DNA from: a virus
Virus record (IMG/VR): IMGVR_UViG_3300029267_003703
Location: 21,448 to 85,447 of that record
DNA length: 64,000 bases
Reading direction: 5' to 3' (one strand)
Positions 1 through 64,000 of this stretch are shown here, piece by piece. Positions within the stretch are counted from its first letter, which is position 1, and every line of letters starts with the position of its first letter. Both the position numbers and the translations under genes were made by a program. The notes beneath the pieces are model-generated. The model was given only the letters and a program-made list of their open reading frames with translations. It was not told the origin of the DNA and searched no databases.

Positions 1-2
1 TC

Positions 3-1016
3 GGCAAGCGCCCATACGTCCCCTTCGACCATGACGAGATCGATCGGTACGGCGACGAGCCCATCCCCTTCCCCAACATCGGAAGCTACGACCCGCCCGG
101 CTGGGAGAAAGCTGGAGACGAGAACGGGGACATCATCAATCTGTTCGTGGACAGCTCCGGGTGGGGTAGCCCGTGCGAGTCCGCCCTCACCCTCGATCAG
201 CTCAAGCAAAAGCTCCACGAGCTCCAAGACAGCGACGAGACCTACGGCTACGCCATCACCGAGGTCGGCCAGTTCCAGTTCTACATCACCGCGTTCAAGA
301 GGACCGGTGAGCCCGAAGAGGAAGAGGTCGACGAGGAGGCGGCTGAGAGCGCGTGGGAGTATGAGAAGCAGCTCGAGCATATCCGTGACGGGGGCCTGTC
401 GATGCACCTCAGGTCGGACATCACTGCCGCGGAGACTCCGGACGAAGAGGAGGACTGGGCCCACAAGGTGTGGCGCTGGCTGTGGGAGAACGACCAGGAG
501 GCGTTGATCCTCGTCGACGACTACAGCTACATGCCGAACCTCACATGGCGCCGCGTCCTGCCGGCCATTGTCGACATGGACATGCTCGACCCCGAGTCGG
601 ACTTGATCCTGCGCGATGTGGACCTTGATGGTTACCGCTTGCTCATGTGCGACTGCCGAGAGCCTCACCGGCAAGGCAGGCCCCAGCAGGCCATCTACTA
701 CCGGCTGGTTCACCCAGACGGCTGGATCGTGTTCGAAGGCTCCGACTTTGGGGCCAACGAGACCGACAGCGACGACACCGTTCGAAGCCTCATCAGCTTC
801 CTCACGCTGCGGAAGGGCGACACTGACGATGAGTACTTCAAGGACTACACCCCAGAGCAGCTCGAGTGGCGGGACTCATCTGCTGAAGAGCTCAGCATGT
901 GGGGGGTGGAGCCCGAACAGCTCGAGGACGATCCATTCACCATGTACGAGGTCGACGGCGAGATGACCGTGTTCAAGCCGTGGGGCTACGAAGGGGCGGA
1001 GAAGGGCCGTGAGTAG
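3..1016 (+). CDS. acidic multi-domain hypothetical phage protein (5'-partial)
   Basis: The frame of ORF 147..1016 is open back to the window edge (GKRPYVPFDHDEIDRYGDEPIPFPNIGSYDPPGWE...). It is very D/E-rich and overlaps the next gene. Confidence 0.75.
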   Translation, partial: GKRPYVPFDHDEIDRYGDEPIPFPNIGSYDPPGWEKAGDENGDIINLFVDSSGWGSPCESALTLDQLKQKLHELQDSDETYGYAITEVGQFQFYITAFKRTGEPEEEEVDEEAAESAWEYEKQLEHIRDGGLSMHLRSDITAAETPDEEEDWAHKVWRWLWENDQEALILVDDYSYMPNLTWRRVLPAIVDMDMLDPESDLILRDVDLDGYRLLMCDCREPHRQGRPQQAIYYRLVHPDGWIVFEGSDFGANETDSDDTVRSLISFLTLRKGDTDDEYFKDYTPEQLEWRDSSAEELSMWGVEPEQLEDDPFTMYEVDGEMTVFKPWGYEGAEKGRE

Positions 1017-1521
1017 GAAAGACTACCGGGCTCTGGACCCCGCCCTAAGCGAGCAGGGGTGGGAGGTGGAGTTGACGAGCAACGGGCACGTCAAGGCTAC
1101 CCCGCCGGGCAAGGAGCAACAGATTGTGCACTACTCCAAGTCCAGCGACCCAAGAGCGTTCAAGAACACCCTTCAGAACCTTCGAAGGTCGGGGTTCGTG
1201 TGGCCCTGGCCCACGGAGTCCTATCGAGTCTCTGACGGCGAGGAGGCGGAGGAAGAACAGGAGGAAGTAGAAGTGGAACAAGCAGCAGAGGCACAGGTGA
1301 CGGATCTGCCAGTGCTTGATCCGGACCGACTCTACTACGAGTTGAAGGAGGCCCGAACCTACGCGGCACTGGCGAAGGAGGCGCTGGAAGAGTCCAAGCG
1401 CAAGTTCGAAGAAGCACAGAAGGCCCTTCGGGGCTCCGAAGAAGAGTACGAGCTCGCCATCGAGCAGATGAAGACCTGCAAGCATCTGTTCGACACGGCG
1501 TTCCACGAGGAGAAGCTATGA
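1009..1521 (+). CDS. HicA-like (dsRBD-fold) domain fused to an acidic linker and coiled coil
   Basis: N-terminal L..QGWEVELTSNGHVK resembles the HicA GW...GSH motif; C-terminal heptad pattern. Confidence 0.55.
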   Translation: MSRKDYRALDPALSEQGWEVELTSNGHVKATPPGKEQQIVHYSKSSDPRAFKNTLQNLRRSGFVWPWPTESYRVSDGEEAEEEQEEVEVEQAAEAQVTDLPVLDPDRLYYELKEARTYAALAKEALEESKRKFEEAQKALRGSEEEYELAIEQMKTCKHLFDTAFHEEKL

Positions 1522-1826
1522 AACAGCGGATGAACGCCTACGACGAGAAGGTCCTACACGAGTTTCTCGACAAGAAGGGCATCAAGACTGGCGGGCCCAC
1601 CAAGAAGGTCCGGGTCCGTCTCGCAGCTCTCACACGAGTCGAGTACAGCTGTGTGCTCGAGGTTCCGGCGAACTACCCCGAGTTCGCTGGCGAGCTGGTC
1701 GACCACTTTTACGCCGACGTGGAGGGTAGCGAGTACAACGAGGACCCCGACTTTTGGGAGAAGGGGCACTGCTTCGTGGAGGAGGTGAAGGATGGGAAGG
1801 ACGGGCAAGAGGGCGGAGAAGGTTGA
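1518..1826 (+). CDS. hypothetical protein
   Basis: ATGA overlap with the upstream gene; phage-like codon use. Confidence 0.7.
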   Translation: MKQRMNAYDEKVLHEFLDKKGIKTGGPTKKVRVRLAALTRVEYSCVLEVPANYPEFAGELVDHFYADVEGSEYNEDPDFWEKGHCFVEEVKDGKDGQEGGEG

Positions 1827-2094
1827 ACCGGAGACCCTCAAAGAGATGCAGATGCGAGGGGGGACTTGGGCAGCCTACCAGAACCACGACATGGGGCACT
1901 CGAACTTGGGGCACATTGTGTGCCTGCAGTACGGTCCGGGTTGCACCTTCGAAACGCCGCCCGAACGCATGCCGGACTCGCCGCGGATGGGCGTCATGTG
2001 GCGGTATGGCCTGATCGGGACGGTGAACATGGGCACGGGGGAGATCGAGCCGAAAGGAGGCAAGGATGTCGTACTACACGCTGGTAGGGACTAG
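1792..2094 (+). CDS. hypothetical protein
   Basis: GGAGG upstream; part of an overlapping small-gene chain. Confidence 0.65.
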   Translation: MGRTGKRAEKVEPETLKEMQMRGGTWAAYQNHDMGHSNLGHIVCLQYGPGCTFETPPERMPDSPRMGVMWRYGLIGTVNMGTGEIEPKGGKDVVLHAGRD

Positions 2095-2416
2095 GGCGGG
2101 CAAAAGCCCGGCCGAAGACTACTTCGAGATGCCCAATGAGGAGCGGCCGGATGACGGTTTGCTCGTGCCCCTTGGGTACGAGCCGTGGCCTTCCGCGAAC
2201 TGTCCGGATTGCGCGCAGAAGGGCCGTGAGCACCCGCTCGTTTGGGCAGAAGCTGGGTTCGTGCCAGGGCACCGCGTGTGCCTTTGGTGCGGAAGTCACT
2301 TCGAACTGACCACAGACCGTGCTCTCTACAGAGAGGAACACTTGCATGCGCCTCGCGAAGACACCGCCTCTCTGTGGGTGCTTCGACGCGCGCGGTTCTA
2401 CAGGAGGAGAGGATGA
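2066..2416 (+). CDS. hypothetical zinc-ribbon protein
   Basis: CPDC...CLWC pairs; AGGAGG SD; ATGA overlap with the next gene. Confidence 0.7.
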   Translation: MSYYTLVGTRAGKSPAEDYFEMPNEERPDDGLLVPLGYEPWPSANCPDCAQKGREHPLVWAEAGFVPGHRVCLWCGSHFELTTDRALYREEHLHAPREDTASLWVLRRARFYRRRG

Positions 2417-2964
2417 GTGAGTACCGTTGGTACGTGCGCCAGATGTGGATCGGCGTGCGAGTGGCGGTGCCCAAGCCCTGGATCACTTCCGACTACCATG
2501 CCAGTGAGCTCGTCGGCGTGATCATCAGGTCCGGCCACGTGCGGGCGGTCGGCCACTTCTGCCACACGTACGTCTCGTATCTGGGCAAGAAGCGGTACGC
2601 CGCCGGCGCCGAGGATCGCATCTACCCGTTCCACTCACTGACGCTCGAACCGGGTGAGGAGCCCAAGAAGCTCGAGCTCGTCTTCATCGGCTGGTGCTCC
2701 GACAAGGATACGCCAGCCTTCATCACCGGATCGTTCACGCCATTGAGCCTGGTGGGGGCGGCCAAGGACCCGGACAACGTCGAGGTCATCCCATCAAAGC
2801 TGTGGCTTCCGCAGTGGACCCCCGAGTACCTGCGGAAGATGTGGGAGACCCAGGGGGTGCTGCGAGCAGTAGAAGAACGCCAGAAGGAACTGTGCCGGCG
2901 CGGGCTCAATGAGGTGAGGCGCGAGGCCGAGGAAAGGAGGACGCGTGAGCTCGAACAGGAATGA
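2413..2964 (+). CDS. hypothetical protein
   Basis: Start reassigned to ATG 2413 (MSEYRW), after AGGAG and overlapping the previous stop. Confidence 0.7.
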   Translation: MSEYRWYVRQMWIGVRVAVPKPWITSDYHASELVGVIIRSGHVRAVGHFCHTYVSYLGKKRYAAGAEDRIYPFHSLTLEPGEEPKKLELVFIGWCSDKDTPAFITGSFTPLSLVGAAKDPDNVEVIPSKLWLPQWTPEYLRKMWETQGVLRAVEERQKELCRRGLNEVRREAEERRTRELEQE

Positions 2965-3193
2965 CCACTCTTGGGTGACACAGGAGATGTTCGACAAGAA
3001 GCTCGAGGAGCTTCTGGACAAGGAGACCGGAGGTTCGCTCCTGATGATTCCAGGACTGTACGAAGTCGTCAGCGAGCACTTCAACAACGCGGTGCTCGAG
3101 GCGTTGGAAGAAGAAAGAGACCCCAAGATGGGGCTCGAGCGCGGGGGTCCGGACGACGAGGACGATGACTGGGAAGACCCGGAGGACCCGTGA
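2945..3193 (+). CDS. small acidic hypothetical protein
   Basis: AGGAGG SD before GTG; GTGA overlap with the next gene. Confidence 0.65.
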   Translation: MSSNRNDHSWVTQEMFDKKLEELLDKETGGSLLMIPGLYEVVSEHFNNAVLEALEEERDPKMGLERGGPDDEDDDWEDPEDP

Positions 3194-3510
3194 AGGCCCC
3201 CCAGTGGCACTTCTACGTCCTTCTGTGCCGTGACAACACCTACTACGCCGGCATCACCACGAACCTGGAGGCCCGGCTCCGGCGACACAACGACGGCAAG
3301 GGGTCGAAGTACACGCGGGTCCGCTTGCCAGTTCGGTACGTTTTCCACATGACCTCCGAGCACATGGACGAGCGCTTGGCCAAGCGCGTCGAGGCCTCCT
3401 TCAAGAAGCTCGACAGAGGAGCCAAGGAACGGTTCATGAACAGGGAGGGGAAGACGTTCGACAGGCTCACCCGGGCCCTCGGATACGCCTGCTGTACCAC
3501 CTTCGCCTGA
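3190..3510 (+). CDS. GIY-YIG nuclease family protein (YhbQ/SLX1-like)
   Basis: FYVLLCRDNTYYAGITTNLEARLRRHNDGKGSKYT matches the family signature. Confidence 0.9.
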   Translation: MKAPQWHFYVLLCRDNTYYAGITTNLEARLRRHNDGKGSKYTRVRLPVRYVFHMTSEHMDERLAKRVEASFKKLDRGAKERFMNREGKTFDRLTRALGYACCTTFA

Positions 3511-3516
3511 CGGCGC

Positions 3517-3546
3517 GACGGGGGCGCGACCCGCCCCCGTCTTTTT
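3517..3546 (+). terminator. Rho-independent terminator
   Basis: Perfect 10-bp stem GACGGGGGCG/CGCCCCCGTC with a 5-nt loop, then TTTTT, 6 nt after the stop of the small-gene cluster. Confidence 0.85.
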
Positions 3547-3672
3547 AGCTACTGCTTTCTGTCGTTTGGGGTGGTACGCTGCCGACGACGGAAAGGCGCA
3601 GCGAGATGGGCTACGAGGACGCCAAAGCATTGACTTGATCTTCTTTTCTATCTACTCCATACTGCTCAGAAG

Positions 3673-3984
3673 ATGACACAAGAAGGCAACAGGTTGTCCG
3701 ACGAGGAGCGCAAGGGACTGCCCGCTCGCGTGGACATCTCCAACGCCTACGCGTTCATCAAGGGAAGCGAGGCTCAAGACAGTCTTGCGGCCCTCACGTT
3801 CGACGAGATGATGCAGAGGCAGGTCGACCGCCTGGAGGGAAAAGACGGCGGCCGGTCCGCGATCGAGCGCATCACCGAGATCGAGAACCGCCTGAACGCA
3901 GTCGTCGAGCAGGCGAAAGAGCAGGAGGAGAGCGATGTCGATGCCGAGGACAACGTCAACACCGAGGCGAACCCCAGTCAATAA
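3673..3984 (+). CDS. hypothetical coiled-coil protein
   Basis: 103-aa ORF after an AT-rich intergenic stretch. Confidence 0.65.
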   Translation: MTQEGNRLSDEERKGLPARVDISNAYAFIKGSEAQDSLAALTFDEMMQRQVDRLEGKDGGRSAIERITEIENRLNAVVEQAKEQEESDVDAEDNVNTEANPSQ

Positions 3985-4216
3985 TGGGGTCGTTCAGCGG
4001 CCCGTGGCAGTGGAGCAAGCCCAGCTCGAGGTGCTCGGCCAGAACTACCACATGCGGCTGGAGAGGTCGGAGGATCGGGTGAGGGCCGAGATCGACGCGG
4101 TCGGCATCGACCTGTTCGGCTTCTCCGTCGAGCACGTCCGGTTCAACATGGTCGCGTCCATCACGGCCCTGGCCAACTACTTCGCCAAGAACCGCCTGTC
4201 GGACCTCGCTCACTAG
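3935..4216 (+). CDS. hypothetical protein (start uncertain)
   Basis: GGAGGAG upstream of ATG 3935; coding-like 3' half. Confidence 0.55.
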   Translation: MSMPRTTSTPRRTPVNNGVVQRPVAVEQAQLEVLGQNYHMRLERSEDRVRAEIDAVGIDLFGFSVEHVRFNMVASITALANYFAKNRLSDLAH

Positions 4217-4262
4217 CCGGTTCCTTTTGGCGCCTTCGCCTTTCTGGTAGGGTAGACGCACC

Positions 4263-4925
4263 GTGACCGTCGACTTTCAAGTAGTCTACCCGCAGGACAT
4301 CGTGCAGCTCACGCAAGTCAAAGAGCTGTTCGGCTATGACCCCAGGGCACTGTTCGTAGAGGGGAAAGACTTCCGCCGAGTGGAGGAAGTGCGGATCAAC
4401 GACCAGATCTCCCCTCGGTACTCCATCATCTCGAAGAACCAGCTGGTCGCGCAGGTTCCCGATTCTGAGCTGGACCGGGACATCGATGAGGTATCGGTGC
4501 TGTCCGCGCGCCTCACCGTCACCCCAACGAGCATGTTGAGGTTTCGCATAGCTACGGGTGCGGGCTCTGGCAAGGTCGAAGGGTTCATGCGGCTGCTCCA
4601 GCTGTATGTGAAGGTCCTTCTGACCACCCCCGGCACGGACATCTGGATGCCTGGGATCGGGGGTGGCCTTCTTCAGAAGGTGGGAGGCACGGTGAGCAGG
4701 AAAGATGAGGGGCGCGGGCTCATCTCCGAGGCCGTCATCTGCTGCGACAACACGACGAGACAGATCATCGCCCTGCAGGCCCAGCAGCAGCTCCCTCCGG
4801 AGGAACGTCTGCTGTCGGCGAAGGTGGTCGCATCCGACTACGACCCGACCCTGCAGATGCTGACCGTCAGTCCGAAGATCGTGAGCCACGCCGGCGTGAC
4901 CGGCTACGCCACGCTCGTCCTTTGA
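4263..4925 (+). CDS. putative baseplate wedge subunit (Ig-like N-domain plus gp25/gpW-like C-domain)
   Basis: LLQLYVKVLLTTPGTDIWMPGIGGGL resembles the gp25 'L.T..Ge....P.fG..l' motif; immediately upstream of the J-like gene. Confidence 0.65.
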   Translation: MTVDFQVVYPQDIVQLTQVKELFGYDPRALFVEGKDFRRVEEVRINDQISPRYSIISKNQLVAQVPDSELDRDIDEVSVLSARLTVTPTSMLRFRIATGAGSGKVEGFMRLLQLYVKVLLTTPGTDIWMPGIGGGLLQKVGGTVSRKDEGRGLISEAVICCDNTTRQIIALQAQQQLPPEERLLSAKVVASDYDPTLQMLTVSPKIVSHAGVTGYATLVL

Positions 4926-4932
4926 GGTAGGC

Positions 4933-7900
4933 ATGGCACTGCGAGACTACGAGGCGTTCCTCCGCGAAAGGCTGCAGATCTGGGATCCCAATGTGGACGT
5001 GTCCCCGGGGTCCCCGATCGATGTCGAGGTCATTCAGCCGCTGCTTGGGCGGATCGGCAACGACCCGTTCTCGTCCAACCTTCCTCTGTTCATTCGGGAG
5101 AGGTTGGCGCAGGAGTGGCCGAACATGAACACGTCGGAGGGCAGCGCCCTCGTGGACCTGTTGGTCAAGGGCTCCGAGCTCATCTTCGACCCGGTCGTCC
5201 GGGAGACCAACCGCATCGCGCTGTCGCAGTCGCTCAAGGACCCTGAGCTGCTGACCACGGAAGAGGCCGACGCCCTGGCCGCCAACACGTTCTCCAACCG
5301 GACCCGGGGCGAGCTCGCTGTCGGCAAGGTGCGGGTGCGCTACGGTTCTCCTCGAGGCGTGAACGTCTCCCCGACCGACTACTTCCTGTCCAAGACGGGT
5401 CTTTTGTTCTACGCCACCAGCAAGCAGACCATCACGTCGCAAGAGATGCTGCTCAACCAGGAGGGCAACGAGTACTTCTTCGACGTGAACGCCATCGCGG
5501 AGGCCCCAGGTACGGCCTACAACATCGGTCCGGGAGAGATCTCCAGGGCACCGACTCTTCAGGGCGCTTCGAGCGTCACGAACAAGACCAAGTTCGGGGG
5601 AGGGCTGGACTCCGAAGGCGCTCTCGAGTTCATCACGCGCACGGACCAGGAGCTCAGCCATCGCAGCATGGGCGTGCTGCGCGGCATCATCCACAAGCTC
5701 ACTGAAGAGTTCGGCGGCATCACTCGAATCAACGTGGTCGGCTTCAACGACCCGGAGATGCAGCGCGACATCGTCAAGGGCGGGGGGCTTGGGCCCATCG
5801 TCACCTCGGGGGAGAACGCCTACAGCTTCCCAGACGGCTTGAACGGGGCAACCACTAGGCGCATCCGCGTGACCGACCCCGTCGACTTTCGCCTGCTCAT
5901 CGGCTCGCCGAACTTGGAGGTGGAGGACTACGTGCTGACAGTGCACGGTGCGTTTGCTGCGCCGCCGAGCATCCAAGACCTCGACATCACTCGAGTCATC
6001 AACGACCGCACACTCGAAGTGCGGCAGTCTCTGTTCGTGACGGGCCCCGACGCGCACCCGTGGGGTCTTCGGAAGAAGAGCATCACCTTGTCGAGCATCC
6101 CCGGGGGCATCGTCTTCCCGGACGGGGCGAACGGCGAGGTCAACATCGAAGACAACGAGATTCACATCGGCGGTCTGACCGACATCTACATCAAGGGCAG
6201 CTCCTTCGAGGACGGGTCCTTGGTACTCGACGCGGTCACGGACGACCAGCCGATCGCTGCCGGAACGCAGGCATTCATCCCGAACACCGCCGGCGTGGGG
6301 CAAAGGACCGTGGTCCTGCAGACCTACACGAGCGTGGGCCCGCCCACGCAGACGGGGGAGCTGTACTACATCCGAGATACGGACCCCGTCTACAACCTGT
6401 TCCGCGGCACCATCAACTTGGGCTGGGTCTTCCAGGTCACAGAGCCCTCTTCGGTGGCGGGCTTCTATCGGATCGTGGCAGTCGAGCACGTGACCGACCC
6501 TCTCGACATTCACTACGGCCGCGCGCGGTTGACCTTGGACGCTGACGCCGGCAACGGCAGCGGTGTTCAAGTCAACGACGTGGTGTGGAAGATTCAGGAC
6601 GACGTCGACGTCGAGCTCGCGGAGCCGAAGGAGACGAAGATCTCTGGAAACGACTTGCAGACGGGTGTCGGTTCCGACCTCGTATCCACCGCCACCGGGC
6701 ACAACTTCGACGCGCTTGGCGTGGCCGTGGACGACATCTTGCGCATCTACGACGGGCCTGATGCAGGGGACTACAAGATCATCGCCGTGCCCGCGCCGTT
6801 CACCTTGGTGCAGCTCGCGTCCCCTTTGATCACCACCAAGACCGGTTTGAAGTACACGATCTTCCGTCCGAACGCCGCCGGCGGGATGAACATGCCGCTC
6901 ATCCGCGTGCAGACGATCGACGTGCTCGACTCGAACCAGCAGCCCACTGGCTCGACTGTTCCTTTTGGGGCCCCGGTCTACGCCGAGACCAAGTCCTTCT
7001 CCAACGCGTTGAGGGGCAAAAAGGTCGAGATCCAAGACGGGACCCTTGGTATTGTGGGCCGGGCCTTCCCGACGAGCCTGTCACCGGCGCCGAACCTCGA
7101 CAACACGGGGGTGGAGGGAAAGGCCCTGCACATTCGGTGGCAAGTACAAGGCACCCTCGACAAAGACCCGCTCATCAGGTTCACCGATGTGCCGATGCCT
7201 GCGGTTGGTCCTGTCTCTCTCCAAGAGGTGGTCGACGCCATCAACACGCACATGTCGAACCCCGCCATCGCCGGGGTGGCCCCCGCCTACATCGTCAGCG
7301 AGAACCGGCTCGGTATCGCTCCAGTGGCCCCGTACACGGAAGTCGACAGCTCCACCGGCGGCCCGCTGCTGTCCTGCTACGAGAACTTGTTCGGAACGGG
7401 GGTCAGATGGCGGGAGCCTCTCACGTCCAGAGACGTTCGATCGGACGAGTTTCTGACACGGTACTACCCCAATCTGGGGTGGATAGATGACCGGCTTGGC
7501 ATCGATAAGCGGACGGACGTGGTGGATGTGCTGAACGGCTACCAGGTCGGCAGCTACCCGATCATGAGGGACCCCTGGATCCTCACTCAGGTGGCGGACC
7601 CTGAGTCTGGCCTCATCGTCGACACGGACCTGAACCCGGAGTCGGACAGAAGGGTGCGTGTGGGAGCTCGATCCATCGGGTACGGCCGCTTCTACTTCCT
7701 TGAGCCGGTCACCATCGAGTTCAATCAGGACACAGAGGGGACCGTAAGCCTGGACGACGGGACCATCCTTACCTTCCGTCCGGATCCTCTCATCAGTGCT
7801 GTGCGCATCCCGGCGCCGCCGAGCTCGATCGAGCCCAAGGATGGGTTCGTGACCGCCTACGTTCTGCCGGATGGTACGTTCAACAGCCCGAATGCCGAGT

Positions 7901-9099
7901 TCGTCAGCATGGGCATCCAGAGCGGGGACATCATCCGCATCGACAGGATGGACGTTCCGGTGTCCGGCCCGCTCACTGACCCGGTCCTGGCAATTGCGGA
8001 CAAGACTCTCGTCTTTTCTGTGGACGGTCACGCCGACGTGACCATCACGCTCCTGCAAACGGACAACCTGGGCAACATCGGGCGGCAGGAGCTCGCCGAC
8101 CAGATCAACTCGGCCCTCGGCGTGCCCGCGGTAATCATCGACAGCGCCAATCGCCTGACCCTGTCCGGGGACGTACCTGTGGTCCTGCGGTTCGACGACG
8201 ACACGGCCAACTCCGGCATCTACGCCATCCCAGGCATGCAGGCCATCGTCACCGAGGACACCAGCAACACCTCGGACATGTTCGGGGACTACCTCATCCT
8301 TCGGGTGGTGGATGAGCAGACCCTCAGGTTCAGGGCTATTCAGGGGCCGGCCGGCATCGTCACCACCTCTCCCTTCCAACACTACTCGATCGTTCGGCCG
8401 GGCGCGCAGCGCATCACCAGCACGCAGATGCAGCAGAACGAAGGTCCGGCGGGCCTGTACTACGCTGACGTGGAGATGGCGTCCAACGGCACGGGCGACT
8501 TGTACAACGTCGAGGCGGGCCTCGAGATGCAGATCGAGGGCTACTACACGTACGGCTACTACTTGAGCACGAACAACGAGGTTCTCACGTTCTCGGACGC
8601 TGAGGAGCCGGTCATGACGCTGCCCCCGGTCTACTTCCCCGTGGGCACTTCCGATGACCTGCGCAACGCCGTCAGGATCATCTTCCAGAACTTGCAGGTC
8701 AACTACCAGACGCAGAGCTTGGTGAGCGACGCTCAGAGCTACACCATGAGCGAGATCGAGCGCGACGTTTGCCAGAACCCGCTGGTCAAGCACCTGATCC
8801 CGCACTTCGTACGTCTGGACCTGGTCTACGAAGGCGGGTCGAAGGCGTCTGTGCTGCTGCCGGACGTCGAGGCGTACATTCGCAACACCTACCCCAACCA
8901 GCCCCTCGAGGCCACGGGCGTCCAGAAGCTGGCGCAGAACAGGGGCGCCACGTCGGTGGAGGGGCCGCTCGACCTCATCGCGGTGGTACACCGCACCGAC
9001 CGGACGGTGTGGTTGGACTGGTCGCAGAATCGGGTCAGCACCGGCCGCCTCTCTGCCTTCATCCCCGACGTTCTGAACCTCGAGCGCAGAAGCGCCTAG
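4933..9099 (+). CDS. large baseplate J-like protein
   Basis: N-terminal J-like features (NTSEGSALVDLL, R.RGELAVGKV, AIAEAPGTAYNIGPGEI, VTN..KFGGGLDSE) extended to 1388 aa. Confidence 0.7.
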   Translation: MALRDYEAFLRERLQIWDPNVDVSPGSPIDVEVIQPLLGRIGNDPFSSNLPLFIRERLAQEWPNMNTSEGSALVDLLVKGSELIFDPVVRETNRIALSQSLKDPELLTTEEADALAANTFSNRTRGELAVGKVRVRYGSPRGVNVSPTDYFLSKTGLLFYATSKQTITSQEMLLNQEGNEYFFDVNAIAEAPGTAYNIGPGEISRAPTLQGASSVTNKTKFGGGLDSEGALEFITRTDQELSHRSMGVLRGIIHKLTEEFGGITRINVVGFNDPEMQRDIVKGGGLGPIVTSGENAYSFPDGLNGATTRRIRVTDPVDFRLLIGSPNLEVEDYVLTVHGAFAAPPSIQDLDITRVINDRTLEVRQSLFVTGPDAHPWGLRKKSITLSSIPGGIVFPDGANGEVNIEDNEIHIGGLTDIYIKGSSFEDGSLVLDAVTDDQPIAAGTQAFIPNTAGVGQRTVVLQTYTSVGPPTQTGELYYIRDTDPVYNLFRGTINLGWVFQVTEPSSVAGFYRIVAVEHVTDPLDIHYGRARLTLDADAGNGSGVQVNDVVWKIQDDVDVELAEPKETKISGNDLQTGVGSDLVSTATGHNFDALGVAVDDILRIYDGPDAGDYKIIAVPAPFTLVQLASPLITTKTGLKYTIFRPNAAGGMNMPLIRVQTIDVLDSNQQPTGSTVPFGAPVYAETKSFSNALRGKKVEIQDGTLGIVGRAFPTSLSPAPNLDNTGVEGKALHIRWQVQGTLDKDPLIRFTDVPMPAVGPVSLQEVVDAINTHMSNPAIAGVAPAYIVSENRLGIAPVAPYTEVDSSTGGPLLSCYENLFGTGVRWREPLTSRDVRSDEFLTRYYPNLGWIDDRLGIDKRTDVVDVLNGYQVGSYPIMRDPWILTQVADPESGLIVDTDLNPESDRRVRVGARSIGYGRFYFLEPVTIEFNQDTEGTVSLDDGTILTFRPDPLISAVRIPAPPSSIEPKDGFVTAYVLPDGTFNSPNAEFVSMGIQSGDIIRIDRMDVPVSGPLTDPVLAIADKTLVFSVDGHADVTITLLQTDNLGNIGRQELADQINSALGVPAVIIDSANRLTLSGDVPVVLRFDDDTANSGIYAIPGMQAIVTEDTSNTSDMFGDYLILRVVDEQTLRFRAIQGPAGIVTTSPFQHYSIVRPGAQRITSTQMQQNEGPAGLYYADVEMASNGTGDLYNVEAGLEMQIEGYYTYGYYLSTNNEVLTFSDAEEPVMTLPPVYFPVGTSDDLRNAVRIIFQNLQVNYQTQSLVSDAQSYTMSEIERDVCQNPLVKHLIPHFVRLDLVYEGGSKASVLLPDVEAYIRNTYPNQPLEATGVQKLAQNRGATSVEGPLDLIAVVHRTDRTVWLDWSQNRVSTGRLSAFIPDVLNLERRSA

Positions 9100-9404
9100 C
9101 TTCCGATGATCGGGATGTCAGGCGGAACCCGTGCGGGGTTCCCCCGCTCTACCTCCAGGCCAGAGTGGGGGTCGAACAAGTTCCCGCACGAGCCGCACCT
9201 CAGTACCGCCCGCGGCACGAGCGTGCCCTGTCCGAAGATGTGCTCTTTGGACAGGAACTCCTTGTGTCGTTTGCCTCCGCAGCGGGGGCACGTCTCGTAC
9301 TGCCGGTACAGGGCTTCGTACTTCCGGTTCTCTCCGGACAGATCGTCCTCATACCCTTCAATTGCCTTGCGAACCTGCTCTGGGGTCAGGGTGACACACG
9401 TCAT
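9096..9404 (-). CDS. small zinc-ribbon protein
   Basis: CPRC...CGSC; fills the gap between + strand structural genes, with converging stops. Confidence 0.7.
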   Translation of the reverse strand: MTCVTLTPEQVRKAIEGYEDDLSGENRKYEALYRQYETCPRCGGKRHKEFLSKEHIFGQGTLVPRAVLRCGSCGNLFDPHSGLEVERGNPARVPPDIPIIGS

Positions 9405-9439
9405 TGGCCGATGGTATAACGGGGGGCGTAGGAGTCAAC

Positions 9440-10342
9440 ATGGCCTGGAGTGCTGCTTTTCGAATTGACCAAGTCGGGGGAGCTGGTCCAGCGCCCGGCC
9501 CGGACCTTGCCAGGACAGACCTTTGGCAGGTCCATAGGGTAGACCTGACTCCCACCATGGCCCCGCCGGGGGCCATCTACGAGTGGTCCTTCGTCTCCCG
9601 GCCGCCCGGGTCAACGGCGGAGTTTTTGGACCCCGGCACCGGCCTGCCGAACCCAAACCACGCCACCCCCTACTTCGTCCCCGACGTGTGGGGGACGTTC
9701 CTCGTACGCCTGGTACTGAATCAGGGCTCCATTCCGGAGAACGTTCTCGTTGCGGCCGTCAAGTTCAATCACGACGGGCGCGTCATGCAGTGCGGCTGGC
9801 GCTACCCGGGCTTCGGTGAGCAGCAGGACTACGCCAGCGATCCTCGAGGGTGGGCCACGGCGGTCGAGAACATCTTCGACAGCATCTGCGCTTCGCTGTC
9901 TGTTTTCATCGAGGTCGGGGGGACCAGCGCTGCCAGCGCAGGGCTTCGTGAAGCCGATCTATCTTCCAAGGACCAGAAGAGGACCAGATACCGCTCGATC
10001 GACCACACCGACACCGAGCTCGCTACTCTGGCCTCGGAAGTCATCGACAAGAAGAACTATCTTGGCGGCGTCCTGGCTCTTCTACGATACGACGATGGAG
10101 GGGACGTTTATCGACTGGCGTTCCTGGATCCGGTAACAGAGTCGATAGTTACCCACTGGTCGATGGAGGACTTGTGCTCCAGCGAGCTCACCGGGCCCAT
10201 CCCGTACGCCTTGGCAGTTCGCGGCCATTACGTGGCCGTTGTTTGCGACCAGGCGGTGATCTTGTGCGATCCATCCATGGACCTCATCGTGCCGGGGTGC
10301 ATGACCAACTGGCCCCCCGTGGTCACCATCCCCGAAGTCTAG
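9440..10342 (+). CDS. virion structural protein with PKD/REJ-like domain
   Basis: YEWSFVSRPPGS...PYFVPDVWGTFLVRLV is PKD-like; AGGAG SD before ATG 9440. Confidence 0.7.
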   Translation: MAWSAAFRIDQVGGAGPAPGPDLARTDLWQVHRVDLTPTMAPPGAIYEWSFVSRPPGSTAEFLDPGTGLPNPNHATPYFVPDVWGTFLVRLVLNQGSIPENVLVAAVKFNHDGRVMQCGWRYPGFGEQQDYASDPRGWATAVENIFDSICASLSVFIEVGGTSAASAGLREADLSSKDQKRTRYRSIDHTDTELATLASEVIDKKNYLGGVLALLRYDDGGDVYRLAFLDPVTESIVTHWSMEDLCSSELTGPIPYALAVRGHYVAVVCDQAVILCDPSMDLIVPGCMTNWPPVVTIPEV

Positions 10343-10351
10343 GAGGTCAAG

Positions 10352-10540
10352 ATGGCGGTCCCCTACGAAGTCATCACTTGCCCGGACCCCCCGTACACGT
10401 TCAGTCCCAACTCTCGCGCCGTCATCATCATCGAGGACGGCAAACCCCGGGTCTTCATCTCCGATCCCGACAAGGACAAGGTCTACACGGCCGAGACCTG
10501 TCTGTTGTCGGACATCACGGCCAACACAGCGGCCGTCTAG
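10352..10540 (+). CDS. small protein resembling one beta-propeller blade
   Basis: GGAGGT SD; SRAVIIIEDGKPRVFISDPDKDKVY is NHL-like; same frame as both neighbours. Confidence 0.55.
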   Translation: MAVPYEVITCPDPPYTFSPNSRAVIIIEDGKPRVFISDPDKDKVYTAETCLLSDITANTAAV

Positions 10541-10546
10541 GTACTC

Positions 10547-11971
10547 ATGGCGATTCAGGCAACCACAGCATGGCAGGGAGAGGCGGGGGATCTTCCTCAA
10601 GGCATCGCGGTCGACGAGGCGGGGTACGTCTGGGTCGCCTTGAGAGGGGCCGACAAGGTGGTGAAGCTCGGGTGGGATGCCCTGTCGGCCATCCTGTCCT
10701 TCGAGGGGCAACGCCTGACGCAGCCCGGCCCCGCGGAGCTGCTGTTCGACGGAACCTACGTCTGGGCTTCGCACAGCTACGTCGACTACGAGACGCCCGG
10801 CCCCACAGTCCTGAGCGACACCGTTTCGCGCGTCTCGGCCAGTACTGACCAGGTCGTGGACGTGCTGCTCGAGCTCGAGATCTGCGACGAGGAGGCCATT
10901 CAAGTAGGAGCTGGCCCCTCGAGGATGTGCTGGGACGGCATGTACGTTTGGCTGAGCGCCAAGGCCCACATGGACATCTTCGCGCAAAGCCTAGCAGGCT
11001 CACAAGTCGTGACGATGGACGTTCCCTTGCCCATACAGATCAACCCCGTGTCGATGGAGGTGTCGACGGGAGTACCGCCGCACTTCATGGGGGAGCTCCT
11101 TGCGGTGCCGTGGGTCCCGCTTCTTTCGGGCATCGACGTGACGACCTACCCCGTCGCCTTCGATAACATGCGGGGGCTCTGGTTCTCTTTCTACCAAGAA
11201 GTGCATGTTGGGGCAGCCACGCTGCCTTCTGTTTGCGTCTTCCGGATCCCGCAGAACTGCTCTCGTGGAGAGTACGATGAGCTGGCGCTTCGGCACATGC
11301 CGGCTGGTGCCCTTCTTACTATCTCCGACCCATCTAGTTCTGGGTGCAACATCCAAACAGAAGATGCTGGCGCCGGCGTCATCGAGGCCATGCTCGGCAC
11401 CTCGGACGGTGACGTGCCAACGTGGAACGCGGCGACAGAAAAGTGGGTGCCCGGCCCTCCGGGGGCGGCCACAGACGTGCGCGTCAAGGTCACCGCGGCG
11501 GACACGACGACCGACTACCTCTTCAACAAGATCGCGGCCGGCTCGAACATCTCGCTCAACGTTCTCAACCCTGGCGCCAACGAGCAGCTCGAGATCAGTG
11601 CGGTGGGCGGCTCCGGCAGCCTCACCGGCACCTACACCAATGGGGGAGGTGTCGTCGCAGGAGACGCCGTGTACATCTCGGGTACCGATACGGTTGGTCG
11701 CGCTGACGCATCCGGCCTGTCGACGGCGCCTTGTGTAGGCTTCGCTGTGGCTGTTGGCGCGAGCGTGACGGTCCAGTATGCTGGCGAGGTAACATTGCCC
11801 AGTCCGGTTCTGGTGGCCGGGGCAGAGTACTACCTCGCCGCTTCCGCCGGGCAGATCACGACAACGGCCCCAACAGGAGCGAACAGAGTGCTGCAAAAGA
11901 TCGGGTACGCCAAGAGTTCGACGGTCCTCGTGTTGAACCCGGACAACTCGTACGCCGTTCTGGCAGCATAG
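10547..11971 (+). CDS. beta-propeller (NHL-like) protein with C-terminal capsid-cement (DUF2190-like) domain
   Basis: PQGIAVDEAGYVWVA, PAELLFDGTYVW and PSRMCWDGMYVW repeats; C-terminal GDAVYIS...G..YYL...G.ITTTAP. Confidence 0.65.
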   Translation: MAIQATTAWQGEAGDLPQGIAVDEAGYVWVALRGADKVVKLGWDALSAILSFEGQRLTQPGPAELLFDGTYVWASHSYVDYETPGPTVLSDTVSRVSASTDQVVDVLLELEICDEEAIQVGAGPSRMCWDGMYVWLSAKAHMDIFAQSLAGSQVVTMDVPLPIQINPVSMEVSTGVPPHFMGELLAVPWVPLLSGIDVTTYPVAFDNMRGLWFSFYQEVHVGAATLPSVCVFRIPQNCSRGEYDELALRHMPAGALLTISDPSSSGCNIQTEDAGAGVIEAMLGTSDGDVPTWNAATEKWVPGPPGAATDVRVKVTAADTTTDYLFNKIAAGSNISLNVLNPGANEQLEISAVGGSGSLTGTYTNGGGVVAGDAVYISGTDTVGRADASGLSTAPCVGFAVAVGASVTVQYAGEVTLPSPVLVAGAEYYLAASAGQITTTAPTGANRVLQKIGYAKSSTVLVLNPDNSYAVLAA

Positions 11972-11984
11972 GTGGAGGAAGAGC

Positions 11985-12215
11985 ATGGCACGTTTCAAGT
12001 ATCTCGGTGAGCCGCCCCGTCCCAGTCTGGTCACTTCCTACGGCCCCTGTTTGAAGATTCGGATCCGTAAGCAGGACGGCACCGTTGAGACTTTGGAGCC
12101 TGTCTCCCCGGCGACTTCGTTCGTCATCGGGGAAGATATTGGACACGAGATCACCGACCCGCGTGTTCTGAGGCATATGAGGGCAGAGACAACCCGCTTC
12201 GAAGAGATCGTGTGA
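11985..12215 (+). CDS. small hypothetical virion-associated protein
   Basis: GGAGG SD; lies within the structural operon. Confidence 0.7.
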   Translation: MARFKYLGEPPRPSLVTSYGPCLKIRIRKQDGTVETLEPVSPATSFVIGEDIGHEITDPRVLRHMRAETTRFEEIV

Positions 12216-12232
12216 GTCGGAGGTAACAAGAC

Positions 12233-15200
12233 ATGGCAGACCTGAGAGCACTCGTTATTCCCACAACCGGAGCGGGAGCGGGCAACTACGCCCACCTGCT
12301 CGACGGCGACCAGCTCCAAGTTGGAGCGGGCATCAAGGGGACCTCCGGCACCAACGTGCTGGTCATCTCCGACGCCAGTGGCAGCGGAACCATTCGCGTT
12401 CCTGCCGCACAGACCCTTGAGGTCACCAACATCGACGTCGGCGGACCGATCTACATTGGCCAGAACGGCGCCACGGCCGTGCAGGTTGGCCAAGCCGGCA
12501 TCACCATCGATGTCGGTACGCCTTCGGACGCCACGGCCACCATCAACTTGAACGGCAATGTCCTTACGCGTGGCACAGAAACCGTCGTCGGAACCAGCGA
12601 GTTCCAGGAAGATGCTACGTTCCAGGGGGATGTTACCTTCGGCGTGCAGTCGACGACGGAGACCGACACGGTCACCTTCGCCTCGCACACTCGCATCACG
12701 TCGAACATGATCTTCGGCCTCGCCAACCGCCGCATCGCAATGGAAGACGGCGCGCTCGACACGACAGCGTACCAGTTCACCGTCAGCGGCGGCGACGGCG
12801 GCGCGTACGATTCTGTCGCCCCCGGCGATGGTGGTGGGTTGGGCATCTACGGCGGTTCGGGCGGGGCGTACCCGGCAGGAACCGGTGGAGACGGCGGCAG
12901 CATCGTCATTACCGGCGGAACAGGTGGCACGGGCAGCACGCAGGGCGATGGCGGCGACGTCGAGATCAAGCCCGGCGCCGGCACCAACTACGGCAGCGTC
13001 ATCGTTGGCCACGCTACGCCCAGCGAGGCGTATCTGCTGTTCCTGAGCAGCAACGATGTTTCTCCCACGCAGGCAGACGGCCCCGGCTTCCGCATCAGCA
13101 GCTCAGGCAACATGCAGTTCTGCAACGCCGGAGGCACCTGGACCAGCTTTGCGGCGGGCGACACCCTCCCCACCGGCACCAACGATGGCGATCGTCTCGA
13201 GTACGCGTCGGGGTCTCCCGGAAGTTGGCAGGTGGTGCAGGACATCCACATGGCCAGCACCGGCGACCGCACCATCGACGTTCGAAGTGCGGCGACGGCG
13301 AGGTCTTTGACCATCGCGGCGGGCACCACCACCACGGCAGACGCGGCGGGCGCCAACCTCTACTTGATCGGTGGGGCGGCCCTTGGGACCGGCATCGGCG
13401 GCGGCGTGTCTGTTTCGGGCGCCCAAAACGGGACCGGAGGCCCGGGCGGTTTGGTGGCGATCAGCGGCGGTAACTCCACCGCCATGGACGGCGGCGACGT
13501 CACGGTTGTCGGCGGAACTGCCGCTGCTGGGGCGGGTGACGGCGGCAACCTCACCCTTGCCGGCGGCGGTACGACCGGGGGGAGTCGGGGAACCGTCTAC
13601 ACGTACGGTCCTTGGGAGCTCAAGTCCTCCTCGTCCAGCGTGTACGCTGTGGTCAATCTTCAGTGCACCAATGTCACCAACAGCGCTGACGGCTACACCA
13701 CCGGTACCCGCTTCCTCGACAACGTCGGCATGATCTGGGCGTACAAGGGCGACGGCTACCTCATCACGCAAGAGAACGCGGACGCAGCTTCTGTCGGCGG
13801 TCCGATGACCCTTCAGGGCGGCCGTGGAACGGGCGCCGGCGGCGGCGCGTTGAATCTGTACGGCGGCAACGCCGAAACCACTGGCGCCGGCGGCACCGTC
13901 ACTATCACAGGCGGTGCCGGAGGTGCGACATCGGGCAACGGTGGTTCGGTAGCTGTGAACGCCGGAACAACCACTACCTCCGGTGCGGGCGGAAACATCA
14001 CCCTCACAGCGAGCTCGGCTGCTACTAGCGGGCTCGGGGGCAACATCACGGGAACCGCCGGTAACAGTGCTGGTGCCGGCGGTGCCGGTGGGCACGTCAA
14101 CTTCGACGCCGGCCAAGGTACCGGCACGGGCGATGGCGGTTACGTCAGGATTCGTGCTTCGAAGGGTGGTGCGGGCGGCAATGGCGGCGACGCCACGGTC
14201 CAGGCCGGCGATGGAGGCACCTCGACTGGCGACGGCGGTGACGTGTTCCTGATCCCGGGAGTCGGAGACGGGGATGGTGTTGCTGGCAAAGCTATCGTCG
14301 GCAGCGCGTCCATGGACCAGTCGCATCTGTTGTTCTGGACCACGGATGGCCTTCCCGACACCACGGATGGACCCGGCATCCGGTATAACGCCGACACCGA
14401 CGCGATGGAGTACAACGATGCGTCGGTAGCGGATTGGACTCCCTTCGCAGGTGGTGGTGGTGGATTCGTCAACGCAGGTAGCGACGATTATCAAATCCTG
14501 TACTGGGATGAGTCGGGTGATCAGGAGTGGAAGCCCACCAGTGAGCTTCAACTCCCGAATGGGGACAATCGTGGCATCTACATCGAAGCCGATTCCACGG
14601 CGCGCACGTTGACTGTGGCGGGTTCTTCTGGTCTCGCTGCCACGAACAGTGGTGGCGACCTCGCTCTCATCGGCGGTCCCGGCAAGACGACCGGAACGGG
14701 CGGCAGCGTGCGAATCGCTGGCGGATACACCGGTTCTGGCGGAACCATGGGCGACGTCTACCTTGACGGCGGCTACTTCGACGGAGTCTACGGAAACATC
14801 TACGTCGGCAGCCTCAACACAGGCGGCACTTCGGAAGTGTTGCAGTTCGGCGCTTCCGGGGGCAACCAATTGCAGATCGACTTCACCAACAATGGCAACA
14901 GCCGGGTGATCAGTTCCATCACGTTCGACCCGTCTTCTGACCGTGAGGTCAACATGGCAGCCGCCGCAGGCAAGGGCGCCACGCTTAGCCTGGTCGGCCA
15001 GGACAGCACGGACAACGATGGCGGCGACGTTCAGGTTCTTGCCGGAGCCGCCAGCCCTGGTGCGGGCAGCGGCGGCAGCGTCTTGATACGAGCGGGCGAA
15101 GCCAACGCTGGAACTGGCGGCTCTGTCACCGTCAATGCCGGATCCGGGATCCTTGCCGGCGGCAATGTGATCATCGGCGCGGGCGACACGGCAAACGTGT

Positions 15201-15820
15201 ATCTCGAGGGCAGTACTGACGGCATCCGCTACGACACGTCGACTCACAAGCTGTACGCCATCGGTTCGGGCGTTATCAACCTCGTCACGACCAATGACAC
15301 GGAGCTCGAGTTCAACGGCGTTGCCGTTCCTCACGACGCCAACATCACGGGCGCCAACTTCGCCAAGCTGTTCGACGGCTCCGACCTCACAGGCCTCGGA
15401 CTCCACACCCATGGTGGAACGGGGACCGGCGGTGAGTTCACGGCCACGGCCAACGAGGGCGCCGTTGTCGGCGTCGCCTATGACAGCACAGACGCTGGGG
15501 CGTTCAACGTCGACATCGGCGCCAACTTGGGCGTCGACACCACCCCGTACCCCATCGGCTTCGCGGTTGCCGCCTCCACGGCCGGCAACCCCGTTCGCCT
15601 GGTGAACTCGGGTGAGGTCACCGTTCCGGGAACCCAGTTCACGGGCGGGGCTCCCACGGCAGCGGACGTCGGCAAGCCGGTGTACGCTTCCGCCACGGCC
15701 GGTCAGGTCACGTTGACTGCCCCCACGGGCGCAAACATCTACCGCACGAGGGTCGGTTACCTGACCTCCCCCACCACGGTCGCCATCAACATCGGCGACC
15801 CGGTCTTCCTTGCTGCGTAA
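12233..15820 (+). CDS. glycine-rich fibre protein with C-terminal cement-like domain
   Basis: Dozens of GG-x-V-x-I-x-G/A-G repeats; C-terminal GKPVYASATAGQVTLTAP. Confidence 0.8.
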   Translation: MADLRALVIPTTGAGAGNYAHLLDGDQLQVGAGIKGTSGTNVLVISDASGSGTIRVPAAQTLEVTNIDVGGPIYIGQNGATAVQVGQAGITIDVGTPSDATATINLNGNVLTRGTETVVGTSEFQEDATFQGDVTFGVQSTTETDTVTFASHTRITSNMIFGLANRRIAMEDGALDTTAYQFTVSGGDGGAYDSVAPGDGGGLGIYGGSGGAYPAGTGGDGGSIVITGGTGGTGSTQGDGGDVEIKPGAGTNYGSVIVGHATPSEAYLLFLSSNDVSPTQADGPGFRISSSGNMQFCNAGGTWTSFAAGDTLPTGTNDGDRLEYASGSPGSWQVVQDIHMASTGDRTIDVRSAATARSLTIAAGTTTTADAAGANLYLIGGAALGTGIGGGVSVSGAQNGTGGPGGLVAISGGNSTAMDGGDVTVVGGTAAAGAGDGGNLTLAGGGTTGGSRGTVYTYGPWELKSSSSSVYAVVNLQCTNVTNSADGYTTGTRFLDNVGMIWAYKGDGYLITQENADAASVGGPMTLQGGRGTGAGGGALNLYGGNAETTGAGGTVTITGGAGGATSGNGGSVAVNAGTTTTSGAGGNITLTASSAATSGLGGNITGTAGNSAGAGGAGGHVNFDAGQGTGTGDGGYVRIRASKGGAGGNGGDATVQAGDGGTSTGDGGDVFLIPGVGDGDGVAGKAIVGSASMDQSHLLFWTTDGLPDTTDGPGIRYNADTDAMEYNDASVADWTPFAGGGGGFVNAGSDDYQILYWDESGDQEWKPTSELQLPNGDNRGIYIEADSTARTLTVAGSSGLAATNSGGDLALIGGPGKTTGTGGSVRIAGGYTGSGGTMGDVYLDGGYFDGVYGNIYVGSLNTGGTSEVLQFGASGGNQLQIDFTNNGNSRVISSITFDPSSDREVNMAAAAGKGATLSLVGQDSTDNDGGDVQVLAGAASPGAGSGGSVLIRAGEANAGTGGSVTVNAGSGILAGGNVIIGAGDTANVYLEGSTDGIRYDTSTHKLYAIGSGVINLVTTNDTELEFNGVAVPHDANITGANFAKLFDGSDLTGLGLHTHGGTGTGGEFTATANEGAVVGVAYDSTDAGAFNVDIGANLGVDTTPYPIGFAVAASTAGNPVRLVNSGEVTVPGTQFTGGAPTAADVGKPVYASATAGQVTLTAPTGANIYRTRVGYLTSPTTVAINIGDPVFLAA

Positions 15821-15898
15821 GTAGCGGGCTGACCTGGGCGGCGGGGTGTGACAGCTCCGCCGCCCGCCACGTCTTCGGACGAGTAGGAGATAGAGAAG

Positions 15899-18800
15899 AT
15901 GGCTCTCGAGCGCGCGATCACCATCAACAACAGTACTGGCGGCTCTCCGATCGGGGCGTTCGCAACCATCAACGATGGAGACACGCTGCTCGTTGCCGAG
16001 GGCATCCAGTCGACCCAAACGGACATCACCATCACCCCGAACAGCGGGCAGGTGAAGCTTGTGGGCAACGCCCCGGTCATCAACTCTGGGTACTCCGGAG
16101 CCGACCAGGACGTCACCTTGTGGTTCGTGCGGGGCACCGGTGCCAACGTCGGCATTCGATGGGGCCAGACCGGCACCCAGACCATGGAGATTACCAACGA
16201 CGGCACCAATTGGTACTCCATCGCTACCGCCGGATCCTCCTTGATTGGCTACACGGAGGCCGCTGCCAACTATTCTACGGCTCTTGGCTCTGGTACCGCT
16301 GCTGCCGGCGCCCACGCAAACTCCGTCCTCGTAGGCTTTGAAGCTGGCGCTGCTTTGACTGGGGCCGACAACGTCATTATCGGCTATCGAGCCGGAAAGG
16401 CGATGACAACTGGCATCAACTCGGTGATCATCGGGTCCGGTGCTGCTGCACTAACAGCAGGATCTGCTGAAGACAACGTCATCATCGGTAAGGGGGCGTT
16501 TGCTGCCAACACCGGTACATCAGACCAGAACATCATTATCGGTTCTGGGGCAGCGGCGAACTATAGCTCATCCAACGGCCACAACATAGTGGTTGGGTAC
16601 CAGGCCGGTGCTGGTCTGGACACGGAATCGTATTGCACGATAATTGGATACCAGGCTGGTGCGACGGTGGGTGGCGGCAACGCCATCGCCATCGGGTATC
16701 AGGCAGGATATCAGATAGGGAGTTACTCGGTTGCCATAGGCGATCAGGCCCTCTACGCTGCAACGGCGACCAACAACGACGTGGTTGCAATAGGCCGTCA
16801 AGCTGGCCGCAACTCTAACGGTTACGGAACGGTTTACATAGGGCAGTATGCCGGGCGCAACGCTAACGGTGGCTATAACGTTGGCATCGGGTACACCGCT
16901 TTGGAGATGAGTGGAGCGAGTTATGCGGGGTTCAACGTCGGCATCGGGTACAGGACATTAGCCATCTTGAGTTCCGGTGATAGGAACGTGGCGCTTGGCT
17001 ACCAGGCAATGGACGTTTCCACCAGTGCATCGAACTCAGTAGCCATCGGCAACTCAGCGTTAGGGTCGAATACGACCTATAGCGGCAACGTTGCGATTGG
17101 GTCGAACGCGATGAGTGGGGCCAACGGTGGCACCGAAAACGTCGCCGTTGGGGCGTACGCAGGAGCCAGCATCACCACCAGCTACGGAGTCGCCGTTGGC
17201 TCGTATGCGGCATACAATCGAACGTCGTTCTTGAATGGAGTCGCTCTGGGGAGGCAGGCCGGAAGTGGGGGCAGCGGCTCGGACTGTGTGTACATTGGAG
17301 AACGCACTGGAGAAAGTGTCACCGGCGACAATAACGTCGCCATAGGGTACAACTCACAACGGTATGCGCGCACTGGCACAAGCTCCAACAACATATCCAT
17401 CGGGTACGAGTCCCTCAGGAGCAACACAACAAGCGCTGCCAACGACAACATCGCGTTTGGCTATCGGGCCTTGTACAGCACGGTAGCAACAGGCAACATC
17501 GCCCTTGGGAGGATGGCTGGGTACTCAAACACCACCGATAACTACCAAGTGTACATCGGGTGGGGCGCGGGGCTGGACAGCAACTTCAACTGTGAGGGGA
17601 ACGTAGGTGTCGGCTACCATGCGCTTTACAACGTACGCGGCATTGGGAGCGGTGGCTGCGGACGGAACACGGCAGTCGGGTATCAGTCCCTCGAAGCCCT
17701 CACAATCAACACCACGGACACGCAGGCGATCAGCAACACCGCGATTGGCTATCAGTCAGGCCTCAACATTGGGGATGCTGCCGATTACAACACGGCACTT
17801 GGTGCAGAGGCAATCGGCAGTGGGGCGTTGACCGCCAACAACAATACGGCAGTTGGCTTCCAGTCCCTGTACAACGTGACAGGTGGGGGCAACACTGCCG
17901 TGGGGACTGCGAGTGGAGACTCCATCACGAGCGGCGAGAATAACGTTTGCGTAGGGTACAACGCAGACGTATCCGCAAGCACTGACACGAACGAGATCGC
18001 AATCGGCTACGCTGTGACAGGCAAGGGGTCGAACACAACGGTGCTCGGCAACACATCCGTGACCGACACCTACGTTCGAGGCAACCTACGGGTCGGCAAC
18101 GAATCCACTGCCGCAAAGTACCTCTACTTCCAGAACAGCACAGGCGCTACTCAGCCTGGTTTCCGGTGGTCGGGATCGGCCGTCGAATGGTCGAACGACG
18201 GTACCAGCTGGTACACGTTTGCGGCGGGAGGCACGTCGCTTACCGGTTACACCCAGTCCGCATCGCCATACGGTACTGCGCTCGGAAGCGGGACTGCTTC
18301 TTCCGGTGCCGCCCTGAACATGACCCTGCTCGGCTACCAGGCCGGTGCGTCGCTTACAACTAATGGCGACGACAACACCCTGTTGGGGTTTCAGGCTGGC
18401 TCCTCGATCACTTCTGGGTATCAGAACGTATGCGTTGGGTCCAATACCGCCGTCAATGCTACGGCGAGCCTACAAGTGGCTGTGGGGTACAACGCGAGGG
18501 TCACGACCAGCCAGCCAGGGAGCATGCAATTCGGCAATGGTACCAACACGTATGCCAGTCGGACGGCACAGTTCGGGGATGCCTTCTACCAGTACATCCT
18601 GTACGCAAACAGCTACCAAAGCTATTCAGACGTGTCGCTGAAACAAGACATCGAATCGCTTTCCTCCGATGAGGGACTATCACTCATCCAAAAGCTTCGA
18701 CCCGTATCCTTCCGCATGAAAACAGGCACAACTGAATACGAAAAGCGGAAGCGGTTTGGACTCATTGCCCAAGAAGTAAAGCTTGCGGTGGAGGAAGCCG

Positions 18801-18952
18801 GGGTTGGAGCGCGTAGCGTATACTTCGACGAAGGTGAGATCTGGGGGCTGGACTACAACCAGTTTGTAGCCCCATTGATCAAGTCAGTACAAGAACTATC
18901 CACGATGGTGAAAGAGCTTCAAGCAGAGGTGGCTCTGCTGAAAGGAACGTGA
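15899..18952 (+). CDS. tail fibre / receptor-binding protein with YadA-head-like repeats and peptidase S74 intramolecular chaperone
   Basis: N-x-A-I-G-Y-x-A repeats; C-terminal SDVSLKQDI...GLIAQEV...LDYNQFVAPLIKSVQEL followed by a coiled coil. Confidence 0.9.
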   Translation: MALERAITINNSTGGSPIGAFATINDGDTLLVAEGIQSTQTDITITPNSGQVKLVGNAPVINSGYSGADQDVTLWFVRGTGANVGIRWGQTGTQTMEITNDGTNWYSIATAGSSLIGYTEAAANYSTALGSGTAAAGAHANSVLVGFEAGAALTGADNVIIGYRAGKAMTTGINSVIIGSGAAALTAGSAEDNVIIGKGAFAANTGTSDQNIIIGSGAAANYSSSNGHNIVVGYQAGAGLDTESYCTIIGYQAGATVGGGNAIAIGYQAGYQIGSYSVAIGDQALYAATATNNDVVAIGRQAGRNSNGYGTVYIGQYAGRNANGGYNVGIGYTALEMSGASYAGFNVGIGYRTLAILSSGDRNVALGYQAMDVSTSASNSVAIGNSALGSNTTYSGNVAIGSNAMSGANGGTENVAVGAYAGASITTSYGVAVGSYAAYNRTSFLNGVALGRQAGSGGSGSDCVYIGERTGESVTGDNNVAIGYNSQRYARTGTSSNNISIGYESLRSNTTSAANDNIAFGYRALYSTVATGNIALGRMAGYSNTTDNYQVYIGWGAGLDSNFNCEGNVGVGYHALYNVRGIGSGGCGRNTAVGYQSLEALTINTTDTQAISNTAIGYQSGLNIGDAADYNTALGAEAIGSGALTANNNTAVGFQSLYNVTGGGNTAVGTASGDSITSGENNVCVGYNADVSASTDTNEIAIGYAVTGKGSNTTVLGNTSVTDTYVRGNLRVGNESTAAKYLYFQNSTGATQPGFRWSGSAVEWSNDGTSWYTFAAGGTSLTGYTQSASPYGTALGSGTASSGAALNMTLLGYQAGASLTTNGDDNTLLGFQAGSSITSGYQNVCVGSNTAVNATASLQVAVGYNARVTTSQPGSMQFGNGTNTYASRTAQFGDAFYQYILYANSYQSYSDVSLKQDIESLSSDEGLSLIQKLRPVSFRMKTGTTEYEKRKRFGLIAQEVKLAVEEAGVGARSVYFDEGEIWGLDYNQFVAPLIKSVQELSTMVKELQAEVALLKGT

Positions 18953-18953
18953 T

Positions 18954-19268
18954 ATGGCACTTCAGATCGCAAAAGAGACCCCCTCTGGAGTCAGCGTGGA
19001 GTATTGGCGGATCAACCCGGTCATGACGATCGACATGGTGGAGCGCAAGGTGTACGCCAGGCTGATGGCCTACGTGTCGCAGGCCGCGCGTACGGGCGGC
19101 AAGAGGGAGGTCGTGATGGCCGACGAAGTCGTCGGCTTTGACGCCGTTCAGCGGATCGTGCTCGATGGTGCCGACTTCGGGACGGCCCTTGCGGCGGGTG
19201 AGTTCCGAGACGTCATGTACGCGAAGCTCAAGACCGAGGACTTCTTCAGCGGGGCCGACGACGTCTAG
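18954..19268 (+). CDS. hypothetical protein, probable fibre assembly partner
   Basis: Directly after the fibre gene; MALQI...G...YWRI...Y..LK...F..A.DV pattern. Confidence 0.65.
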   Translation: MALQIAKETPSGVSVEYWRINPVMTIDMVERKVYARLMAYVSQAARTGGKREVVMADEVVGFDAVQRIVLDGADFGTALAAGEFRDVMYAKLKTEDFFSGADDV

Positions 19269-19319
19269 TCTTGTACTTCCTTCTGTTTGGAAGTAACTTT
19301 CCGGCAGGAGGAAGAACAC

Positions 19320-19703
19320 ATGGCGCAGAAGAAGAGCAGTGTAAGGAAGACCATGGCGCAAAAGACCGCGAAGAAGGCTGCGAGTCCCGGTACCCCTCTC
19401 CCGTCCGGCGGGAAGAAGGTCACACCGAAAGACAAGAAGGCCGTCGACGAGATGAAAAAGGCGCTCGACGAGCAGCGTGAAGTTGTCGTGAGAGCGGCCG
19501 TTCAGTACGAGCAGGCCAAGACGATCCACAACCAGCAGGTCGCCAAGCTCTTGCAGCTCGATGGCGAGCTCACCGAGAAGGTCAAGTCGATGCTCGACAA
19601 GTACGAGCTCGATCCCGAGACCAAGAACTACAGCTACAACTTCGACAGGGGCACCTTCACGGAAGTCGAGCCCCAGCAGCCGCCGTCGGCCCCCAAGGAG
19701 TAG
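19320..19703 (+). CDS. hypothetical protein (basic N-terminus, coiled coil)
   Basis: AGGAGG SD before ATG 19320. Confidence 0.7.
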   Translation: MAQKKSSVRKTMAQKTAKKAASPGTPLPSGGKKVTPKDKKAVDEMKKALDEQREVVVRAAVQYEQAKTIHNQQVAKLLQLDGELTEKVKSMLDKYELDPETKNYSYNFDRGTFTEVEPQQPPSAPKE

Positions 19704-19706
19704 TAG

Positions 19707-22700
19707 ATGGCGTGCACGCCTCCAGGCTGGAGTACCCAGGCATGGGGCTGGACCCCTTGGGGTAGTCTTCCTGGGGGCAACATCCCGTTCCACGAGCCCT
19801 TCACGACGTACTGTGTGGGGCCGTGCGGCGAGATGGAGGACATCCTGGCGTACCTGCCGGTGTCCATCTCTGGCGACTTCGGAACGAAGCTACCTGATCA
19901 AGACCTGTGCATGTGGAGCATTGCCGGCCCTTCCGGCGTGGCGATCCCCACGGTGCTCACGATCGAGCACGTTCCGGACCCGAACTCTCCGGCGCCGGCG
20001 GGCACGCCCCCAAGCTGGACGCTCGAGCTCACGGCCGAGCTCGTCTCCCTCCCCACGGAAGTGGAGAACAGCGTTGAGCACGTTTGGTTTGGTGTGTGGG
20101 ACGAGGACGGCAACTCGGTCGGCATCTACGTGTCGCAGACGCAGATTGGATGGGGGCCACGCGTGGGCGAGCAGCCCATCGGCATTCTGACCCCCGCGCA
20201 GCTCAACGGGTTCCACCTTGAGGAAGGTGTTTTCTACACCTTCCGCATCTCGGTCAACGACACGACGCAGGCCGTCTTCATCTACATCACGAAGACGGAC
20301 GACCTTCTACAGCCCGGAGGCACCCACGCTTTGCGGGCCATCGTGCCGCTGCCAGGGCAGGTCGGCAGCCACACGGAAGCGACGACCGTCAGCGTGCGCG
20401 GCAGCGCCGGGCACGAGGTGCACATCTGCCTCGACTCCATCTGTCTGGCTCCCGCGTTCATGGCCCCGAACATGCCGCCGATTGCGGACGCCGGCGAGGA
20501 GCAGGAGATCAAGCTCTGCACCCTCGGCGAGCTCGACGGCACCGGCAGCTACGACCCTGAAGGCTCCCCGCTCATCTACTACTGGCGGCTGACGGACGGC
20601 CCCGTGGCCAGCCAGTACGTGTTCGAGGGTCTGGACGGAAGCACCCAGCCACTTGCTATCCCTACCGGCTTCACGAACATCCTGAGCACCACGCTCATGG
20701 ACGACGAGTTCCTGAGCAAGGGGCTGCCGATTGGGATCGGTTCAGGGGACGTGCTTCTCATCGAGGGCATCGCCTACGACATCATCGCCGTCAACGCGAC
20801 GGAGATCACCATCAGCGGCGAGTTCCTCGAGGACAACTGGAGCGCCAAGTACTTCAAGGTGCTCAAGCAGTCCATCCTCGACGACCCCTCGAGCCCGACT
20901 CCGCACTTCTACCCGGACGCCCCGGGCTTCTACCGTTTCGAGCTCATGGTCAGCGACGGCGGCATCTTCTCGGAGCCGGACGTGACGGTGGTCGCCGTCC
21001 GCGAGTCCCCCATGCCCCGGGGCTGCACGCCGAACGTGGGGTTCATCTGGACCAACCTGTCCGACTTCTGGTCACTGGTAGAAGAAAGAGAAGTGATCGA
21101 GACCGTGTGGAGCGCGATCACGCAGATCGCCGCTGGTCAGCTGCTCACTTTGTGGCAGGTGGACTACAACAAGAGCCTGCGAGACATCCAGCGCTCGATG
21201 GTTCGCAAGTGGCTCTACTACGACCTGCTCATTCAGGAGCCCTTCTACGACCTGACCGAAGTCAAGAAGATGGACAACACGACCGGCTTCCTGACGGGCG
21301 CCGGCGGCGTAGTGCAGCCTCCTCCGTTGGGCGGTGTGACCTACGACTTGGACGCGGACTACAGCGGCGAGGACATCCAAGAGCACGACTGGCTCATCCT
21401 CGAGGGCGTGGGCTACCGAATCAAGAAGACCTCGGTCGTCGGCGGCGTGACGCGTCTGACTCTGTACGATGCCATTTACAACAACCCGCCCATCCCTTCT
21501 CTGCCGGACTGGACCATCGCACGGCCGACCACGAGCTCCCAGATCGACTTCTGGAGCGGGCTGGTGGTCGCCGGCGACAATGCCTTCGTCGAGGTGCTGA
21601 ACAACGAGACGGGTGAGGTGTTGTACCTGCAGGTCGACGTGCTCGGTGCGGCTCCGGAGAAGCCGGGCGGCGTCGCCTTGGACCCCACGGAGTACCTGCC
21701 GTACACCGACAACGACCTGTACACGCTGCACTTCATCGCGGTCTTCCGGCGGAAGTACACGCCGATCAACGACCGCATCCTGGACGTGCCGTACCTGCAG
21801 GTCATCCTCAAGGACCCGCCCGAAGACCAGGTACTTCAGCGCAACGTCGACTTCTTCATCGACATGTTCCGTGACCGTAAGTGCCTGCGCTTCGACAGCG
21901 TGTTCGTGCACGAGGAGCCCGGGTCAACGGTCCCCATCATCATCGTCGACGACCCGACCCCGCCGGCGAGGTTGTGGGCTGAGTTCACGTACATCGACAA
22001 CCGCCAGGTCATCGAGTCGAACTTCGGCGTCGCTGCGGACTTCACCCTCGACGACCTCGAGAAGATCCAAGCGGCCTCCCCCGGAGACTTGGACTATCTG
22101 TCGGCAGTTCAAGGGCTCTGGTACGTCTTCTTCCACGCGCCCACGCCGTACAATCTGCGCATCGGAACGCAGATTCTTCTTGGTCTGCCGTTCTCGGAAG
22201 AAGATGGGCTGATAGAGGAGATCAGGCCCAACTTCTCCGCGGCCGGCACGCGCGTCTTGATTCGGGACAAGGAGGAGACGGGCATCGTCCGATCCTACAC
22301 CTACCAAGATGGGCTGGACTTGGAGATCAACCCGGAGACGGGGGTCGAGTACGTGGAGGGCGACTCGATCCAGAAGTTCGCTCCGCTGTCCACGGGCGTG
22401 GTCGTCTATGACTACCTGAACAACCCGCAGTGGATGTCGGTCCTCATCAGTCAGGGCGTGTTTCGGGAGATCGAGAAGTTCCACAAGTTCTTCGTACGCA
22501 TCGAGAGCCCTGCCTTCTCTTTGGCCGGCGCCGTGGCGGCGCGCAAGCTGGCGCTGGCGGTCAAGCCCATGCGTACCTATCCCCTTACTGCGGTTCGGTA
22601 CGAGGTCGGGCCCGACGACATCGACATTACGGACATCATGGCCCTGACGGTCAAGCTCGGGCTGCACGACGGCCCATGCTTCGACTTGTGGGGGTCGGCC

Positions 22701-23591
22701 AACATCTGGAATGAGGGCGATCCCGGCGTGGTCACCATCTTCCCGCCTCCGGATGGACGGCCTGATCTGTTGACGGCACCCCCGGTGCCCGGCGTGGACA
22801 CCTTCACTCATCACGAGAACCAGCCTTGGCCTCCGGCCCCTTGGTACTCGAGCTGGGAGTCGGAGTACACGACGCACGAGCAGCATGACGTCGGTATGGC
22901 GGGGCTGGACAAGGCAGGAGGCTTCCACGCCCCCATCGTGTGGCCGCAGTTCCTGGACCCGAACCCTGTGCCCCTCGAGTCCTGGGACTTCGAGCTCGAG
23001 GCCATCAGGTTGTACTTCGAGCTCGATGGGGCGGCCGAGGCGACGCCCACGTACGACCTCGACATTCTGGTCAACAGCTTCGTCGTGCTCACCCTTCCGT
23101 TCACGGTCATCTGGCAGACCAACCCGCACGGCGGCAACGACTTCTTCGAGCTGCGCCACGTCCTGCCGGCGTCCCTCACCATCAATTCTGGTGACACGGT
23201 TCAGGTGCGCCTCTCCCCCAGCGGCGTCGGCACGGGTAACCCGAACTGGACCAACGTCGAGGGTCTGCTCTTCGGCAAGTATCTGTACGAGAACCCCGAT
23301 CTGATGTGGGGCTACGGCTATCAAGACCTGTGCCCTGACGACGAGATCCAGCTCACGCACTACATGGCGTGGGCCTCGCCCATGATGGTGCAGTACAACA
23401 CCATCTTTTCCTACGGCCTGCCGGTGTACCCGGCTTACGTGGACCCGGTCACGAGCACCATCGTGCTGGACCTGGGCAACCCCACTCTGAGCGTGCCTCC
23501 CGGCAGCGGCCTACCCGGCTGGAGCTTCGGGCAGGTTTTGAATCCGCCCCCGCCCCCGTATACTGGGTACGCATCCATCAAGGTGATCTGA
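19707..23591 (+). CDS. large baseplate/tail structural protein with PKD-like domain
   Basis: NMPPIADAG...LDGTGSYDPEGSPLIYYW is a PKD motif; 1294 aa in the structural block. Confidence 0.7.
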   Translation: MACTPPGWSTQAWGWTPWGSLPGGNIPFHEPFTTYCVGPCGEMEDILAYLPVSISGDFGTKLPDQDLCMWSIAGPSGVAIPTVLTIEHVPDPNSPAPAGTPPSWTLELTAELVSLPTEVENSVEHVWFGVWDEDGNSVGIYVSQTQIGWGPRVGEQPIGILTPAQLNGFHLEEGVFYTFRISVNDTTQAVFIYITKTDDLLQPGGTHALRAIVPLPGQVGSHTEATTVSVRGSAGHEVHICLDSICLAPAFMAPNMPPIADAGEEQEIKLCTLGELDGTGSYDPEGSPLIYYWRLTDGPVASQYVFEGLDGSTQPLAIPTGFTNILSTTLMDDEFLSKGLPIGIGSGDVLLIEGIAYDIIAVNATEITISGEFLEDNWSAKYFKVLKQSILDDPSSPTPHFYPDAPGFYRFELMVSDGGIFSEPDVTVVAVRESPMPRGCTPNVGFIWTNLSDFWSLVEEREVIETVWSAITQIAAGQLLTLWQVDYNKSLRDIQRSMVRKWLYYDLLIQEPFYDLTEVKKMDNTTGFLTGAGGVVQPPPLGGVTYDLDADYSGEDIQEHDWLILEGVGYRIKKTSVVGGVTRLTLYDAIYNNPPIPSLPDWTIARPTTSSQIDFWSGLVVAGDNAFVEVLNNETGEVLYLQVDVLGAAPEKPGGVALDPTEYLPYTDNDLYTLHFIAVFRRKYTPINDRILDVPYLQVILKDPPEDQVLQRNVDFFIDMFRDRKCLRFDSVFVHEEPGSTVPIIIVDDPTPPARLWAEFTYIDNRQVIESNFGVAADFTLDDLEKIQAASPGDLDYLSAVQGLWYVFFHAPTPYNLRIGTQILLGLPFSEEDGLIEEIRPNFSAAGTRVLIRDKEETGIVRSYTYQDGLDLEINPETGVEYVEGDSIQKFAPLSTGVVVYDYLNNPQWMSVLISQGVFREIEKFHKFFVRIESPAFSLAGAVAARKLALAVKPMRTYPLTAVRYEVGPDDIDITDIMALTVKLGLHDGPCFDLWGSANIWNEGDPGVVTIFPPPDGRPDLLTAPPVPGVDTFTHHENQPWPPAPWYSSWESEYTTHEQHDVGMAGLDKAGGFHAPIVWPQFLDPNPVPLESWDFELEAIRLYFELDGAAEATPTYDLDILVNSFVVLTLPFTVIWQTNPHGGNDFFELRHVLPASLTINSGDTVQVRLSPSGVGTGNPNWTNVEGLLFGKYLYENPDLMWGYGYQDLCPDDEIQLTHYMAWASPMMVQYNTIFSYGLPVYPAYVDPVTSTIVLDLGNPTLSVPPGSGLPGWSFGQVLNPPPPPYTGYASIKVI

Positions 23592-24301
23592 TGCCCTTCA
23601 GCGAAGACATCGACCTCAAGGTCAACGTTCGAATCGAGGCCCGAGAGCGCGGCAAGCTCGTGCGCGTCCACGAGAGCCACAACATCTTCCTGAACACGGG
23701 GCGCGACTGGCTTCGTCAGCTGATGTCCTTTCGAGAGGCGCCGGATCCGATGCCTCCGGAAGGCGTGTACGTCGACCCGTGTCAGGGCGGCACCGTACCG
23801 TACTACAACAGTCGGCACTCTCTCATCAGGTACATGGCCTTGGGCATCGGTGGCTCCAAGCAGATCTATCCGGCCGCGGAGTTCTTGGTGCCGCCGCTCA
23901 GCCACTACCAACCGCAGTCCTTCTTGCAGACGGACACCGACCCGCTGGTCTTCAAGCTCGAGATTCCGGTCGTGCTGGACCTTCTCGGTCAGCCCGTGCC
24001 GCCGCCGGCAGTGGGCCCGAAGTGGCTGGGGCAGATAGCCAATCCAGTTTTGCTCGGCACAGGCCCAGGGCACGTGAAGTACACCCGCTTGTTCGCGGAG
24101 GCCGAGATCTCTGTTCCTCCATTCGACAACGTCCCTCTCTCGGAGATCGGTCTGTACATCGACGATCCGGACCCGAACTACATACTGACGAAGCCTGACC
24201 CGGTCGCACCCCCGTACAACCTGGTCGCCTACGACCAGTTCAACACCATCGTGAAGACCAACGCCATCGCCCTGCAGGTCGATTGGACGTTCCGCATCTG
24301 A
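23591..24301 (+). CDS. putative baseplate / tail-collar protein
   Basis: Start at the TGATG overlap; HNIFLNTGRDWL...YMALGIG...LSEIGLY...IVKT...VDWTF pattern typical of fibre-attachment proteins. Confidence 0.6.
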   Translation: MPFSEDIDLKVNVRIEARERGKLVRVHESHNIFLNTGRDWLRQLMSFREAPDPMPPEGVYVDPCQGGTVPYYNSRHSLIRYMALGIGGSKQIYPAAEFLVPPLSHYQPQSFLQTDTDPLVFKLEIPVVLDLLGQPVPPPAVGPKWLGQIANPVLLGTGPGHVKYTRLFAEAEISVPPFDNVPLSEIGLYIDDPDPNYILTKPDPVAPPYNLVAYDQFNTIVKTNAIALQVDWTFRI

Positions 24302-24308
24302 GGTTGCA

Positions 24309-26993
24309 ATGACGATCTACCGGCTCACCGACATCGACTCCGACGACTACGTCCGCGCAGCCTTCTCCGGGCCCATCCCCCAGGTCGGTGTCGTCGAGTG
24401 GATCAACAACACCCCTGGGAGCCTCACACAGGCCCCGGTGAACGCTCCCCCGATCGCCCCAAACCCCTATCCAGGCACGCACTTCGTTGCGGACAAAGAG
24501 GATGCGTACGACGGCAACGCCAACCGGGCCCACGGAGCGTTGGCAGAGGGCATCGACGACCTCGACAACATCATGCATCGGGCCGTGGCGATCCCGTCGT
24601 ACGTCGACTGGACGCCCGCCGTTGGCGCGCACCCTACGTTCACCATTCCGCCGGTGTCCGGCCCCGTCTACTTGGGCGCTCCTATGTCCCCCGGCAACCT
24701 GGACCACATCTCGTTGGTGTACGCCAGCAACCACGCTGCGGTTCTCGACGGAGCCGGCAACCGCATCGTGGCCTCGGGGCTCGTACCCGGTATCGGGGCC
24801 GGGTCCCTGATCAACGGGTTCTCCCCGGGCACCGGCGTCGACATTACGTGGAGCGCCCCGGTCACCGGGGACGCCGCCACTGTCTACCGCATCTACTACG
24901 GAAAGAAGAACAGTCTCGGCGCGCTTGGCCGCGGCGATCTGAGCCGGCTGGCCGTGTTCAACACCGAGGCGGTGGGCGCGGCCGTGCAGCAAGTCCTCAA
25001 GCTTCTGCACGCCCCCGCAGCTCTCGGGCAGCAGTGGAACGACCCGTGGCAAACGACGATCTACGACGTCGCTTTCGGGGGCTTCAACTCTCGGTACAAT
25101 CGAGCGACGCAGGCCCTGACGGACGAGACCGCGTTGCAAACGTCCCTGGCCGCGCTCGAATGGGGCATCCCCGACGTGACGCTCGACACCCCGGGGGGCG
25201 GCTCTTGGCTAGAACGTACTGGCCCGGCCCCCTTGTCCATCAGCCACAAGGCTGCGGGCGAGTACTACCTCGACAAGTTCGACGCCATGTGGCGCGCGGT
25301 GAACCTTGACGTGAACGCGGCACCCAAGTACGGAGGCTCTTCCGGCTTCGTGATGGTGGGCGCTCGAGGAACGTTCACCGGCATCACGGCTACGCAAAGG
25401 GCTCGGGGTCTGGCGGGGTTCCTCCATACGACCATGCTCGGCATGACGTCCGGATCTTCCTACGCACCGTTCCTTTACACCTGCGTGAGTGACGGGGCGG
25501 CGGGGACCCTTTCGTGGACGACGCCGCCGGGGTCCATCACCACCACCGAGCTCGAGCTCACCGTGGACTCTGCCGACTTTTTCTGGAAGACGGTCGGTGT
25601 CGACAGCCGGACAGGCATCTGCTGCGGCGTTGACATGATCGAGCTTCGGAACGTTTCCGGTACTCAGACCGGGGTGTACGTCATCTATGCGCTGAACGCC
25701 GGGAATGCTCGAAAGTGTTACCTGCGGCACTTGTCAGGCCATCAGGTCACGGTGGCTTCTCTCGACACGGACGTCACCTACCGGCTGCACAACGTCATCC
25801 ACTACACCAGCGACGGCGTGTCGGAGATGGAGTGGAACCTGGCGTTTGTTGGTGGCTTCTCCCACCAGCCGGCTGTGCAGCTGTACGGGTCCGGGTACTT
25901 CCAGGCCCCTCTCATGGGCATGGCAGGGGCCACCCCCCTGCTACCGCCTATGCCTTTCAGTGTGTGGGGTACAGAGGGGCAGGCGATCCCCTCGCTGTGG
26001 TGGGGCGGTCGGGCCCTCAATGTTGACCCGGCCAGCGACCAGACTCCCCTCATACCGAAGGGCATGTTGATGCCCAACGGCAACGTCTGGGCACCCGGGC
26101 TGTTCGTCGACGACATCGGTCGCTACGACTTCATGAACCCGACTCTCCCCATTGACGTGCACTCGAACATCCGCCTCGACACAGGGCTCGGGTTGGTCGC
26201 CGACGGCCTGTTCACTCTCGGGTTGGCCCCAAGGTCGGGCACTGGCATTACGTGCGATGGCGACTTCACATTGACCCCGCCGACGGCCAAGTTGACCGCA
26301 CCGTTCGTCGACGTGTTGGACACGCTTACCGCTGCCGTGGTCGACACTCCATCCGCGCTTGTCGACGTACTGGACGTGACGGAAGTGCGCAGCATGCCCG
26401 GGACATACGTTCTGTTCTCTCACGACCTGCGGGGCGGCCCCGGTGTAGAGCTCCTCTTCAATCGCGCGAACGTCGACTACATCAAGTCGCGCAGCGGCGG
26501 CACCCCCGTCTACATGGAGGACGGCTTGTTTTCCATGGGGGCCGCGTCGTTCGACAACAGAACTCAGTGGGTCAGGTCTACGGAGCTGGTGTCGTTCGTC
26601 ACGGCAAACACCATGGCCGTCGAAGTCGCGAACGCCGACATGCCGTACAGAGACATTCGGGTGGACGGCACGTGGGGCGGTGGCACGGCCCTGTGGTACC
26701 TGCAGTTGGAGCTCAACGCCACGAAGTTGGTTCATGGTACCGTGCACTACGTTACGGTGCGGGGCGACTTCAACATGGCCGGCCCGGGTATCCAGATTGA
26801 GTTTGTGGGTACCAGCGGCACGTTGGTCGTCACTGACTCATCCGACCCGCCCGCTCCACAATACGCCTTGTCGGCGTCTGGAGGCGACCAGACGGCAACA
26901 TTCAAGTTGTTCGTGGCTGCGCAGGGCGGCATCGCCGGTACGCCGGCCGGCAAGGTGGTATACGTTGAGCGGATGGGCCAGCTGCTCACCTAG
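24309..26993 (+). CDS. large virion structural protein
   Basis: 894-aa beta-rich ORF with SD, in the structural operon. Confidence 0.65.
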   Translation: MTIYRLTDIDSDDYVRAAFSGPIPQVGVVEWINNTPGSLTQAPVNAPPIAPNPYPGTHFVADKEDAYDGNANRAHGALAEGIDDLDNIMHRAVAIPSYVDWTPAVGAHPTFTIPPVSGPVYLGAPMSPGNLDHISLVYASNHAAVLDGAGNRIVASGLVPGIGAGSLINGFSPGTGVDITWSAPVTGDAATVYRIYYGKKNSLGALGRGDLSRLAVFNTEAVGAAVQQVLKLLHAPAALGQQWNDPWQTTIYDVAFGGFNSRYNRATQALTDETALQTSLAALEWGIPDVTLDTPGGGSWLERTGPAPLSISHKAAGEYYLDKFDAMWRAVNLDVNAAPKYGGSSGFVMVGARGTFTGITATQRARGLAGFLHTTMLGMTSGSSYAPFLYTCVSDGAAGTLSWTTPPGSITTTELELTVDSADFFWKTVGVDSRTGICCGVDMIELRNVSGTQTGVYVIYALNAGNARKCYLRHLSGHQVTVASLDTDVTYRLHNVIHYTSDGVSEMEWNLAFVGGFSHQPAVQLYGSGYFQAPLMGMAGATPLLPPMPFSVWGTEGQAIPSLWWGGRALNVDPASDQTPLIPKGMLMPNGNVWAPGLFVDDIGRYDFMNPTLPIDVHSNIRLDTGLGLVADGLFTLGLAPRSGTGITCDGDFTLTPPTAKLTAPFVDVLDTLTAAVVDTPSALVDVLDVTEVRSMPGTYVLFSHDLRGGPGVELLFNRANVDYIKSRSGGTPVYMEDGLFSMGAASFDNRTQWVRSTELVSFVTANTMAVEVANADMPYRDIRVDGTWGGGTALWYLQLELNATKLVHGTVHYVTVRGDFNMAGPGIQIEFVGTSGTLVVTDSSDPPAPQYALSASGGDQTATFKLFVAAQGGIAGTPAGKVVYVERMGQLLT

Positions 26994-27001
26994 GAGGTAT
27001 C

Positions 27002-27343
27002 ATGGACTTCGGACTCGACACGTTCCTCAGTTGGCAGACCGCACTGTTTGCCTGCGGCATCTACGCGGTCGTCTTCATCCTGCGTCGGCTCGTGGAGTTC
27101 TTCTACAAGAAGGCGAAGTACCAGGAGTGGTGGAAGCTCACCCTCACCCTCTTCCCCGGGGCGCTCGGCGCGCTTGCCGGGGTGTTCCTGACCGCGTTCC
27201 CGTACCCGGAGGTGCTCACCAACGGCACCGGGCGAGGGGTGTACGGTCTGGTGATTGGCCTTGCTTCAGGCGTCATCTACCGGATCGTCAAGCGCATCAT
27301 CAAGCAGAAGTTCCCACAGGCGTTTGAAGAGAAGAAGGAATGA
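27002..27343 (+). CDS. putative holin
   Basis: Three hydrophobic segments and a basic C-terminal tail; AGGAGGT SD; end of the structural block. Confidence 0.65.
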   Translation: MDFGLDTFLSWQTALFACGIYAVVFILRRLVEFFYKKAKYQEWWKLTLTLFPGALGALAGVFLTAFPYPEVLTNGTGRGVYGLVIGLASGVIYRIVKRIIKQKFPQAFEEKKE

Positions 27344-27675
27344 CCTTCTTTAGGGCATGGGCGTGGTTCAAGAAGTGGGGAGGTTGGGTCTTCGGCGGCC
27401 TAGCTTCCCTGGTCGCCATGCTCATCTTCTGGCGGAGGGAGCAGGCGGTCAAACCTTCGATCCGCGAGGTTGAAGATGCCGTCGAAGAAGAGGCGGAGCG
27501 CAAGAAGCGCGAGGAAGCTGCAAAAGGCGAGCGCCAGGAAAACGTAGTCCACGAGGAAGCCTCTGGTAAACGAGAGGCCATCATAACCGAACTCGAGGGC
27601 AACGCCGAAGGCAAAGACGACCCCGACAAGGTTGCCGAGTTCTTGAAGGATGTCGGCGACGAGATGAGGCACTGA
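27340..27675 (+). CDS. membrane-anchored coiled-coil protein (possible spanin component)
   Basis: N-terminal TM segment then a charged helix; ATGA overlap with the holin. Confidence 0.5.
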   Translation: MTFFRAWAWFKKWGGWVFGGLASLVAMLIFWRREQAVKPSIREVEDAVEEEAERKKREEAAKGERQENVVHEEASGKREAIITELEGNAEGKDDPDKVAEFLKDVGDEMRH

Positions 27676-27908
27676 TGGCAACACCGACCGAAGAGTACAT
27701 GGGGTACGCCGCCCGCATCATGGTGGTGCTCAACAACCACTCCGGGCCGGGGGAGTCAGAGGAGATCAGCCCTCTGCGTGAGGAGCTGACTCGTTTGGCC
27801 GAGGCGTTTCCGGATGAGATCGGCCCCCTCGACAAGTCCGCATCGGCGGTGGTCCAGTGGGTCATCGCCGGCTACGGGAGCGAGGTGTACACGCCTCCGG
27901 AGGTGTGA
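27675..27908 (+). CDS. hypothetical protein
   Basis: TGATG coupling with the upstream gene. Confidence 0.6.
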   Translation: MATPTEEYMGYAARIMVVLNNHSGPGESEEISPLREELTRLAEAFPDEIGPLDKSASAVVQWVIAGYGSEVYTPPEV

Positions 27909-27909
27909 C

Positions 27910-28677
27910 GTGGAAGCTGCCAAGATCGTTCTGAACCTTCCCGAGAAGCCCGGCCAAGATCGAGAGGAGACCCTCATCGAACTGGTGAAGGCCGGGGAGT
28001 ACCTGCCCATTCAATGGTGCGCGTTTCGCAGCTCTCACAAGGGGCACAACGCCATCATCTTGTGCACGGCTGACGCGCTTCAGGTGGGGACGCCCGAAGA
28101 CTCCCTGCGCATCAACGTGACGCACACCGGCGCGCAGCGCATCGCCGACATCCTCGGCTTGCGGCTGCCGACCACCAAGATCGCAGACCTCATCCACCAA
28201 GAGGCCACCGTCCGCATCACCCCCTGCACGCAGACGCCTGACGCGCGCATGGCGGACACCTCGAGGATGTACCAGCACAGCCGCGCGGTCGGTGCCAAGA
28301 CCAAGGGGCGCGGCGGGCTGACGTCTACCGTGGGCAAGGATTGGGTGTTGACCAACCGGCTCAAGGGCAAGCCCGACAAGGGCGCGAACTTCGGCTGGCA
28401 CGTGGAGAAGGGCAGCTACTACAGCCCAGGCGGGCTACCGGTGCTTCAGCCCCTCGGCCTGGCCCACAACCGGCATCACGTGGACTACTCGCAGGTTCTG
28501 CGGCTCATCCACCCCGTCGTGACAGTGGACGGCAAGGACATGAACCTCGACGACGTTCTTCAGGACGATGAGCTCAGCGGTCTCGTCAGCGACGAGGGGC
28601 CGCTTGAGATCGTCCGGCATCCAGGGGTCGAGCCCCCGAAGCACGTTACGCCGCCGCCCCTTGCCTGCGGCGCTTGA
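27910..28677 (+). CDS. candidate endolysin of unrecognised family
   Basis: GGAGGT SD before GTG 27910; His-rich motif NFGWH...AHNRHHVDYSQ; last gene of the holin cassette. Confidence 0.45.
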   Translation: MEAAKIVLNLPEKPGQDREETLIELVKAGEYLPIQWCAFRSSHKGHNAIILCTADALQVGTPEDSLRINVTHTGAQRIADILGLRLPTTKIADLIHQEATVRITPCTQTPDARMADTSRMYQHSRAVGAKTKGRGGLTSTVGKDWVLTNRLKGKPDKGANFGWHVEKGSYYSPGGLPVLQPLGLAHNRHHVDYSQVLRLIHPVVTVDGKDMNLDDVLQDDELSGLVSDEGPLEIVRHPGVEPPKHVTPPPLACGA

Positions 28678-29272
28678 AGTACGCCTCGCTCTGCTGCTGT
28701 TGAGCGAACTGCTTCGGCAGAATCTTCTCGAGCTCGTCCGGCAGCATCCCCGACTTGACCATCTTCACGAGCACCTCGCCGCACGCCCGGGCGTCGGCCG
28801 TGGCCTCGTGCGCGTCCTCGAGGACGACTCCCCAGCGGTTGCACACGTCTCCGAGCTTGCCCCCACGGGCGAACTTGTTCAGGACGCGGTCGATGGTCAT
28901 CGTGCACAGGATGGCGTCGGGCTTTGGCATCTCGAAGCCCAGCCGCTCGAACTCCTGCTGCAGCATCCGCTCATCGAAGCTGGAGTTGTGCGCGACCCAC
29001 ACGGGGTAGCGGAGGAGCTGCTCGCTGATCTCCTCTACCATCTCCTCGAAGCGGTACGCGGTGGCCAGCTTCTCCATCGTCAGGTGATTGATGTCAAGGG
29101 CCTCTCGGACCTGTGGGTCATTCGGGTCGGCGTGCTTTGGCCGGATCATGGTGTCCCAGACTTCTACTTCCCTCCCATCTTCGAAGAAGACCAGAGACAG
29201 TTCGACGATCTCGTCGGTCTTGCGGAAGCCTGTGGTTTCAGTGTCGAACGCCATTACTCTTTCGTGCCACAT
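28646..29272 (-). CDS. DEDDh 3'-5' exonuclease (DnaQ/Pol III epsilon-like)
   Basis: FDTETTG, VAHNSSFD and HEATADA motifs. Confidence 0.92.
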   Translation of the reverse strand: MWHERVMAFDTETTGFRKTDEIVELSLVFFEDGREVEVWDTMIRPKHADPNDPQVREALDINHLTMEKLATAYRFEEMVEEISEQLLRYPVWVAHNSSFDERMLQQEFERLGFEMPKPDAILCTMTIDRVLNKFARGGKLGDVCNRWGVVLEDAHEATADARACGEVLVKMVKSGMLPDELEKILPKQFAQQQQSEAYFKRRRQGAAA

Positions 29273-29346
29273 GGTCTATTCATCTATCAGAAGATGAAAG
29301 AAGAAGCAACTTGTCTGTTTTGCCCCTCGGCGAGTAGACTGCGAGC

Positions 29347-30000
29347 ATGCAGCCCGCCGTCTATGAATCGTGCGCCCGATCGCTGCTGAAGATTGCGGCC
29401 ACGAACCAGCAGATGCACGAAGCCATCTCGAAGATGGCGCCCAAGGGCGTGCACGTGATGACGGACCCGACGAGGGGCCGAGTGCGAGAGAACTGGGGAG
29501 GCGGGGTGTTCGGGCCTCACCACCTACTCGAGGAGGCGCTGGGCCCCAGCCTCAAGAAGAGGCTGCCCAAGGGCAAGATCGTCATGACCTCTTCGGGCAG
29601 AGACCCCACTACGCTGGCGCACGAGATGGGCCACGCCCAGTTCGACGAGTCGCTCATCGGGCGGACTGTGCAGAACCCGTACGTGCGGGGGCTGAGCTCC
29701 CGTCTTGCCCCCATTGTGGGGGCCGGGGTCGGGTACGCTGCCGGTGCGGCTACGCGCAGTCCTCTCGCGGGTGCCGCCGCCGGCGCAGCGGTGTCGGGCA
29801 TCGGGCATCTGCCGACCCTTTTGAGTGAGGGCATGGCCAGCATGAAGGCGGTGGACAACCTGCGCGCCGCCGGCGCAAGCGACGCCCAGGTGGCGGCAGC
29901 CAAGCGCGACATGGGCAGGTGGCTCCTCACCTACATGAAGGACCCTGCCTTGCACATGGCCGCAGGCGTGATTGCTGGTGGGGCCGGCGGTGCCGCATGA
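29347..30000 (+). CDS. membrane zinc metallopeptidase (YugP/Zn_peptidase_2-like) with N-terminal K-x-A leader
   Basis: LAHEMGHAQ (HExxH), two Gly/Ala hydrophobic helices, then TLLSEGMAS..AV..L and LLTY. Confidence 0.65.
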   Translation: MQPAVYESCARSLLKIAATNQQMHEAISKMAPKGVHVMTDPTRGRVRENWGGGVFGPHHLLEEALGPSLKKRLPKGKIVMTSSGRDPTTLAHEMGHAQFDESLIGRTVQNPYVRGLSSRLAPIVGAGVGYAAGAATRSPLAGAAAGAAVSGIGHLPTLLSEGMASMKAVDNLRAAGASDAQVAAAKRDMGRWLLTYMKDPALHMAAGVIAGGAGGAA

Positions 30001-30515
30001 GTTGGGACGGTGACGAAGTGGACACGAAGGTAGAAGGTAAGGGGCGGCCCGAGAAGTCCCCTCATCGCCTGGCGGTGACCCGCCCATCTTGGGACGAGTA
30101 CTTCCTGAACATCGCCGAGGCCGTGTCAGCCCGTAGCCACGACGCGGAGACCAAGGTCGGCTGTGTCATCGTTGACGTCGAACATCGAGTCTTGGCTACG
30201 GGGTACAACGGCTACCCGCCCGGGTACAGCGACGAGCTGCTCCCGAACATCCGACCGTACAAGTACAAGTACATGGTGCACGCGGAGATGAACGCCATTG
30301 CGAGCTCGCGCGCGGACCTGCGCGGCGGCACCTTGTACTGCACCAGCACACCGTGCAACGACTGCGCGAAGGCAATCGTTACGGCCGGCATCAAGCGTGT
30401 CGTGTGCGCCAAAGCGTACTCGATGCACGACGGGGTCGCAGCAGAGGCCCTCGATCTTCTTCGGATGGGCGGGGTCGAGGCTGTGGTAGGCCTGCCCGTG
30501 GAGTCTGTCGGATGA
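29997..30515 (+). CDS. dCMP deaminase
   Basis: RPSWDEYF, KVGCVI, TGYNG, VHAEMNAI and PCNDC motifs; ATGA overlap sets the start at 29997. Confidence 0.93.
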   Translation: MSWDGDEVDTKVEGKGRPEKSPHRLAVTRPSWDEYFLNIAEAVSARSHDAETKVGCVIVDVEHRVLATGYNGYPPGYSDELLPNIRPYKYKYMVHAEMNAIASSRADLRGGTLYCTSTPCNDCAKAIVTAGIKRVVCAKAYSMHDGVAAEALDLLRMGGVEAVVGLPVESVG

Positions 30516-30912
30516 GCTACAGTGCGATGAAAGAGGGGCTGCTCAAGATCGCGGTTGATCCTGCGGCAGTTGGGGCCTTCGGACTAGTAACGCGATGCAC
30601 GGGCACAGCCTGCCTGGGAACTTGCGCCCACCAAAGTTGCCCCACGCAGGCAAGGAGGCGTTGAAGGCTGGCCTGATCGCGTCCGTCCCACTGGCCCTGA
30701 CCGGAGCAGCCATCCTTGCCCACCCTCAGTCCCGCAGAGAGATTCAGGATCCACGGCTCTACTCCAACATTCGCGGCGGGCTCACCGGGGAGTCGGCGGA
30801 GGAGCGGGTGCGCGCTCACAAGGACATCGAGCGGAGCAACCGAGGCAAGGGCGTGTGGCGCGCCATGAAGGCTGGCTTCTCCCGCTCAGGGGCTAAAAAG
30901 AAGAGCGACTGA
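30512..30912 (+). pseudogene. apparently frameshifted small K-x-A-leader protein
   Basis: MSYSAMKEGLLKIA starts at 30512, but coding-like sequence continues in the -1 frame (open 30559-30912). Confidence 0.5.
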
Positions 30913-31236
30913 GCGCTCTATCGGGCGGGGTAGTCAGCAGCGCCGAGGATGACGCTGCTGTCGTCGGGGTCGCGGTAGACCTTCAAGTACACGCGCCGGC
31001 CGACGATCTGGCCGAGCGCGTTCTTGAGCAAGACCACCTGCGAGGCAGGGGTCCTTGGGTCTGCCACCGCGCACAGCAGCGCGTTGCACGCTGCTGTGGC
31101 CTCCCGCTGTTCGGTGGGGGAGAGCTTCCACCATGGTTTCTTTCCCATCACTACTCTTGTGCCCGCTTCCCATCGAGTGTTGCCCGCTGGTAGGATCGTG
31201 GGGCAAGACGTTGCCATCACACCTCAGGAGGTTCCA

Positions 31237-32220
31237 ATGGCATCTGGAAGTGGACTGTTTTCGAACAAGGGGCCGCTCAAGCCTCACCTCACTGAGGGCA
31301 AGGGCGGCGTTGCTGGTGAAGTTGCGGACCTTCGAAGGGACGTAGGGGCCGCTCTTGGCGGCCTAGCGGCCTTGGCGGTCAACCATTGGGACTCGCCGCC
31401 AGCGGCTGACACCGACGGCATCAAGACGAGCGTGGCGAGCTCCGATGTGGCTGTGGAGTACACCGGTGACGACTTCGACGGCGCCGAGTTCTTGGTTGTG
31501 ACGGGCACTCGTGACCTCGACGAGCTCACGTACGGCGCCGGCGGGGCGCTCGACGGCGAGACCTTGTGGGTCAAGGTCGGGGCGTCCGGGGTGCTGCAAC
31601 ACATCACTCTTGCCGCTCCTGCGGACAAGGCCGCGGTGGCGACGCAGCTCACGGCCTTTACCGGCATCACGGCCACGGTTGACGGCGCGGACCACCTGGT
31701 GCTCACCAGCGCGACGCTGCCCATTCACATCGTGCGCGCGACCGGTAACCTACTCGAGGATCTCGGGCTCGAACTCGGTGTCGGCGTGATGGTGGGGGCT
31801 CGGCCGTTCACGGTCACGACCTCCGACTCTGCGGCGACGTGGGCCGGCAACTTCACGGTGTGGGGCCGGGACGTTCGCGGGCGTCTTCTCAGCGAGACGA
31901 AGGCCTTGGCGAACAACACGACGATCTCTACCACCACCCACTTCAAGTCGATCGAGAAGTGGGCGGTGGACCCGCAGAACAACGCGGCCGGTACCCTGTT
32001 GGCGGGCTTCGGCGCCACGCTCGGCCTCGAGGCCGCGCCGAAGATGCGTTCGGGCCGCCTCGTGATCATGCAGGAGCTCGAGGATGGGGCTGCGCCGGCG
32101 GCGGCGGGCGCGTTGTCGCTGCCCTCAGCCAACCCGCCGTACGGCGCGTATACCCCCAACAGTGCTCCCAACGGGGCGCGGGACTTCACGCTCTACTTCG
32201 AGGCCGACCCGACCATCTAG
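31237..32220 (+). CDS. virion structural protein (uncharacterised)
   Basis: AGGAGGT SD before ATG 31237; Ala/Gly/Thr-rich beta-type sequence. Confidence 0.65.
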   Translation: MASGSGLFSNKGPLKPHLTEGKGGVAGEVADLRRDVGAALGGLAALAVNHWDSPPAADTDGIKTSVASSDVAVEYTGDDFDGAEFLVVTGTRDLDELTYGAGGALDGETLWVKVGASGVLQHITLAAPADKAAVATQLTAFTGITATVDGADHLVLTSATLPIHIVRATGNLLEDLGLELGVGVMVGARPFTVTTSDSAATWAGNFTVWGRDVRGRLLSETKALANNTTISTTTHFKSIEKWAVDPQNNAAGTLLAGFGATLGLEAAPKMRSGRLVIMQELEDGAAPAAAGALSLPSANPPYGAYTPNSAPNGARDFTLYFEADPTI

Positions 32221-32573
32221 TTGAGCAACTGCTGCTCGTCCTTCTTCTCCACCAACAGATACGGGTTGCGCGTGCAGCCCGGCATGTGCTCCTCGAACAC
32301 GCGGATTACCCACTGGTTGAGGATGTCGGCCGTGGCGGTCGCGTCTCTCGCTCCTGCGGCAGTCAGGGCTTTCAGCTGAGCGCTGGTCACGTCTGCCAGC
32401 AGGGAGGGGTGGTCGGCTACTGCCCTGACCGCGGACAGTACGCGGGCTACCTCCTTCACCCCCTCTGCGCTGACTGAGGCCAGCAGCAGCGCCGAGTCTT
32501 CGGGCTGCGTCTTTTGGATGACGAGGCCCGCAAGGTAGCGTTTGAACGGTGCGGGGAGGTTGTGGTCCGGCAC
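32217..32573 (-). CDS. hypothetical protein
   Basis: 118-aa ORF converging on the previous gene. Confidence 0.55.
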   Translation of the reverse strand: MPDHNLPAPFKRYLAGLVIQKTQPEDSALLLASVSAEGVKEVARVLSAVRAVADHPSLLADVTSAQLKALTAAGARDATATADILNQWVIRVFEEHMPGCTRNPYLLVEKKDEQQLLN

Positions 32574-32690
32574 GAGCTTCTCCAGGAAGAACTCGAACAG
32601 GGTGCGGTCGAACTTCCCCCCCTACGGTCTCCAGCTTCTCAAGGTCGAATTGTACTTTCATCTGTTTTCCCTCCTGGTATTCTACCTCAC

Positions 32691-33149
32691 ATGAGAACTT
32701 CAACGGTCTTGTGCCTGGTTTTGCCGCTGGTTTGCTCGCCCGCGTACGCACAAGAGGTGACCCCTCCAACACCGCCAACAGTCCCGCCAGGCGGGGACAA
32801 GATCGAGTACCTAGAAAAAGACGCTCCGGCTCCTTACCCAGGCTTCCTCTACGACGCGGACACGGCAGTGCGGTGGGGCAACTGGCTCACGTTCTGGAAG
32901 AAGAGGTACGTCATCGACATGACCGAACAGAAGAAGGTCTGCGGCATCCGAGAGGACACGCAAACCAAGATTCATCTGATCGAAGTCGAGGCAAGGAACC
33001 GGATCATAGAAGAGCAGCGCAGGCGCCTCGAGGAGGTGGAGAATCCTCCGTGGTACGAGACCCAGTGGTTTGGGGTGGGGGCGGGGGCCACCGGCGCGTT
33101 CGGCCTGACGCTGCTGTCAATCTGGGCTGTGGGGCAGGCTGCTAAGTAA
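32691..33149 (+). CDS. exported protein with signal peptide, coiled coil and C-terminal TM helix
   Basis: MRTSTVLCLVLPLVCSPAYA signal; PPWYE..WFGVGAGATGAFGLTLLSIWAV anchor. Confidence 0.65.
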   Translation: MRTSTVLCLVLPLVCSPAYAQEVTPPTPPTVPPGGDKIEYLEKDAPAPYPGFLYDADTAVRWGNWLTFWKKRYVIDMTEQKKVCGIREDTQTKIHLIEVEARNRIIEEQRRRLEEVENPPWYETQWFGVGAGATGAFGLTLLSIWAVGQAAK

Positions 33150-33329
33150 GCTCGAGGCGCTCGAGCAGCCGCTTGTTGGCCTCGGGGGAGTTGGACGGGG
33201 GGACGCCGACGGCGCGCAGCGCGAGCACGCGCTCACCCGGCTGCATAGTGGCTACCTCTCCTTCGTACTCCACCACTTCCTGCGCGGTGGGACGGCGCGC
33301 GGTGTGCCACGGCTGCGCCGGCACCCTTC

Positions 33330-33944
33330 CTATCCGTTTCCCTCCTGGTCTCCGTTGTCGAACTGGTCGGCGCCGGCGAAGGACTCCTGCAGATAGTCCT
33401 GCACCTTCATGCCCTCGTAGGCCGCCTCGGCGATCATGCCGGTGCCGATGAGCAGGGCCTTGAGCATCCGGTCCTGGACTTGGGCGTTCTTCTGCATGCC
33501 GTCGACCATCTCCACCAGTGCCTCGATGTTCTTGTTGGCGTCGGAGAGCTGGGACTTGAGCTCCTCGAGGGCGGCCGCGCTGGCCGCGGAGACGGGCTCC
33601 GCCTTTGTGGAGGTGGCCACCGGTGCGGCTTTGGGCTTCTCTTCCTCCTCGGTCTTCTTGCTGGTGTTGCGGGGTGTGCGCTTGGAGGTGGACTCGTTCG
33701 ACGGCGTCCGCGCTGCTGCCTTCTTGCTTCCGCTGCCCACGGTCTTGGCTGCGTGCTCAGCGATCTTCTCGGCTTGCTCCTTGGGCTTCATGCCGTCGTA
33801 CGCGCTCTTCTCTTTCGGGGTGCTGAGCATCCCGATGGCCTCGGCCGCCATGCGCCGGGGCCAGCCGCTCATGGCAGCGAGGTCGTCCACACTCAGAGCG
33901 GCTACTTCTTCCGGGGTCATCTTCTTCACTTGGGCAAACGCCAT
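33330..33944 (-). CDS. hypothetical protein (Lys/Ala-rich linker, coiled coil)
   Basis: GGAGG SD; distal part of the - strand operon. Confidence 0.7.
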   Translation of the reverse strand: MAFAQVKKMTPEEVAALSVDDLAAMSGWPRRMAAEAIGMLSTPKEKSAYDGMKPKEQAEKIAEHAAKTVGSGSKKAAARTPSNESTSKRTPRNTSKKTEEEEKPKAAPVATSTKAEPVSAASAAALEELKSQLSDANKNIEALVEMVDGMQKNAQVQDRMLKALLIGTGMIAEAAYEGMKVQDYLQESFAGADQFDNGDQEGNG

Positions 33945-33947
33945 GGT

Positions 33948-34358
33948 TCATTCCCTCCGTTCGTCGATCTCTTCTTCCGACTCAGGGTTCATCAAGATGC
34001 ACGCCACGACCTGAGTGTCAGTGCACGTGCGGCACGCGATGTCGATGACCGGCAGGCCCTTCTTCCGTTTGATCTGGGCCGTCAGTCCTGCTGTCCTGTC
34101 CTTGTAGGTCCACTTCTTGAGGTCCTGGGCGGGGCAGGTAAGCTGCGTTCGCAGCTGCGTCCAGTAGTCCAGGATGAAGTTCATCCATCCGTTTCGCCAG
34201 GAGTCGAACACGTTCTCGACCTCCGGCGGTTCTTCCCTTCCGGTGATGTAGGCTATCAGCTCCTCTCTGCTGGCCTCCGAGGGCACGGTTAGGCCCTTGG
34301 CTCGGCACACTTGGTACAGTTCTGTTCTGTTCACTTGTTGGTAGTAGCTGTCATCCAT
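33948..34358 (-). CDS. hypothetical protein with SAP/HeH-like N-terminus and Cys cluster
   Basis: NRTELYQVCRAKGL...SREELI; CP...C..C......C. Confidence 0.6.
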   Translation of the reverse strand: MDDSYYQQVNRTELYQVCRAKGLTVPSEASREELIAYITGREEPPEVENVFDSWRNGWMNFILDYWTQLRTQLTCPAQDLKKWTYKDRTAGLTAQIKRKKGLPVIDIACRTCTDTQVVACILMNPESEEEIDERRE

Positions 34359-34359
34359 G

Positions 34360-34839
34360 TCACCCTCCCAGAAGGGAGATGCTCGGCTCCTCCTTCTCCA
34401 TGTCGTAAAGTCGAATCGTAACGCGTTCTTCTTCTCCCGCAGCGTTCGGGCTCTTGGTCAGGATCACCACCATGAACTGGCTGTCGTCGATGCCGCAAAC
34501 GTCGGCGAGGACATCCTCCAGAAGTTTGACTCTATTGGTGGCGTCCATCTTCTTGTAACGCGTTCTCGACTGTTTTGGATACGTCTTGTTGAACAGGTTG
34601 TTGAAGAAGAAGACGAAGTGCACGATGTACGGGACGTTCTTCTTGATCTGCGCCAGCGACGACCCGTAGTGCTTGGTCAGGTACACCTTCGACTCCCGCT
34701 TGAACGCCTTGCCCTTGTCCGTGAGCCGCCGCCCGCCGCCGCGCACGATCTTGCCCCTGACTTTCACCGGGGGCACGTTCTCGTAGGCGTGGTTGGTGGT
34801 CGGCGGCATGTCCGGCAGGCGCAGCTCGATCATTGCCAA
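34360..34839 (-). CDS. RusA-like Holliday junction resolvase
   Basis: PPTTNHAY and DATNRVKLLEDVL...GIDDSQ (D-x-x-N-x-x-K-x-x-x-D). Confidence 0.8.
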   Translation of the reverse strand: MAMIELRLPDMPPTTNHAYENVPPVKVRGKIVRGGGRRLTDKGKAFKRESKVYLTKHYGSSLAQIKKNVPYIVHFVFFFNNLFNKTYPKQSRTRYKKMDATNRVKLLEDVLADVCGIDDSQFMVVILTKSPNAAGEEERVTIRLYDMEKEEPSISLLGG

Positions 34840-35414
34840 CCCCTGCCCATGTTGCTCTCCCTGACCTGGCCGTCGAACTCCGTTTTGCGGATCTCGACTT
34901 GGCGGGAGATGACCTTGAGGTGCTCCTTGGCGGAGTTGGACCTGTCCCTGAGCAGCATACAGACCTGCTCTTGAACCTGGAGCTCAATGCGCAGGGGGCG
35001 GTACATTGGGTGCAGCTGGAGGTGGTCCTTCTTCTGCTCGACCGTCATCTTCTCCTTCGTGTTCTTGAGCCTCTTGTCCAGGTTCGTGCGGATGCGGGCG
35101 GCCACGTCGTCGATCTCGTTCTCCAGTTGGAGTAGGATGGCGTTGGACTCCGTGAGCCGTTGGTTCACGAACGTTGCCCAGCCCAGGTACTCCACGTAGC
35201 GCTCGGAGTACTCGGTGCCGGAGATGTCGGCCAGCTCCCCTTTCTTGATGGGCGAGGGGGCGTTGGCTTCCGTGACGCCCATCTGTTCGAGCCGCTGCAC
35301 CGCGTCGTCGTAGGTGTCCCACTCGCGCTGTACCTGCTCGTTCTCCTGCTGGCTGATGGTGGGCGGAATGCGGAACTTGACTCCGCGGCTTACCGGCTGC
35401 CTTTTCTTTTCCAT
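34830..35414 (-). CDS. helical protein, possible recombination mediator
   Basis: Long coiled-coil pattern ending ISRQVEIR, within the recombination cluster. Confidence 0.55.
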   Translation of the reverse strand: MEKKRQPVSRGVKFRIPPTISQQENEQVQREWDTYDDAVQRLEQMGVTEANAPSPIKKGELADISGTEYSERYVEYLGWATFVNQRLTESNAILLQLENEIDDVAARIRTNLDKRLKNTKEKMTVEQKKDHLQLHPMYRPLRIELQVQEQVCMLLRDRSNSAKEHLKVISRQVEIRKTEFDGQVRESNMGRGWQ

Positions 35415-36238
35415 GCGCGCGTCTCCACATTCATGCCGGCTTGTAGCATCGCCATCTCACCCGAGCGGTCCCTCGGTGAGCGGCGCCATGACGGGTGGCA
35501 AGTCCATGCGTACTTGCACCACTCGCACCAGATGCCCTCCTTGCGCGGTGGTAGTTCGCCCGCCTCGATGAGGGCGTTGAGCTCTACGATGCGGTCCACC
35601 ACCCTGCTCCAGATCATCGGTGTGTACTTGACCAGGAACGGTCCGGCGGACGGCGTGATGTTCTCGTTGCCCTTGTTGTAGTACATGAGCCAGGTTGCTG
35701 GGAGGTCCAGGCAGGCCATGTACACGTGCACTTGGTCGAGGTGGTAGTCCCGGGGCTCGGTGAGCTTTTCGAACTGTGCGGCCGACTCGGTTTTGATCTC
35801 CAGCCCCATGCGTGCGATCGGGTTGCCATCCTTGAGGAAGGTGATGACGCCGTCGCACGAGCTGAAGATGTTCCAGTCGGCGGCCACTGTGTTGTTGTCG
35901 GGGTTGATCCGCACCTCGTCTTCGAACTGGTAGGAGTCGAACTTGCCATCCATCTCGTGCATGGCTGCTTGGATGCCGGCGTGCACCCAGTGCCCATGCT
36001 CGAACTTCTTGCGCCAGACCCGCCCGATGACCCCCTTTTTCTCCGTGCCGGTCATCGTGTAGGCGGCGGAGCGCAAGCACCCCGTGATCTCGGAGGCATG
36101 CACGCCGGCAGGACGGTCGTGGTCGTCACGCTCGTCCATGAACCGTTCGTACGCATCCGAGAAGCCGCGGAACAAGTGCCCGTGCTCCTCCCAGTTCTCT
36201 TCCCGTTCGCCGTCTGCGATCGTCAGCAGACTCATCAT
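35390..36238 (-). CDS. Cas4-like PD-(D/E)xK exonuclease with Fe-S cysteines
   Basis: HASEITGCLR, CDG...LEIKT, QVHVYM and CEWCKYAWTC; start at ATG 36238 after AAGGAGG. Confidence 0.85.
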   Translation of the reverse strand: MMSLLTIADGEREENWEEHGHLFRGFSDAYERFMDERDDHDRPAGVHASEITGCLRSAAYTMTGTEKKGVIGRVWRKKFEHGHWVHAGIQAAMHEMDGKFDSYQFEDEVRINPDNNTVAADWNIFSSCDGVITFLKDGNPIARMGLEIKTESAAQFEKLTEPRDYHLDQVHVYMACLDLPATWLMYYNKGNENITPSAGPFLVKYTPMIWSRVVDRIVELNALIEAGELPPRKEGIWCEWCKYAWTCHPSWRRSPRDRSGEMAMLQAGMNVETRAWKRKGSR

Positions 36239-36588
36239 TCCTCCTTTACCTTGTGTCTCCAGTAGTCGTAGGGGATGACGACCCACTGTTCTTCGACGTT
36301 GCGCTGCTCGTCCGTGAACTGGATCTGCATGAGCGGCACCTCGCCGAGTTCGCAGTGGCCGCGCACCTTCGCCAAGTCGCTGCGCTTGACGGAGAACGAC
36401 TTCTTGCTCGTCATCTTCGCCTCGACGCGGAACTTGCCCTCCTTTCGTACGTCGTCCTTGTTCCAAGGCCCGCCTCCGGAGCCAGGCTGCCTGCGACCGC
36501 CGATGTCCTTGGCGATCTTGTGCTCCTGCCTCTCGGAGGCGCGCCTCGTCTTCTTGGCCTTTCGGCTCAGCCCCGTCGGAACAGACAT
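36235..36588 (-). CDS. Hjc-like (PD-(D/E)xK) resolvase/nuclease
   Basis: ERQEHKIAK..GG.RQPGSG...DD......VEAK; the long 5' extension in the ORF track is spurious. Confidence 0.75.
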   Translation of the reverse strand: MSVPTGLSRKAKKTRRASERQEHKIAKDIGGRRQPGSGGGPWNKDDVRKEGKFRVEAKMTSKKSFSVKRSDLAKVRGHCELGEVPLMQIQFTDEQRNVEEQWVVIPYDYWRHKVKEE

Positions 36589-37832
36589 GGCAGCCCCGTC
36601 ACCTTGTTGGCGAGTACCTGCCTGACGTGGACCGACAGCTTCGGGTCCTCGTCCAGCAGGCGGATGAGCTCGGCGACACCATTGATGCCCTCGAGCAGGT
36701 TCGAGCCGTTGGCATCCAGCACGTTGATGCCACCGCGCTTCTCGACGAGCAGCCCGTTTTGAATGAGCGGCTCGATGAGCGAGGCGTTGACGTCGATCAT
36801 CGACTTCATGGTGTTGTCGTTGAACATGAACTGGACCTTGCCCTTGCGGCCTTCCCGAACGCCCTCCTTCCCTTTCTGCGTCTCCCACTTGAACCACTTG
36901 CCGATCTGCGCCCCCTTGTCGGCGGAGCGGCCGGACTTGATCTTCTCGCCGTTCTCCACGATGACCGTGACGCTGTTGCCGTGCTTGACCGCCCAGCCGT
37001 CCTGGTTCTTGAACTTGCGACCGTAGGTGCTGGCTTCCATGTCGGCGCGCACCTGGCCCGTTGCGAGGATGGTGGTCTCGTGCTTGAGCCCCCCGAGCTC
37101 CGGGAGCTTGCGCTGGAGCTTGTGGTAGCGGTCGAAGAACTTGCGCTTGAGAAGGGCGCGGGCGGCCATCTTCTCCTTGTCGTCCATGTCCTTTTCGTAC
37201 TCGGCTTCGGACGTGAGCACGCTCAGGGAGTCGATGCCGATGATGTGGTAGAAGCCGGTCTCCAGTGCCTTGAGAAGGATGGTGAGAACCTCTTCCCCGG
37301 AGCCGCCGGTTGCGATGTGGAACGTGCCGGTCTTCTCCATGAGCAAAGTGCGCTCCTCGAGAGTGAGCGGTTCCATGCCCAGCTGCCTGCGGCCCTCTTC
37401 CATGTCGTCGATGGTGGCGAGCGGCAATCCTACACGGCACCCGACCTTGCGCATGAGCAGGTAGTCCGGCTTCGTCTCCACCCAGATGTGAAGGATGCGG
37501 GCGTCATCCCCGTAGATCGTCTGGTGGAACGCGTAGTAGTAGTCGAGCAGGACGGTCTTGCCAGAGCCATCGGGGCCGACGATGAGTGTGACGGCGTCGG
37601 CAGGCAGCCCGCCCCCGGTGCCCACGTCCAGCCCCGCAATGCCGCACGGTCGCCGCAGCAGGCTGGTATGCCCGGAGTCCTCAACCGTTCCGATTGCGTT
37701 GAACCCCATGGCCTCGTTGACGGCGTTGGCGATGGCCGCGCTCCTCTGCGCGGTGGCGGGCTTGTTCGTTGACGGAGACCGCTTCGCGGGTTTCTTCGCC
37801 GCTTTCTTGGTGGCCGGTTTGCGCGACGCCAT
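36567..37832 (-). CDS. RecA/UvsX-like recombinase
   Basis: GIAGLDVGTGGGLP, Walker A GPDGSGKT, GEEVL, IIGIDSL, GQVR, GWAVKH. Confidence 0.9.
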   Translation of the reverse strand: MASRKPATKKAAKKPAKRSPSTNKPATAQRSAAIANAVNEAMGFNAIGTVEDSGHTSLLRRPCGIAGLDVGTGGGLPADAVTLIVGPDGSGKTVLLDYYYAFHQTIYGDDARILHIWVETKPDYLLMRKVGCRVGLPLATIDDMEEGRRQLGMEPLTLEERTLLMEKTGTFHIATGGSGEEVLTILLKALETGFYHIIGIDSLSVLTSEAEYEKDMDDKEKMAARALLKRKFFDRYHKLQRKLPELGGLKHETTILATGQVRADMEASTYGRKFKNQDGWAVKHGNSVTVIVENGEKIKSGRSADKGAQIGKWFKWETQKGKEGVREGRKGKVQFMFNDNTMKSMIDVNASLIEPLIQNGLLVEKRGGINVLDANGSNLLEGINGVAELIRLLDEDPKLSVHVRQVLANKVTGLPCLFRRG

Positions 37833-37999
37833 CACTTCTCCTCGATCTCGCCGGTCTCTTCGAAGGGCTCGGTGCCGCAGCTGGGGCACATGAGAACGTC
37901 ACCATGCCTTTCGATCTTGGCGCCGCACTTGGGGCAGCCGCCGCTGGCGAACTTCTTCATCTTGTCGTTCTTCGACTCGTCGACTCCGTACTTGTCCAT
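37832..37999 (-). CDS. 55-aa zinc-ribbon protein (below ORF-track cutoff)
   Basis: MDKYGVDESKNDKMKKFASGGCPKCGAKIERHGDVLMCPSCGTEPFEETGEIEEK; AGGAGGT SD. Confidence 0.75.
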   Translation of the reverse strand: MDKYGVDESKNDKMKKFASGGCPKCGAKIERHGDVLMCPSCGTEPFEETGEIEEK

Positions 38000-38000
38000 C

Positions 38001-38471
38001 TCAACCTCCTGTGGATGAGTTCTGCTTTGCCGTTTGCATGAGCTCTCGCATCTGCTTGAACCACTGCAGTCGTCGGCCCATCGTCATTCCCTCCAACAGG
38101 GCGTATACGTGGTACCCGTGCAGCTGTGCGAGGATCGCTTCCGCGTACCGATGCCCGGCGTAGATGTAGATGTCGTCCTCTTTGGTGACTCCGAAGCAGG
38201 ACGTCAGTATGTTGGCGCAACGAGCCCCCCAGTCCCTTCGTTCGTTGGGGGACTTGGGGAGCTCGCGCTCGTAGGTGTAGACCGGGTAGTCGGGCCGCAT
38301 CACGTGGTGGAACGCGGACACGATGAGAACCCGGTCGTGTGCAAGGCACGCGTAGTCGTACGCGGCCCTGAAGAGGCTGCCGGTGTACAGCTCGCAAGCC
38401 GGGACGGGGGTGTCCCCCGTCTCGATCTTGCTTTTGCCGCACCCGACGAGCGCGATGGATTGCCCGCTCAC
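38001..38471 (-). CDS. DUF6884-like protein
   Basis: IALVGCGKSK...PACELYTGSLF...IVSA.H...Y pattern; GTG start overlapping the upstream stop. Confidence 0.65.
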   Translation of the reverse strand: MSGQSIALVGCGKSKIETGDTPVPACELYTGSLFRAAYDYACLAHDRVLIVSAFHHVMRPDYPVYTYERELPKSPNERRDWGARCANILTSCFGVTKEDDIYIYAGHRYAEAILAQLHGYHVYALLEGMTMGRRLQWFKQMRELMQTAKQNSSTGG

Positions 38472-38764
38472 TTCGCGGCCTTTGCTTCTTTGGCGGCTTC
38501 GTGCCTCGCCATGTTCATGGCGCTGTACTTGCGAACGCACCCGCACATCGGCATGACCTCTCCGCAGTCCTCGCAGATCTTGCCCTTGCCGGTGCCGTTG
38601 CAGGCCATGCACCGGTAGTCCTTCGTCCTGAAGTTCCAGTCGTGCAGGCCCGTGCCTCCGCAGATGCGACAGGTCCGGTCCCCTGGCTCGCGGTGTGCGT
38701 CGATGGGTTCTGGGAAGGGCACGACTGGCAGCACCTTCGGCAGCCTGTACTTTCTCTTGCTCAC
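38468..38764 (-). CDS. small Cys-rich protein with DnaJ-type zinc-finger repeats
   Basis: CRICGGTG, CMACNGTG, CEDCG. Confidence 0.7.
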   Translation of the reverse strand: MSKRKYRLPKVLPVVPFPEPIDAHREPGDRTCRICGGTGLHDWNFRTKDYRCMACNGTGKGKICEDCGEVMPMCGCVRKYSAMNMARHEAAKEAKAAK

Positions 38765-40818
38765 TTTGCCTCCGCCCAGTGAGCCCCTTTACCTGCGTCA
38801 GTGAGAAGCTCCACAGGAAGGTCGATCAAGAATGGGTGCTCCATGCGGTCCCTGATCTCCTCCATTGCCGCGTCGGCGGTTTCTGCTGGGCACTCGAAGA
38901 CGATCTCGTCGTGCACCTGCAGAAGCATCCGGCAGCCGTACTTCTCTTCGAGGTTGGCCTCGTCGCACAGAATCATGGCCATCTTCGCCACGTCTGCCGC
39001 CGTGCCCTGAATGCGGACGTTGCCGGACTGTCGCTCGGCACGCCATCGCATCTGTTCGTCGTGAGCGTGGATGTCGGGCAGAACCCGACGGCGACCAAGG
39101 AAGGTGTGAGCGCAGGTCGTCTCCCGGACGATGTCGACGGAGTCCTCGAAGAACTTCCGCACGGCCGGGTAGCGATCCATGTACGCTCCCATCTTCTCCT
39201 CGGCCTCGGCAACCGTGCACTTCAGCCGCTTGGCGAGCTCCCACTTCTTCATGCCGTAGTTCAGCCCGAAGCCGATGGTCTTGGCCGCGGACCTGGCATG
39301 AAGGCAGTCTTGCAGGTACTTGTGCTGAGCGAGGTCCTGTACTTTGAGCGCGCCCCACTCATCCTCGCTCATCTTCTTGGCCCGTTTGATGTCGTCGTAC
39401 GGGAGGCCGAAGACCAGAGAGGCGTTGCCGATGTGGATGTCCCACCCCTTCTTGAAGATGTCGATCATGTCCTGTTCACCCGACAGCGCAGCGAGCAGGC
39501 GCATCTCCAACTGCTTGTAGTCGAAGACGATCATGACGTAGCCCGGAGGCACGATGAATGCCTTGCGGATCTGGTAGATGTCGTCTTCCGGGTTCTTGAT
39601 GTTCTGCAGGTTGGGGTCGGACGACGAGAGTCGGCCGGTCCGCGCCACGTCTTGGTTGAACTTGGTACGGATGCGGCCATCTTCGTCCAGACGATCGAGC
39701 AGGCCCTCCACGTAGGTGCCCTTCGTCTTGGTGATGTCGCGAACTGCGAGGAGCAGGTTGGCGACTGGGTCGTTGTACTTGTCGCTGAGGTAGGTGATGG
39801 TCGCTTCATCCGTGGAAGGCGATCGAACCCCGCCCTTGCCACCCTTCGTTCGCTTGAGCGGGGTGTACTTCATCACGTCGAAGAAGTACTCCCTGAGCTG
39901 CTTGGTGGAGTTGGGGTTGGTGAGCAGGGCCCCGGCCTTGTCGGCCTCGTGGGCGATCTGCCTGGTGAGCTCGGCGAGCCGCTCTTCCATGGGGGCTTTG
40001 AGCCCTTCGAGGAACTCGACGTCGATGACGACTCCGTTGCGCTCGCACTTCCAAAGCACCTTGGTGAACGGTACCTCGATGATGAAGAACAGGTCGGCCA
40101 GGGTACCGATGATGGTCCGATGGTTTGGGTCCATCTCTCGCATCATGGCATCCATGCCGCAGTCGACCTCGACCTTCATGAGCAGCTCCTCGAGCTTCTC
40201 GAACAGCAGCAAGGTGCCGTAGGCGTCGTTCGAGGCGTACTCCGTCAGCAGGTCCCGGTCGTTCTCGTAGGCCCAGAGCAATGCGTCCTGTACCGACACG
40301 AACTTGCCGCCTGCCTCGACCTCTTCGGCCGTGGAGCCACGTGTGAGCTTGCCCCCTTTCTGGACCTTGAAGGTGTCCATGAAGTCCTTCCAGGTCCAGC
40401 CGAGGATGTGATCGCTGATGTACTTGAGCCGGTGCGGGTGCTCTTCGTACAGCAGCGCGTGCATGACTTGGATGTCGACGACTTGCCCTGCGAAGCGGAT
40501 GCCTACGTTCGCCAGCATGTGCATGTCGAACTTGGCATTCGCGAACACCCAGCTGATACGTTCGTCGTCGAACAGCTTGTGGAAGCGGTGGAGAAGACCG
40601 GCGTGCAGGGTACAGCGGTGCACCTGCCCGTCGATCGACCTCCACGACAGCGACCAGAACAGGGGCACGTCTCGTGTCTTGTTCAGGCCGGTGGTCTCCG
40701 TGTCGATTGCGATGACCCTGACCTTGCTCAGCGTCTCGATCAACTCGGAGGTGATGGCGCCGTCGAGGCCGTCGTCGTAGAAGTACGCCGCCGGCATCCC
40801 AACGTTCAGGCTCCGCAT
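38761..40818 (-). CDS. polA: family A DNA polymerase with 3'-5' exonuclease
   Basis: IDTETTG, NAKFD and YASND exo motifs; TGRLSSSDPNLQN; motif A DYKQLEMR, motif B RSAAKTIGFGLNYG, motif C QVHDE. Confidence 0.96.
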   Translation of the reverse strand: MRSLNVGMPAAYFYDDGLDGAITSELIETLSKVRVIAIDTETTGLNKTRDVPLFWSLSWRSIDGQVHRCTLHAGLLHRFHKLFDDERISWVFANAKFDMHMLANVGIRFAGQVVDIQVMHALLYEEHPHRLKYISDHILGWTWKDFMDTFKVQKGGKLTRGSTAEEVEAGGKFVSVQDALLWAYENDRDLLTEYASNDAYGTLLLFEKLEELLMKVEVDCGMDAMMREMDPNHRTIIGTLADLFFIIEVPFTKVLWKCERNGVVIDVEFLEGLKAPMEERLAELTRQIAHEADKAGALLTNPNSTKQLREYFFDVMKYTPLKRTKGGKGGVRSPSTDEATITYLSDKYNDPVANLLLAVRDITKTKGTYVEGLLDRLDEDGRIRTKFNQDVARTGRLSSSDPNLQNIKNPEDDIYQIRKAFIVPPGYVMIVFDYKQLEMRLLAALSGEQDMIDIFKKGWDIHIGNASLVFGLPYDDIKRAKKMSEDEWGALKVQDLAQHKYLQDCLHARSAAKTIGFGLNYGMKKWELAKRLKCTVAEAEEKMGAYMDRYPAVRKFFEDSVDIVRETTCAHTFLGRRRVLPDIHAHDEQMRWRAERQSGNVRIQGTAADVAKMAMILCDEANLEEKYGCRMLLQVHDEIVFECPAETADAAMEEIRDRMEHPFLIDLPVELLTDAGKGAHWAEAK

Positions 40819-40839
40819 GTGCTCCTCCTGGGCGGCCTA

Positions 40840-41982
40840 CTACCGCTGTTGCCCGTACTCCCTGGTGGAGTTACTCGGGGTGCGCGTGACTTGTTTCGGG
40901 CCCAGGATGGCGACTTGGTCGGCCATGGGGGTCGGTCCGAGCAGCGTCGGGAGATCGAACGGCTGGAGCATGAACTCGGCCTGCTCCTCCGTCAGCCCTT
41001 CTGGCAGTTCGATGGGGTGGGGCTCGCTGTAGTCGACGAGCTGGAACGTCTTGGTAGACTTGCGCCCCGGGGTCTGCGTCTCGACCATGGCGAAGTGCAG
41101 GTCCACGTCGAAGATGGATGCGGGCTGCGCGTCATCGCAGTTCTCGCACGCGTAGTACTTCTTCGGCAGTGTCGTCTGCTCGCAGTGTGGGCACAGGTAC
41201 ATCTCGTTGGCCTGCTTGTCGAGCGCTTCGATCTCCTCAGCGTCGAGCTGCGTCTTGCCGCGCTCGTAGAAGGGGTACTCGCACTCGGGGTTGCCACACA
41301 CGACCGCTTCCCAGTGGATGCTGTTCTTCGTGCCGCAGTTCTTGCAGCTGTAGAAGATGGCCTTGGCAGTGTCGAGGATGATGCCGCGGTACGTGGAGCC
41401 GAAGTCCCAGCGCATCTTGCGGCAGGGAAGGGTCTCGGCTTGCGGATCGCGACGAGAGCGCTGCCACGCCATGAACGCCGAGCCGTCGTTGCGTGTCTTG
41501 ACTTGGCCGGTGCTCTTGTCGAGCTGCGGAAGCAGCTGATACTCGTGGTAGTGGATGAGCGAAACGGAGTGCTGCTGCCTGCGTCCGAGGTAGCCCTCCT
41601 TCCAGCGGCCCCGCTCGTCCTTCGTGCGTGCAGCCAGGTACAGGTCGCAGCCGTGGCAGGGCTCTGCACGATTCGAGTCGAAGAAGTACAGTCCACCGCT
41701 GCACGACGTGGACTTGTAGGTGCGTGTGTCGCGGTGCTCACGCCAGGTGAAGAACGGCCAGTCTCCGACGACGACCTGGTCGTTGAGCAGCAGCTCTTGT
41801 CGGTACATCTGCGGCAGCAGGCGCACGATGTCCGGGGCGCGGCGGGTGCCGCTGGGGTAGTACGCGTCGTCCATCAGATGATACCCGAGCCGTCCTCCAG
41901 CTCCCCTCTGCCCCGTCTGGGCCATGAGGGCCATCATCTGCGTTACGTCGCCTTGTACGATGACAGGATCTTGTTCAGCCAT
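40840..41982 (-). CDS. Cys-rich putative single-stranded DNA-binding protein
   Basis: Between primase and PolA; IVRLL...REH...SCS...PCHGC is gp32-like; four extra Cys pairs. Confidence 0.5.
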   Translation of the reverse strand: MAEQDPVIVQGDVTQMMALMAQTGQRGAGGRLGYHLMDDAYYPSGTRRAPDIVRLLPQMYRQELLLNDQVVVGDWPFFTWREHRDTRTYKSTSCSGGLYFFDSNRAEPCHGCDLYLAARTKDERGRWKEGYLGRRQQHSVSLIHYHEYQLLPQLDKSTGQVKTRNDGSAFMAWQRSRRDPQAETLPCRKMRWDFGSTYRGIILDTAKAIFYSCKNCGTKNSIHWEAVVCGNPECEYPFYERGKTQLDAEEIEALDKQANEMYLCPHCEQTTLPKKYYACENCDDAQPASIFDVDLHFAMVETQTPGRKSTKTFQLVDYSEPHPIELPEGLTEEQAEFMLQPFDLPTLLGPTPMADQVAILGPKQVTRTPSNSTREYGQQR

Positions 41983-42965
41983 TGCTTGTCACTCCTTGTT
42001 CTTGTGGCCCACAACTCAAAAGGCTCTGCGGATTGCACCGCGCCTACGACTTCATCTGGGGGCATGTGGTCGGGCTGTTTCCCGTACGGCACGTCTGCCA
42101 CCCGAACCGGGAAGGAACGGGACAGCTTTCGTCCGGCGATCAGGGTACCACTGAACCCCGCCTTGTCGCCATCAAACATCAGCACGACTCTTCTTCCCAG
42201 GCGGGACAGAATAGTGCACTGTTCATCGGTCAAACCAGAGCCGATAGTAGCGACAACCTCGTGGATTCCTGCTTGGTGAACCCACATGCAGGCTTTGAAT
42301 CCTTCGACTACTACCAGTGGCCCGTCGTTGAAAGTAAGAAGAGGGATGACCTGGTGCAGGTTCCAAAGAAGGACCTTGCGTTCGGTGCCGACCGTCGGCA
42401 TGCCCCAGATCTTGTACTCTTCCTTGTAGATCTTGTACCGGCCGCCTTCTTCTCCTTCTGTTCTTCTTCCGCTGACACCCACCAGACGGCCGTGGATGTC
42501 ACGCAGGGGGTAGGTAACGCGCATGTGTGTCTTGTCGAAGCCGACGTCGAAGTACCGCAGCACCTCCTCCTCGAAGCCCTGCTCGAGCAGTTCGACGGGG
42601 CACCATTGGAAGAGGCCGAGCAGCGATTCGGGGATGGTCGGGTTCGACAGCAGGTTGTCTCGAAGAGGATCGTGCCGAGGCACTTGTTCTTCTTCGAGAC
42701 GCTCGATGAGGGCGCCGTACCGTATCTTGATGACGGCCGGAGCCTCCCCGATGTCCCGGAGGAACCGGGCGAGGTTGCCCTTGGCGTGACAAGAGAAGCA
42801 GAAGAAGAGGCCACGTGAGATGTTCAGGGACAGTGTGCGCGACCCCCCGGGGTCATCCGAGGTATGGAACGGGCACTCCGCCATGATCTGGTCCGGCCCC
42901 GACTTCCGTACCTTCTTCAGGTACTTGTACGCAAGATCGAGAACGGCATCTTCTGGCGTAGTCAC
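41943..42965 (-). CDS. DnaG-type DNA primase (CHC2 zinc finger plus TOPRIM)
   Basis: CPFH...CFSC, YPLRD..G..VG.SGR, VVEGF, MFDGDKAG, KQPD. Confidence 0.9.
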   Translation of the reverse strand: MTTPEDAVLDLAYKYLKKVRKSGPDQIMAECPFHTSDDPGGSRTLSLNISRGLFFCFSCHAKGNLARFLRDIGEAPAVIKIRYGALIERLEEEQVPRHDPLRDNLLSNPTIPESLLGLFQWCPVELLEQGFEEEVLRYFDVGFDKTHMRVTYPLRDIHGRLVGVSGRRTEGEEGGRYKIYKEEYKIWGMPTVGTERKVLLWNLHQVIPLLTFNDGPLVVVEGFKACMWVHQAGIHEVVATIGSGLTDEQCTILSRLGRRVVLMFDGDKAGFSGTLIAGRKLSRSFPVRVADVPYGKQPDHMPPDEVVGAVQSAEPFELWATRTRSDKQWLNKILSSYKAT

Positions 42966-44413
42966 TTCTTCCCCTTGGTGCTCTTCTTGTTGCTGGGTGT
43001 ACGTTTGACCGACTCCAGTTGCTCCTTGAAGCTCTTGAGTGCGGCTGCTTCTGCGTCTTTCGACGATGGCTTTCTTTTCTTCTTCTTCTCTGCTGGTGAT
43101 TCGCCAGGGTCGTTCGCGTCGACCTCCTGAGCCTCACGCAGCTCTTTTTCTGTTACCCTTTCTTTGAAGTAGAAGTCCGTGGCCGGAACTCCTCCGATGC
43201 GGAAGCCAGGCAGGTCCCATTCACGGGAGCCCGCTATGCCCATCATGCAGGTGTTCTGGCTCCGGTCCTCGACCTTCTCGTTGACGACTCGGATGGCCGC
43301 AGTGGCGTCTTGACTGAAGGCGTCAGAGAATGCGAGCTCGTCGAGCTCCGCCATCTTGTGCCCAGCCGCTTTGCGGTTGGCCTGGCTCGTGGCAACGAAT
43401 GGGATCCCTAGCCGCAGTTGGAGGTCGCGAGCTTGTCTCGAGATTGCTTGGACCCGAACGTTGTCGCTGACGGCCCGCTTGTGGCCAGAGCTCATCAGGT
43501 AGATGCCGTCCACGTAGACGATGTGCGGCTTGTACTTGCTGACCTTCGCACCGAGCCACGCGATGGTGTCGCCGCCTTCGGACACGTCCTTGCCGGCCAG
43601 GCAGATGAGACGGTCGCTGTGTTGAATCTGCTGCGACAGGTCTCGTACCGCCCGGAAGTTGGCTCGGTCCTCTTTGGTCAGCTTGCCCCTGCGGAGCTCT
43701 CGGTATGGGACCTCTGCGAGACAGGCGGCGACGCGTTTGATGATGTTCTCGGGCGTCATCTCCTTGGTGTAGACCAGGATGTTGAGCCCCTGTGTGAAGT
43801 GGAAAGCGATGAGGTACGACAGGATCCACGACTTCATACTCTTGGGTCGGCCGTAGATGATGACGTAGTCGTCGTGCCACAGGCCGAGCGACTCCTCTTG
43901 GATGGCTTCCCAGGGCCACTTGATGGGCGACTCCCCGAGTCCTTCCTCAGCCAGGCAGTACTTCTCGTAGATGGTGTTCATAGCGGCCCCGAACGTGACG
44001 TCCTTGTTGGAGCCGTCGCTGATCTCCATGAGGATCTGCGTCTGCCTGTTGAGGTTGGAGATGGCTTCCAGGGGACTGACGTCGAGGTTGCCGAGTGCCA
44101 GCTCCATGGACTGCCTTGCTTGAACGGTGACGCGGTTGGTCCTGACCATCAGGCACAGGGACGCGGTCGTCATGCCGGGGTCGTCGCAAAGCACGAACGT
44201 GGGAAGCAGGGCCTTGAGCGTGTTGGGGCCGATGACCGAGCCCGCCGACTCTTGGAAGAAGCTGTACAGGTGAGTGAACGTGCCCCTACCCAGGTCGGTC
44301 TGGAAGTCTTCGTGGTTGATGCCCCACTCCAGCACCTCGGCCAAGTTCCCGGTGCTGATGATCCTGCTTAGGAGCTGCAACTCTACATGGTGCAGCCCTC
44401 CGCTCGATTGCAT
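42962..44413 (-). CDS. DnaB-like replicative helicase
   Basis: Variant Walker A GRPKSMKS, EMT, VYVDGIYLM, SQANR, SDAFSQDA; adjacent to the primase. Confidence 0.85.
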   Translation of the reverse strand: MQSSGGLHHVELQLLSRIISTGNLAEVLEWGINHEDFQTDLGRGTFTHLYSFFQESAGSVIGPNTLKALLPTFVLCDDPGMTTASLCLMVRTNRVTVQARQSMELALGNLDVSPLEAISNLNRQTQILMEISDGSNKDVTFGAAMNTIYEKYCLAEEGLGESPIKWPWEAIQEESLGLWHDDYVIIYGRPKSMKSWILSYLIAFHFTQGLNILVYTKEMTPENIIKRVAACLAEVPYRELRRGKLTKEDRANFRAVRDLSQQIQHSDRLICLAGKDVSEGGDTIAWLGAKVSKYKPHIVYVDGIYLMSSGHKRAVSDNVRVQAISRQARDLQLRLGIPFVATSQANRKAAGHKMAELDELAFSDAFSQDATAAIRVVNEKVEDRSQNTCMMGIAGSREWDLPGFRIGGVPATDFYFKERVTEKELREAQEVDANDPGESPAEKKKKRKPSSKDAEAAALKSFKEQLESVKRTPSNKKSTKGKK

Positions 44414-44425
44414 TCATACCCCTCC

Positions 44426-44746
44426 TCACAACGGCTTCGTCCCGTCGTTGAAGTGCGCGCCGAGGTCCGCCGGCGGGCCGCCGATCGACGAACCTTCCCC
44501 AGCTTCTTCCCCTCCTTCGAAGGTGACGCTGGCCATGTAACGCTCGATGGAGTCTCGCAGGGCCAGCACCTTTTCCCTGACGTCGGGAGATGAGAACTGG
44601 GTGACCGTGGTGGTGGCGTAAGTGGCGCCGTCCTTAGTGTTGATGAGCTTCGCCTCGGCGCGAATGTCCATGGCGGCGTCCGTCAGCAAGTCGACCTTGA
44701 TGGACGTGACCGCCAGCGCGTCGGCCTTTAGCGTTCCTTGGATCAT
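44426..44746 (-). CDS. hypothetical protein
   Basis: Start MIQGTL at 44746 after GGAGG, ATGA overlap. Confidence 0.65.
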   Translation of the reverse strand: MIQGTLKADALAVTSIKVDLLTDAAMDIRAEAKLINTKDGATYATTTVTQFSSPDVREKVLALRDSIERYMASVTFEGGEEAGEGSSIGGPPADLGAHFNDGTKPL

Positions 44747-45063
44747 CGCTCTGCCTCCTGCGCCTGCCAGACACGGGCAGGCAGCTCCTTGGACAGCTTC
44801 TGAAGACCGTCGCGGGCGAAGTGCTGGGCAATGGTCAGGCCGGTGGCGTAAGCCTGTTCGATGGCCTTGGTCGTCTGGTTGCAGTGCAGCTTTACTGCCA
44901 CCGAGCACTTCGCGTAGCCGAATGGCAGGTTGTAGCCGGCCGTGACCGTGACCTCCGCTGGCGGCCCGTCGCCTACGTCAATCAGGTCAGCCATGAGGGC
45001 GCCACCGAGCACTTCGTGCAGAGTCCGGCCGTCCTCGTACTCGAAGACACGTTCAGCTTCTAC
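44743..45063 (-). CDS. hypothetical protein (start 45063 or 44994)
   Basis: Coding-like 3' part of ORF 44743..45333. Confidence 0.55.
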   Translation of the reverse strand, partial: VEAERVFEYEDGRTLHEVLGGALMADLIDVGDGPPAEVTVTAGYNLPFGYAKCSVAVKLHCNQTTKAIEQAYATGLTIAQHFARDGLQKLSKELPARVWQAQEAER

Positions 45064-45524
45064 CACGGCAGCACCGCCTTCTTGGGCTTGGAGTAGTTGG
45101 GGGTGTACGTGAGGACTTGGTCCTGCACGTCGGTGGGGACTTCCCCCTGGTCGACGAGCATGAGGAACGAGTCCTTGGGCATCTCGTGGTGTTCGCGCTT
45201 GAACACCTTGCCGCGCCACGTTTCGAACTGCTTCTTGCCGACGAGCTCGAAGCACCTCTCGTGGTCGATCTTGATGGTGAAGTGCTTGAACGAGAAGTCG
45301 GAGAAGCTCACGCCCATCCCCGTGTCCGCGCACTTGACCCGCAGCTCCTTGTCCACCGCCTCCACCGCATCGTTGTAGCGGTCGACGATGCTCGCGTAGA
45401 CCTCGAACAGCTCCCGGTGCATCTCACGGAAGCTCTCGAGCTCCTCCTTTGCGTTGAGGTACTGCTGTCCGCTCGAAAGCTCGGACGCTTCAATCGTGAT
45501 CGTCTTCTTCCTCTTGACCGACAT
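45060..45524 (-). CDS. hypothetical protein
   Basis: GAGGAG SD before MSVKRKK at 45524. Confidence 0.7.
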   Translation of the reverse strand: MSVKRKKTITIEASELSSGQQYLNAKEELESFREMHRELFEVYASIVDRYNDAVEAVDKELRVKCADTGMGVSFSDFSFKHFTIKIDHERCFELVGKKQFETWRGKVFKREHHEMPKDSFLMLVDQGEVPTDVQDQVLTYTPNYSKPKKAVLPW

Positions 45525-46365
45525 AGGTATCTCCTCTTGGCGCGAACTCACCCTTTGATTCAATCTGGTGTCGCTTGTAGATCTCAGCTGCGAAAGAGAC
45601 CGCGTTGTACATCTTGACGGCGGCGGCATCCTCCAAGTCGTGCTCCGATTCTCGAGTTGAACGAAGCACCCATGCGGGGTGCACAGTTGGAATGCACAGG
45701 TACTCCACCTGACGCTGGATGACCGGCAGAGACACTTCGCCTTTCGTCTTTCGAGTCCATGCGTTCTTCTTCGCCGTCAGGCTGGGCAGGTAGGTTGCTC
45801 CTGGTATGTGAATCGATCTGGGTGCCCCGTTTTCCTTGGTGATGGTGATGGGCTTGCCGGTCAAAAACTCTGTGGCCACGGCCCCTAGCGTGACGATGAC
45901 GACCGGGTCGACCTTGTAGATCTCCTGGTAGATACGAGGCGCGCACGCCTTCATGTGAACGGAGGTGGGAGGAGAGTCCTCCCAGGCGATCTGTGGGGGG
46001 TCCTTCGACCCCGGGGGTCGCCGCTCGAACATGACGTTGCCGTCCTTGTCGAGCTTCTCCACGCAGCTTCTGCATGCCACGATGTTGGTGATGTAAGAGA
46101 TGTCCTTGATGTGGAGCATGGAGAGCGTCTGCCGCAGCAGCTTGCCGGACGGGCCCACGAACGGGCGGCCGGTTCCTTCCTCCACGAACCCAGGACCCTC
46201 TCCGATGAACATGATGCCACCGGGGCGGCCCTCTCCCTCGACGAAGCAGCGACGGAGAGCCAGCCTCCGCGCGCCGAGAGAGCACTTGGTGCAGTTGCTC
46301 CACTCCTCCGATAGCTCTTTCAAGCTCTTTCGGAAGTCTGGAACGAACTCTCGTTCTTCCGCCAA
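45490..46365 (-). CDS. family 4 uracil-DNA glycosylase
   Basis: CTKCSL, IGEGPG..E...GRPFVGPSG.LL, YITNIVACR, LGAVA, HPAWVLR. Confidence 0.92.
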   Translation of the reverse strand: MAEEREFVPDFRKSLKELSEEWSNCTKCSLGARRLALRRCFVEGEGRPGGIMFIGEGPGFVEEGTGRPFVGPSGKLLRQTLSMLHIKDISYITNIVACRSCVEKLDKDGNVMFERRPPGSKDPPQIAWEDSPPTSVHMKACAPRIYQEIYKVDPVVIVTLGAVATEFLTGKPITITKENGAPRSIHIPGATYLPSLTAKKNAWTRKTKGEVSLPVIQRQVEYLCIPTVHPAWVLRSTRESEHDLEDAAAVKMYNAVSFAAEIYKRHQIESKGEFAPRGDTYVGQEEEDDHD

Positions 46366-46401
46366 GCCTCACCTCCTTGGATCTAGTTTCTGTTTGGTGT
46401 C

Positions 46402-48171
46402 TTATGGCCGGTCTACGGCGCGGATGATGTCGTAGTAGTACGGCCCTCCTTCGTCGACTGGCCACTCACGTAGGTGCCTGCGCAGGTTGTGGCAGATGTT
46501 GTGCATCAGCGAGACGTCGTCTTCGAAGATCTCGATGAGCGGCTCTTTCTTCTCCGGCTTCATGCGCAGCGCCCGCCCCATCACCTGCTGAATCCAGCCC
46601 TTCTGCGAACCGGGCTCGAGGATGACGACGGTGTCCAGCTCTTGGCTGTCGAGTCCTTCTCTGCCGTACTTGGCGATGGAGAATGTGATCTGCTTGTCGT
46701 GCAGCATCGCCAGCCGGGTCTCACGCGGGACGTCGTGAATCATCAACCCGGCGTTCGAGTTGTGCCGCATCGCCTCTTTGAGGTAGGCCTCCTGCCTGTT
46801 CTTCAGGATGTTGTCGAGCCGTCGCCTCGCGGAGTCGCAGGCCATCTTGCCCGCTACCCTGTCGAGCTCCCGGCGCTGCCGCTCGGGCAGCAGGGTCGGG
46901 GTGACCTCGAGCTGGGCGCGTAGCTTTTTGATGGCCTTCTCCATGTCCTTTACGGTCTTCACCCGCATCTCTCGGTCCTCTTTGCTCGGCATGAAGGACA
47001 GGAAGCGTTGCAGGGTTCGAATGACGGACAGCTTGTCCCTCTTGTCGAGCGAACACGCCTCCTGCACGTTGGCTGGCGGGTCGAGCTCCTCGAGGGTGGG
47101 CTCGGGAATGTCGGAGTAGAACGTGCCGAGACCGTTCCAAAGCGACAGCAGGTTGACCAGCTCCTCGATGCTGTTGGACAGCACGAGAATCTTCCTGCCC
47201 TCGTCGAGAAGCTCCCCGATGCGGTTGAGGACGAAGTGAAGGCGGTCCGGCCAGCGTCCGAAGAAGCCGGCCAGCATGCCATAGTGCAGCTCCCCCCGGG
47301 CGTCGTAGATCTGTTGAACGACCGAGGGGTCCGCGGTGTTGGGGGCAAAGCCCGTCTCACGGAAGTTGATGTGAGGTTTCAGGTCTTGCGCCAGGTTCTT
47401 GTAGAGCACGGGGCCGACGTGCAGCTCCTGCACGATGTGCATGCCGTCCTTGCGCTCGGGGGTGGCGGTGAGACAGTACCTCCGGCCGTAGAACAGGTTG
47501 GCCGTCTTCGAGAATGTCTCGGCGCCGATGTGGTGGCCCTCGTCCCAGATGATGACGCCGAAGTACCGCCGGAACTCTTCCGAGAACCGGTCGGCCTTCT
47601 GCGACAACGTCTGGTAGGTAGCCAGAACGATGGGGTGCTCCCAGTCGAACTTGCTGCCCTCCACGCGCCCCACCCCGCCAGGCACGTCGAGGAACTCTTC
47701 GATGGCCGCCGCCCATTGGTCGAGCAGCGTGCTGTTGTCGACGATGATGATCGCTGGAACCTTCAGCTGGGCGATGAGCTCGAGGGCGCAGACCGTTTTG
47801 CCCTTGCCGCACGCCAGCTGAAGGACGCCGCCCCTTGCGAGCAGCATGTTCTTGACGGACTGGCGCTGTGTGAAGTCCTTGCGGTCTCGCCAGTCCAGGA
47901 TGATGCGGCTGCTGACTTCCGTTTGTTCGAAGGAGGAAGGTCGGCAGTCGACGATGTCGAAGTCGCGGGGCCGGTTGTACCTCCAGAACTCCCGGGGCAC
48001 GATCAAGTGGTGCTCCGTTTCGACGTAGAGCTTGTAGTACTTGATCGTCGTCGTGCCCGGGGAGTCGAAGGTGAGCGCCCGCTTGGTGCCCTCGACGTTC
48101 AGAACCTCCTTAGGTACCCAGAGATCGGAGTCCAGGTACCCCTTACCGCGCTCCCTCCTTACGGCCCTCAT
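46402..48171 (-). CDS. superfamily 2 (XPB/UvsW-like) DExH helicase
   Basis: LACGKGKT, WDEGHH, LTATPER, EGLD, QVMGRALR. Confidence 0.9.
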   Translation of the reverse strand: MRAVRRERGKGYLDSDLWVPKEVLNVEGTKRALTFDSPGTTTIKYYKLYVETEHHLIVPREFWRYNRPRDFDIVDCRPSSFEQTEVSSRIILDWRDRKDFTQRQSVKNMLLARGGVLQLACGKGKTVCALELIAQLKVPAIIIVDNSTLLDQWAAAIEEFLDVPGGVGRVEGSKFDWEHPIVLATYQTLSQKADRFSEEFRRYFGVIIWDEGHHIGAETFSKTANLFYGRRYCLTATPERKDGMHIVQELHVGPVLYKNLAQDLKPHINFRETGFAPNTADPSVVQQIYDARGELHYGMLAGFFGRWPDRLHFVLNRIGELLDEGRKILVLSNSIEELVNLLSLWNGLGTFYSDIPEPTLEELDPPANVQEACSLDKRDKLSVIRTLQRFLSFMPSKEDREMRVKTVKDMEKAIKKLRAQLEVTPTLLPERQRRELDRVAGKMACDSARRRLDNILKNRQEAYLKEAMRHNSNAGLMIHDVPRETRLAMLHDKQITFSIAKYGREGLDSQELDTVVILEPGSQKGWIQQVMGRALRMKPEKKEPLIEIFEDDVSLMHNICHNLRRHLREWPVDEGGPYYYDIIRAVDRP

Positions 48172-48686
48172 CCTCCCCCCTCACCTCCTCCGTGCCGCGT
48201 GAACGGGGCGTTGGAGATGAAGTGTGCCAGGGACATCAGGGCCCCTACAGCAGCGCCTCTGCCCATGGTCAACGCAGCGTTGCGGAAGCTGAACTGCTCC
48301 ATCGGCTCTAAGGTCGCGAGCATGGACGGAACGGTATACCAGTTCGACGGGACCATCTCCACCGGGTTCATCTGGATGACCTCGTGGCCGACGGGGACGC
48401 CTCTTGTTACAGGAGTAGCGGAATTTTGGGGGGTAGAGAGAAACGCCGGACGCTTCACCGACGTGGACAGCGCCGCCGGCGGTGTGCCTCGGGTCAGGTT
48501 CGTGACCGGGACTTGGAATGATTGGGACACTTTCCTCGCTGACTTCTGCGCCCCGCACGATTGGAAGTAGTCGCACACGGGTCTGATGTTCGATCCTCCT
48601 GTGCTCATGTAGTTCGGATCGTATCCGCCCCTGCACTCAACAGCCTGAGCGGACCACAAGTTGCCGAAACAGTCCGGCTTGCCCAT
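48168..48686 (-). CDS. hypothetical protein with N-terminal Cys4 motif
   Basis: PDCFG...EC...CDYFQSC; AAAGGAG SD; first gene of the replication operon. Confidence 0.7.
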   Translation of the reverse strand: MGKPDCFGNLWSAQAVECRGGYDPNYMSTGGSNIRPVCDYFQSCGAQKSARKVSQSFQVPVTNLTRGTPPAALSTSVKRPAFLSTPQNSATPVTRGVPVGHEVIQMNPVEMVPSNWYTVPSMLATLEPMEQFSFRNAALTMGRGAAVGALMSLAHFISNAPFTRHGGGEGGG

Positions 48687-48724
48687 GGTTCTCCTTTCTG
48701 GAGCTACGTCTGTGCTCCGTTTCC

Positions 48725-48778
48725 CTTATGACCGCTCTCGGGCTATCCTTGCGCGGGCCTCTGCGCCATTGCTAGGAT
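48725..48778. promoter_or_regulatory. back-to-back divergent promoter pair (candidate)
   Basis: GTCATAAG on - (48725-48732); TTGCGC-N18-TAGGAT with TG extension on + (48749-48778). Confidence 0.55.
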
Positions 48779-48799
48779 GGCAAGATAAGGAGAAACCCG

Positions 48800-50254
48800 A
48801 TGCGTACGAGCGGCCTGATCCTCGACCTTCAAGACGACAGCCAAGGGCAAGTACTTCGGCAGATCTATTCTTCTTCGGACGATCTACCGGAAGAGGTGAA
48901 AGTCGCTCACCCATTGACCGAGCAGGAGAAGACGACGCTCCCCGACGACGTCTTCGCCCTCGTGCTCGTCAACGGTCAGGAGTCGATGCGGAAGTACGCT
49001 TGCGTGGACCCCGGCAACACCCTGCTCAACGTCGAGTACTTCTTGCGCACCCGGCACAAGCTGCCAGAAGAAGCGCAGAAGGTCGCCGCTGCCAACCTGC
49101 GCACCGCCTGCTCATGGTACGGCCTCGTGCATTCGGAGCTCGAGAAGGTCGCGCTGGGACTGGGGGCAGCCAAGGCGCTGATCGGTCCCGCCATGACCGG
49201 GCTGTCCGCGGCGACTACGGTGGCGGGCACCTCGAAACAGATCAGCGGCAACCTCAATCAAGCACGGCAGTCTGGCGGCATGATCCAGAACTTCCTCAAG
49301 CAAGGGGAGGCCACCTTCACCCCGCTCATGCCCCCTCCGTCGTCTGAGCAGGGCAAGCCAGCCAAGACCAAGGCCGTCATCCGCAAGGTCGGGACGGTTC
49401 TTCAAAACAATGAGACTGGGCAGAGCATCAAGGGGCAGGAGCTCGTCAGTCAGACCCCTCCCACTCCCCCCAAGCAAAAGCGCGGTCGCCTCATCACCAC
49501 CCCCAGTTCCCCCGCCGGCTTCATGGAGACAGCGGAGAAGGTGCTTCATCCTCACGTGGACGTGACGGGCAGCGAGGCCAAGGTCGTCGTCCAGGAGAAG
49601 AAGAGCTCTGCGTTCGCCCTGCGTGACCGCTACCCCTTGGACAACTTGAAGCAGGTCAAGCGCGCCGCCGCCTACTTCGACGAGCAGGGCGTACGGATGT
49701 CGCCGGCGGATCGCCATGAGTACTGCGTCAACATGACGAAGCGAGCCGGGGCTCTCGGCATCCCCGTCAGCGAAGAGGCGCAGAAGTACGGCTCCGAGAC
49801 CTACGCCCCGGAGGAGGAGATCAAGGTGGCGATGGACGTTCGCCGCAACCTCGCCTCGGGCAATGAGAAGCTGATCGGTATGCTCAACGGCCTCATGAGC
49901 AAGCAGGCCCACATCCCTCCGGAGGTCTTCTGTGAGACTCTTGGCATGATCGACACGACCTTCGGTCTCAACCATCACTACGACCGCTATGTGCCTGACC
50001 CGTACTGGACCACCTATGGACTCGAAAAGCAGGCCGAGTTCGTCGAGACGATTGGCAACGAGACCATCACCGGGGAGCAGCTGCAAGCGTTCGCGAAGGA
50101 GAAGCAGGACGCTCGTGGTACGTTGGAGAAGGTCTTCGCCATGGATCTGGTCGACGAGTTCTGCAAAGACCCGATCGGCATCTTCAAGTCCCTTCCACGG
50201 GAACAGAAGTTGCTCATCATGCGGATGGCCAGTGCGGTTGCCGGTGGTGAGTGA
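48800..50254 (+). CDS. putative head scaffold/internal protein with two DUF6582-like repeats and many K-x-A sites
   Basis: LPDDVFAL...RKYAC...YF and FAL..RYPLD...AAAYF; AAGGAG SD; in the portal operon. Confidence 0.55.
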   Translation: MRTSGLILDLQDDSQGQVLRQIYSSSDDLPEEVKVAHPLTEQEKTTLPDDVFALVLVNGQESMRKYACVDPGNTLLNVEYFLRTRHKLPEEAQKVAAANLRTACSWYGLVHSELEKVALGLGAAKALIGPAMTGLSAATTVAGTSKQISGNLNQARQSGGMIQNFLKQGEATFTPLMPPPSSEQGKPAKTKAVIRKVGTVLQNNETGQSIKGQELVSQTPPTPPKQKRGRLITTPSSPAGFMETAEKVLHPHVDVTGSEAKVVVQEKKSSAFALRDRYPLDNLKQVKRAAAYFDEQGVRMSPADRHEYCVNMTKRAGALGIPVSEEAQKYGSETYAPEEEIKVAMDVRRNLASGNEKLIGMLNGLMSKQAHIPPEVFCETLGMIDTTFGLNHHYDRYVPDPYWTTYGLEKQAEFVETIGNETITGEQLQAFAKEKQDARGTLEKVFAMDLVDEFCKDPIGIFKSLPREQKLLIMRMASAVAGGE

Positions 50255-51042
50255 TGCCCCACGTTCCGCAGGACCAGGACTTCGCGACCATCTTTCTCGA
50301 CCCTCAGCAGGACGCGAAGAACGAACCCACTATCACGGAGGAGAGCCGTCTCGAGCTGCTGTCCACCGAACCGCATCCTCTGGGGCCGGCTGACCCGCAG
50401 CCGACGGGCGGGGTCACCCTCTCCAACTTCTTCCGCCATCCAGAGGCGCACCCTATCGTCTTGGACCTGTGGCTCTCGAACAAGTTCGGCCCCGAGTGGC
50501 TCGACTGGGAGCCGGAGACTATCGAGGCGCAAGTCGAGGCGATGTGCAAGTGCGACCTCAGCTCCTTGAACCTGTCCAAGATCCACGCCCTCAAGTCTCT
50601 GCACTTGGTCGACTCCTTTTGGGAGCGGTGGGAGGTGTTCGTCTGGTGCGCGATGCCCTTCAACGACCTGTACCCGGACTTCGAGATTATGCAGGTGCCG
50701 ACGGTTCCGCAGTGCATGATCGCCGTCGACATCGCCGACCAAGTTCGGGACGACGTCGAGTGGTCGGAAGAGGTGAAGCGGTTCCTCGAAGTGGTGCACC
50801 GCCACGACGGCATCATGGTGCCGCAGGCTCCGCTCGACTTTGTCACCGTGGACACCGAGGGGTTCCCGCTTGAGCCCGGGGTCATCCAATCTCGGTGGCC
50901 CGAGGTCCGCAAGTCAGGCCGGGCTCCGGGGTGCGACACATCGAACGACTGCCAGCTCACCCGAATGCTTGAATCCTACCAGTTCATGCAGGAGTATCGG
51001 GACAGGCTTCAGCGGCAGCTAAGGACGGTCCTTCATGCCTGA
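50251..51042 (+). CDS. hypothetical protein (head module)
   Basis: Overlaps both neighbours; 263 aa. Confidence 0.7.
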   Translation: MMPHVPQDQDFATIFLDPQQDAKNEPTITEESRLELLSTEPHPLGPADPQPTGGVTLSNFFRHPEAHPIVLDLWLSNKFGPEWLDWEPETIEAQVEAMCKCDLSSLNLSKIHALKSLHLVDSFWERWEVFVWCAMPFNDLYPDFEIMQVPTVPQCMIAVDIADQVRDDVEWSEEVKRFLEVVHRHDGIMVPQAPLDFVTVDTEGFPLEPGVIQSRWPEVRKSGRAPGCDTSNDCQLTRMLESYQFMQEYRDRLQRQLRTVLHA

Positions 51043-52066
51043 GTTCGACGAGAACACCATGCGCGGCTTCATCGAGGAGATGGAGAAGCAGGCTCTCACA
51101 GGAAACCAGGTGCTCGGGCTGGCCACGGGCACCGGCGCGGCGCTCGGAGGTCTTTGGCAGGGGGGCAAGGCGTACCGAGAGGCCAAGCAGCAAGGTGCCA
51201 GCACTTCGGAGGCGTTGCAGCAGGCGGGCAAGAAGGGCCTGATTGGTGCGGGCGCCGGTGCGGCGATTGGTGGGGGACTTGGGGGCATCAGCAAGCTGCG
51301 TAAGGGCAAGGGGCTGTTCACCATGCCCAAGTCCTCCCCCATCATGGGGGGCCAGGTCATCGACCCCGGCAAGTCGCTCGCTGAGTTCGGCGGGCATGTC
51401 GGGCACATCTGGACGGGCAAGGGCAACGTTCGCAGTTTCGGCGGGGGAGCCGTGCCCGCCATAAAGGCGGAGTCTGAAGCGGCCAAGGCACTGGAGAAGG
51501 TCCGACAGGCCCCGGTGGGCGAGGTGAAGGATCCTCGGTTCCTATCCTCCATTCGAGGAAAGATCTCTCCCGCTGAGACCAAGCGGCTGGCTGAGGAGAA
51601 GGCTCAGAAAGCGCTGACAGCAGCTCAGGCCAGGGCCAAGGCAATGGAGCGGGCGGAGAAGGCAGGTCTCACCAGCATCCCAGGCACCCTCACCGGTATT
51701 GCGCGGGACCCTCGAGGAACTGCCGGCGCGTTCGGTGACTACATTCGGACCATGAGCGGGGGAGAAAAGGCATTCGCTCTTGGCTTCCCTGCTGCCTTTG
51801 CCGGCATGGGGGCGCTGGCTCCGGAGGAGGGGCAGAGCAGGCTCGGCGGAGCTCTGTCAGGCGCGGCATCGAGCGTGCCGTGGATGATGCCGTGGATGCC
51901 CAAGAGCTTCGCCATGACCATGCTGCCCGGGTCCTCGTCCATCATGCCTCAGATGGCCCTTGGCCGCCCCTTGGAGATGGCGGGCAGCGCTGCCGGTAAC
52001 GCAGCGACCTCGGGATACCGTCGGGTCGCCGGCGCGGTTCAGCCGCCGGAGGAACAGGGTAGATGA
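51035..52066 (+). CDS. Gly/Ala-rich basic protein with hydrophobic segments and EMEKQA leader; probable internal (ejected) virion protein
   Basis: Acidic 20-aa leader ending KQA, then glycine-zipper helices. Confidence 0.55.
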   Translation: MPEFDENTMRGFIEEMEKQALTGNQVLGLATGTGAALGGLWQGGKAYREAKQQGASTSEALQQAGKKGLIGAGAGAAIGGGLGGISKLRKGKGLFTMPKSSPIMGGQVIDPGKSLAEFGGHVGHIWTGKGNVRSFGGGAVPAIKAESEAAKALEKVRQAPVGEVKDPRFLSSIRGKISPAETKRLAEEKAQKALTAAQARAKAMERAEKAGLTSIPGTLTGIARDPRGTAGAFGDYIRTMSGGEKAFALGFPAAFAGMGALAPEEGQSRLGGALSGAASSVPWMMPWMPKSFAMTMLPGSSSIMPQMALGRPLEMAGSAAGNAATSGYRRVAGAVQPPEEQGR

Positions 52067-54090
52067 GCTTCTTTTCAGGAGGACTGCAGGGGGTGGCCAC
52101 GGGGCCCGGTTCGGGGCTGCGCTTTGCGTCTACCCGAGGTCGGATTCAGGGCAGCCCGTCGAACGGGATGAACTACCCGAGCCCGTTCTTCGACATCGGG
52201 CACACGTACCTGCCGGTCACGGTCAAGGCGCTGCTCCGCTGGTGCCGGTACTACTTCATGACGAACCCGCTGCTCAATGCGGGCACGTTCAAGATGGCCG
52301 AGTATCCGGTGACCGACCTGCTCATCGAGCACGAGAACCCCTCGGTGCAGAAGCGGTGGTCAGAGTACTTCCACGAGCACTTCATGTACCCGGCCTTCCA
52401 GATCGAGGTGGGCCTGGACTACTTCACGTACGGCAACGCGTTCATCACGATCTACTACCCCGTGCGCAAGTGGCTCAAGTGCAGGCAGTGCGGCCATCAG
52501 GACCACGAGGCGGACCTTCGGTCGAACTACATCTTCACCAACTTCGAGTTCCGCCTGACGTGCCCGCGCTGTGGGCACGTGGGGACCGCTGACGTCAAGC
52601 AGCAGTACCTCAAGAACGCCAGCGAGATCCGACTCGTTCGGTGGAACCCCGAGGATGTGGAGATCGACGTCAACGACATCACCGGCGCCGTCGACTACTA
52701 CTACATCATCCCGCCGATGATGAAGAACGACATCACGGTGGGCAAGAAGAGTGTGGTCGGGGAGATCCCGCAGATCTTCATCCAGGCTGTGCGAGAGAAC
52801 AAGGGCGTGAAGTTCGCGCCCGACAACTTCTTCCACCTCAAGCGGCCGAGCCTCGCCAACCTAGACCGGGGTTGGGGCACTCCGCTGCTTCTGCCCGTGC
52901 TCAAGGACGCCTACTACCTGCAGATCATGAAGAAGGCGCAGGAGGCGATCCTGCTCGAGCACATCATCCCGCTGCGCATCCTGTTTCCGCAGGCCGGCAG
53001 CGCGAGCTCGGACCCGTACACGACGATCAACCTCACTCAGTGGCGGGAGCACGTCGCCGGCGAGATCGCTCGGTGGAGGTACGACCCGAACTACATTCCC
53101 GTCATGCCGCTGCCCGTGGGGCACCAAACGCTGGGCGGTGACGGCCGGGCCCTGTTGCTGTCCGGTGAGATCCAGCAGTGGAGTGACCACTTGGTGGTCG
53201 GCATGGGCGTCCCGCGGGAGTTCATCTTCGGTGGCATGAGCTACGCTGGCACCAACGTGTCGATGCGGATGCTCGAGAACGCGTTCCTTCGATACATCAG
53301 CCGGCACTTGGCGCTGTCGAAGTTCGTGATGAAGTCCGTGTCCAAGTACATGGATTGGCCCGAGGCCACGTGCAAGTTCAAGCCCTTCAAGATGGCCGAC
53401 GACCTCCAGCGCAAGATGTTCCTGCTCAACGTCAACGCGCAGGGCAAGATCAGCGACACTTCCTTCCTGGCCGAGTGCGACTACGACCAGTCGGAAGAGA
53501 ACAAGATCATGCTGCGCGAGAACAAGGAGCGCCTCGAGGCCCTCAAGGACCAGCAGGTTGCGCAGGCCGAGGCGCAGGGCGAGGCCATGCTCGTCAACGC
53601 TAAGTACCAAGCGAAGATGCAGCAGGTCATGATGCAGGCACAGCAGGCGCCCGTCGCCCCGGGCGAGCCGGGCGGCCCCGAGCAACAGATGCAGGGCGGA
53701 GGTCCTGGCGGGCAAGGAGCCATGGGCGAACCAATCCCCGGGGGCCAGCCCGCCGAACAGGCGCAGCCCCAAGCGCAGCAGGCCGAGCAGGGCTACTTCC
53801 AGCAGCAGGTCGGCAGCCCGCTCAACATGGGCCAGGACATGCAGTCGAACCAGATGATGAACATCGATCTGCCATCGATGGCGATGCAGCAGGCCCGCAT
53901 GATCACCCAGCTCCCGCCCGAACAACAGCAGACCGCCATCCAGAACCTCGAGCAGCAGTCCCCCGAGCTCGCCGAGCTCGTGCGCCAGTACCTCACCCAA
54001 CTCCAGCCGCAAAGCGGAGGCGGGGGCGTCGACATGCGCCCGCAACCCAACGTGTACCCGGAACGGCGCGAGACGCCGATGGTGACTTAG
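52063..54090 (+). CDS. portal protein with zinc-finger insertion and Gln-rich tail
   Basis: YFTYGNAF, FFHLKR...GWGTPLLLPVL and GMGVPREFIFG portal-like motifs. Confidence 0.7.
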   Translation: MSFFSGGLQGVATGPGSGLRFASTRGRIQGSPSNGMNYPSPFFDIGHTYLPVTVKALLRWCRYYFMTNPLLNAGTFKMAEYPVTDLLIEHENPSVQKRWSEYFHEHFMYPAFQIEVGLDYFTYGNAFITIYYPVRKWLKCRQCGHQDHEADLRSNYIFTNFEFRLTCPRCGHVGTADVKQQYLKNASEIRLVRWNPEDVEIDVNDITGAVDYYYIIPPMMKNDITVGKKSVVGEIPQIFIQAVRENKGVKFAPDNFFHLKRPSLANLDRGWGTPLLLPVLKDAYYLQIMKKAQEAILLEHIIPLRILFPQAGSASSDPYTTINLTQWREHVAGEIARWRYDPNYIPVMPLPVGHQTLGGDGRALLLSGEIQQWSDHLVVGMGVPREFIFGGMSYAGTNVSMRMLENAFLRYISRHLALSKFVMKSVSKYMDWPEATCKFKPFKMADDLQRKMFLLNVNAQGKISDTSFLAECDYDQSEENKIMLRENKERLEALKDQQVAQAEAQGEAMLVNAKYQAKMQQVMMQAQQAPVAPGEPGGPEQQMQGGGPGGQGAMGEPIPGGQPAEQAQPQAQQAEQGYFQQQVGSPLNMGQDMQSNQMMNIDLPSMAMQQARMITQLPPEQQQTAIQNLEQQSPELAELVRQYLTQLQPQSGGGGVDMRPQPNVYPERRETPMVT

Positions 54091-54095
54091 GGGGT

Positions 54096-54123
54096 AAAAA
54101 ACGACGCCCCCCGAATGGGGGGC
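54096..54123 (-). terminator. probable terminator for the converging - strand cluster
   Basis: GCCCCCC-GAAT-GGGGGGC hairpin; on - strand followed by GTCG-TTTTTT. Confidence 0.6.
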
Positions 54124-54199
54124 CCTGCTCCGTCCGGCCCGTCGACTTCGACGTTCAACCCGGACTCACCCCTGAGCGGGGGCGCCGTGTGGTGCAGGC

Positions 54200-54511
54200 T
54201 CAGAACCAACCGTTGTCGGTCTCTGCCTGCACCTTCGCGAGCGTGGCCAGCGCCACCCCAATGCGGCGCCATGCGTTGAGGATCTCCTCCTCAGCACCGG
54301 CGCCCTGGGCGAGCGCAAGCCCCTCTGCAGCGCGGTGAGCGGCGAGCTCGTACTGCTCGGCCGCGTACCGCGCGTCAAGCTCGAGAAGCACGGCGACGCT
54401 CGCGTCGTCCTGCTGCTCCAAGAGCTTGAGGGCCCTGTTATAGGCCCTTCCGCAGAGGTTGCCCGCAACACGGCCGTTTCGGCTTTCGCCGCGGTCGTTG
54501 CGTGCCATCAC
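54200..54511 (-). CDS. hypothetical protein
   Basis: 103-aa helical ORF in the - strand cluster. Confidence 0.55.
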   Translation of the reverse strand: MMARNDRGESRNGRVAGNLCGRAYNRALKLLEQQDDASVAVLLELDARYAAEQYELAAHRAAEGLALAQGAGAEEEILNAWRRIGVALATLAKVQAETDNGWF

Positions 54512-54533
54512 TACTATTGTACCTTCTTTCTGC

Positions 54534-55160
54534 TTACTTTTGCGTCCACAGATCCATTACCTGTTCGGCCATCAGAGCCATGCAGCTCAGGCACATCAGC
54601 TCCATGGACTCTTCTTCGTCGAAGTGCCCGCCCATGTCGCTAGAAGGAGTTCGGCCGTCCGGGGGAAGCGGCTCCATGGTTCCGTAGACGGCGCGGATCA
54701 TGGGCTCACCGTCCACGGGTCTTTTGCAGAAGTCGCAGAAGATGGGAACGTCCGGATCCTCTATCTCTTGCGGGTCTGCGGGCTGAAGCCCTAGCTCCTT
54801 CCTCACCTCCTGTATGGCGAACTGGAGCTCGTCGACCAGGCTGCTCCACACGTCGAACGGAAGCATCTCCTCCAAGACCTCCCATTCGTCTTCTCCAACG
54901 TCATCCTCCATACCGTCGATCAGGTCGTATGGCTCCTGGTTGGAGACGATGAAGGAGGGGACCATCGGCTCGTCCCCGTTCATCCAGTACTCGCACATGA
55001 TCGTCAGATCGAGGTCCACGTACGGGATGACCCCGTCGAGTCGGACCACTTCCCAGCCGAGCGGGATGTCCCTGTCCGATCCTCTGCAGATGTGGCCGGA
55101 CGGCACGGGGCTCAGAACAAGGCTTGGGTCTCGGTACCTGTCGGGGAAGGTCATCGCCAT
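54534..55160 (-). CDS. acidic hypothetical protein with C-terminal Cys pairs
   Basis: GGAG SD before MAMTFP; CDFC...CLSC. Confidence 0.65.
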   Translation of the reverse strand: MAMTFPDRYRDPSLVLSPVPSGHICRGSDRDIPLGWEVVRLDGVIPYVDLDLTIMCEYWMNGDEPMVPSFIVSNQEPYDLIDGMEDDVGEDEWEVLEEMLPFDVWSSLVDELQFAIQEVRKELGLQPADPQEIEDPDVPIFCDFCKRPVDGEPMIRAVYGTMEPLPPDGRTPSSDMGGHFDEEESMELMCLSCMALMAEQVMDLWTQK

Positions 55161-55750
55161 TGTATCTTCTCCAGTTGGACTCGGGCCCAGCGCTTGTTGA
55201 CGGTCTCGAGTCGCGGGTCGGGGGACATCCCGGTCTCCAGGTCCGCGTCCCACATGAGCGTGAGCAGCTCCTCGTAGTCGAGGCCGTTGATGTGCAGGTG
55301 GCGGGTGATCTCCATGCCTTCAGGCAAGGGCATGCCGCCGTACTCCTCGCGGGCGCCCCACTCCAGGCGGAGCAGGTCGTCCTGCAGGTCGTCGGGTTCG
55401 GCGGTGATGCCGACCCAGTTGAAGTCGTCTTGGGGTAGGTAGGGGGAACCCAACCAGTGGCACCACTGGCCTGGCTGCGCGATCTCCATCAGCACCTCGA
55501 GGTCCCGCTGGTTGCAGAACGACGTGATGCCGAAGTTGTCGATCAGCCAGGCCCGCACGCCTCCCAGAGCCCTTCCGGATGGGAGGTAAAAACCAACGAT
55601 CTCCCACACCCGGTTGAGGTACTCGACCTTTTCGCCGATGGCGTCGAACATGGGAGCCGTGGTCGGGTCGCCGGGCACGAGTTCGATTAGCCTCGTACCC
55701 GGCAACGCCACTGGTGGGCTCGCATACACGTTCGCGAGCCCTCCGTTCAT
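55151..55750 (-). CDS. hypothetical protein
   Basis: TGATG coupling; acidic, 199 aa. Confidence 0.65.
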   Translation of the reverse strand: MNGGLANVYASPPVALPGTRLIELVPGDPTTAPMFDAIGEKVEYLNRVWEIVGFYLPSGRALGGVRAWLIDNFGITSFCNQRDLEVLMEIAQPGQWCHWLGSPYLPQDDFNWVGITAEPDDLQDDLLRLEWGAREEYGGMPLPEGMEITRHLHINGLDYEELLTLMWDADLETGMSPDPRLETVNKRWARVQLEKIQWR

Positions 55751-55911
55751 CAGTCGTCGTCTCCTTCCTCGTCCTGGTCGTCGTCCTCGTGCCAGGCTGA
55801 TTTTTTAGGGTCGAAGCCGGCCTCCTTGATGTCCTCCTCCCGCTCTCCGAAGAGAGAGGTGAAGGACTCCTGCGCGATTCGGGCCATGTCATTCAGCTTG
55901 CTGGTGGACAT
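55750..55911 (-). CDS. small acidic protein
   Basis: AAGGAG SD before MSTSKLND. Confidence 0.6.
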   Translation of the reverse strand: MSTSKLNDMARIAQESFTSLFGEREEDIKEAGFDPKKSAWHEDDDQDEEGDDD

Positions 55912-55979
55912 CTCAATCTCCTTGTCGGAGGGCCACCTCCTGACCCTCCGGTTAGAGGGGAAGGGCGCGTACTTCGTCC

Positions 55980-56043
55980 CTTCAAGGCTCTTATGCCTGC
56001 GATCACGCACTCCTTGCCGCCGCTTCAGCCTGCGCGGTACAGT
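55980..56043. promoter_or_regulatory. back-to-back divergent promoter pair (candidate)
   Basis: GGCATAAGAGCCTTGAAG on -; TTGCCG-N18-TACAGT on + upstream of the RNAP gene; same spacing as 48725-48778. Confidence 0.55.
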
Positions 56044-56068
56044 TGCGAGCAGTCCAGAGAGGAACAGG

Positions 56069-59000
56069 ATGGCGTACCTCGACCCGCAGGAAGCCTTCGA
56101 CCACTTCCAGAAGAAAGTAGTTGAGGGAGTAGAGCAACAGTTCCCGGTGAAGGGAAAGCAGCGCAGCCTTCACCTGGAGCGTGTGGAAGTTCCGGAGCCC
56201 CCTAGCCCGGACGACATCAAAGCGCAGCAGCAGGCGAAGATCGACGGCAAGAGCTGGGGCGTGCCCGTGTACGCCCATCTGACCCTCAAGGACAACGCCA
56301 CCGGCAAGATCGTGGACAAGCGCAAGGTGCGCGTCGCCGAAGTCCCGATGATGACGAAGCGCTACAGCTACATCGTCGGCGGGCAGGAGTACCAAGTCGA
56401 CAGCCAGTGGCAGCTCAAGCCGGGGGCGTACACCCGCCGCAAGCAGAACCAGCAGCTCGAGACGCAGTTCAACACGACGGGCCCCGGTTCCAAAACGTTC
56501 CACTTGAACTTCCACCCCGACAAGAAGCAGTTCACGGTACGGTGGAACAAGGCGGATATCCCGGCGTACCCGATCCTCAAGACGCTTGGGGTCACTGACG
56601 AGCAGCTCAAGAAGTCCTGGGGTGAGGACATCCTCGACGCCAACAAGAACGCCCGCGGAGTGGACGGGGCGCTCGCCGCGCTGTACCGCTCGGATCGGGG
56701 GCGCAACCCTGAGAACATCGAGCAGGCCAAAGAGCATCTGTGGGACACACTCCAAGCGTCGAAGATGGACAAGAGTGCCACGCACATGACGCTCGGTCGT
56801 CCCTTCGAGCATGTGAATGGCGACGCGCTGCACATCGCGTCCAAGCGCCTGCTCGACGTGCAGCGAGGCGGCGGCGAGGATGATCGTGACAGCCTGGTGT
56901 TCAAGAGGCTCCGTACGGCTGGCGACTTCGCCCTCGACAAGATGAACAGCCAGAAGTGGGCCGTGCAGAACAAGATGGCCAAGAAGCTCGACACGGCGCA
57001 GAGCGTGCGCGACGTCGTGAAGTTCGAGCACTTGAACACGGCGGTCCACAAGACCTTCAGCGAGAATCAGGCGTCGCGCGTTGCCAGCCAGATCAATCCG
57101 CTCGAGATGGTCAGCTCCTCGATGCAGACCACGGTCATGGGACCGGGCGGCATCCAATCCGAGCACGCCGTCATCGACCAGACGAAGTGGATCAACCCTT
57201 CGCAGTTCGGCTTCCTCGACCCGATCAACACCCCCGAGGGCCCGAAGACCGGCGTCACCCTGCGGCTGCCCATGGGCGTGCGCAAGAAGGGGGACGAGCC
57301 CCGCATCGCCTTGACGAACATGCAGACGGGCAAGACCGAGTTCGTCTCCCCGGGCCGAGCCATGCAGGAGAACGTGCTGCTGCCTGACCAGGTCGAGTGG
57401 AAGGATGGCAAGCCAAACCCGATCAATGGCAAGAAGTCGAAGATCTTGGGGCCGGGCAACGAGCTCCAGGTGGGCGACGCCAGCAAGGCGAAGTACGTCA
57501 TGCGGCACCCCACGCAGGTGTTCAACATCACCTCGAACATGATCCCGTATCTGCATTCGACGCAGGGTAACCGTGCAGGCATGGCTTCTCGCCACCTCGA
57601 ACAGGCGGTGAGCCTCGAAGGAAGGCAGGCCCCTCTGGTGCAGGTAGCCACGGGCGCGGGCAAGGGCCCGTACGACACGTTCGAGGGAATGGTCGGGGCC
57701 ATGTCGGGGCACCAGTCCCCCATCGACGGGACGGTGGAGAAGGTCACCAAGGATGGCATCCACATCAGGGGCAAGGACGGGGTCAAGCACACCGTTCAGC
57801 TGTACAACCACTACCCGCTCAACGACGTGAAGAGCACCATGCACTCCGAGCCGCTGGTCAAGCCCGGCGACGTGGTGAAGAAGGGGCAGCACATCGGGGA
57901 CACGAACTTCACGAAGGACGGCAAGCTGGCCCTCGGCACCAACCTGCGAGTCGCGTACGCCCCGCTCAAGGGCTACAACTTCGAGGACGGCGTGGTCATC
58001 AGCGAGTCCGCGGCGAAGGCCATGAGCTCGGTGCACATGACGAAGCACTCGTTGGCGGTCGAGCCGGACATGAACTTCGACCCCAAGAGGTTCCGTGCGT
58101 TGCACGCCGGTACCTACAAGACCGAACAGCTCGATAAGGTGGGGGAGGATGGCGTGGTCGCCGTTGGTACCCGGGTCAAGCCCGGTGACCCCCTCGTGCT
58201 CGCCACGCAGCCCTTCAAGATCAAGGATCGAACGGGCATCGGCGCGTGGAAGAAGAACATGTCGGGCGTGCATACCGACAAGAGCGTGAAGTGGGACGGT
58301 GACTACGAGGGAGAGGTCGTTGGCGTGCACCGTAAGGGCAAGAGCGTGCAGGTACACGTGCGCACAGTCGAGCCCATGCAGGTGGGCGACAAGCTCAGCG
58401 GCCGGTACGGCAACAAGGGCATCGTCACCAAGATCCTCGACAACAGCCAGATGCCGCGCACCAAGGACGGCAGCCACGTCGAGGTGATGCTCAACCCGGC
58501 AGGCATCCCCGGGCGCATCAACCCGTCGCAGGTCTTCGAGACCGTGGCGGCGAAGGTGGCCGACAAGACGGGCAAGCCCATCGTCGTGCAGAACTTCAAG
58601 CCTCACGTGGACCAGCTGCAAGAGATCAAGAACTTGGCCAAGGCGCACGGGGTGAGCGACACCGAGGAGCTGTACGACCCAGAGACCAACCAGAGCCTCG
58701 GGCAGATCCTCACCGGCAAGCAGTACATGCTCAAGTTGGTGCACCAAGTAGAGAAGAAGGGCGCGGTGCGCTCTGGCATGTCGCTGCCCGGCACGGACCC
58801 GGAGTCGTACGACCGCAACCTGCAACCCACGGGCGGCGGGCATCACGGCGGGCAGAGCATGGGCTCTCTTGGCATGTACGCCATGCTGGCCCACGGGGCC
58901 AAGGCCAACATCCGAGAGATGCAGACGTACAAGAGCGAGGGCCCAGACCCCGCGCCGGCGGAGGCCAAGAAGTGGAAGAGTCAGCACAACGAGGTGTGGC

Positions 59001-62000
59001 AAGCCATCCAGAACGGCTCCCCTCTTCCCCCTCCGAAGCCCTCGTTCGCCTTCTCGAAGTTCAACGACTACCTGAAGGCGTCGGGCGTCAACATGGAGAA
59101 GAACGGGCATCGGTTCGTGCTGACGCCGATGACCGACAAGCAGATCAGGGACATGAGCGCCGGCAAGCTGCCGAAGCCGGACCGCAAGCTCAGCTACAAG
59201 CTCGACAAGGACGGCAACCCTATGCCCGTGAAGGGTGGGCTGTTTGACGAGCGCATCACCGGCGGGCACGACGGCAAAAACTGGTCGCACATCGAGCTCG
59301 CTGAGCCCATCCCGAACCCCGTGTTCGAGGCCCCCGTACGCGCGCTCACCGGGCTGACGCAGAAGCAGTTCAACGATGTCATGGCCGGCCGCGCCGGCGT
59401 CACCCCTGGCGGCGCCTTCACGGACAACCCCCGAGCAGGGCTGACTGGCGGGCACGCCATCAAGAGCATGCTCAAGAAGGTGGACGTGCAGGCTGACCTC
59501 GAGCGCGCCAAGGCCGAGCTCAAGAGCACGCCCAAGACCAAGGTCGACGCCACGCTCAAGAAGGTCAAGTACCTCGAGGCGCTCAATCGGACTGGGCACA
59601 CGGCTGAGGAGGCGTACATCCTGCACAACCTGCCCGTCATTCCTCCGAAGCTGCGCCCCGTCTCCATCCTTCCGGACGGCAGCCTCAACGAGGCGGACTT
59701 GAACGGGTTGTACTCGGACTTCGGCCAGCTCAACGCGCAGATGGGTGACCCCGTCATTCGCAACAAGCTGCCGGAGGAGCGTAAGGCAAACCTGCGGGGC
59801 GCTTACTACGACGGCGTCAAGGCGCTCATGGGCATCGGCATTGCCCACAAGGACCAGAAGCAGAAGGGCCTGCTCAACCAGATCCACGGCCCTGAGCCGA
59901 AGAAGGGGTTCTTCCAGAAGACGCTGATGAATCGCCGGCAGGACCTGACGATGCGCTCGACCATCGTGCCCGAGCCCTCCCTGGGCTTGGATGAGGTGGG
60001 CATCCCAGAGCACTACGCCATGGACCTGTTCCGTCCCTTCGTCGTCAAGCAGCTGGTGCAGTCCGGGTCGGCTAAGTTCGACCTCGACGCGCACAAGATG
60101 ATCAAGGCGAACGATCCTCTCGCGAAGAAAGCACTCGAGCGGGTGATGGACGACAAGCCGGTGCTACTCAAGCGCGACCCTGCGCTGCACAAGTACAACG
60201 TGCAGGGCTTCAAACCGCGGCTCGTCGAGGGCAAGGCCATCAAGATCCACCCCCTGACGTGCTCGGGCTACAACGCGGACTTCGACGGCGACACCATGAG
60301 CGTGTACGTGCCCATCTCTCGGGAAGCCGAGGCTGAGGCGCACAAGATGATGCCCTCGAACAACCTGTTCAGCGACTCGACGGGTAAGGTGATGTACCAG
60401 CCGACGCACGAGTCCGCGCTCGGTCTGTACAAGCTCACGCGCGTCGACAAGAAGACGAACAAGACCTTCGCAAACCCGGGTGACGCCATCAAGGCCGCGC
60501 AGGCCGGCAAGATCGGGGTGACGGATCTGGTCAGCATCAAGGGTACTGGGCAGACGACGGCGGGGCGCCTTCTGGTGGCCGCCGCGCTTCCGCAGGACAT
60601 GCAGAAGCAGATCGTCAACGACCACAAGTTCGTGCTCGACAAGAAGGGCCTCAACACGATGCTCACGACGCTCGCCAAGCAGAGCGGAGGACTTCAGGAG
60701 GGGCAGCGCAACACGTACGGCCAGTACGTCGACAGGCTCAAGGATCTGGGCAACGGCGCCGCGTCGGGCATGGCCCCCGTTTACTTCGACAAGTCCCCGG
60801 GCAACAACGTGCTCGACCCCAAGAAGCAGCAGTTCGTTCGCATGGACGCGCACACGCTCAACCTGAACGACCTGTCGCCTGACAAGGCCACGCGCGACCG
60901 CATCCTTGCTGACACGCAGAAGAAGGTGGATGCAGTCGGCAAGATGAGCCTCTCGCAGGCCGAGAAGGATCGGCGTGCGGTCGATCTGTGGACGCAGGCC
61001 GACAAGACGATGGGCATGGCCCACAAGCGCAAGATGATGCAGAAGCCTAACAACCTCGGCATCATGAACATGAGCGGCGGCAAGCCGAACTGGGACCAGT
61101 ACAAGCAGTTCACCCTGGCTCCGATGCTCGTAACCGACACCTCAGGCAAGACCGTGCCCATTCCCGTCGACAAGAGCTTCAGCGAGGGGCAGGACGTCTC
61201 GGGCTACTGGGTCGGCATGTACGGAGCTCGCATGGGCGCCGTGCGCAAGGTGCAGGAGGTGCAGGAGCCAGGCGTCATCACCAAGGCCATGCAGAACACC
61301 ACGATGGACAACCTCATCGTGGACCACGACTGCGGGACGACTGGAGGAGTGTCGCTCAACGTCCACGACCGCTCCATCGAGGGCCGGCACCTTGCCAGCG
61401 ACTTCAAGCACGGCAAGTTGCACGTGCCGGCGGGTACCGTGCTGAGCCCCGACATCATTGGGCAGATCCGCTCTGTGAAGAAGGACGCGAATCTCGTCGT
61501 GCGCAGCCCGCTCAAGTGCCAGCACGAAAAGGGCATGTGCCAGAAGTGCATGGGCATCGGCCCCGACGGCAAACACTATGAGGTGGGCACGAACGTGGGC
61601 GTCATGGCGGCGCACTCGCTGGGGGAGAAGACGACGCAGATGATGCTCAACTCCTTCCACACCGGCGGCGTGGCCACGGGCCGCAAGGACCCGTTCGAGC
61701 AGTTCAAGCAGCTGGTGAACCTGCCGGAGAAGGTACCGAACGAAGCGACCCTCGCCGTGCGTTCGGGCACCATCACCAAGGTCGAGCCCCACAAGCTGGG
61801 GGCGTACGTGTACATCGATGGGCAGCCCCACTTCGTCGGCCGTGACCGTGGGGGCAAACCGCTGAACGAGTCGCTTCCGGTCCCCGGCTTCAGCTACGTG
61901 CCTTGGCAGCCGCCGAAGGCAGGGATGAAAGTCAAGGCGGGGCAGATCCTGAGCGACCCCAACCGCACGACGATCAACCCTCACCACCTTCATCAGGCCA

Positions 62001-62479
62001 CGGGCAAGATCGACGTCGTGCGCAACCACCTGTCCAACGAGATCTACGGGCTGTACAAGGACCACGGCGTGGACCGCAAGCACGTGGACGTGCTCGTGAA
62101 CTCCATGACGTCGACGACGAAGGTTGTGGACCCGGGCGGCTCCGACGTGCTGCGCGGCGAGTACCGCAACACCAACTGGGTCAAGAACCAGAACAAGCTG
62201 CTTCGGGCTCAGGGCCAGCCCACCGTGCAGCATGCTCCGATCCTCAAGGGGATCAACGAGATGCCCCTGCACATGCGCGAGGACTGGATGGCCAAGCTCC
62301 AGCACCAGAAGCTCAAGCAGACCATCCTCGAGGCCGCGGCCACTGGCGGGTCCACCAGCCTGCATGGCCCGCACCCCGTGCCGGGCATGGCCTACGGCGC
62401 CGAGTTCGGCATGACCTCCAAGGACGCGCTGCGCCCGGGCAAGTCCCACCTCAAAGACGTCGAACCCTACCACTACTGA
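56069..62479 (+). CDS. single-chain fused beta-beta' DNA-directed RNA polymerase (2136 aa)
   Basis: Beta motifs: TPEGPKTG, GYNFEDG, GDKLSGRYGNKG, NPAGIPGRIN, YMLKLVH. Beta' motifs in the same frame: LPVIPPKLRP, LLKRDPALH, YNADFDGD (60269-60292), RSPLKC..CQKC, SFHTGG. AGAGGA SD before ATG 56069. Confidence 0.97.
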   Translation: MAYLDPQEAFDHFQKKVVEGVEQQFPVKGKQRSLHLERVEVPEPPSPDDIKAQQQAKIDGKSWGVPVYAHLTLKDNATGKIVDKRKVRVAEVPMMTKRYSYIVGGQEYQVDSQWQLKPGAYTRRKQNQQLETQFNTTGPGSKTFHLNFHPDKKQFTVRWNKADIPAYPILKTLGVTDEQLKKSWGEDILDANKNARGVDGALAALYRSDRGRNPENIEQAKEHLWDTLQASKMDKSATHMTLGRPFEHVNGDALHIASKRLLDVQRGGGEDDRDSLVFKRLRTAGDFALDKMNSQKWAVQNKMAKKLDTAQSVRDVVKFEHLNTAVHKTFSENQASRVASQINPLEMVSSSMQTTVMGPGGIQSEHAVIDQTKWINPSQFGFLDPINTPEGPKTGVTLRLPMGVRKKGDEPRIALTNMQTGKTEFVSPGRAMQENVLLPDQVEWKDGKPNPINGKKSKILGPGNELQVGDASKAKYVMRHPTQVFNITSNMIPYLHSTQGNRAGMASRHLEQAVSLEGRQAPLVQVATGAGKGPYDTFEGMVGAMSGHQSPIDGTVEKVTKDGIHIRGKDGVKHTVQLYNHYPLNDVKSTMHSEPLVKPGDVVKKGQHIGDTNFTKDGKLALGTNLRVAYAPLKGYNFEDGVVISESAAKAMSSVHMTKHSLAVEPDMNFDPKRFRALHAGTYKTEQLDKVGEDGVVAVGTRVKPGDPLVLATQPFKIKDRTGIGAWKKNMSGVHTDKSVKWDGDYEGEVVGVHRKGKSVQVHVRTVEPMQVGDKLSGRYGNKGIVTKILDNSQMPRTKDGSHVEVMLNPAGIPGRINPSQVFETVAAKVADKTGKPIVVQNFKPHVDQLQEIKNLAKAHGVSDTEELYDPETNQSLGQILTGKQYMLKLVHQVEKKGAVRSGMSLPGTDPESYDRNLQPTGGGHHGGQSMGSLGMYAMLAHGAKANIREMQTYKSEGPDPAPAEAKKWKSQHNEVWQAIQNGSPLPPPKPSFAFSKFNDYLKASGVNMEKNGHRFVLTPMTDKQIRDMSAGKLPKPDRKLSYKLDKDGNPMPVKGGLFDERITGGHDGKNWSHIELAEPIPNPVFEAPVRALTGLTQKQFNDVMAGRAGVTPGGAFTDNPRAGLTGGHAIKSMLKKVDVQADLERAKAELKSTPKTKVDATLKKVKYLEALNRTGHTAEEAYILHNLPVIPPKLRPVSILPDGSLNEADLNGLYSDFGQLNAQMGDPVIRNKLPEERKANLRGAYYDGVKALMGIGIAHKDQKQKGLLNQIHGPEPKKGFFQKTLMNRRQDLTMRSTIVPEPSLGLDEVGIPEHYAMDLFRPFVVKQLVQSGSAKFDLDAHKMIKANDPLAKKALERVMDDKPVLLKRDPALHKYNVQGFKPRLVEGKAIKIHPLTCSGYNADFDGDTMSVYVPISREAEAEAHKMMPSNNLFSDSTGKVMYQPTHESALGLYKLTRVDKKTNKTFANPGDAIKAAQAGKIGVTDLVSIKGTGQTTAGRLLVAAALPQDMQKQIVNDHKFVLDKKGLNTMLTTLAKQSGGLQEGQRNTYGQYVDRLKDLGNGAASGMAPVYFDKSPGNNVLDPKKQQFVRMDAHTLNLNDLSPDKATRDRILADTQKKVDAVGKMSLSQAEKDRRAVDLWTQADKTMGMAHKRKMMQKPNNLGIMNMSGGKPNWDQYKQFTLAPMLVTDTSGKTVPIPVDKSFSEGQDVSGYWVGMYGARMGAVRKVQEVQEPGVITKAMQNTTMDNLIVDHDCGTTGGVSLNVHDRSIEGRHLASDFKHGKLHVPAGTVLSPDIIGQIRSVKKDANLVVRSPLKCQHEKGMCQKCMGIGPDGKHYEVGTNVGVMAAHSLGEKTTQMMLNSFHTGGVATGRKDPFEQFKQLVNLPEKVPNEATLAVRSGTITKVEPHKLGAYVYIDGQPHFVGRDRGGKPLNESLPVPGFSYVPWQPPKAGMKVKAGQILSDPNRTTINPHHLHQATGKIDVVRNHLSNEIYGLYKDHGVDRKHVDVLVNSMTSTTKVVDPGGSDVLRGEYRNTNWVKNQNKLLRAQGQPTVQHAPILKGINEMPLHMREDWMAKLQHQKLKQTILEAAATGGSTSLHGPHPVPGMAYGAEFGMTSKDALRPGKSHLKDVEPYHY

Positions 62480-62536
62480 TCCTTCAGACTCCTCCTGTTG
62501 CTACGCAACACTGGCTCTTTTTCTGTCAGAAGAGGA

Positions 62537-62616
62537 TTGAAGTACAGTCGATATTCCCTGACGTTTGACGTGACACGTTAGAGCTCAGGCGAAAACTATC
62601 GACTCTTTTACTTCAA
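62537..62616. repeat. 80-nt imperfect inverted repeat in an AT-rich intergenic region
   Basis: Nested arms TTGAAGTA/TACTTCAA, AGTCGATA/TATCGACT, CCTGA/TCAGG and TGACGT/ACGTTA. Confidence 0.75.
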
Positions 62617-62638
62617 GTTTTACACTTTAGGAGGTAAC

Positions 62639-63229
62639 ATGCCCGTCAAGAAGTGGGTGCTCACCGTCGTCAGAGACGGGGAGAAGACCAAGACCAAAGT
62701 AGAAGAGAAGATGGTCGTCATGGACCAGACCCACGCGGTCGTCCTCAGTCGAGGCGGCAGCACTGGTACGGTCGTCAAGAAGGAGAGAGTCTTTGACGAT
62801 GCGAAGTCGGCGCGCATCGCCGCGGCACGAGGCGGCAAGCCTTGTTGGGTATTCGTGGTGACCCGGGAGCACGTCCGCGGGCTCTCCGACAAACCCGAGC
62901 GACCCGAGGTCTTTTACGCCTACGTCTATCCGGCCCCGTTCGGTGGTTGGACCGTGCAGCGGGTCAACGAGAAGAAGGAGCCACTCGGCCGGCCCATCAC
63001 CGTGTACCACATCTCGAGGCACACCCGGGAGAGCGCGGCCCTCAAGGAGATGGCCAGGTGGGTGGCCATGACCCGCCCCGAGCTTCGCAAGTCCCGCAAG
63101 CTGCTCGAGCTGGAGGAGAAGTACATGGACGAGGTCGTCCGGTCCCTTCGCCGCAAGAAGGTCAAGATTCCCAAGCCCGAGAAGACCAAGGGAGTTCGCT
63201 GGCGCCCGCGCGCAAGGAGGACCCGGTAA
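62639..63229 (+). CDS. basic hypothetical protein
   Basis: TAGGAGGT SD; first gene after the hairpin. Confidence 0.75.
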   Translation: MPVKKWVLTVVRDGEKTKTKVEEKMVVMDQTHAVVLSRGGSTGTVVKKERVFDDAKSARIAAARGGKPCWVFVVTREHVRGLSDKPERPEVFYAYVYPAPFGGWTVQRVNEKKEPLGRPITVYHISRHTRESAALKEMARWVAMTRPELRKSRKLLELEEKYMDEVVRSLRRKKVKIPKPEKTKGVRWRPRARRTR

Positions 63230-63504
63230 TGCCCGGCTACACCATCATCACCTGTGATGAGGACGGCATCCGGATCGAGCCGAACGTCCCCGAACAGGAG
63301 GTCCTCAAGCGGGTGACCCCGGACGAGGACGGATGCACTTACTATGGCGACGCCATCTTCTACAAGGAGATGCCGAGAGCATCTGACGGCTTCTTCCAGG
63401 ACCGTGAGCTCGGCGAAAGGACGGGAGTCTGCATCCTGCGCGGCGCCCAGGTCGTCACTCCCGTGGCCGAGGAGGTCGTCACCAAGTACAGATTGGAGGG
63501 CTAG
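63229..63504 (+). CDS. hypothetical protein
   Basis: TAATG coupling and AGGAGG SD; MPGYTII start. Confidence 0.7.
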   Translation: MPGYTIITCDEDGIRIEPNVPEQEVLKRVTPDEDGCTYYGDAIFYKEMPRASDGFFQDRELGERTGVCILRGAQVVTPVAEEVVTKYRLEG

Positions 63505-63792
63505 ATGAAGAAGATGCTCGTGCTGGCGGTTCTTCTTACCGCCTGTTGCCCAAGTAGAAGGTATCCGGACGACGTCCGCAACGAGTTCCTCGTCGAGTGC
63601 GCGCAGGACGACATCCCCGTACGGCCGTGCATCTGCGTGCTCGAGGGGTTCGAGAAGCGCTACACGCTCGAGGAGTTCCGGACCATCTCCGTGGGGATGA
63701 AGAAGGGCGCGCCGATGCCCAAGGAGATGGGAGCCATCGTCGATCGGTGCGCCCTCGAGGAGAGAGAACATGACAAGGAAAAGAAGAGGTAA
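63505..63792 (+). CDS. putative lipoprotein
   Basis: MKKMLVLAVLLTA-C lipobox; F..EC.......C.C...............C pattern. Confidence 0.7.
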   Translation: MKKMLVLAVLLTACCPSRRYPDDVRNEFLVECAQDDIPVRPCICVLEGFEKRYTLEEFRTISVGMKKGAPMPKEMGAIVDRCALEEREHDKEKKR

Positions 63793-64000
63793 GCTCGTAG
63801 GGTCTGCGGCGTACGGGCGGTGGGGCAAGAAGTTCAAGAAGATCTTGGCCGAGAGAGGGCTGACCGCTCGGAACGTGTCGGTTGCTTTGGGGCTGGCGCG
63901 CCATACCGTCGGGGCCTGGTTGCTGGGGCGCCAGGGCATCTCTTGGGAGTCGTACATGCAGGTCGTTGAGTGGGAACCCCGGCTTCGTTCTGATGAGCTG
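63770..64000 (+). CDS. Xre/Cro-type helix-turn-helix protein (3'-partial)
   Basis: Translated by hand: FKKILAERGLTARNVSVALGLARHTVGAWLLG; GAGGAG SD. Confidence 0.7.
   Translation, partial: MTRKRRGKLVGSAAYGRWGKKFKKILAERGLTARNVSVALGLARHTVGAWLLGRQGISWESYMQVVEWEPRLRSDEL

What the first reader, a model, noticed from the sequence alone, without database searches (positions are those of the whole stretch)
56069..62479. Single-polypeptide, reduced bacterial-type beta-beta' RNA polymerase in a phage
Seen: all core beta motifs followed in frame by all core beta' motifs. The beta C-terminus (YLKASGVNME) joins the beta' N-terminus (FVLTPMTDKQIRDMSAG) through about 5 residues near 59095-59115. The total is 2136 aa, against about 2750 aa for E. 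coli beta plus beta'. Known: phiKZ/AR9 RNAPs are split into several subunits and crAss-like virion RNAPs are very divergent, whereas this one aligns by eye to RpoB/RpoC. Bacterial rpoBC fusions (Helicobacter, Wolbachia) are full-size. No alpha, omega or sigma gene lies in the window. Inference: a phage-domesticated enzyme in which fusion may replace alpha-dependent assembly.
Basis: partly seen in the sequence, partly recalled or inferred. Interest (0 to 1): 0.9.

Follow-up and report, generated by a model that had tools for sequence, protein, structure and literature searches.

The report
Single-chain phage RNA polymerase
An uncultured phage of roughly 185 kb encodes both large subunits of a bacterial-type RNA polymerase as one intact 2136-residue protein, a layout shared by a very large and barely described phage family that also carries its own sigma factor and probably brings the enzyme into the host cell.

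Summary
Window 56069-62479 (+) is one open frame of 2136 aa. It has beta domains, a ~5-residue linker (aa 1011-1015, nt 59099-59113), then beta' domains.

It is neither an artefact nor a bacterial gene:
- The junction stretch is identical, with no indel, in contigs of three runs. A variant run differs at 28 sites, 26 of them third codon positions.
- All 120 listed homologues and all 150 listed 50%-cluster representatives are of this kind.
- In my tree the family lies outside 14 bacterial rows.

- The window is the last 64 kb of an 85-kb fragment, about 46% complete. A sigma70-family gene lies 11.8 kb before the window.
- Alpha and omega are absent from 5 of 5 related records.
- The size reduction is modest.
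- The clade is in print (mReC, 2020). In Salmonella phage Arash the homologous enzyme and sigma were found in virions (PMC10585845).

I found no printed description of the fusion itself. This scan has already found the same family on other DNA at least six times.

Best reading: an alpha-less single-chain core that works with the phage sigma and is probably packaged.

The parts
56069..62479 (+). Complete fused beta-beta' RNA polymerase gene (2136 aa plus stop)
56069..59098 (+). Beta moiety (aa 1-1010). It includes the beta double-psi barrel with the invariant GRYGNKG lysines (K775, K783).
58226..58273 (+). Flap-tip region (aa 720-735, DRTGIGAWKKNMSGVH). It aligns to the bacterial flap-tip helix. 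The family consensus is L-x-A-I-x-K-x-L.
   Evidence: the role in sigma region 4 binding is recalled, not tested
59099..59113 (+). Linker KNGHR (aa 1011-1015) between the last beta strand and the first beta' strand
   Evidence: In the AF2 segment model the junction is helix, strand, strand, helix with block pLDDT 60-86.
59114..62476 (+). Beta' moiety (aa 1016-2136)
59258..59287 (+). Site of the missing beta' N-terminal Zn-binding domain. A short TGGHDGKNWS loop without cysteines replaces it, here and in every family member aligned.
59702..59809 (+). Clamp-helix (coiled-coil) region, aa 1212-1247. It is aligned to bacterial beta'. N1212, Y1215 and R1243 are invariant in the family.
60272..60292 (+). 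Catalytic NADFDGD loop (aa 1402-1408). D1404, D1406 and D1408 are invariant.
61331..61549 (+). Second (C-terminal) Zn site, kept: C1755, C1817, C1824, C1827
55990..56017 (-). Promoter-like bipartite motif GCAA-N19-ATAAG. It faces away from the RNAP gene. Its GCAA is the complement of the TTGC that looks like a -35 for the RNAP gene.
   Evidence: the same arrangement occurs in G001
48725..48752 (-). Second exact copy of the motif, 39 nt before gene 48168-48686(-). The orthologous gene of G001 carries it at the same distance.
62505..62532 (+). Variant of the motif (GCAA-N19-AGAAG) downstream of the RNAP stop, 107 nt before gene 62639-63229
52063..54090 (+). Portal homologue (675 aa; 31% identity to Arash portal Gp204, E 8e-90). 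The portal-RNAP neighbourhood is as in Arash.

Best explanation
The gene encodes the catalytic core of a phage RNA polymerase of bacterial type, with beta and beta' joined by a five-residue linker into one 2136-aa chain. The catalytic motifs and the Zn2 cysteines are read directly from the sequence. The lid, rudder, clamp-helix, flap-tip and trigger-loop elements are placed only by alignment to solved bacterial chains. The beta' N-terminal Zn-binding domain is lost (shown).

The phage has no alpha or omega gene (shown for complete relatives). The covalent link probably takes over the job of holding the two large subunits together (inferred).

Promoter recognition is most likely supplied by the phage's own sigma70-family protein. 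That gene lies 11.8 kb before the window and is conserved wherever the enzyme is (presence shown; partnership inferred). The likely targets are bipartite promoters of the form GCAA-N19-(G)ATAAG, found in front of the sigma gene and of clusters of small genes (motif shown; its reader inferred).

By analogy with Salmonella phage Arash, the polymerase and this sigma are probably packed into the capsid and injected. This would start phage transcription without the host enzyme (inferred from a homologue at 31-34% identity).
For: Intact and conserved fusion:
- Of the 120 homologues listed, 102 are 2119-2163 aa with 99-100% coverage. The other 18 are longer and mostly intein-bearing.
- All 120 carry both Rpb2_6 and Rpb1_2.
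- All 150 listed 50%-identity representatives are of this family.

Purifying selection across the junction: 26 of 28 differences in run X5 are at third codon positions, with no indel.

Catalytic residues: D1404, D1406, D1408, K775 and K783 are invariant in 14 sequences.

Position in the tree: in a 37-row tree the 14 bacterial rows form one side (SH-aLRT 100). The 19 family rows form another (100, stem 0.53).

Alpha and omega: alpha (PF01000, PF01193) and omega (PF01192) are found in 0 of 5 records at E<=1, while each rings in 14 of 14 control genomes.

Sigma:
- Sigma70_r3 is over its cut-off in 5 of 5 records.
- PHROG 351 'RNA polymerase sigma factor' matches.
- For the AF2 model of the sigma, all 50 top PDB matches listed are sigma70-family chains, probability 1.00.
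- The complete relative G001 has only one RNAP gene and one detectable sigma.

Arash virion LC-MS (PMC10585845, passages read): Gp206 is the most detected protein (3516 spectra), Gp216 has 1210 and sigma Gp10 has 467. Gp10 is the orthologue of the contig's sigma. Portal-RNAP synteny is shared with Arash.

Motif:
- In G001 there are 45 matches against a shuffle mean of 8.9 (maximum 16). Eighteen of them fall in the 9.3% of the genome that is intergenic.
- Of 18 intergenic ATAAG sites, 13 have GCAA or TCAA at fixed spacing.
- The motif stands before the sigma gene in both phages.
Against: - No experiment or RNA data bears on this phage.
- Virion packaging rests on one relative at 31-34% identity. 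The Arash authors themselves allow that abundant proteins may be carried over.
- The phage sigma could serve the host polymerase instead, as phage sigmas do in phages without their own enzyme.
- In the contig's sigma, only region 3 passes Pfam's cut-off. Region 4 scores 19.3 bits against a 24.1 cut-off, and region 2 is not detected.
- The sigma model is moderate (pLDDT 74.5; TM 0.2-0.3 because of domain placement).
- The Zn-binding domain is gone and the clamp-helix residues differ from bacterial ones, so sigma docking cannot be assumed.
- In the window itself the exact motif occurs only twice (expected 0.33; 5 of 100 shuffles reach 2).
- The promoter of the RNAP gene itself is unresolved.
- The 1200-aa AF2 model is mediocre (pLDDT 65.9, with the catalytic stretch under 50).
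- Host alpha could still bind.
Confidence: 0.6

Rival explanations
1. The enzyme is not packaged. It is made after infection and acts as a middle or late polymerase with the phage sigma, as in a T7-like relay. Early genes are read by the host polymerase.
For: The Arash authors note that abundant enzymes may simply co-purify with particles. In both G000 and G001, a weak sigma70-like pair (TTGCCG-N18-TACAGT; TTGCTC-N18-TAACTT) stands before the RNAP gene. No capsid-targeting signal was identified in the protein.
Against: Gp206 is the single most detected protein in Arash particles, ahead of the major capsid protein, and its sigma has 100% coverage. The gene sits beside the portal gene in both phages. 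The TTGC is explained by the opposite-strand motif. The strict sigma70 scan finds 0 sites in 54000-64000.
Confidence: 0.25
2. The single chain is not self-sufficient. It recruits the host's alpha dimer, omega, and/or a host sigma to become active.
For: The beta and beta' parts align to bacterial subunits almost end to end, so alpha-contact surfaces may persist. No phage alpha exists.
Against: The enzyme shares only 24-36% identity with any bacterial subunit. The family spans phages binned with many different phyla, which argues against dependence on one host's subunits. A dedicated phage sigma is conserved. Other phage multisubunit enzymes work without alpha (PMC7598289, passages read).
Confidence: 0.13
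3. The fusion is an assembly or frame artefact, or a bacterial rpoBC captured in a chimeric contig.
For: None found.
Against: The sequence is identical, without indels, in contigs of three runs at depth 17-25. Hundreds of homologues share the same junction. The flanks are phage genes. The family sits outside the bacterial rows.
Confidence: 0.01

Closest known systems
RNA polymerase of Salmonella phage Arash (Gp206 + Gp216, with sigma Gp10; OQ632216.1; PMC10585845) and of Vibrio phages D69/D148/D181
   Same: Closest isolates, at 31-34% identity. They share the same beta to beta' junction, the same loss of the Zn-binding domain, the portal gene next to the enzyme, an orthologous sigma, and no alpha or omega.
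   Different: In those phages beta' is cut after about aa 1490 of this protein. They have a 1525-1527-aa beta+beta'N protein and a separate beta'C of about 606-609 aa. Here everything is one chain. D69 nests inside fully fused forms in my tree, so their split looks secondary. They also have a second sigma with a clear region 2, which I did not find in G000 or G001. The Arash paper calls Gp206 'subunit beta' and does not mention a fusion in the passages I read.
mReC, multisubunit-RNAP-encoding Caudovirales (Weinheimer & Aylward 2020, PMC7481178)
   Same: These are metagenomic tailed phages whose beta and beta' are recognisable with cellular-type models. They branch as a clade apart from Bacteria. 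My tree gives the same picture.
   Different: The main text treats beta and beta' as two subunits and uses 'fused' only for crAssphage. Sigma, loss of the Zn domain and virion presence are not discussed in the parts I read. I could not check whether this contig is among their 97, because supplements are closed.
phiKZ/AR9-type multisubunit RNAPs of jumbo phages
   Same: Phage-encoded two-barrel enzymes without alpha and omega. One set is virion-borne (PMC7598289, PMC7824862, passages read).
   Different: In those phages beta and beta' are each split into several polypeptides, there are two enzyme sets, and no sigma homologue by sequence. They are also very divergent. Here there is one chain, one gene, a sigma70-family partner, and strong similarity to bacterial subunits.
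Bacterial rpoB-rpoC fusions (Helicobacter, Wolbachia)
   Same: Beta's C-terminus is joined to beta' s N-terminus in one reading frame (recalled; not tested here).
   Different: Those are full-size housekeeping enzymes of cells that also have alpha, omega and host sigmas. This one is a phage gene, lacks the Zn-binding domain, and lies outside the bacterial rows.
crAss-like virion RNAP and YonO-type single-chain two-barrel RNAPs
   Same: Both barrels lie in a single polypeptide, and the enzyme is phage-encoded (as described in PMC7481178 and PMC7824862).
   Different: Those have no sequence similarity to beta/beta' models that is easily detected. This protein matches Pfam Rpb2_6 at 4e-53 and bacterial beta' at 1e-98.

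Membership tests
Bacterial-type two-barrel RNAP large subunits (beta + beta') | Beta barrel with the conserved lysines, and beta' barrel with NADFDGD | tested here: met
   Rpb2_6 at 4e-53 and Rpb1_2 at 7e-31. K775, K783, D1404, D1406 and D1408 are invariant in 14 sequences.
Bacterial-type two-barrel RNAP large subunits (beta + beta') | Near full-length colinear alignment to solved bacterial beta and beta' | tested here: met
   Beta aligns at aa 56-958 to residues 71-1014 of 1100. Beta' aligns at aa 13-57 and 118-1092 to Thermus beta'. All 50 listed Foldseek matches of the segment model are beta' chains.
Bacterial-type two-barrel RNAP large subunits (beta + beta') | Beta' N-terminal Zn-binding domain (four Cys) | tested here: not met
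   There are no cysteines between GGLFDE and HIELAEP, here or in the 20 relatives aligned.
Bacterial core enzyme alpha2-beta-beta'-omega | Alpha and omega subunits encoded with the enzyme | tested here: not met
   PF01000, PF01193 and PF01192 are found in 0 of 5 records at E<=1, while each rings in 14 of 14 controls. Use of host alpha is not testable here.
mReC (Weinheimer & Aylward 2020) | Beta and beta' detectable with cellular models, on a contig with tailed-phage hallmark genes | tested here: met
mReC (Weinheimer & Aylward 2020) | RNAP clade separate from cellular lineages | tested here: met
   Quick ML tree with 14 bacterial rows from about 10 phyla, SH-aLRT 100 on both sides. Sampling is limited and no archaea or eukaryotes were included.
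mReC (Weinheimer & Aylward 2020) | Major capsid protein of Pfam family Gp23 (PF07068) | tested here: inconclusive
   0 of 5 records matched, but the tool warned that nothing rang anywhere, controls included.
mReC (Weinheimer & Aylward 2020) | Being one of, or clustering with, the 97 published contigs | not testable with these tools
Arash-type virion RNAP | Homology to Gp206, portal-adjacent position, and an orthologue of sigma Gp10 | tested here: met
   33.7% identity over 1562 aligned positions. Portal E 8e-90. Sigma E 3e-16 and 4e-15.
Arash-type virion RNAP | Beta' split into beta'N (fused to beta) and a separate beta'C gene | tested here: not met
   One uninterrupted 2136-aa frame, against two genes in Arash and D69.
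Arash-type virion RNAP | Presence of the enzyme and sigma in virions | not testable with these tools
   Known only for Arash.
phiKZ/AR9-type phage multisubunit RNAP | Beta and beta' each split into several polypeptides; two enzyme sets; no sigma homologue | tested here: not met
   One chain. One RNAP gene in the complete relative. A sigma70-family gene is present.
Sigma70 family (the partner gene, G000:8738-9607) | Regions 2, 3 and 4 in order | tested here: inconclusive
   Region 3 scores 37.0 bits (cut-off 25.3). Region 4 scores 19.3 (cut-off 24.1). Region 2 is not detected by Pfam. The fold matches whole sigma factors over 225-347 columns in all 50 listed matches, but with TM 0.2-0.3.

The most novel reading that the evidence does not exclude
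The phage carries in its capsid a two-polypeptide holoenzyme: a single-chain beta-beta' core plus a packaged sigma70-family factor. The holoenzyme needs no alpha, omega or host protein. It is injected with the DNA and starts transcription at GCAA-N19-ATAAG promoters. It would be the first sigma-dependent RNA polymerase known to work without alpha, the first virion polymerase of plainly bacterial type, and the smallest natural sigma-dependent transcription machine.
Probability: 0.4. Interest if true: 0.8.

Novelty: new variant of a known kind. Interest (0 to 1): 0.55.

Why it matters
All cellular multisubunit RNA polymerases use an alpha-like platform to assemble the two large subunits. A natural enzyme still close enough to bacterial beta and beta' to align end to end, yet fused, alpha-less and paired with its own sigma, would allow two direct tests. 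First, whether a covalent link can replace the assembly platform. Second, which bacterial elements sigma really needs, given that the Zn-binding domain is gone. If the enzyme is packaged, it defines a third kind of virion polymerase beside the N4 and phiKZ types. The family is very large in sediment, seawater, wetland and other metagenomes, yet almost unstudied. Two groups of isolates (Arash, and Vibrio D69-like phages) make it experimentally accessible.

Tried and rejected
Tried without result, or rejected:
- Strict sigma70 promoter scan of 54000-64000: 0 sites.
- Sigma70_r2 in G000, G001 and G002: no match. The Arash and D69 region-2 sigma has no homologue in G000 or G001 (best E 0.36).
- PF07068 capsid test: uninformative, because the controls were silent.
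- Expression: no RNA holder was listed among sequencing runs, so nothing can be said about it.
- The 1200-aa AF2 segment model is only moderate (pLDDT 65.9, pTM 0.46). Its catalytic stretch and aa 890-992 are below 50. I use it only for the fold class and the junction's secondary structure.
- I first read TTGCCG-N18-TACAGT as a host-type promoter of the RNAP gene. One search showed that the TTGC is the complement of the opposite-strand GCAA, so I leave the RNAP gene's promoter open.

Literature: searches found no paper that describes the beta-beta' fusion in this clade. What I read:
- PMC7481178: parts 1-2 of the text, plus term searches.
- PMC7824862, PMC13282480, PMC11835377, PMC12153180, PMC7598289 and PMC10585845: passages found by term search only.
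- The supplements of PMC7481178 and PMC10585845, which may list fused proteins, could not be seen.

Rows left out of the tree:
- All intein-bearing family members.
- Arash, whose beta'C was incomplete in my locus.
- L049.
- The short fused forms L095-L120.
- Bacterial genomes for which the fetched stretch lacked beta or held only part of beta': Actinomycetota L156, Chloroflexota L157, Alphaproteobacteria L160, the cyanobacterium and the Rhodobacterales MAG.

Full report
WHAT IS THERE

The window has 62% G+C throughout. An open frame runs from 55826 to 62479 on the + strand. Read from the ATG at 56069, it gives 2136 residues without a stop. A purine-rich stretch precedes this ATG. The orthologue in a complete relative starts with nearly the same residues.

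Pfam finds beta domains (Rpb2_3, Rpb2_6) followed by beta' domains (Rpb1_1, _2, _3, _5) in the same frame; Rpb1_1 and Rpb1_3 score below their curated cut-offs. Against solved structures, the best matches are bacterial beta' chains of many phyla at nearly equal scores. These run from Thermus at 334 bits to E. coli at 294 bits. The beta part matches bacterial beta almost end to end.

The beta' part begins at the canonical beta' N-terminus, residue 13 of the Thermus chain. The junction is therefore a five-residue linker, KNGHR (aa 1011-1015, nt 59099-59113).

IS IT REAL?

Contigs of three public runs (sediment and seawater metagenomes, possibly the source samples) carry window 58600-59600 with no difference and no indel, at depth 17-25. 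A fourth run holds a variant with 28 substitutions. By my count, 26 of these are at third codon positions of this frame, on both sides of the junction.

A word-indexed search found 1170 proteins at E<=1e-10:
- All 120 listed carry both Rpb2_6 and Rpb1_2.
- 102 of them are 2119-2163 aa with 99-100% coverage at 51-86% identity.
- The other 18 are 2422-2897 aa, mostly with an intein-type LAGLIDADG domain.

An exhaustive search with residues 560-1759 returned 150 listed representatives of 50%-identity clusters:
- All are of this family (38-57% identity, E<=1e-204).
- 133 of them are at least 1987 aa.
- In all but one (P0218), the best stretch spans the junction.

An alignment of 19 members plus Arash and D69 shows the junction in the same register everywhere. 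The fusion is old and under selection.

WHERE IT SITS

The window is the last 64 kb of an 85,447-bp viral contig that CheckV rates 46% complete. The exact protein also occurs on a 177.7-kb contig.

Neighbouring genes are those of a phage:
- baseplate wedge, tail spike, DNA polymerase, DnaB-like helicase, primase, UvsX-like recombinase and Cas4-like nuclease;
- a homologue of the Arash portal protein at 52063-54090.

A relative with 53% identical RNAP, G001, is 184,953 bp and 100% complete by CheckV. It has a terminal direct repeat of about 160 bp and is syntenic with this contig.

RELATIVES AMONG ISOLATES

The closest phage records are Vibrio phages D69, D181 and D148 (about 187 kb) and Salmonella phage Arash (181 kb), at 31-34% identity. 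In these phages, beta plus the N-terminal half of beta' form one protein of 1525-1527 aa. The C-terminal half of beta' is a separate gene. They share the same beta to beta' junction and the same missing Zn domain.

In my tree, D69 nests among fully fused forms. The cut in beta' therefore looks secondary.

PHYLOGENY

I collected the cells' own rpoB and rpoC from genomes of about ten phyla. These were reached through MAGs into which such phage contigs had been binned, and through other hits. I then built a quick maximum-likelihood tree of 37 rows on 2007 columns:
- The 14 bacterial rows form one side of a branch (SH-aLRT 100).
- The 19 rows of the phage family form another (100, stem length 0.53).
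- The window's protein is nearest to P0004 (65% identity).

It agrees with the published placement of mReC polymerases (PMC7481178). The limits are a quick search under LG+G4, no archaeal or eukaryotic rows, and several rows left out (listed under Tried and rejected).

WHAT IS KEPT AND WHAT IS LOST

Kept:
- The catalytic NADFDGD, with all three aspartates invariant, and the beta lysines.
- The region aligned to lid, clamp helices and rudder, with N1212, Y1215 and R1243 invariant in the family.
- A stretch aligned to the flap-tip helix.
- The second Zn site.
- A trigger loop without a lineage-specific insertion.

Lost: the beta' N-terminal Zn-binding domain, replaced by a ten-residue loop without cysteines in every member aligned.

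In size, the enzyme is 22% smaller than E. coli beta plus beta'. It is only about 6-11% smaller than the insertion-poor solved enzymes (chain lengths). 'Reduced' is therefore true but modest.

A 1200-aa AF2 model of residues 560-1759 has mean pLDDT 65.9. It places a helix, two strands and a helix across the junction. All 50 of its listed PDB matches are bacterial beta' chains.

PARTNERS

Alpha (two Pfam families) and omega are absent from this contig and from G001, G002, Arash and D69. That is 0 of 5 records at E<=1, while each family rings in 14 of 14 control genomes.

Sigma is a different matter:
- A 289-aa gene at G000:8738-9607, 11.8 kb before the window, matches Sigma70_r3 above its cut-off and PHROG 351 'RNA polymerase sigma factor'.
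- Orthologues exist in 5 of 5 records. These include Arash Gp10.
- Its AF2 model (pLDDT 74.5) matches only sigma70-family chains among the 50 listed PDB matches, over 225-347 columns.
- The complete relative has one RNAP gene and one detectable sigma.
- Arash and D69 have a second sigma with a clear region 2 that I did not find in G000 or G001.

VIRION EVIDENCE BY HOMOLOGY

The Arash paper (PMC10585845; passages read) reports LC-MS of purified particles:
- Gp206, the beta+beta'N protein, is the most detected protein (3516 spectra).
- Gp216 (beta'C) has 1210 spectra.
- Sigma Gp10 has 467 spectra with 100% coverage.

The authors suggest a role in early transcription, or carry-over of abundant proteins. 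They do not mention a fusion in the passages I read.

PROMOTER-LIKE MOTIF

I followed a first-stage note on a GKCAKAAG motif. In G001 the pentamer ATAAG occurs 34 times, 18 of them intergenic. Thirteen of those 18 have GCAA or TCAA about 19 nt upstream.

The pattern [GT]CAA-N18-20-A[TG]AAG gives these counts:
- It occurs 45 times, against a shuffle mean of 8.9 (maximum 16).
- Eighteen of the matches fall in the 9.3% of the genome that is intergenic.
- Most end 18-40 nt before a start codon, in front of clusters of small genes and of the sigma gene.

In this contig it stands before the sigma gene, at window 48725-48752(-) and at 55990-56017(-). A variant lies at 62505-62532(+). Orthologous genes carry it in both phages.

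A two-part element with this spacing fits recognition by a sigma70-type factor. Which polymerase reads it is not shown. The exact pattern in the window alone is weak statistically: 2 found, 0.33 expected, and 5 of 100 shuffles reach 2.

The TTGC that looks like a -35 for the RNAP gene is the complement of the opposite-strand GCAA. The RNAP gene's own promoter therefore stays open.

VERDICT

Three points correct it:
- It is one of a very large family.
- It has a sigma partner encoded on the same contig.
- The clade (mReC) and the virion presence of the Arash homologue are already in print.

I found no printed description of the fusion, of the Zn-domain loss, or of the sigma pairing. Supplements could not be seen.

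This scan has already reported the same family on other DNA at least six times, with the same reading. I reached mine before seeing those notes.

Noticed in passing
L096 (Fervidobacterium thailandense chromosome NZ_CP140110.1, about 193.9-198.5 kb); L112, L117, L120 (Poribacteria chromosomes); L074, L080, L082, L086 (MAG contigs): Other single-ORF beta-beta' proteins of 1024-2306 aa occur in bacterial chromosomes and MAGs, in addition to the cells' own rpoB and rpoC. They carry Pfam Rpb2_3 and Rpb2_6 followed by Rpb1_2 (plus Rpb1_5 in some). In the tree, L074/L080, L082 and L086 lie between the bacteria and the phage family. Their nature (prophage, mobile element) is unknown.
   Followed up: partly
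relatives P0006-P0013, P0038, P0044, P0054 and others: Many family members are 2400-4700 aa. They carry LAGLIDADG-type (PF14528) insertions and match the query in 2-5 separate stretches, so inteins are common in this polymerase. Vibrio phages D181 and D148 have a homing endonuclease gene inside the RNAP region.
   Followed up: no
G000:8714-9607 (before the window); window 48725-48752(-), 55990-56017(-), 62505-62532(+); G001 at 18 intergenic sites: A bipartite promoter-like motif, GCAA-N19-(G)ATAAG(A), is strongly enriched in intergenic DNA of the complete relative. It is conserved before orthologous genes, including the sigma gene.
   Followed up: partly
window 52063-54090 (+): The 675-aa protein had no PHROG match. 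It is nevertheless a homologue of the Arash portal protein Gp204 (31% identity, E 8e-90).
   Followed up: yes
window 15899-18952 (+): The tail-spike or tail-fibre gene (PHROG 4636, 6002) lies in the only stretch of lower G+C (0.58-0.59, against 0.61-0.65 elsewhere). It has no homologue in G001. This suggests an exchanged host-recognition module.
   Followed up: no
G001 (IMGVR_UViG_3300032893_000001), both ends: IMG/VR classes the record as linear. Yet its last 30 bases recur at position 130 and its first 30 at 184,793, which indicates a terminal direct repeat of about 160 bp and a complete genome.
   Followed up: partly
L041-L049, L071, L072: Phage contigs of 50-204 kb with this polymerase are binned into MAGs labelled Myxococcales, Desulfatibacillum, Anaerolineales, Leptolyngbyaceae, Dependentiae, Bacteroidales, Rhodobacterales and even an archaeon. 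These labels cannot be taken as hosts without further evidence.
   Followed up: no

Follow-up and report, generated by a model that had tools for sequence, protein, structure and literature searches.

Multisubunit RNA polymerases of phages

The closest described relatives of the polymerase analysed here are found in Salmonella phage Arash (gp206 and gp216) and, unannotated, in Vibrio phages D69, D181 and D148; identity to these proteins is 31–34% over 69–93% of the query. In Arash and D69 the RNA polymerase (RNAP) is formed by two polypeptides, one of ~1525 amino acids comprising beta and the N-terminal part of beta', and one of ~606 amino acids comprising the C-terminal part of beta'. According to the accessible text of the Arash paper, mass spectrometry of the virions detected gp206 more than any other protein, and gp216 and the sigma factor gp10 were also found; that text reports the virion proteomics and mentions neither the beta' zinc-binding domain (ZBD) nor a fusion of subunits (PMC10585845).

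More distant enzymes differ in composition and in the way they are directed to promoters. The non-virion RNAPs of the jumbo phages AR9 and phiKZ resemble the window enzyme in being phage-encoded, multisubunit and devoid of alpha and omega, but they consist of four or five polypeptides, are very divergent from bacterial RNAP, and use a fifth subunit (gp226 or gp68) that does not belong to the sigma70 family. The accessible part of one structural account states that the AR9 enzyme is without both ZBD and rudder, whereas that of phiKZ retains the ZBD (PMC7618050). Beta and beta' of bacterial type are also encoded by Yersinia phage YerA41, Cobetia phage Carin-5, Rhizobium phage RHph_Y65 and Vibrio phage Va2. 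In these phages the two subunits are separate genes (beta' followed by beta in YerA41 and Carin-5), and the proteins align with only parts of the window protein, at 24–29% identity; in Carin-5 an annotated sigma gene adjoins that of beta'. Reviews, as far as their accessible text goes, sort large phages into two classes, one with an RNAP of its own but without a sigma, the other with a sigma but lacking an RNAP; sigma factors are described as typical of the latter and are thought to act on the host core enzyme (PMC7598289, PMC13282480).

The ZBD has been described in print, in the text accessible to us, as a feature shared by every multisubunit RNAP, with only the very divergent AR9 enzyme named there as an exception (PMC7618050). 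It is an element of the exit channel through which signals in the nascent RNA act on the host polymerase, as with the put RNA of HK022 (PMC9378689). A literature search, which for Arash and YerA41 covered the articles without their supplementary tables, found no paper on ZBD loss or beta-beta' fusion in phages of the Arash type.

A fused polymerase of bacterial type

The window, that is, the whole stretch of 64,000 nucleotides analysed, comes from an uncultured phage of ~185 kb related to Arash and D69. It encodes a multisubunit-type RNAP of bacterial type in which beta and beta' are fused in a single ORF of 2136 amino acids (Table 1). The ORF matches the Pfam families Rpb2_3, Rpb2_6 (4e-53) and Rpb1_1, 2, 3 and 5 (Rpb1_2 at 7e-31), and phmmer comparison with the beta' chains of Thermus and E. 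coli gave values of ~1e-100 to 1e-88, the best among solved chains being 2.5e-100; it is close to bacterial beta', Foldseek aligning it to bacterial chains with a TMq of ~0.7. With the cellular holoenzyme it shares the double-psi beta-barrel core of beta and beta', the catalytic motifs, lid, clamp helices and second zinc site, and the place where sigma region 2 is predicted to lie. It differs from the cellular enzyme in the fusion, in a shorter rudder, in replaced sigma contacts, and in that the segments aligned with three large lineage-specific insertions of E. coli and with the C-terminal tail of beta' are missing. Most of its metagenomic relatives are likewise single chains, of ~2120–2160 amino acids, unlike the two-chain enzyme of Arash and D69. 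Pfam searches for alpha (PF01193, PF01000) and omega (PF01192), which very divergent homologues could escape, gave no match in any of three records (the window contig, ~46% complete; Arash, deposited as complete; and D69, a chromosome assembly of 186,708 bases), and matched in 14 of 14 control genomes.

Table 1. Positions in the window of the polymerase gene, its notable segments and neighbouring or candidate partner genes.
Feature	Position	Strand	Basis
Portal gene, preceding the RNAP gene	52063..54090	+	BLASTP 2e-91 to Arash gp204
RNAP gene	56069..62479	+	ATG at 56069, with GAGAGGAACAGG directly before it; Pfam and phmmer
Junction of ZBD loss, aa 1055-1080	59231..59308	+	Alignment to E. coli RpoC
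Loop in place of the ZBD, GGHDGKNW, aa 1065-1072	59261-59284	+	Alignment
Lid-equivalent segment, aa 1196-1209, RPVSILPDGSLNEA, retained	59654..59695	+	Aligned to E. coli LRPLVPLDGGRFATS
Clamp helices, aa 1210-1254; scaffold retained, sigma-contact face replaced	59696..59830	+	AF2 model and alignment
Shortened rudder-equivalent loop, aa ~1255-1266	59831..59866	+	Alignment; pLDDT <50 at 1258-1265
Catalytic NADFDGD motif, aa 1402-1408	60272..60292	+	Sequence and phmmer
Second beta' zinc site, C1755/C1817/C1824/C1827	61331..61549	+	Alignment to E. coli
Cys4 zinc-ribbon ORF	9096-9404	-	CxxC...CxxC; sub-threshold zinc-ribbon Pfam match
Cys4 zinc-ribbon ORF	37832-37999	-	CxxC...CxxC; sub-threshold zinc-ribbon Pfam match

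An enzyme so much reduced relative to E. coli beta and beta', with insertions and tail gone, might be suspected to be a captured bacterial rpoBC copy in decay, its missing ZBD being damage without functional meaning. This is scarcely credible, and it is contradicted by conservation: the architecture is common to at least 122 proteins of 52–88% identity and to at least 451 IMG/VR stretches. The frame of 6.4 kb is moreover unbroken, its codon bias is strong (GC3 0.90 vs GC2 0.39), the catalytic motifs are retained, and the homologue in Arash is the very protein most detected in the virion.

Loss of the zinc-binding domain

The absence of the N-terminal Cys4 ZBD of beta', on which the original prediction was built, is borne out. 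The peptide that it quoted, KGGLFDERITGGHDGKNWSHIELAEP, lies at 59231-59308 in frame with the RNAP ORF, and on alignment residues 65–101 of E. coli K-12 RpoC (37 residues, including C70, C72, C85 and C88) correspond to six residues of the window protein, with no Cys in the region. The entire protein has five Cys, at 1398, 1755, 1817, 1824 and 1827, and none before the first of these. The last four align with the DCGT...C...C..C of E. coli, so that the second beta' zinc site is kept, as had also been foreseen.

The absence extends across the family. Exactly six residues and no Cys stand at the position of the ZBD in 122 of 122 aligned sequences, namely the window protein, 119 representatives of metagenomic clusters, Arash gp206 and the D69 homologue. 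Likewise, the segment matching aa 1020–1110 is free of Cys and of insertions exceeding 8 aa in 80 of 80 IMG/VR loci, 54 of them matched by a strict regular expression and the short loop of the remaining 26 read by eye. As the loss is the same in all these sequences and loci, it is due neither to chance nor to an assembly error. The four other phage lineages of beta' that were compared, RHph_Y65, YerA41, Carin-5 and Va2, all differ in having kept the Cys4 domain.

Could the missing domain be supplied in trans? Three small proteins had been put forward as possible specificity factors, a role that the results do not support: the ORF at 48168-48686 is without a Pfam or PHROG match, and the other two are small Cys4 zinc ribbons with sub-threshold Pfam matches only. 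Either ribbon might instead stand in for the ZBD, in which case the enzyme would not be truly ZBD-less. In favour of this, both carry the CxxC...CxxC pattern and recur among the relatives: of 16 records, 12 have P0279 and 13 have P0278, and of 14 near-complete records, likewise 12 and 13. In Arash and D69, however, no match to either ribbon was obtained (0 of 2 each), although proteins this short easily escape detection across such a distance, and these phages are themselves ZBD-less; the ORF at 37832-37999, moreover, sits within a replication block, with a RecA-like gene on one side and a PolA gene on the other. Phages commonly encode small zinc ribbons. Supply in trans is, on balance, highly improbable.

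Clamp helices, lid and rudder

Both clamp-helix strings given in the original prediction are present, at 59696-59743 and 59780-59830. The coiled coil that they form is where sigma or NusG docks in bacterial RNAP. Relative to residues 264–309 of E. coli the clamp helices show zero net length change, and in the AF2 model they form helices at 1210–1226, 1228–1233 and 1236–1254, with pLDDT means of 78–91 over blocks of ten residues. Scaffold residues are conserved throughout the family alignment: of 122 sequences, D264 is retained in 121, N266 in 121, Y269 in 122, N276 in 117, A305 in 118 and G310 in 117.

The face that contacts sigma is another matter, and the claim that it has been rewired holds. 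Eight residues of the clamp helices are listed as contacts of sigma32 (PMC10216364); the window protein keeps none of them, and across the family they are retained in 0, 8, 2, 5, 0, 0, 0 and 0 of the 122 sequences, respectively. Charge is reversed or removed at some of these places, R281 being replaced by D in 101 sequences and E295 by L in 96. The second clamp helix has instead fixed residues specific to the family: R1243 (122 of 122), Y1247 (120), D1248 (117) and G1249 (121). Arash and D69 share these clamp-helix changes with the window phage, as they share the same ZBD deletion, the homologous sigma described below, and the failure to find alpha or omega.

A segment equivalent to E. coli LRPLVPLDGGRFATS, which we take to be the lid, is retained, and a segment of flap-tip length is present in the alignment. 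The rudder is shortened, as proposed, with 6 residues fewer than in E. coli by one alignment and ~9 fewer by another. It is reasonable to suppose that such a polymerase does not rely on host sigma70.

A sigma factor encoded by the phage

The original prediction had looked for a different mechanism of promoter recognition or for an unrecognised specificity factor. A phage specificity factor does exist, but it is recognisable, as a divergent protein of the sigma70 family. Its ORF (G000:C1:8738-9607) lies on the same contig, ~47 kb upstream of the RNAP gene and beyond the window. It matches Pfam Sigma70_r3 with 37 bits (cut-off 25.3); the Pfam models of regions 2 and 4 stayed below their cut-offs on this protein, and NCBIfam sigma models reached up to 6e-08, far under theirs. 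The structural comparison is clearer, as the AF2 model (pLDDT 89) was aligned by Foldseek to SigA, SigS and SigB chains with probability 1.0 over ~280–300 columns, and regions 2, 3 and 4 follow each other in order, which places the protein in the sigma70 family.

The protein is homologous to Arash gp10 (BLASTP 4e-18), and a homologue is present in both Arash and D69. RNAP and sigma also occur together in 16 of 19 long RNAP-bearing IMG/VR records and in 13 of the 14 that are at least 90% complete; the RNAP-bearing records without a sigma match are G007 (91% complete) and two incomplete ones. An exhaustive HMMER search retrieved 908 representatives at E <=0.001 and 354 at E <=1e-10, compared with 7 matches only by a word-based search. 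The contig being ~46% complete, its missing part may encode other factors as well.

Two candidate promoter motifs were also counted. TTGC-N20-TANNNT had 2 matches against 1.34 expected, with two or more in 36 of 100 shuffles, and GKCAKAAG had 8 against 6.5, with eight or more in 39 of 100; as both occur at chance frequency, no promoter is claimed. Gene calling by GC3 was crude and wrong for several long ORFs.

As a separate observation, cluster P0122 is 99% identical to the sigma, and its longest contig has 170,766 bases; G007, which gave no sigma match, has the same length.

Predicted docking of sigma on the polymerase

Complex prediction for the phage sigma with the RNAP gave a median score of 0.80, against 0.00 for the best of three controls. 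In calibration, 58 of 80 solved complexes came up to the 0.80 mark, as did 2 of 110 mismatched pairs, a calibration that is only rough because author-built alignments were used. The runs share at least 87% of their contacts, and pLDDT of the partner is at least 83. The predicted interface joins RNAP residues 1213–1245 with sigma residues 102–118 and 74–83, and includes the equivalents of all eight published sigma-contact positions. The prediction supports binding, with region 2 of the sigma lying on the clamp helices in their altered form; the score may, though, mirror solved holoenzymes rather than the affinity of this pair, since sigma region 2 and the clamp helices are a textbook pair.

Covariation between the predicted contact columns was measured in 16 paired genomes; Arash and D69, whose clamp or sigma segments were incompletely extracted, and G002, in which the contig ends within the sigma, fall outside the set. 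Mean mutual information (MI) was 0.254. Under a null with the RNAP columns left intact, the mean was 0.204 and 9% of draws reached the observed value; a shuffle of the pairing, which ignores phylogeny, reached it in 0.6%.

Phage sigmas that redirect the host core RNAP are familiar from T4 and SPO1, and the phage protein described here might do the same, leaving the phage RNAP to a host sigma. Such a division of labour would agree with the published association of phage sigmas with RNAP-less phages (PMC7598289, PMC13282480, in their accessible text) and with the presence of coiled-coil scaffold, lid and flap-tip-length segment, through which some sigma can dock. We consider it unlikely, however: the eight published contact residues are all replaced in the window protein, and some of the changes reverse or remove charge; sigma and RNAP stand together in nearly all near-complete genomes; both are found in the virions of Arash, according to the accessible text of its description (PMC10585845); and the phage sigma is predicted to dock on the phage clamp helices with a score far above the best control, with the caveat about textbook pairs given above.

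The account that we find fairly probable is a self-contained, virion-delivered beta-beta' RNAP that would form, with the phage-encoded sigma70-family factor, a holoenzyme of two polypeptides insulated from host sigma. The bacterial-type polymerase has shed its lineage-specific insertions, the beta' ZBD and part of the rudder, and on this account alpha and omega too, while keeping the catalytic core, lid, clamp helices and second zinc site. Promoters would most likely be recognised by the divergent sigma, whose region 2.2 would meet the clamp helices where bacterial sigmas canonically do, on a surface changed on the polymerase side.

Probable delivery in the virion, and significance

By homology with Arash, the RNAP and sigma probably travel inside the capsid and enter the cell by injection, where they would start transcription. 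This extension to the window phage is drawn from the homology and from the shared gene order, the portal gene preceding the RNAP gene in both; virion packaging is known for Arash alone, which has a two-chain RNAP of 34% identity.

Taken together, these points would describe a widespread group of environmental phages of ~185 kb (at least 451 IMG/VR stretches) with a capsid-packed and injected holoenzyme of beta-beta' and sigma, without alpha, omega or ZBD, that is orthogonal to host sigma and may ignore signals in the nascent RNA. We put this joint reading forward tentatively, at somewhat less than even confidence. Orthogonality would follow if the two faces of the interface, clamp helices and region 2.2, have co-evolved, and indifference to nascent-RNA signals might follow from the loss of an exit-channel element.

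A near-bacterial RNAP without a ZBD offers a natural test of the need for this domain in initiation, in signalling through the RNA exit channel and in antitermination. The family also has both an RNAP and a sigma, and so cuts across the two-way division of large phages made in the reviews. If active, a single-chain core with one sigma would be the smallest holoenzyme of bacterial type, a good subject for structural studies and an appealing tool for orthogonal expression. Since some members are in culture, namely Arash and the Vibrio D phages, the predictions are directly testable. Among ten ORFs around the RNAP gene compared with PHROGs, nine were without a match and one, at 46402-48171, matched a helicase.

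Polymerase gene and product

The window encodes what sequence evidence identifies as a fused beta-beta' RNA polymerase (RNAP) of bacterial type, because its Pfam families run in the order Rpb2_3 and Rpb2_6 (beta) and then Rpb1_1, Rpb1_2, Rpb1_3 and Rpb1_5 (beta'), and because the second half of the protein matches solved bacterial beta' chains, with E-values down to 2.5e-100. The reading frame is open from 55826 to 62479, and the ATG at 56069, preceded by a purine-rich ribosome-binding stretch, is the probable start. Pfam models of alpha (PF01193, PF01000) and omega (PF01192) had no match in the virus record (85,447 bases, of which the window is bases 21448-85447; completeness rated 46%), in Salmonella phage Arash or in Vibrio phage D69; these models were positive in 14 of 14 control genomes. 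Among isolates, the nearest relatives are the Vibrio phages D69, D181 and D148, with RNAPs 31% identical over 92-93% of the query, and Arash, with 34% identity over 69%. Arash and D69 use two genes, one for beta and N-terminal beta' (about 1525 aa) and one for C-terminal beta' (about 606 aa), whereas the window has one chain. Fusion also prevails among the 120 metagenomic proteins listed, most of which are single chains of about 2120-2160 aa; the contigs reach 197 kb.

Many RNAP homologues (protein clusters P0007-P0009, P0011, P0012, P0014, P0017 and others) reach 2470-2890 aa, and since these carry PF14528 (LAGLIDADG-type), inteins inside the polymerase gene are suggested. In D181 and D148, a homing endonuclease is annotated within the region matched by the window RNAP. 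The portal gene lies upstream of the RNAP gene in the window, as it does in Arash; both portals contain a CxxC...CxxC pair (CRQCGH...CPRCGH in the window, CPNC...CPAC in Arash gp204).

Features of the window and its virus record (window positions, except the sigma gene, which is in record coordinates)
Feature	Position	Strand	Remarks
Zinc ribbon, CxxC...CxxC	9096-9404	-	in 13/14 near-complete relatives
1017-aa protein	15899-18952		C-terminal Peptidase_S74 intramolecular chaperone domain, typical of tail fibres or spikes
RecA-like ATPase	36567-37889	-	replication block
Zinc ribbon, CxxC...CxxC	37832-37999	-	in 12/14 near-complete relatives
Family A DNA polymerase with 3'-5' exonuclease	38761-40818	-	replication block
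DnaB-like helicase	42962-44413	-	replication block
DNA helicase	46402-48171	-	replication block
Portal gene	52063-54090	+	2e-91 to Arash gp204
RNAP gene	56069-62479	+	2136-aa product; Pfam beta then beta' families
ZBD-junction peptide	59231-59308	+	inside RNAP ORF
Two clamp-helix strings	59696-59743 and 59780-59830	+	inside RNAP ORF
Divergent sigma70-family gene	G000:C1:8738-9607 (= L004:970-1839)		289 aa; about 11.8-12.7 kb before window start

Zinc sites

The N-terminal Cys4 zinc-binding domain (ZBD) of beta' is presented as common to all multisubunit RNAPs in the accessible text of the phiKZ nvRNAP structure paper (PMC7618050), which cites Lane and Darst. The original prediction was that this domain is cleanly absent from the window protein and that the second Zn site is kept, and both statements hold. 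In the alignment to E. coli K-12 RpoC, residues 65-101 (with C70, C72, C85 and C88) correspond to six Cys-free residues within GGHDGKNW, the blocks on either side, GLF..R and HIEL, line up cleanly, and the second Zn site matches DCGT...C...C..C of E. coli. The whole protein has five cysteines, at 1398 (directly before NADFDGD), 1755, 1817, 1824 and 1827. The loop at the ZBD position has exactly six residues and no Cys in 122 of 122 aligned sequences; besides the window protein, these are Arash gp206, its D69 counterpart and 119 metagenomic cluster representatives. All 80 IMG/VR loci examined likewise lack Cys in the segment matching aa 1020-1110, where no insertion exceeds 8 aa; a strict pattern caught 54, and the other 26, read by eye, show this loop too, ending in W-S/T-R or W-G-H. 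In the relatives P0031 and P0116, the last Cys of the second site (window aa 1827) is Asp, giving CQLD or CQMD and not CQKC.

According to the same text, phiKZ nvRNAP retains the ZBD, while AR9 nvRNAP has neither ZBD nor rudder. By sequence, the loss is specific to the family of Arash, D69 and the window and separate from that of AR9, since the Cys4 motif is retained in all four other phage lineages of bacterial-type beta' checked (RHph_Y65, YerA41, Carin-5 and Va2). No description of the ZBD loss or of the beta-beta' fusion in this family was found in the openly available main texts searched. In the accessible parts of two papers, HK022 put RNA binds the ZBD of the host RNAP (PMC9378689), and the ZBD is said to help the sigma28 holoenzyme at the -35 element (PMC10216364). 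Without its ZBD, the window polymerase would have neither element at the RNA exit channel, and pausing, termination or promoter contacts may be altered by the loss.

Clamp helices, lid and rudder

Changed clamp helices and a shortened rudder had also been predicted, and the alignments bear this out. Both clamp-helix strings were located in the ORF, and the segment shows no net length change versus E. coli 264-309. The scaffold is conserved (of 122 sequences, D264 in 121, N266 in 121, L268 in 119, Y269 in 122, N276 in 117, A305 in 118 and G310 in 117). As given in the accessible text on the sigma32 open complex (PMC10216364), the beta' residues touching sigma region 2 are R275, R278, R281, L282, L285, I291, E295 and M298; the window protein differs at all eight (L, Q, D, V, N, R, L and A, respectively), and the E. 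coli residue is retained in 0, 8, 2, 5, 0, 0, 0 and 0 of the 122. The second helix has fixed residues of its own in this family (R1243 in 122, Y1247 in 120, D1248 in 117, G1249 in 121). The lid-equivalent segment is kept, and the rudder-equivalent loop is 6 to about 9 residues shorter than in E. coli, depending on the alignment. An AlphaFold2 model of residues 1001-1480 (40-row alignment; mean pLDDT 79; 10-residue block means of 75-95 over model residues 1-250) places helices at 1210-1226, 1228-1233 and 1236-1254 and gives the rudder loop low confidence; the model's top Foldseek matches are bacterial beta' chains (TM-score about 0.63-0.73, by query length).

Phage sigma factor

Scanning the entire record with Pfam Sigma70_r4 returned a single weak match, which lies outside the window in the sigma ORF. 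This ORF scores 37 bits against Sigma70_r3 (Pfam cut-off 25.3), matches many NCBIfam sigma models weakly and has a homologue in Arash, gp10, which carries a sigma factor annotation (BLASTP 4e-18). Its AlphaFold2 model (80-row alignment, pLDDT 89) matches SigA, SigS and SigB chains with a Foldseek probability of 1.0 across about 280-300 columns. The TM-scores are low, which is to be expected when a protein of three domains is modelled without the polymerase. An exhaustive HMMER search returned 908 cluster representatives at E <=0.001 and 354 at E <=1e-10, mostly of about 250 aa. The window's contig yielded a single copy, and homologues occur in Arash, D69, 16 of the 19 long IMG/VR records with the RNAP, and 13 of the 14 rated at least 90% complete. 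The record G007 (locus L020), rated 91% complete, has the RNAP and no sigma match; yet G007 has the same length as the longest contig listed for a cluster whose sigma is 99% identical to that of the window. The window sigma has a Lys/Glu-rich N-terminal extra of about 55 residues, missing from most of the homologues of about 250 aa.

Complex prediction with RNAP residues 1001-1300 and sigma residues 40-155 gave a median score of 0.80 (runs 0.84, 0.80 and 0.78; best of three controls 0.00), a mark that 58 of 80 solved complexes attained, as did 2 of 110 mismatched pairs. Contact agreement among runs was at least 87% and partner pLDDT at least 83. The predicted interface joins RNAP 1213-1245 to sigma 102-118 (a region 2.2-like helix) and 74-83, and covers the equivalents of all eight published contact positions. 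The model supports binding of the phage sigma to the altered clamp helices, although the pass may reflect likeness rather than affinity, because the docking of sigma region 2 on the clamp helices is textbook knowledge, with solved structures.

In Arash virions, according to the accessible text (PMC10585845), gp206 had the highest spectral count of all proteins, and gp216 and the sigma gp10 were detected too; for YerA41, the accessible text likewise describes a sigma factor and RNAP subunits associated with the particles. Phage msRNAPs are described in the accessible text of two reviews (PMC7598289, PMC13282480) as without sigma homologues. In the mechanism proposed, the polymerase would be self-contained: a single beta-beta' chain would stand in for the core that alpha otherwise assembles, the phage sigma would dock at its usual position on the clamp helices by way of an altered surface, and both proteins would probably be carried in the virion and injected. 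No promoter was defined with the two motifs tested.

Other genes of the window

The replication block occupies 32000-48200 on the minus strand, with strongly negative AT skew. No homologue of either small zinc ribbon was detected in Arash or D69. One zinc-ribbon homologue, in the IMG/VR record G003, contains an in-frame TAG.
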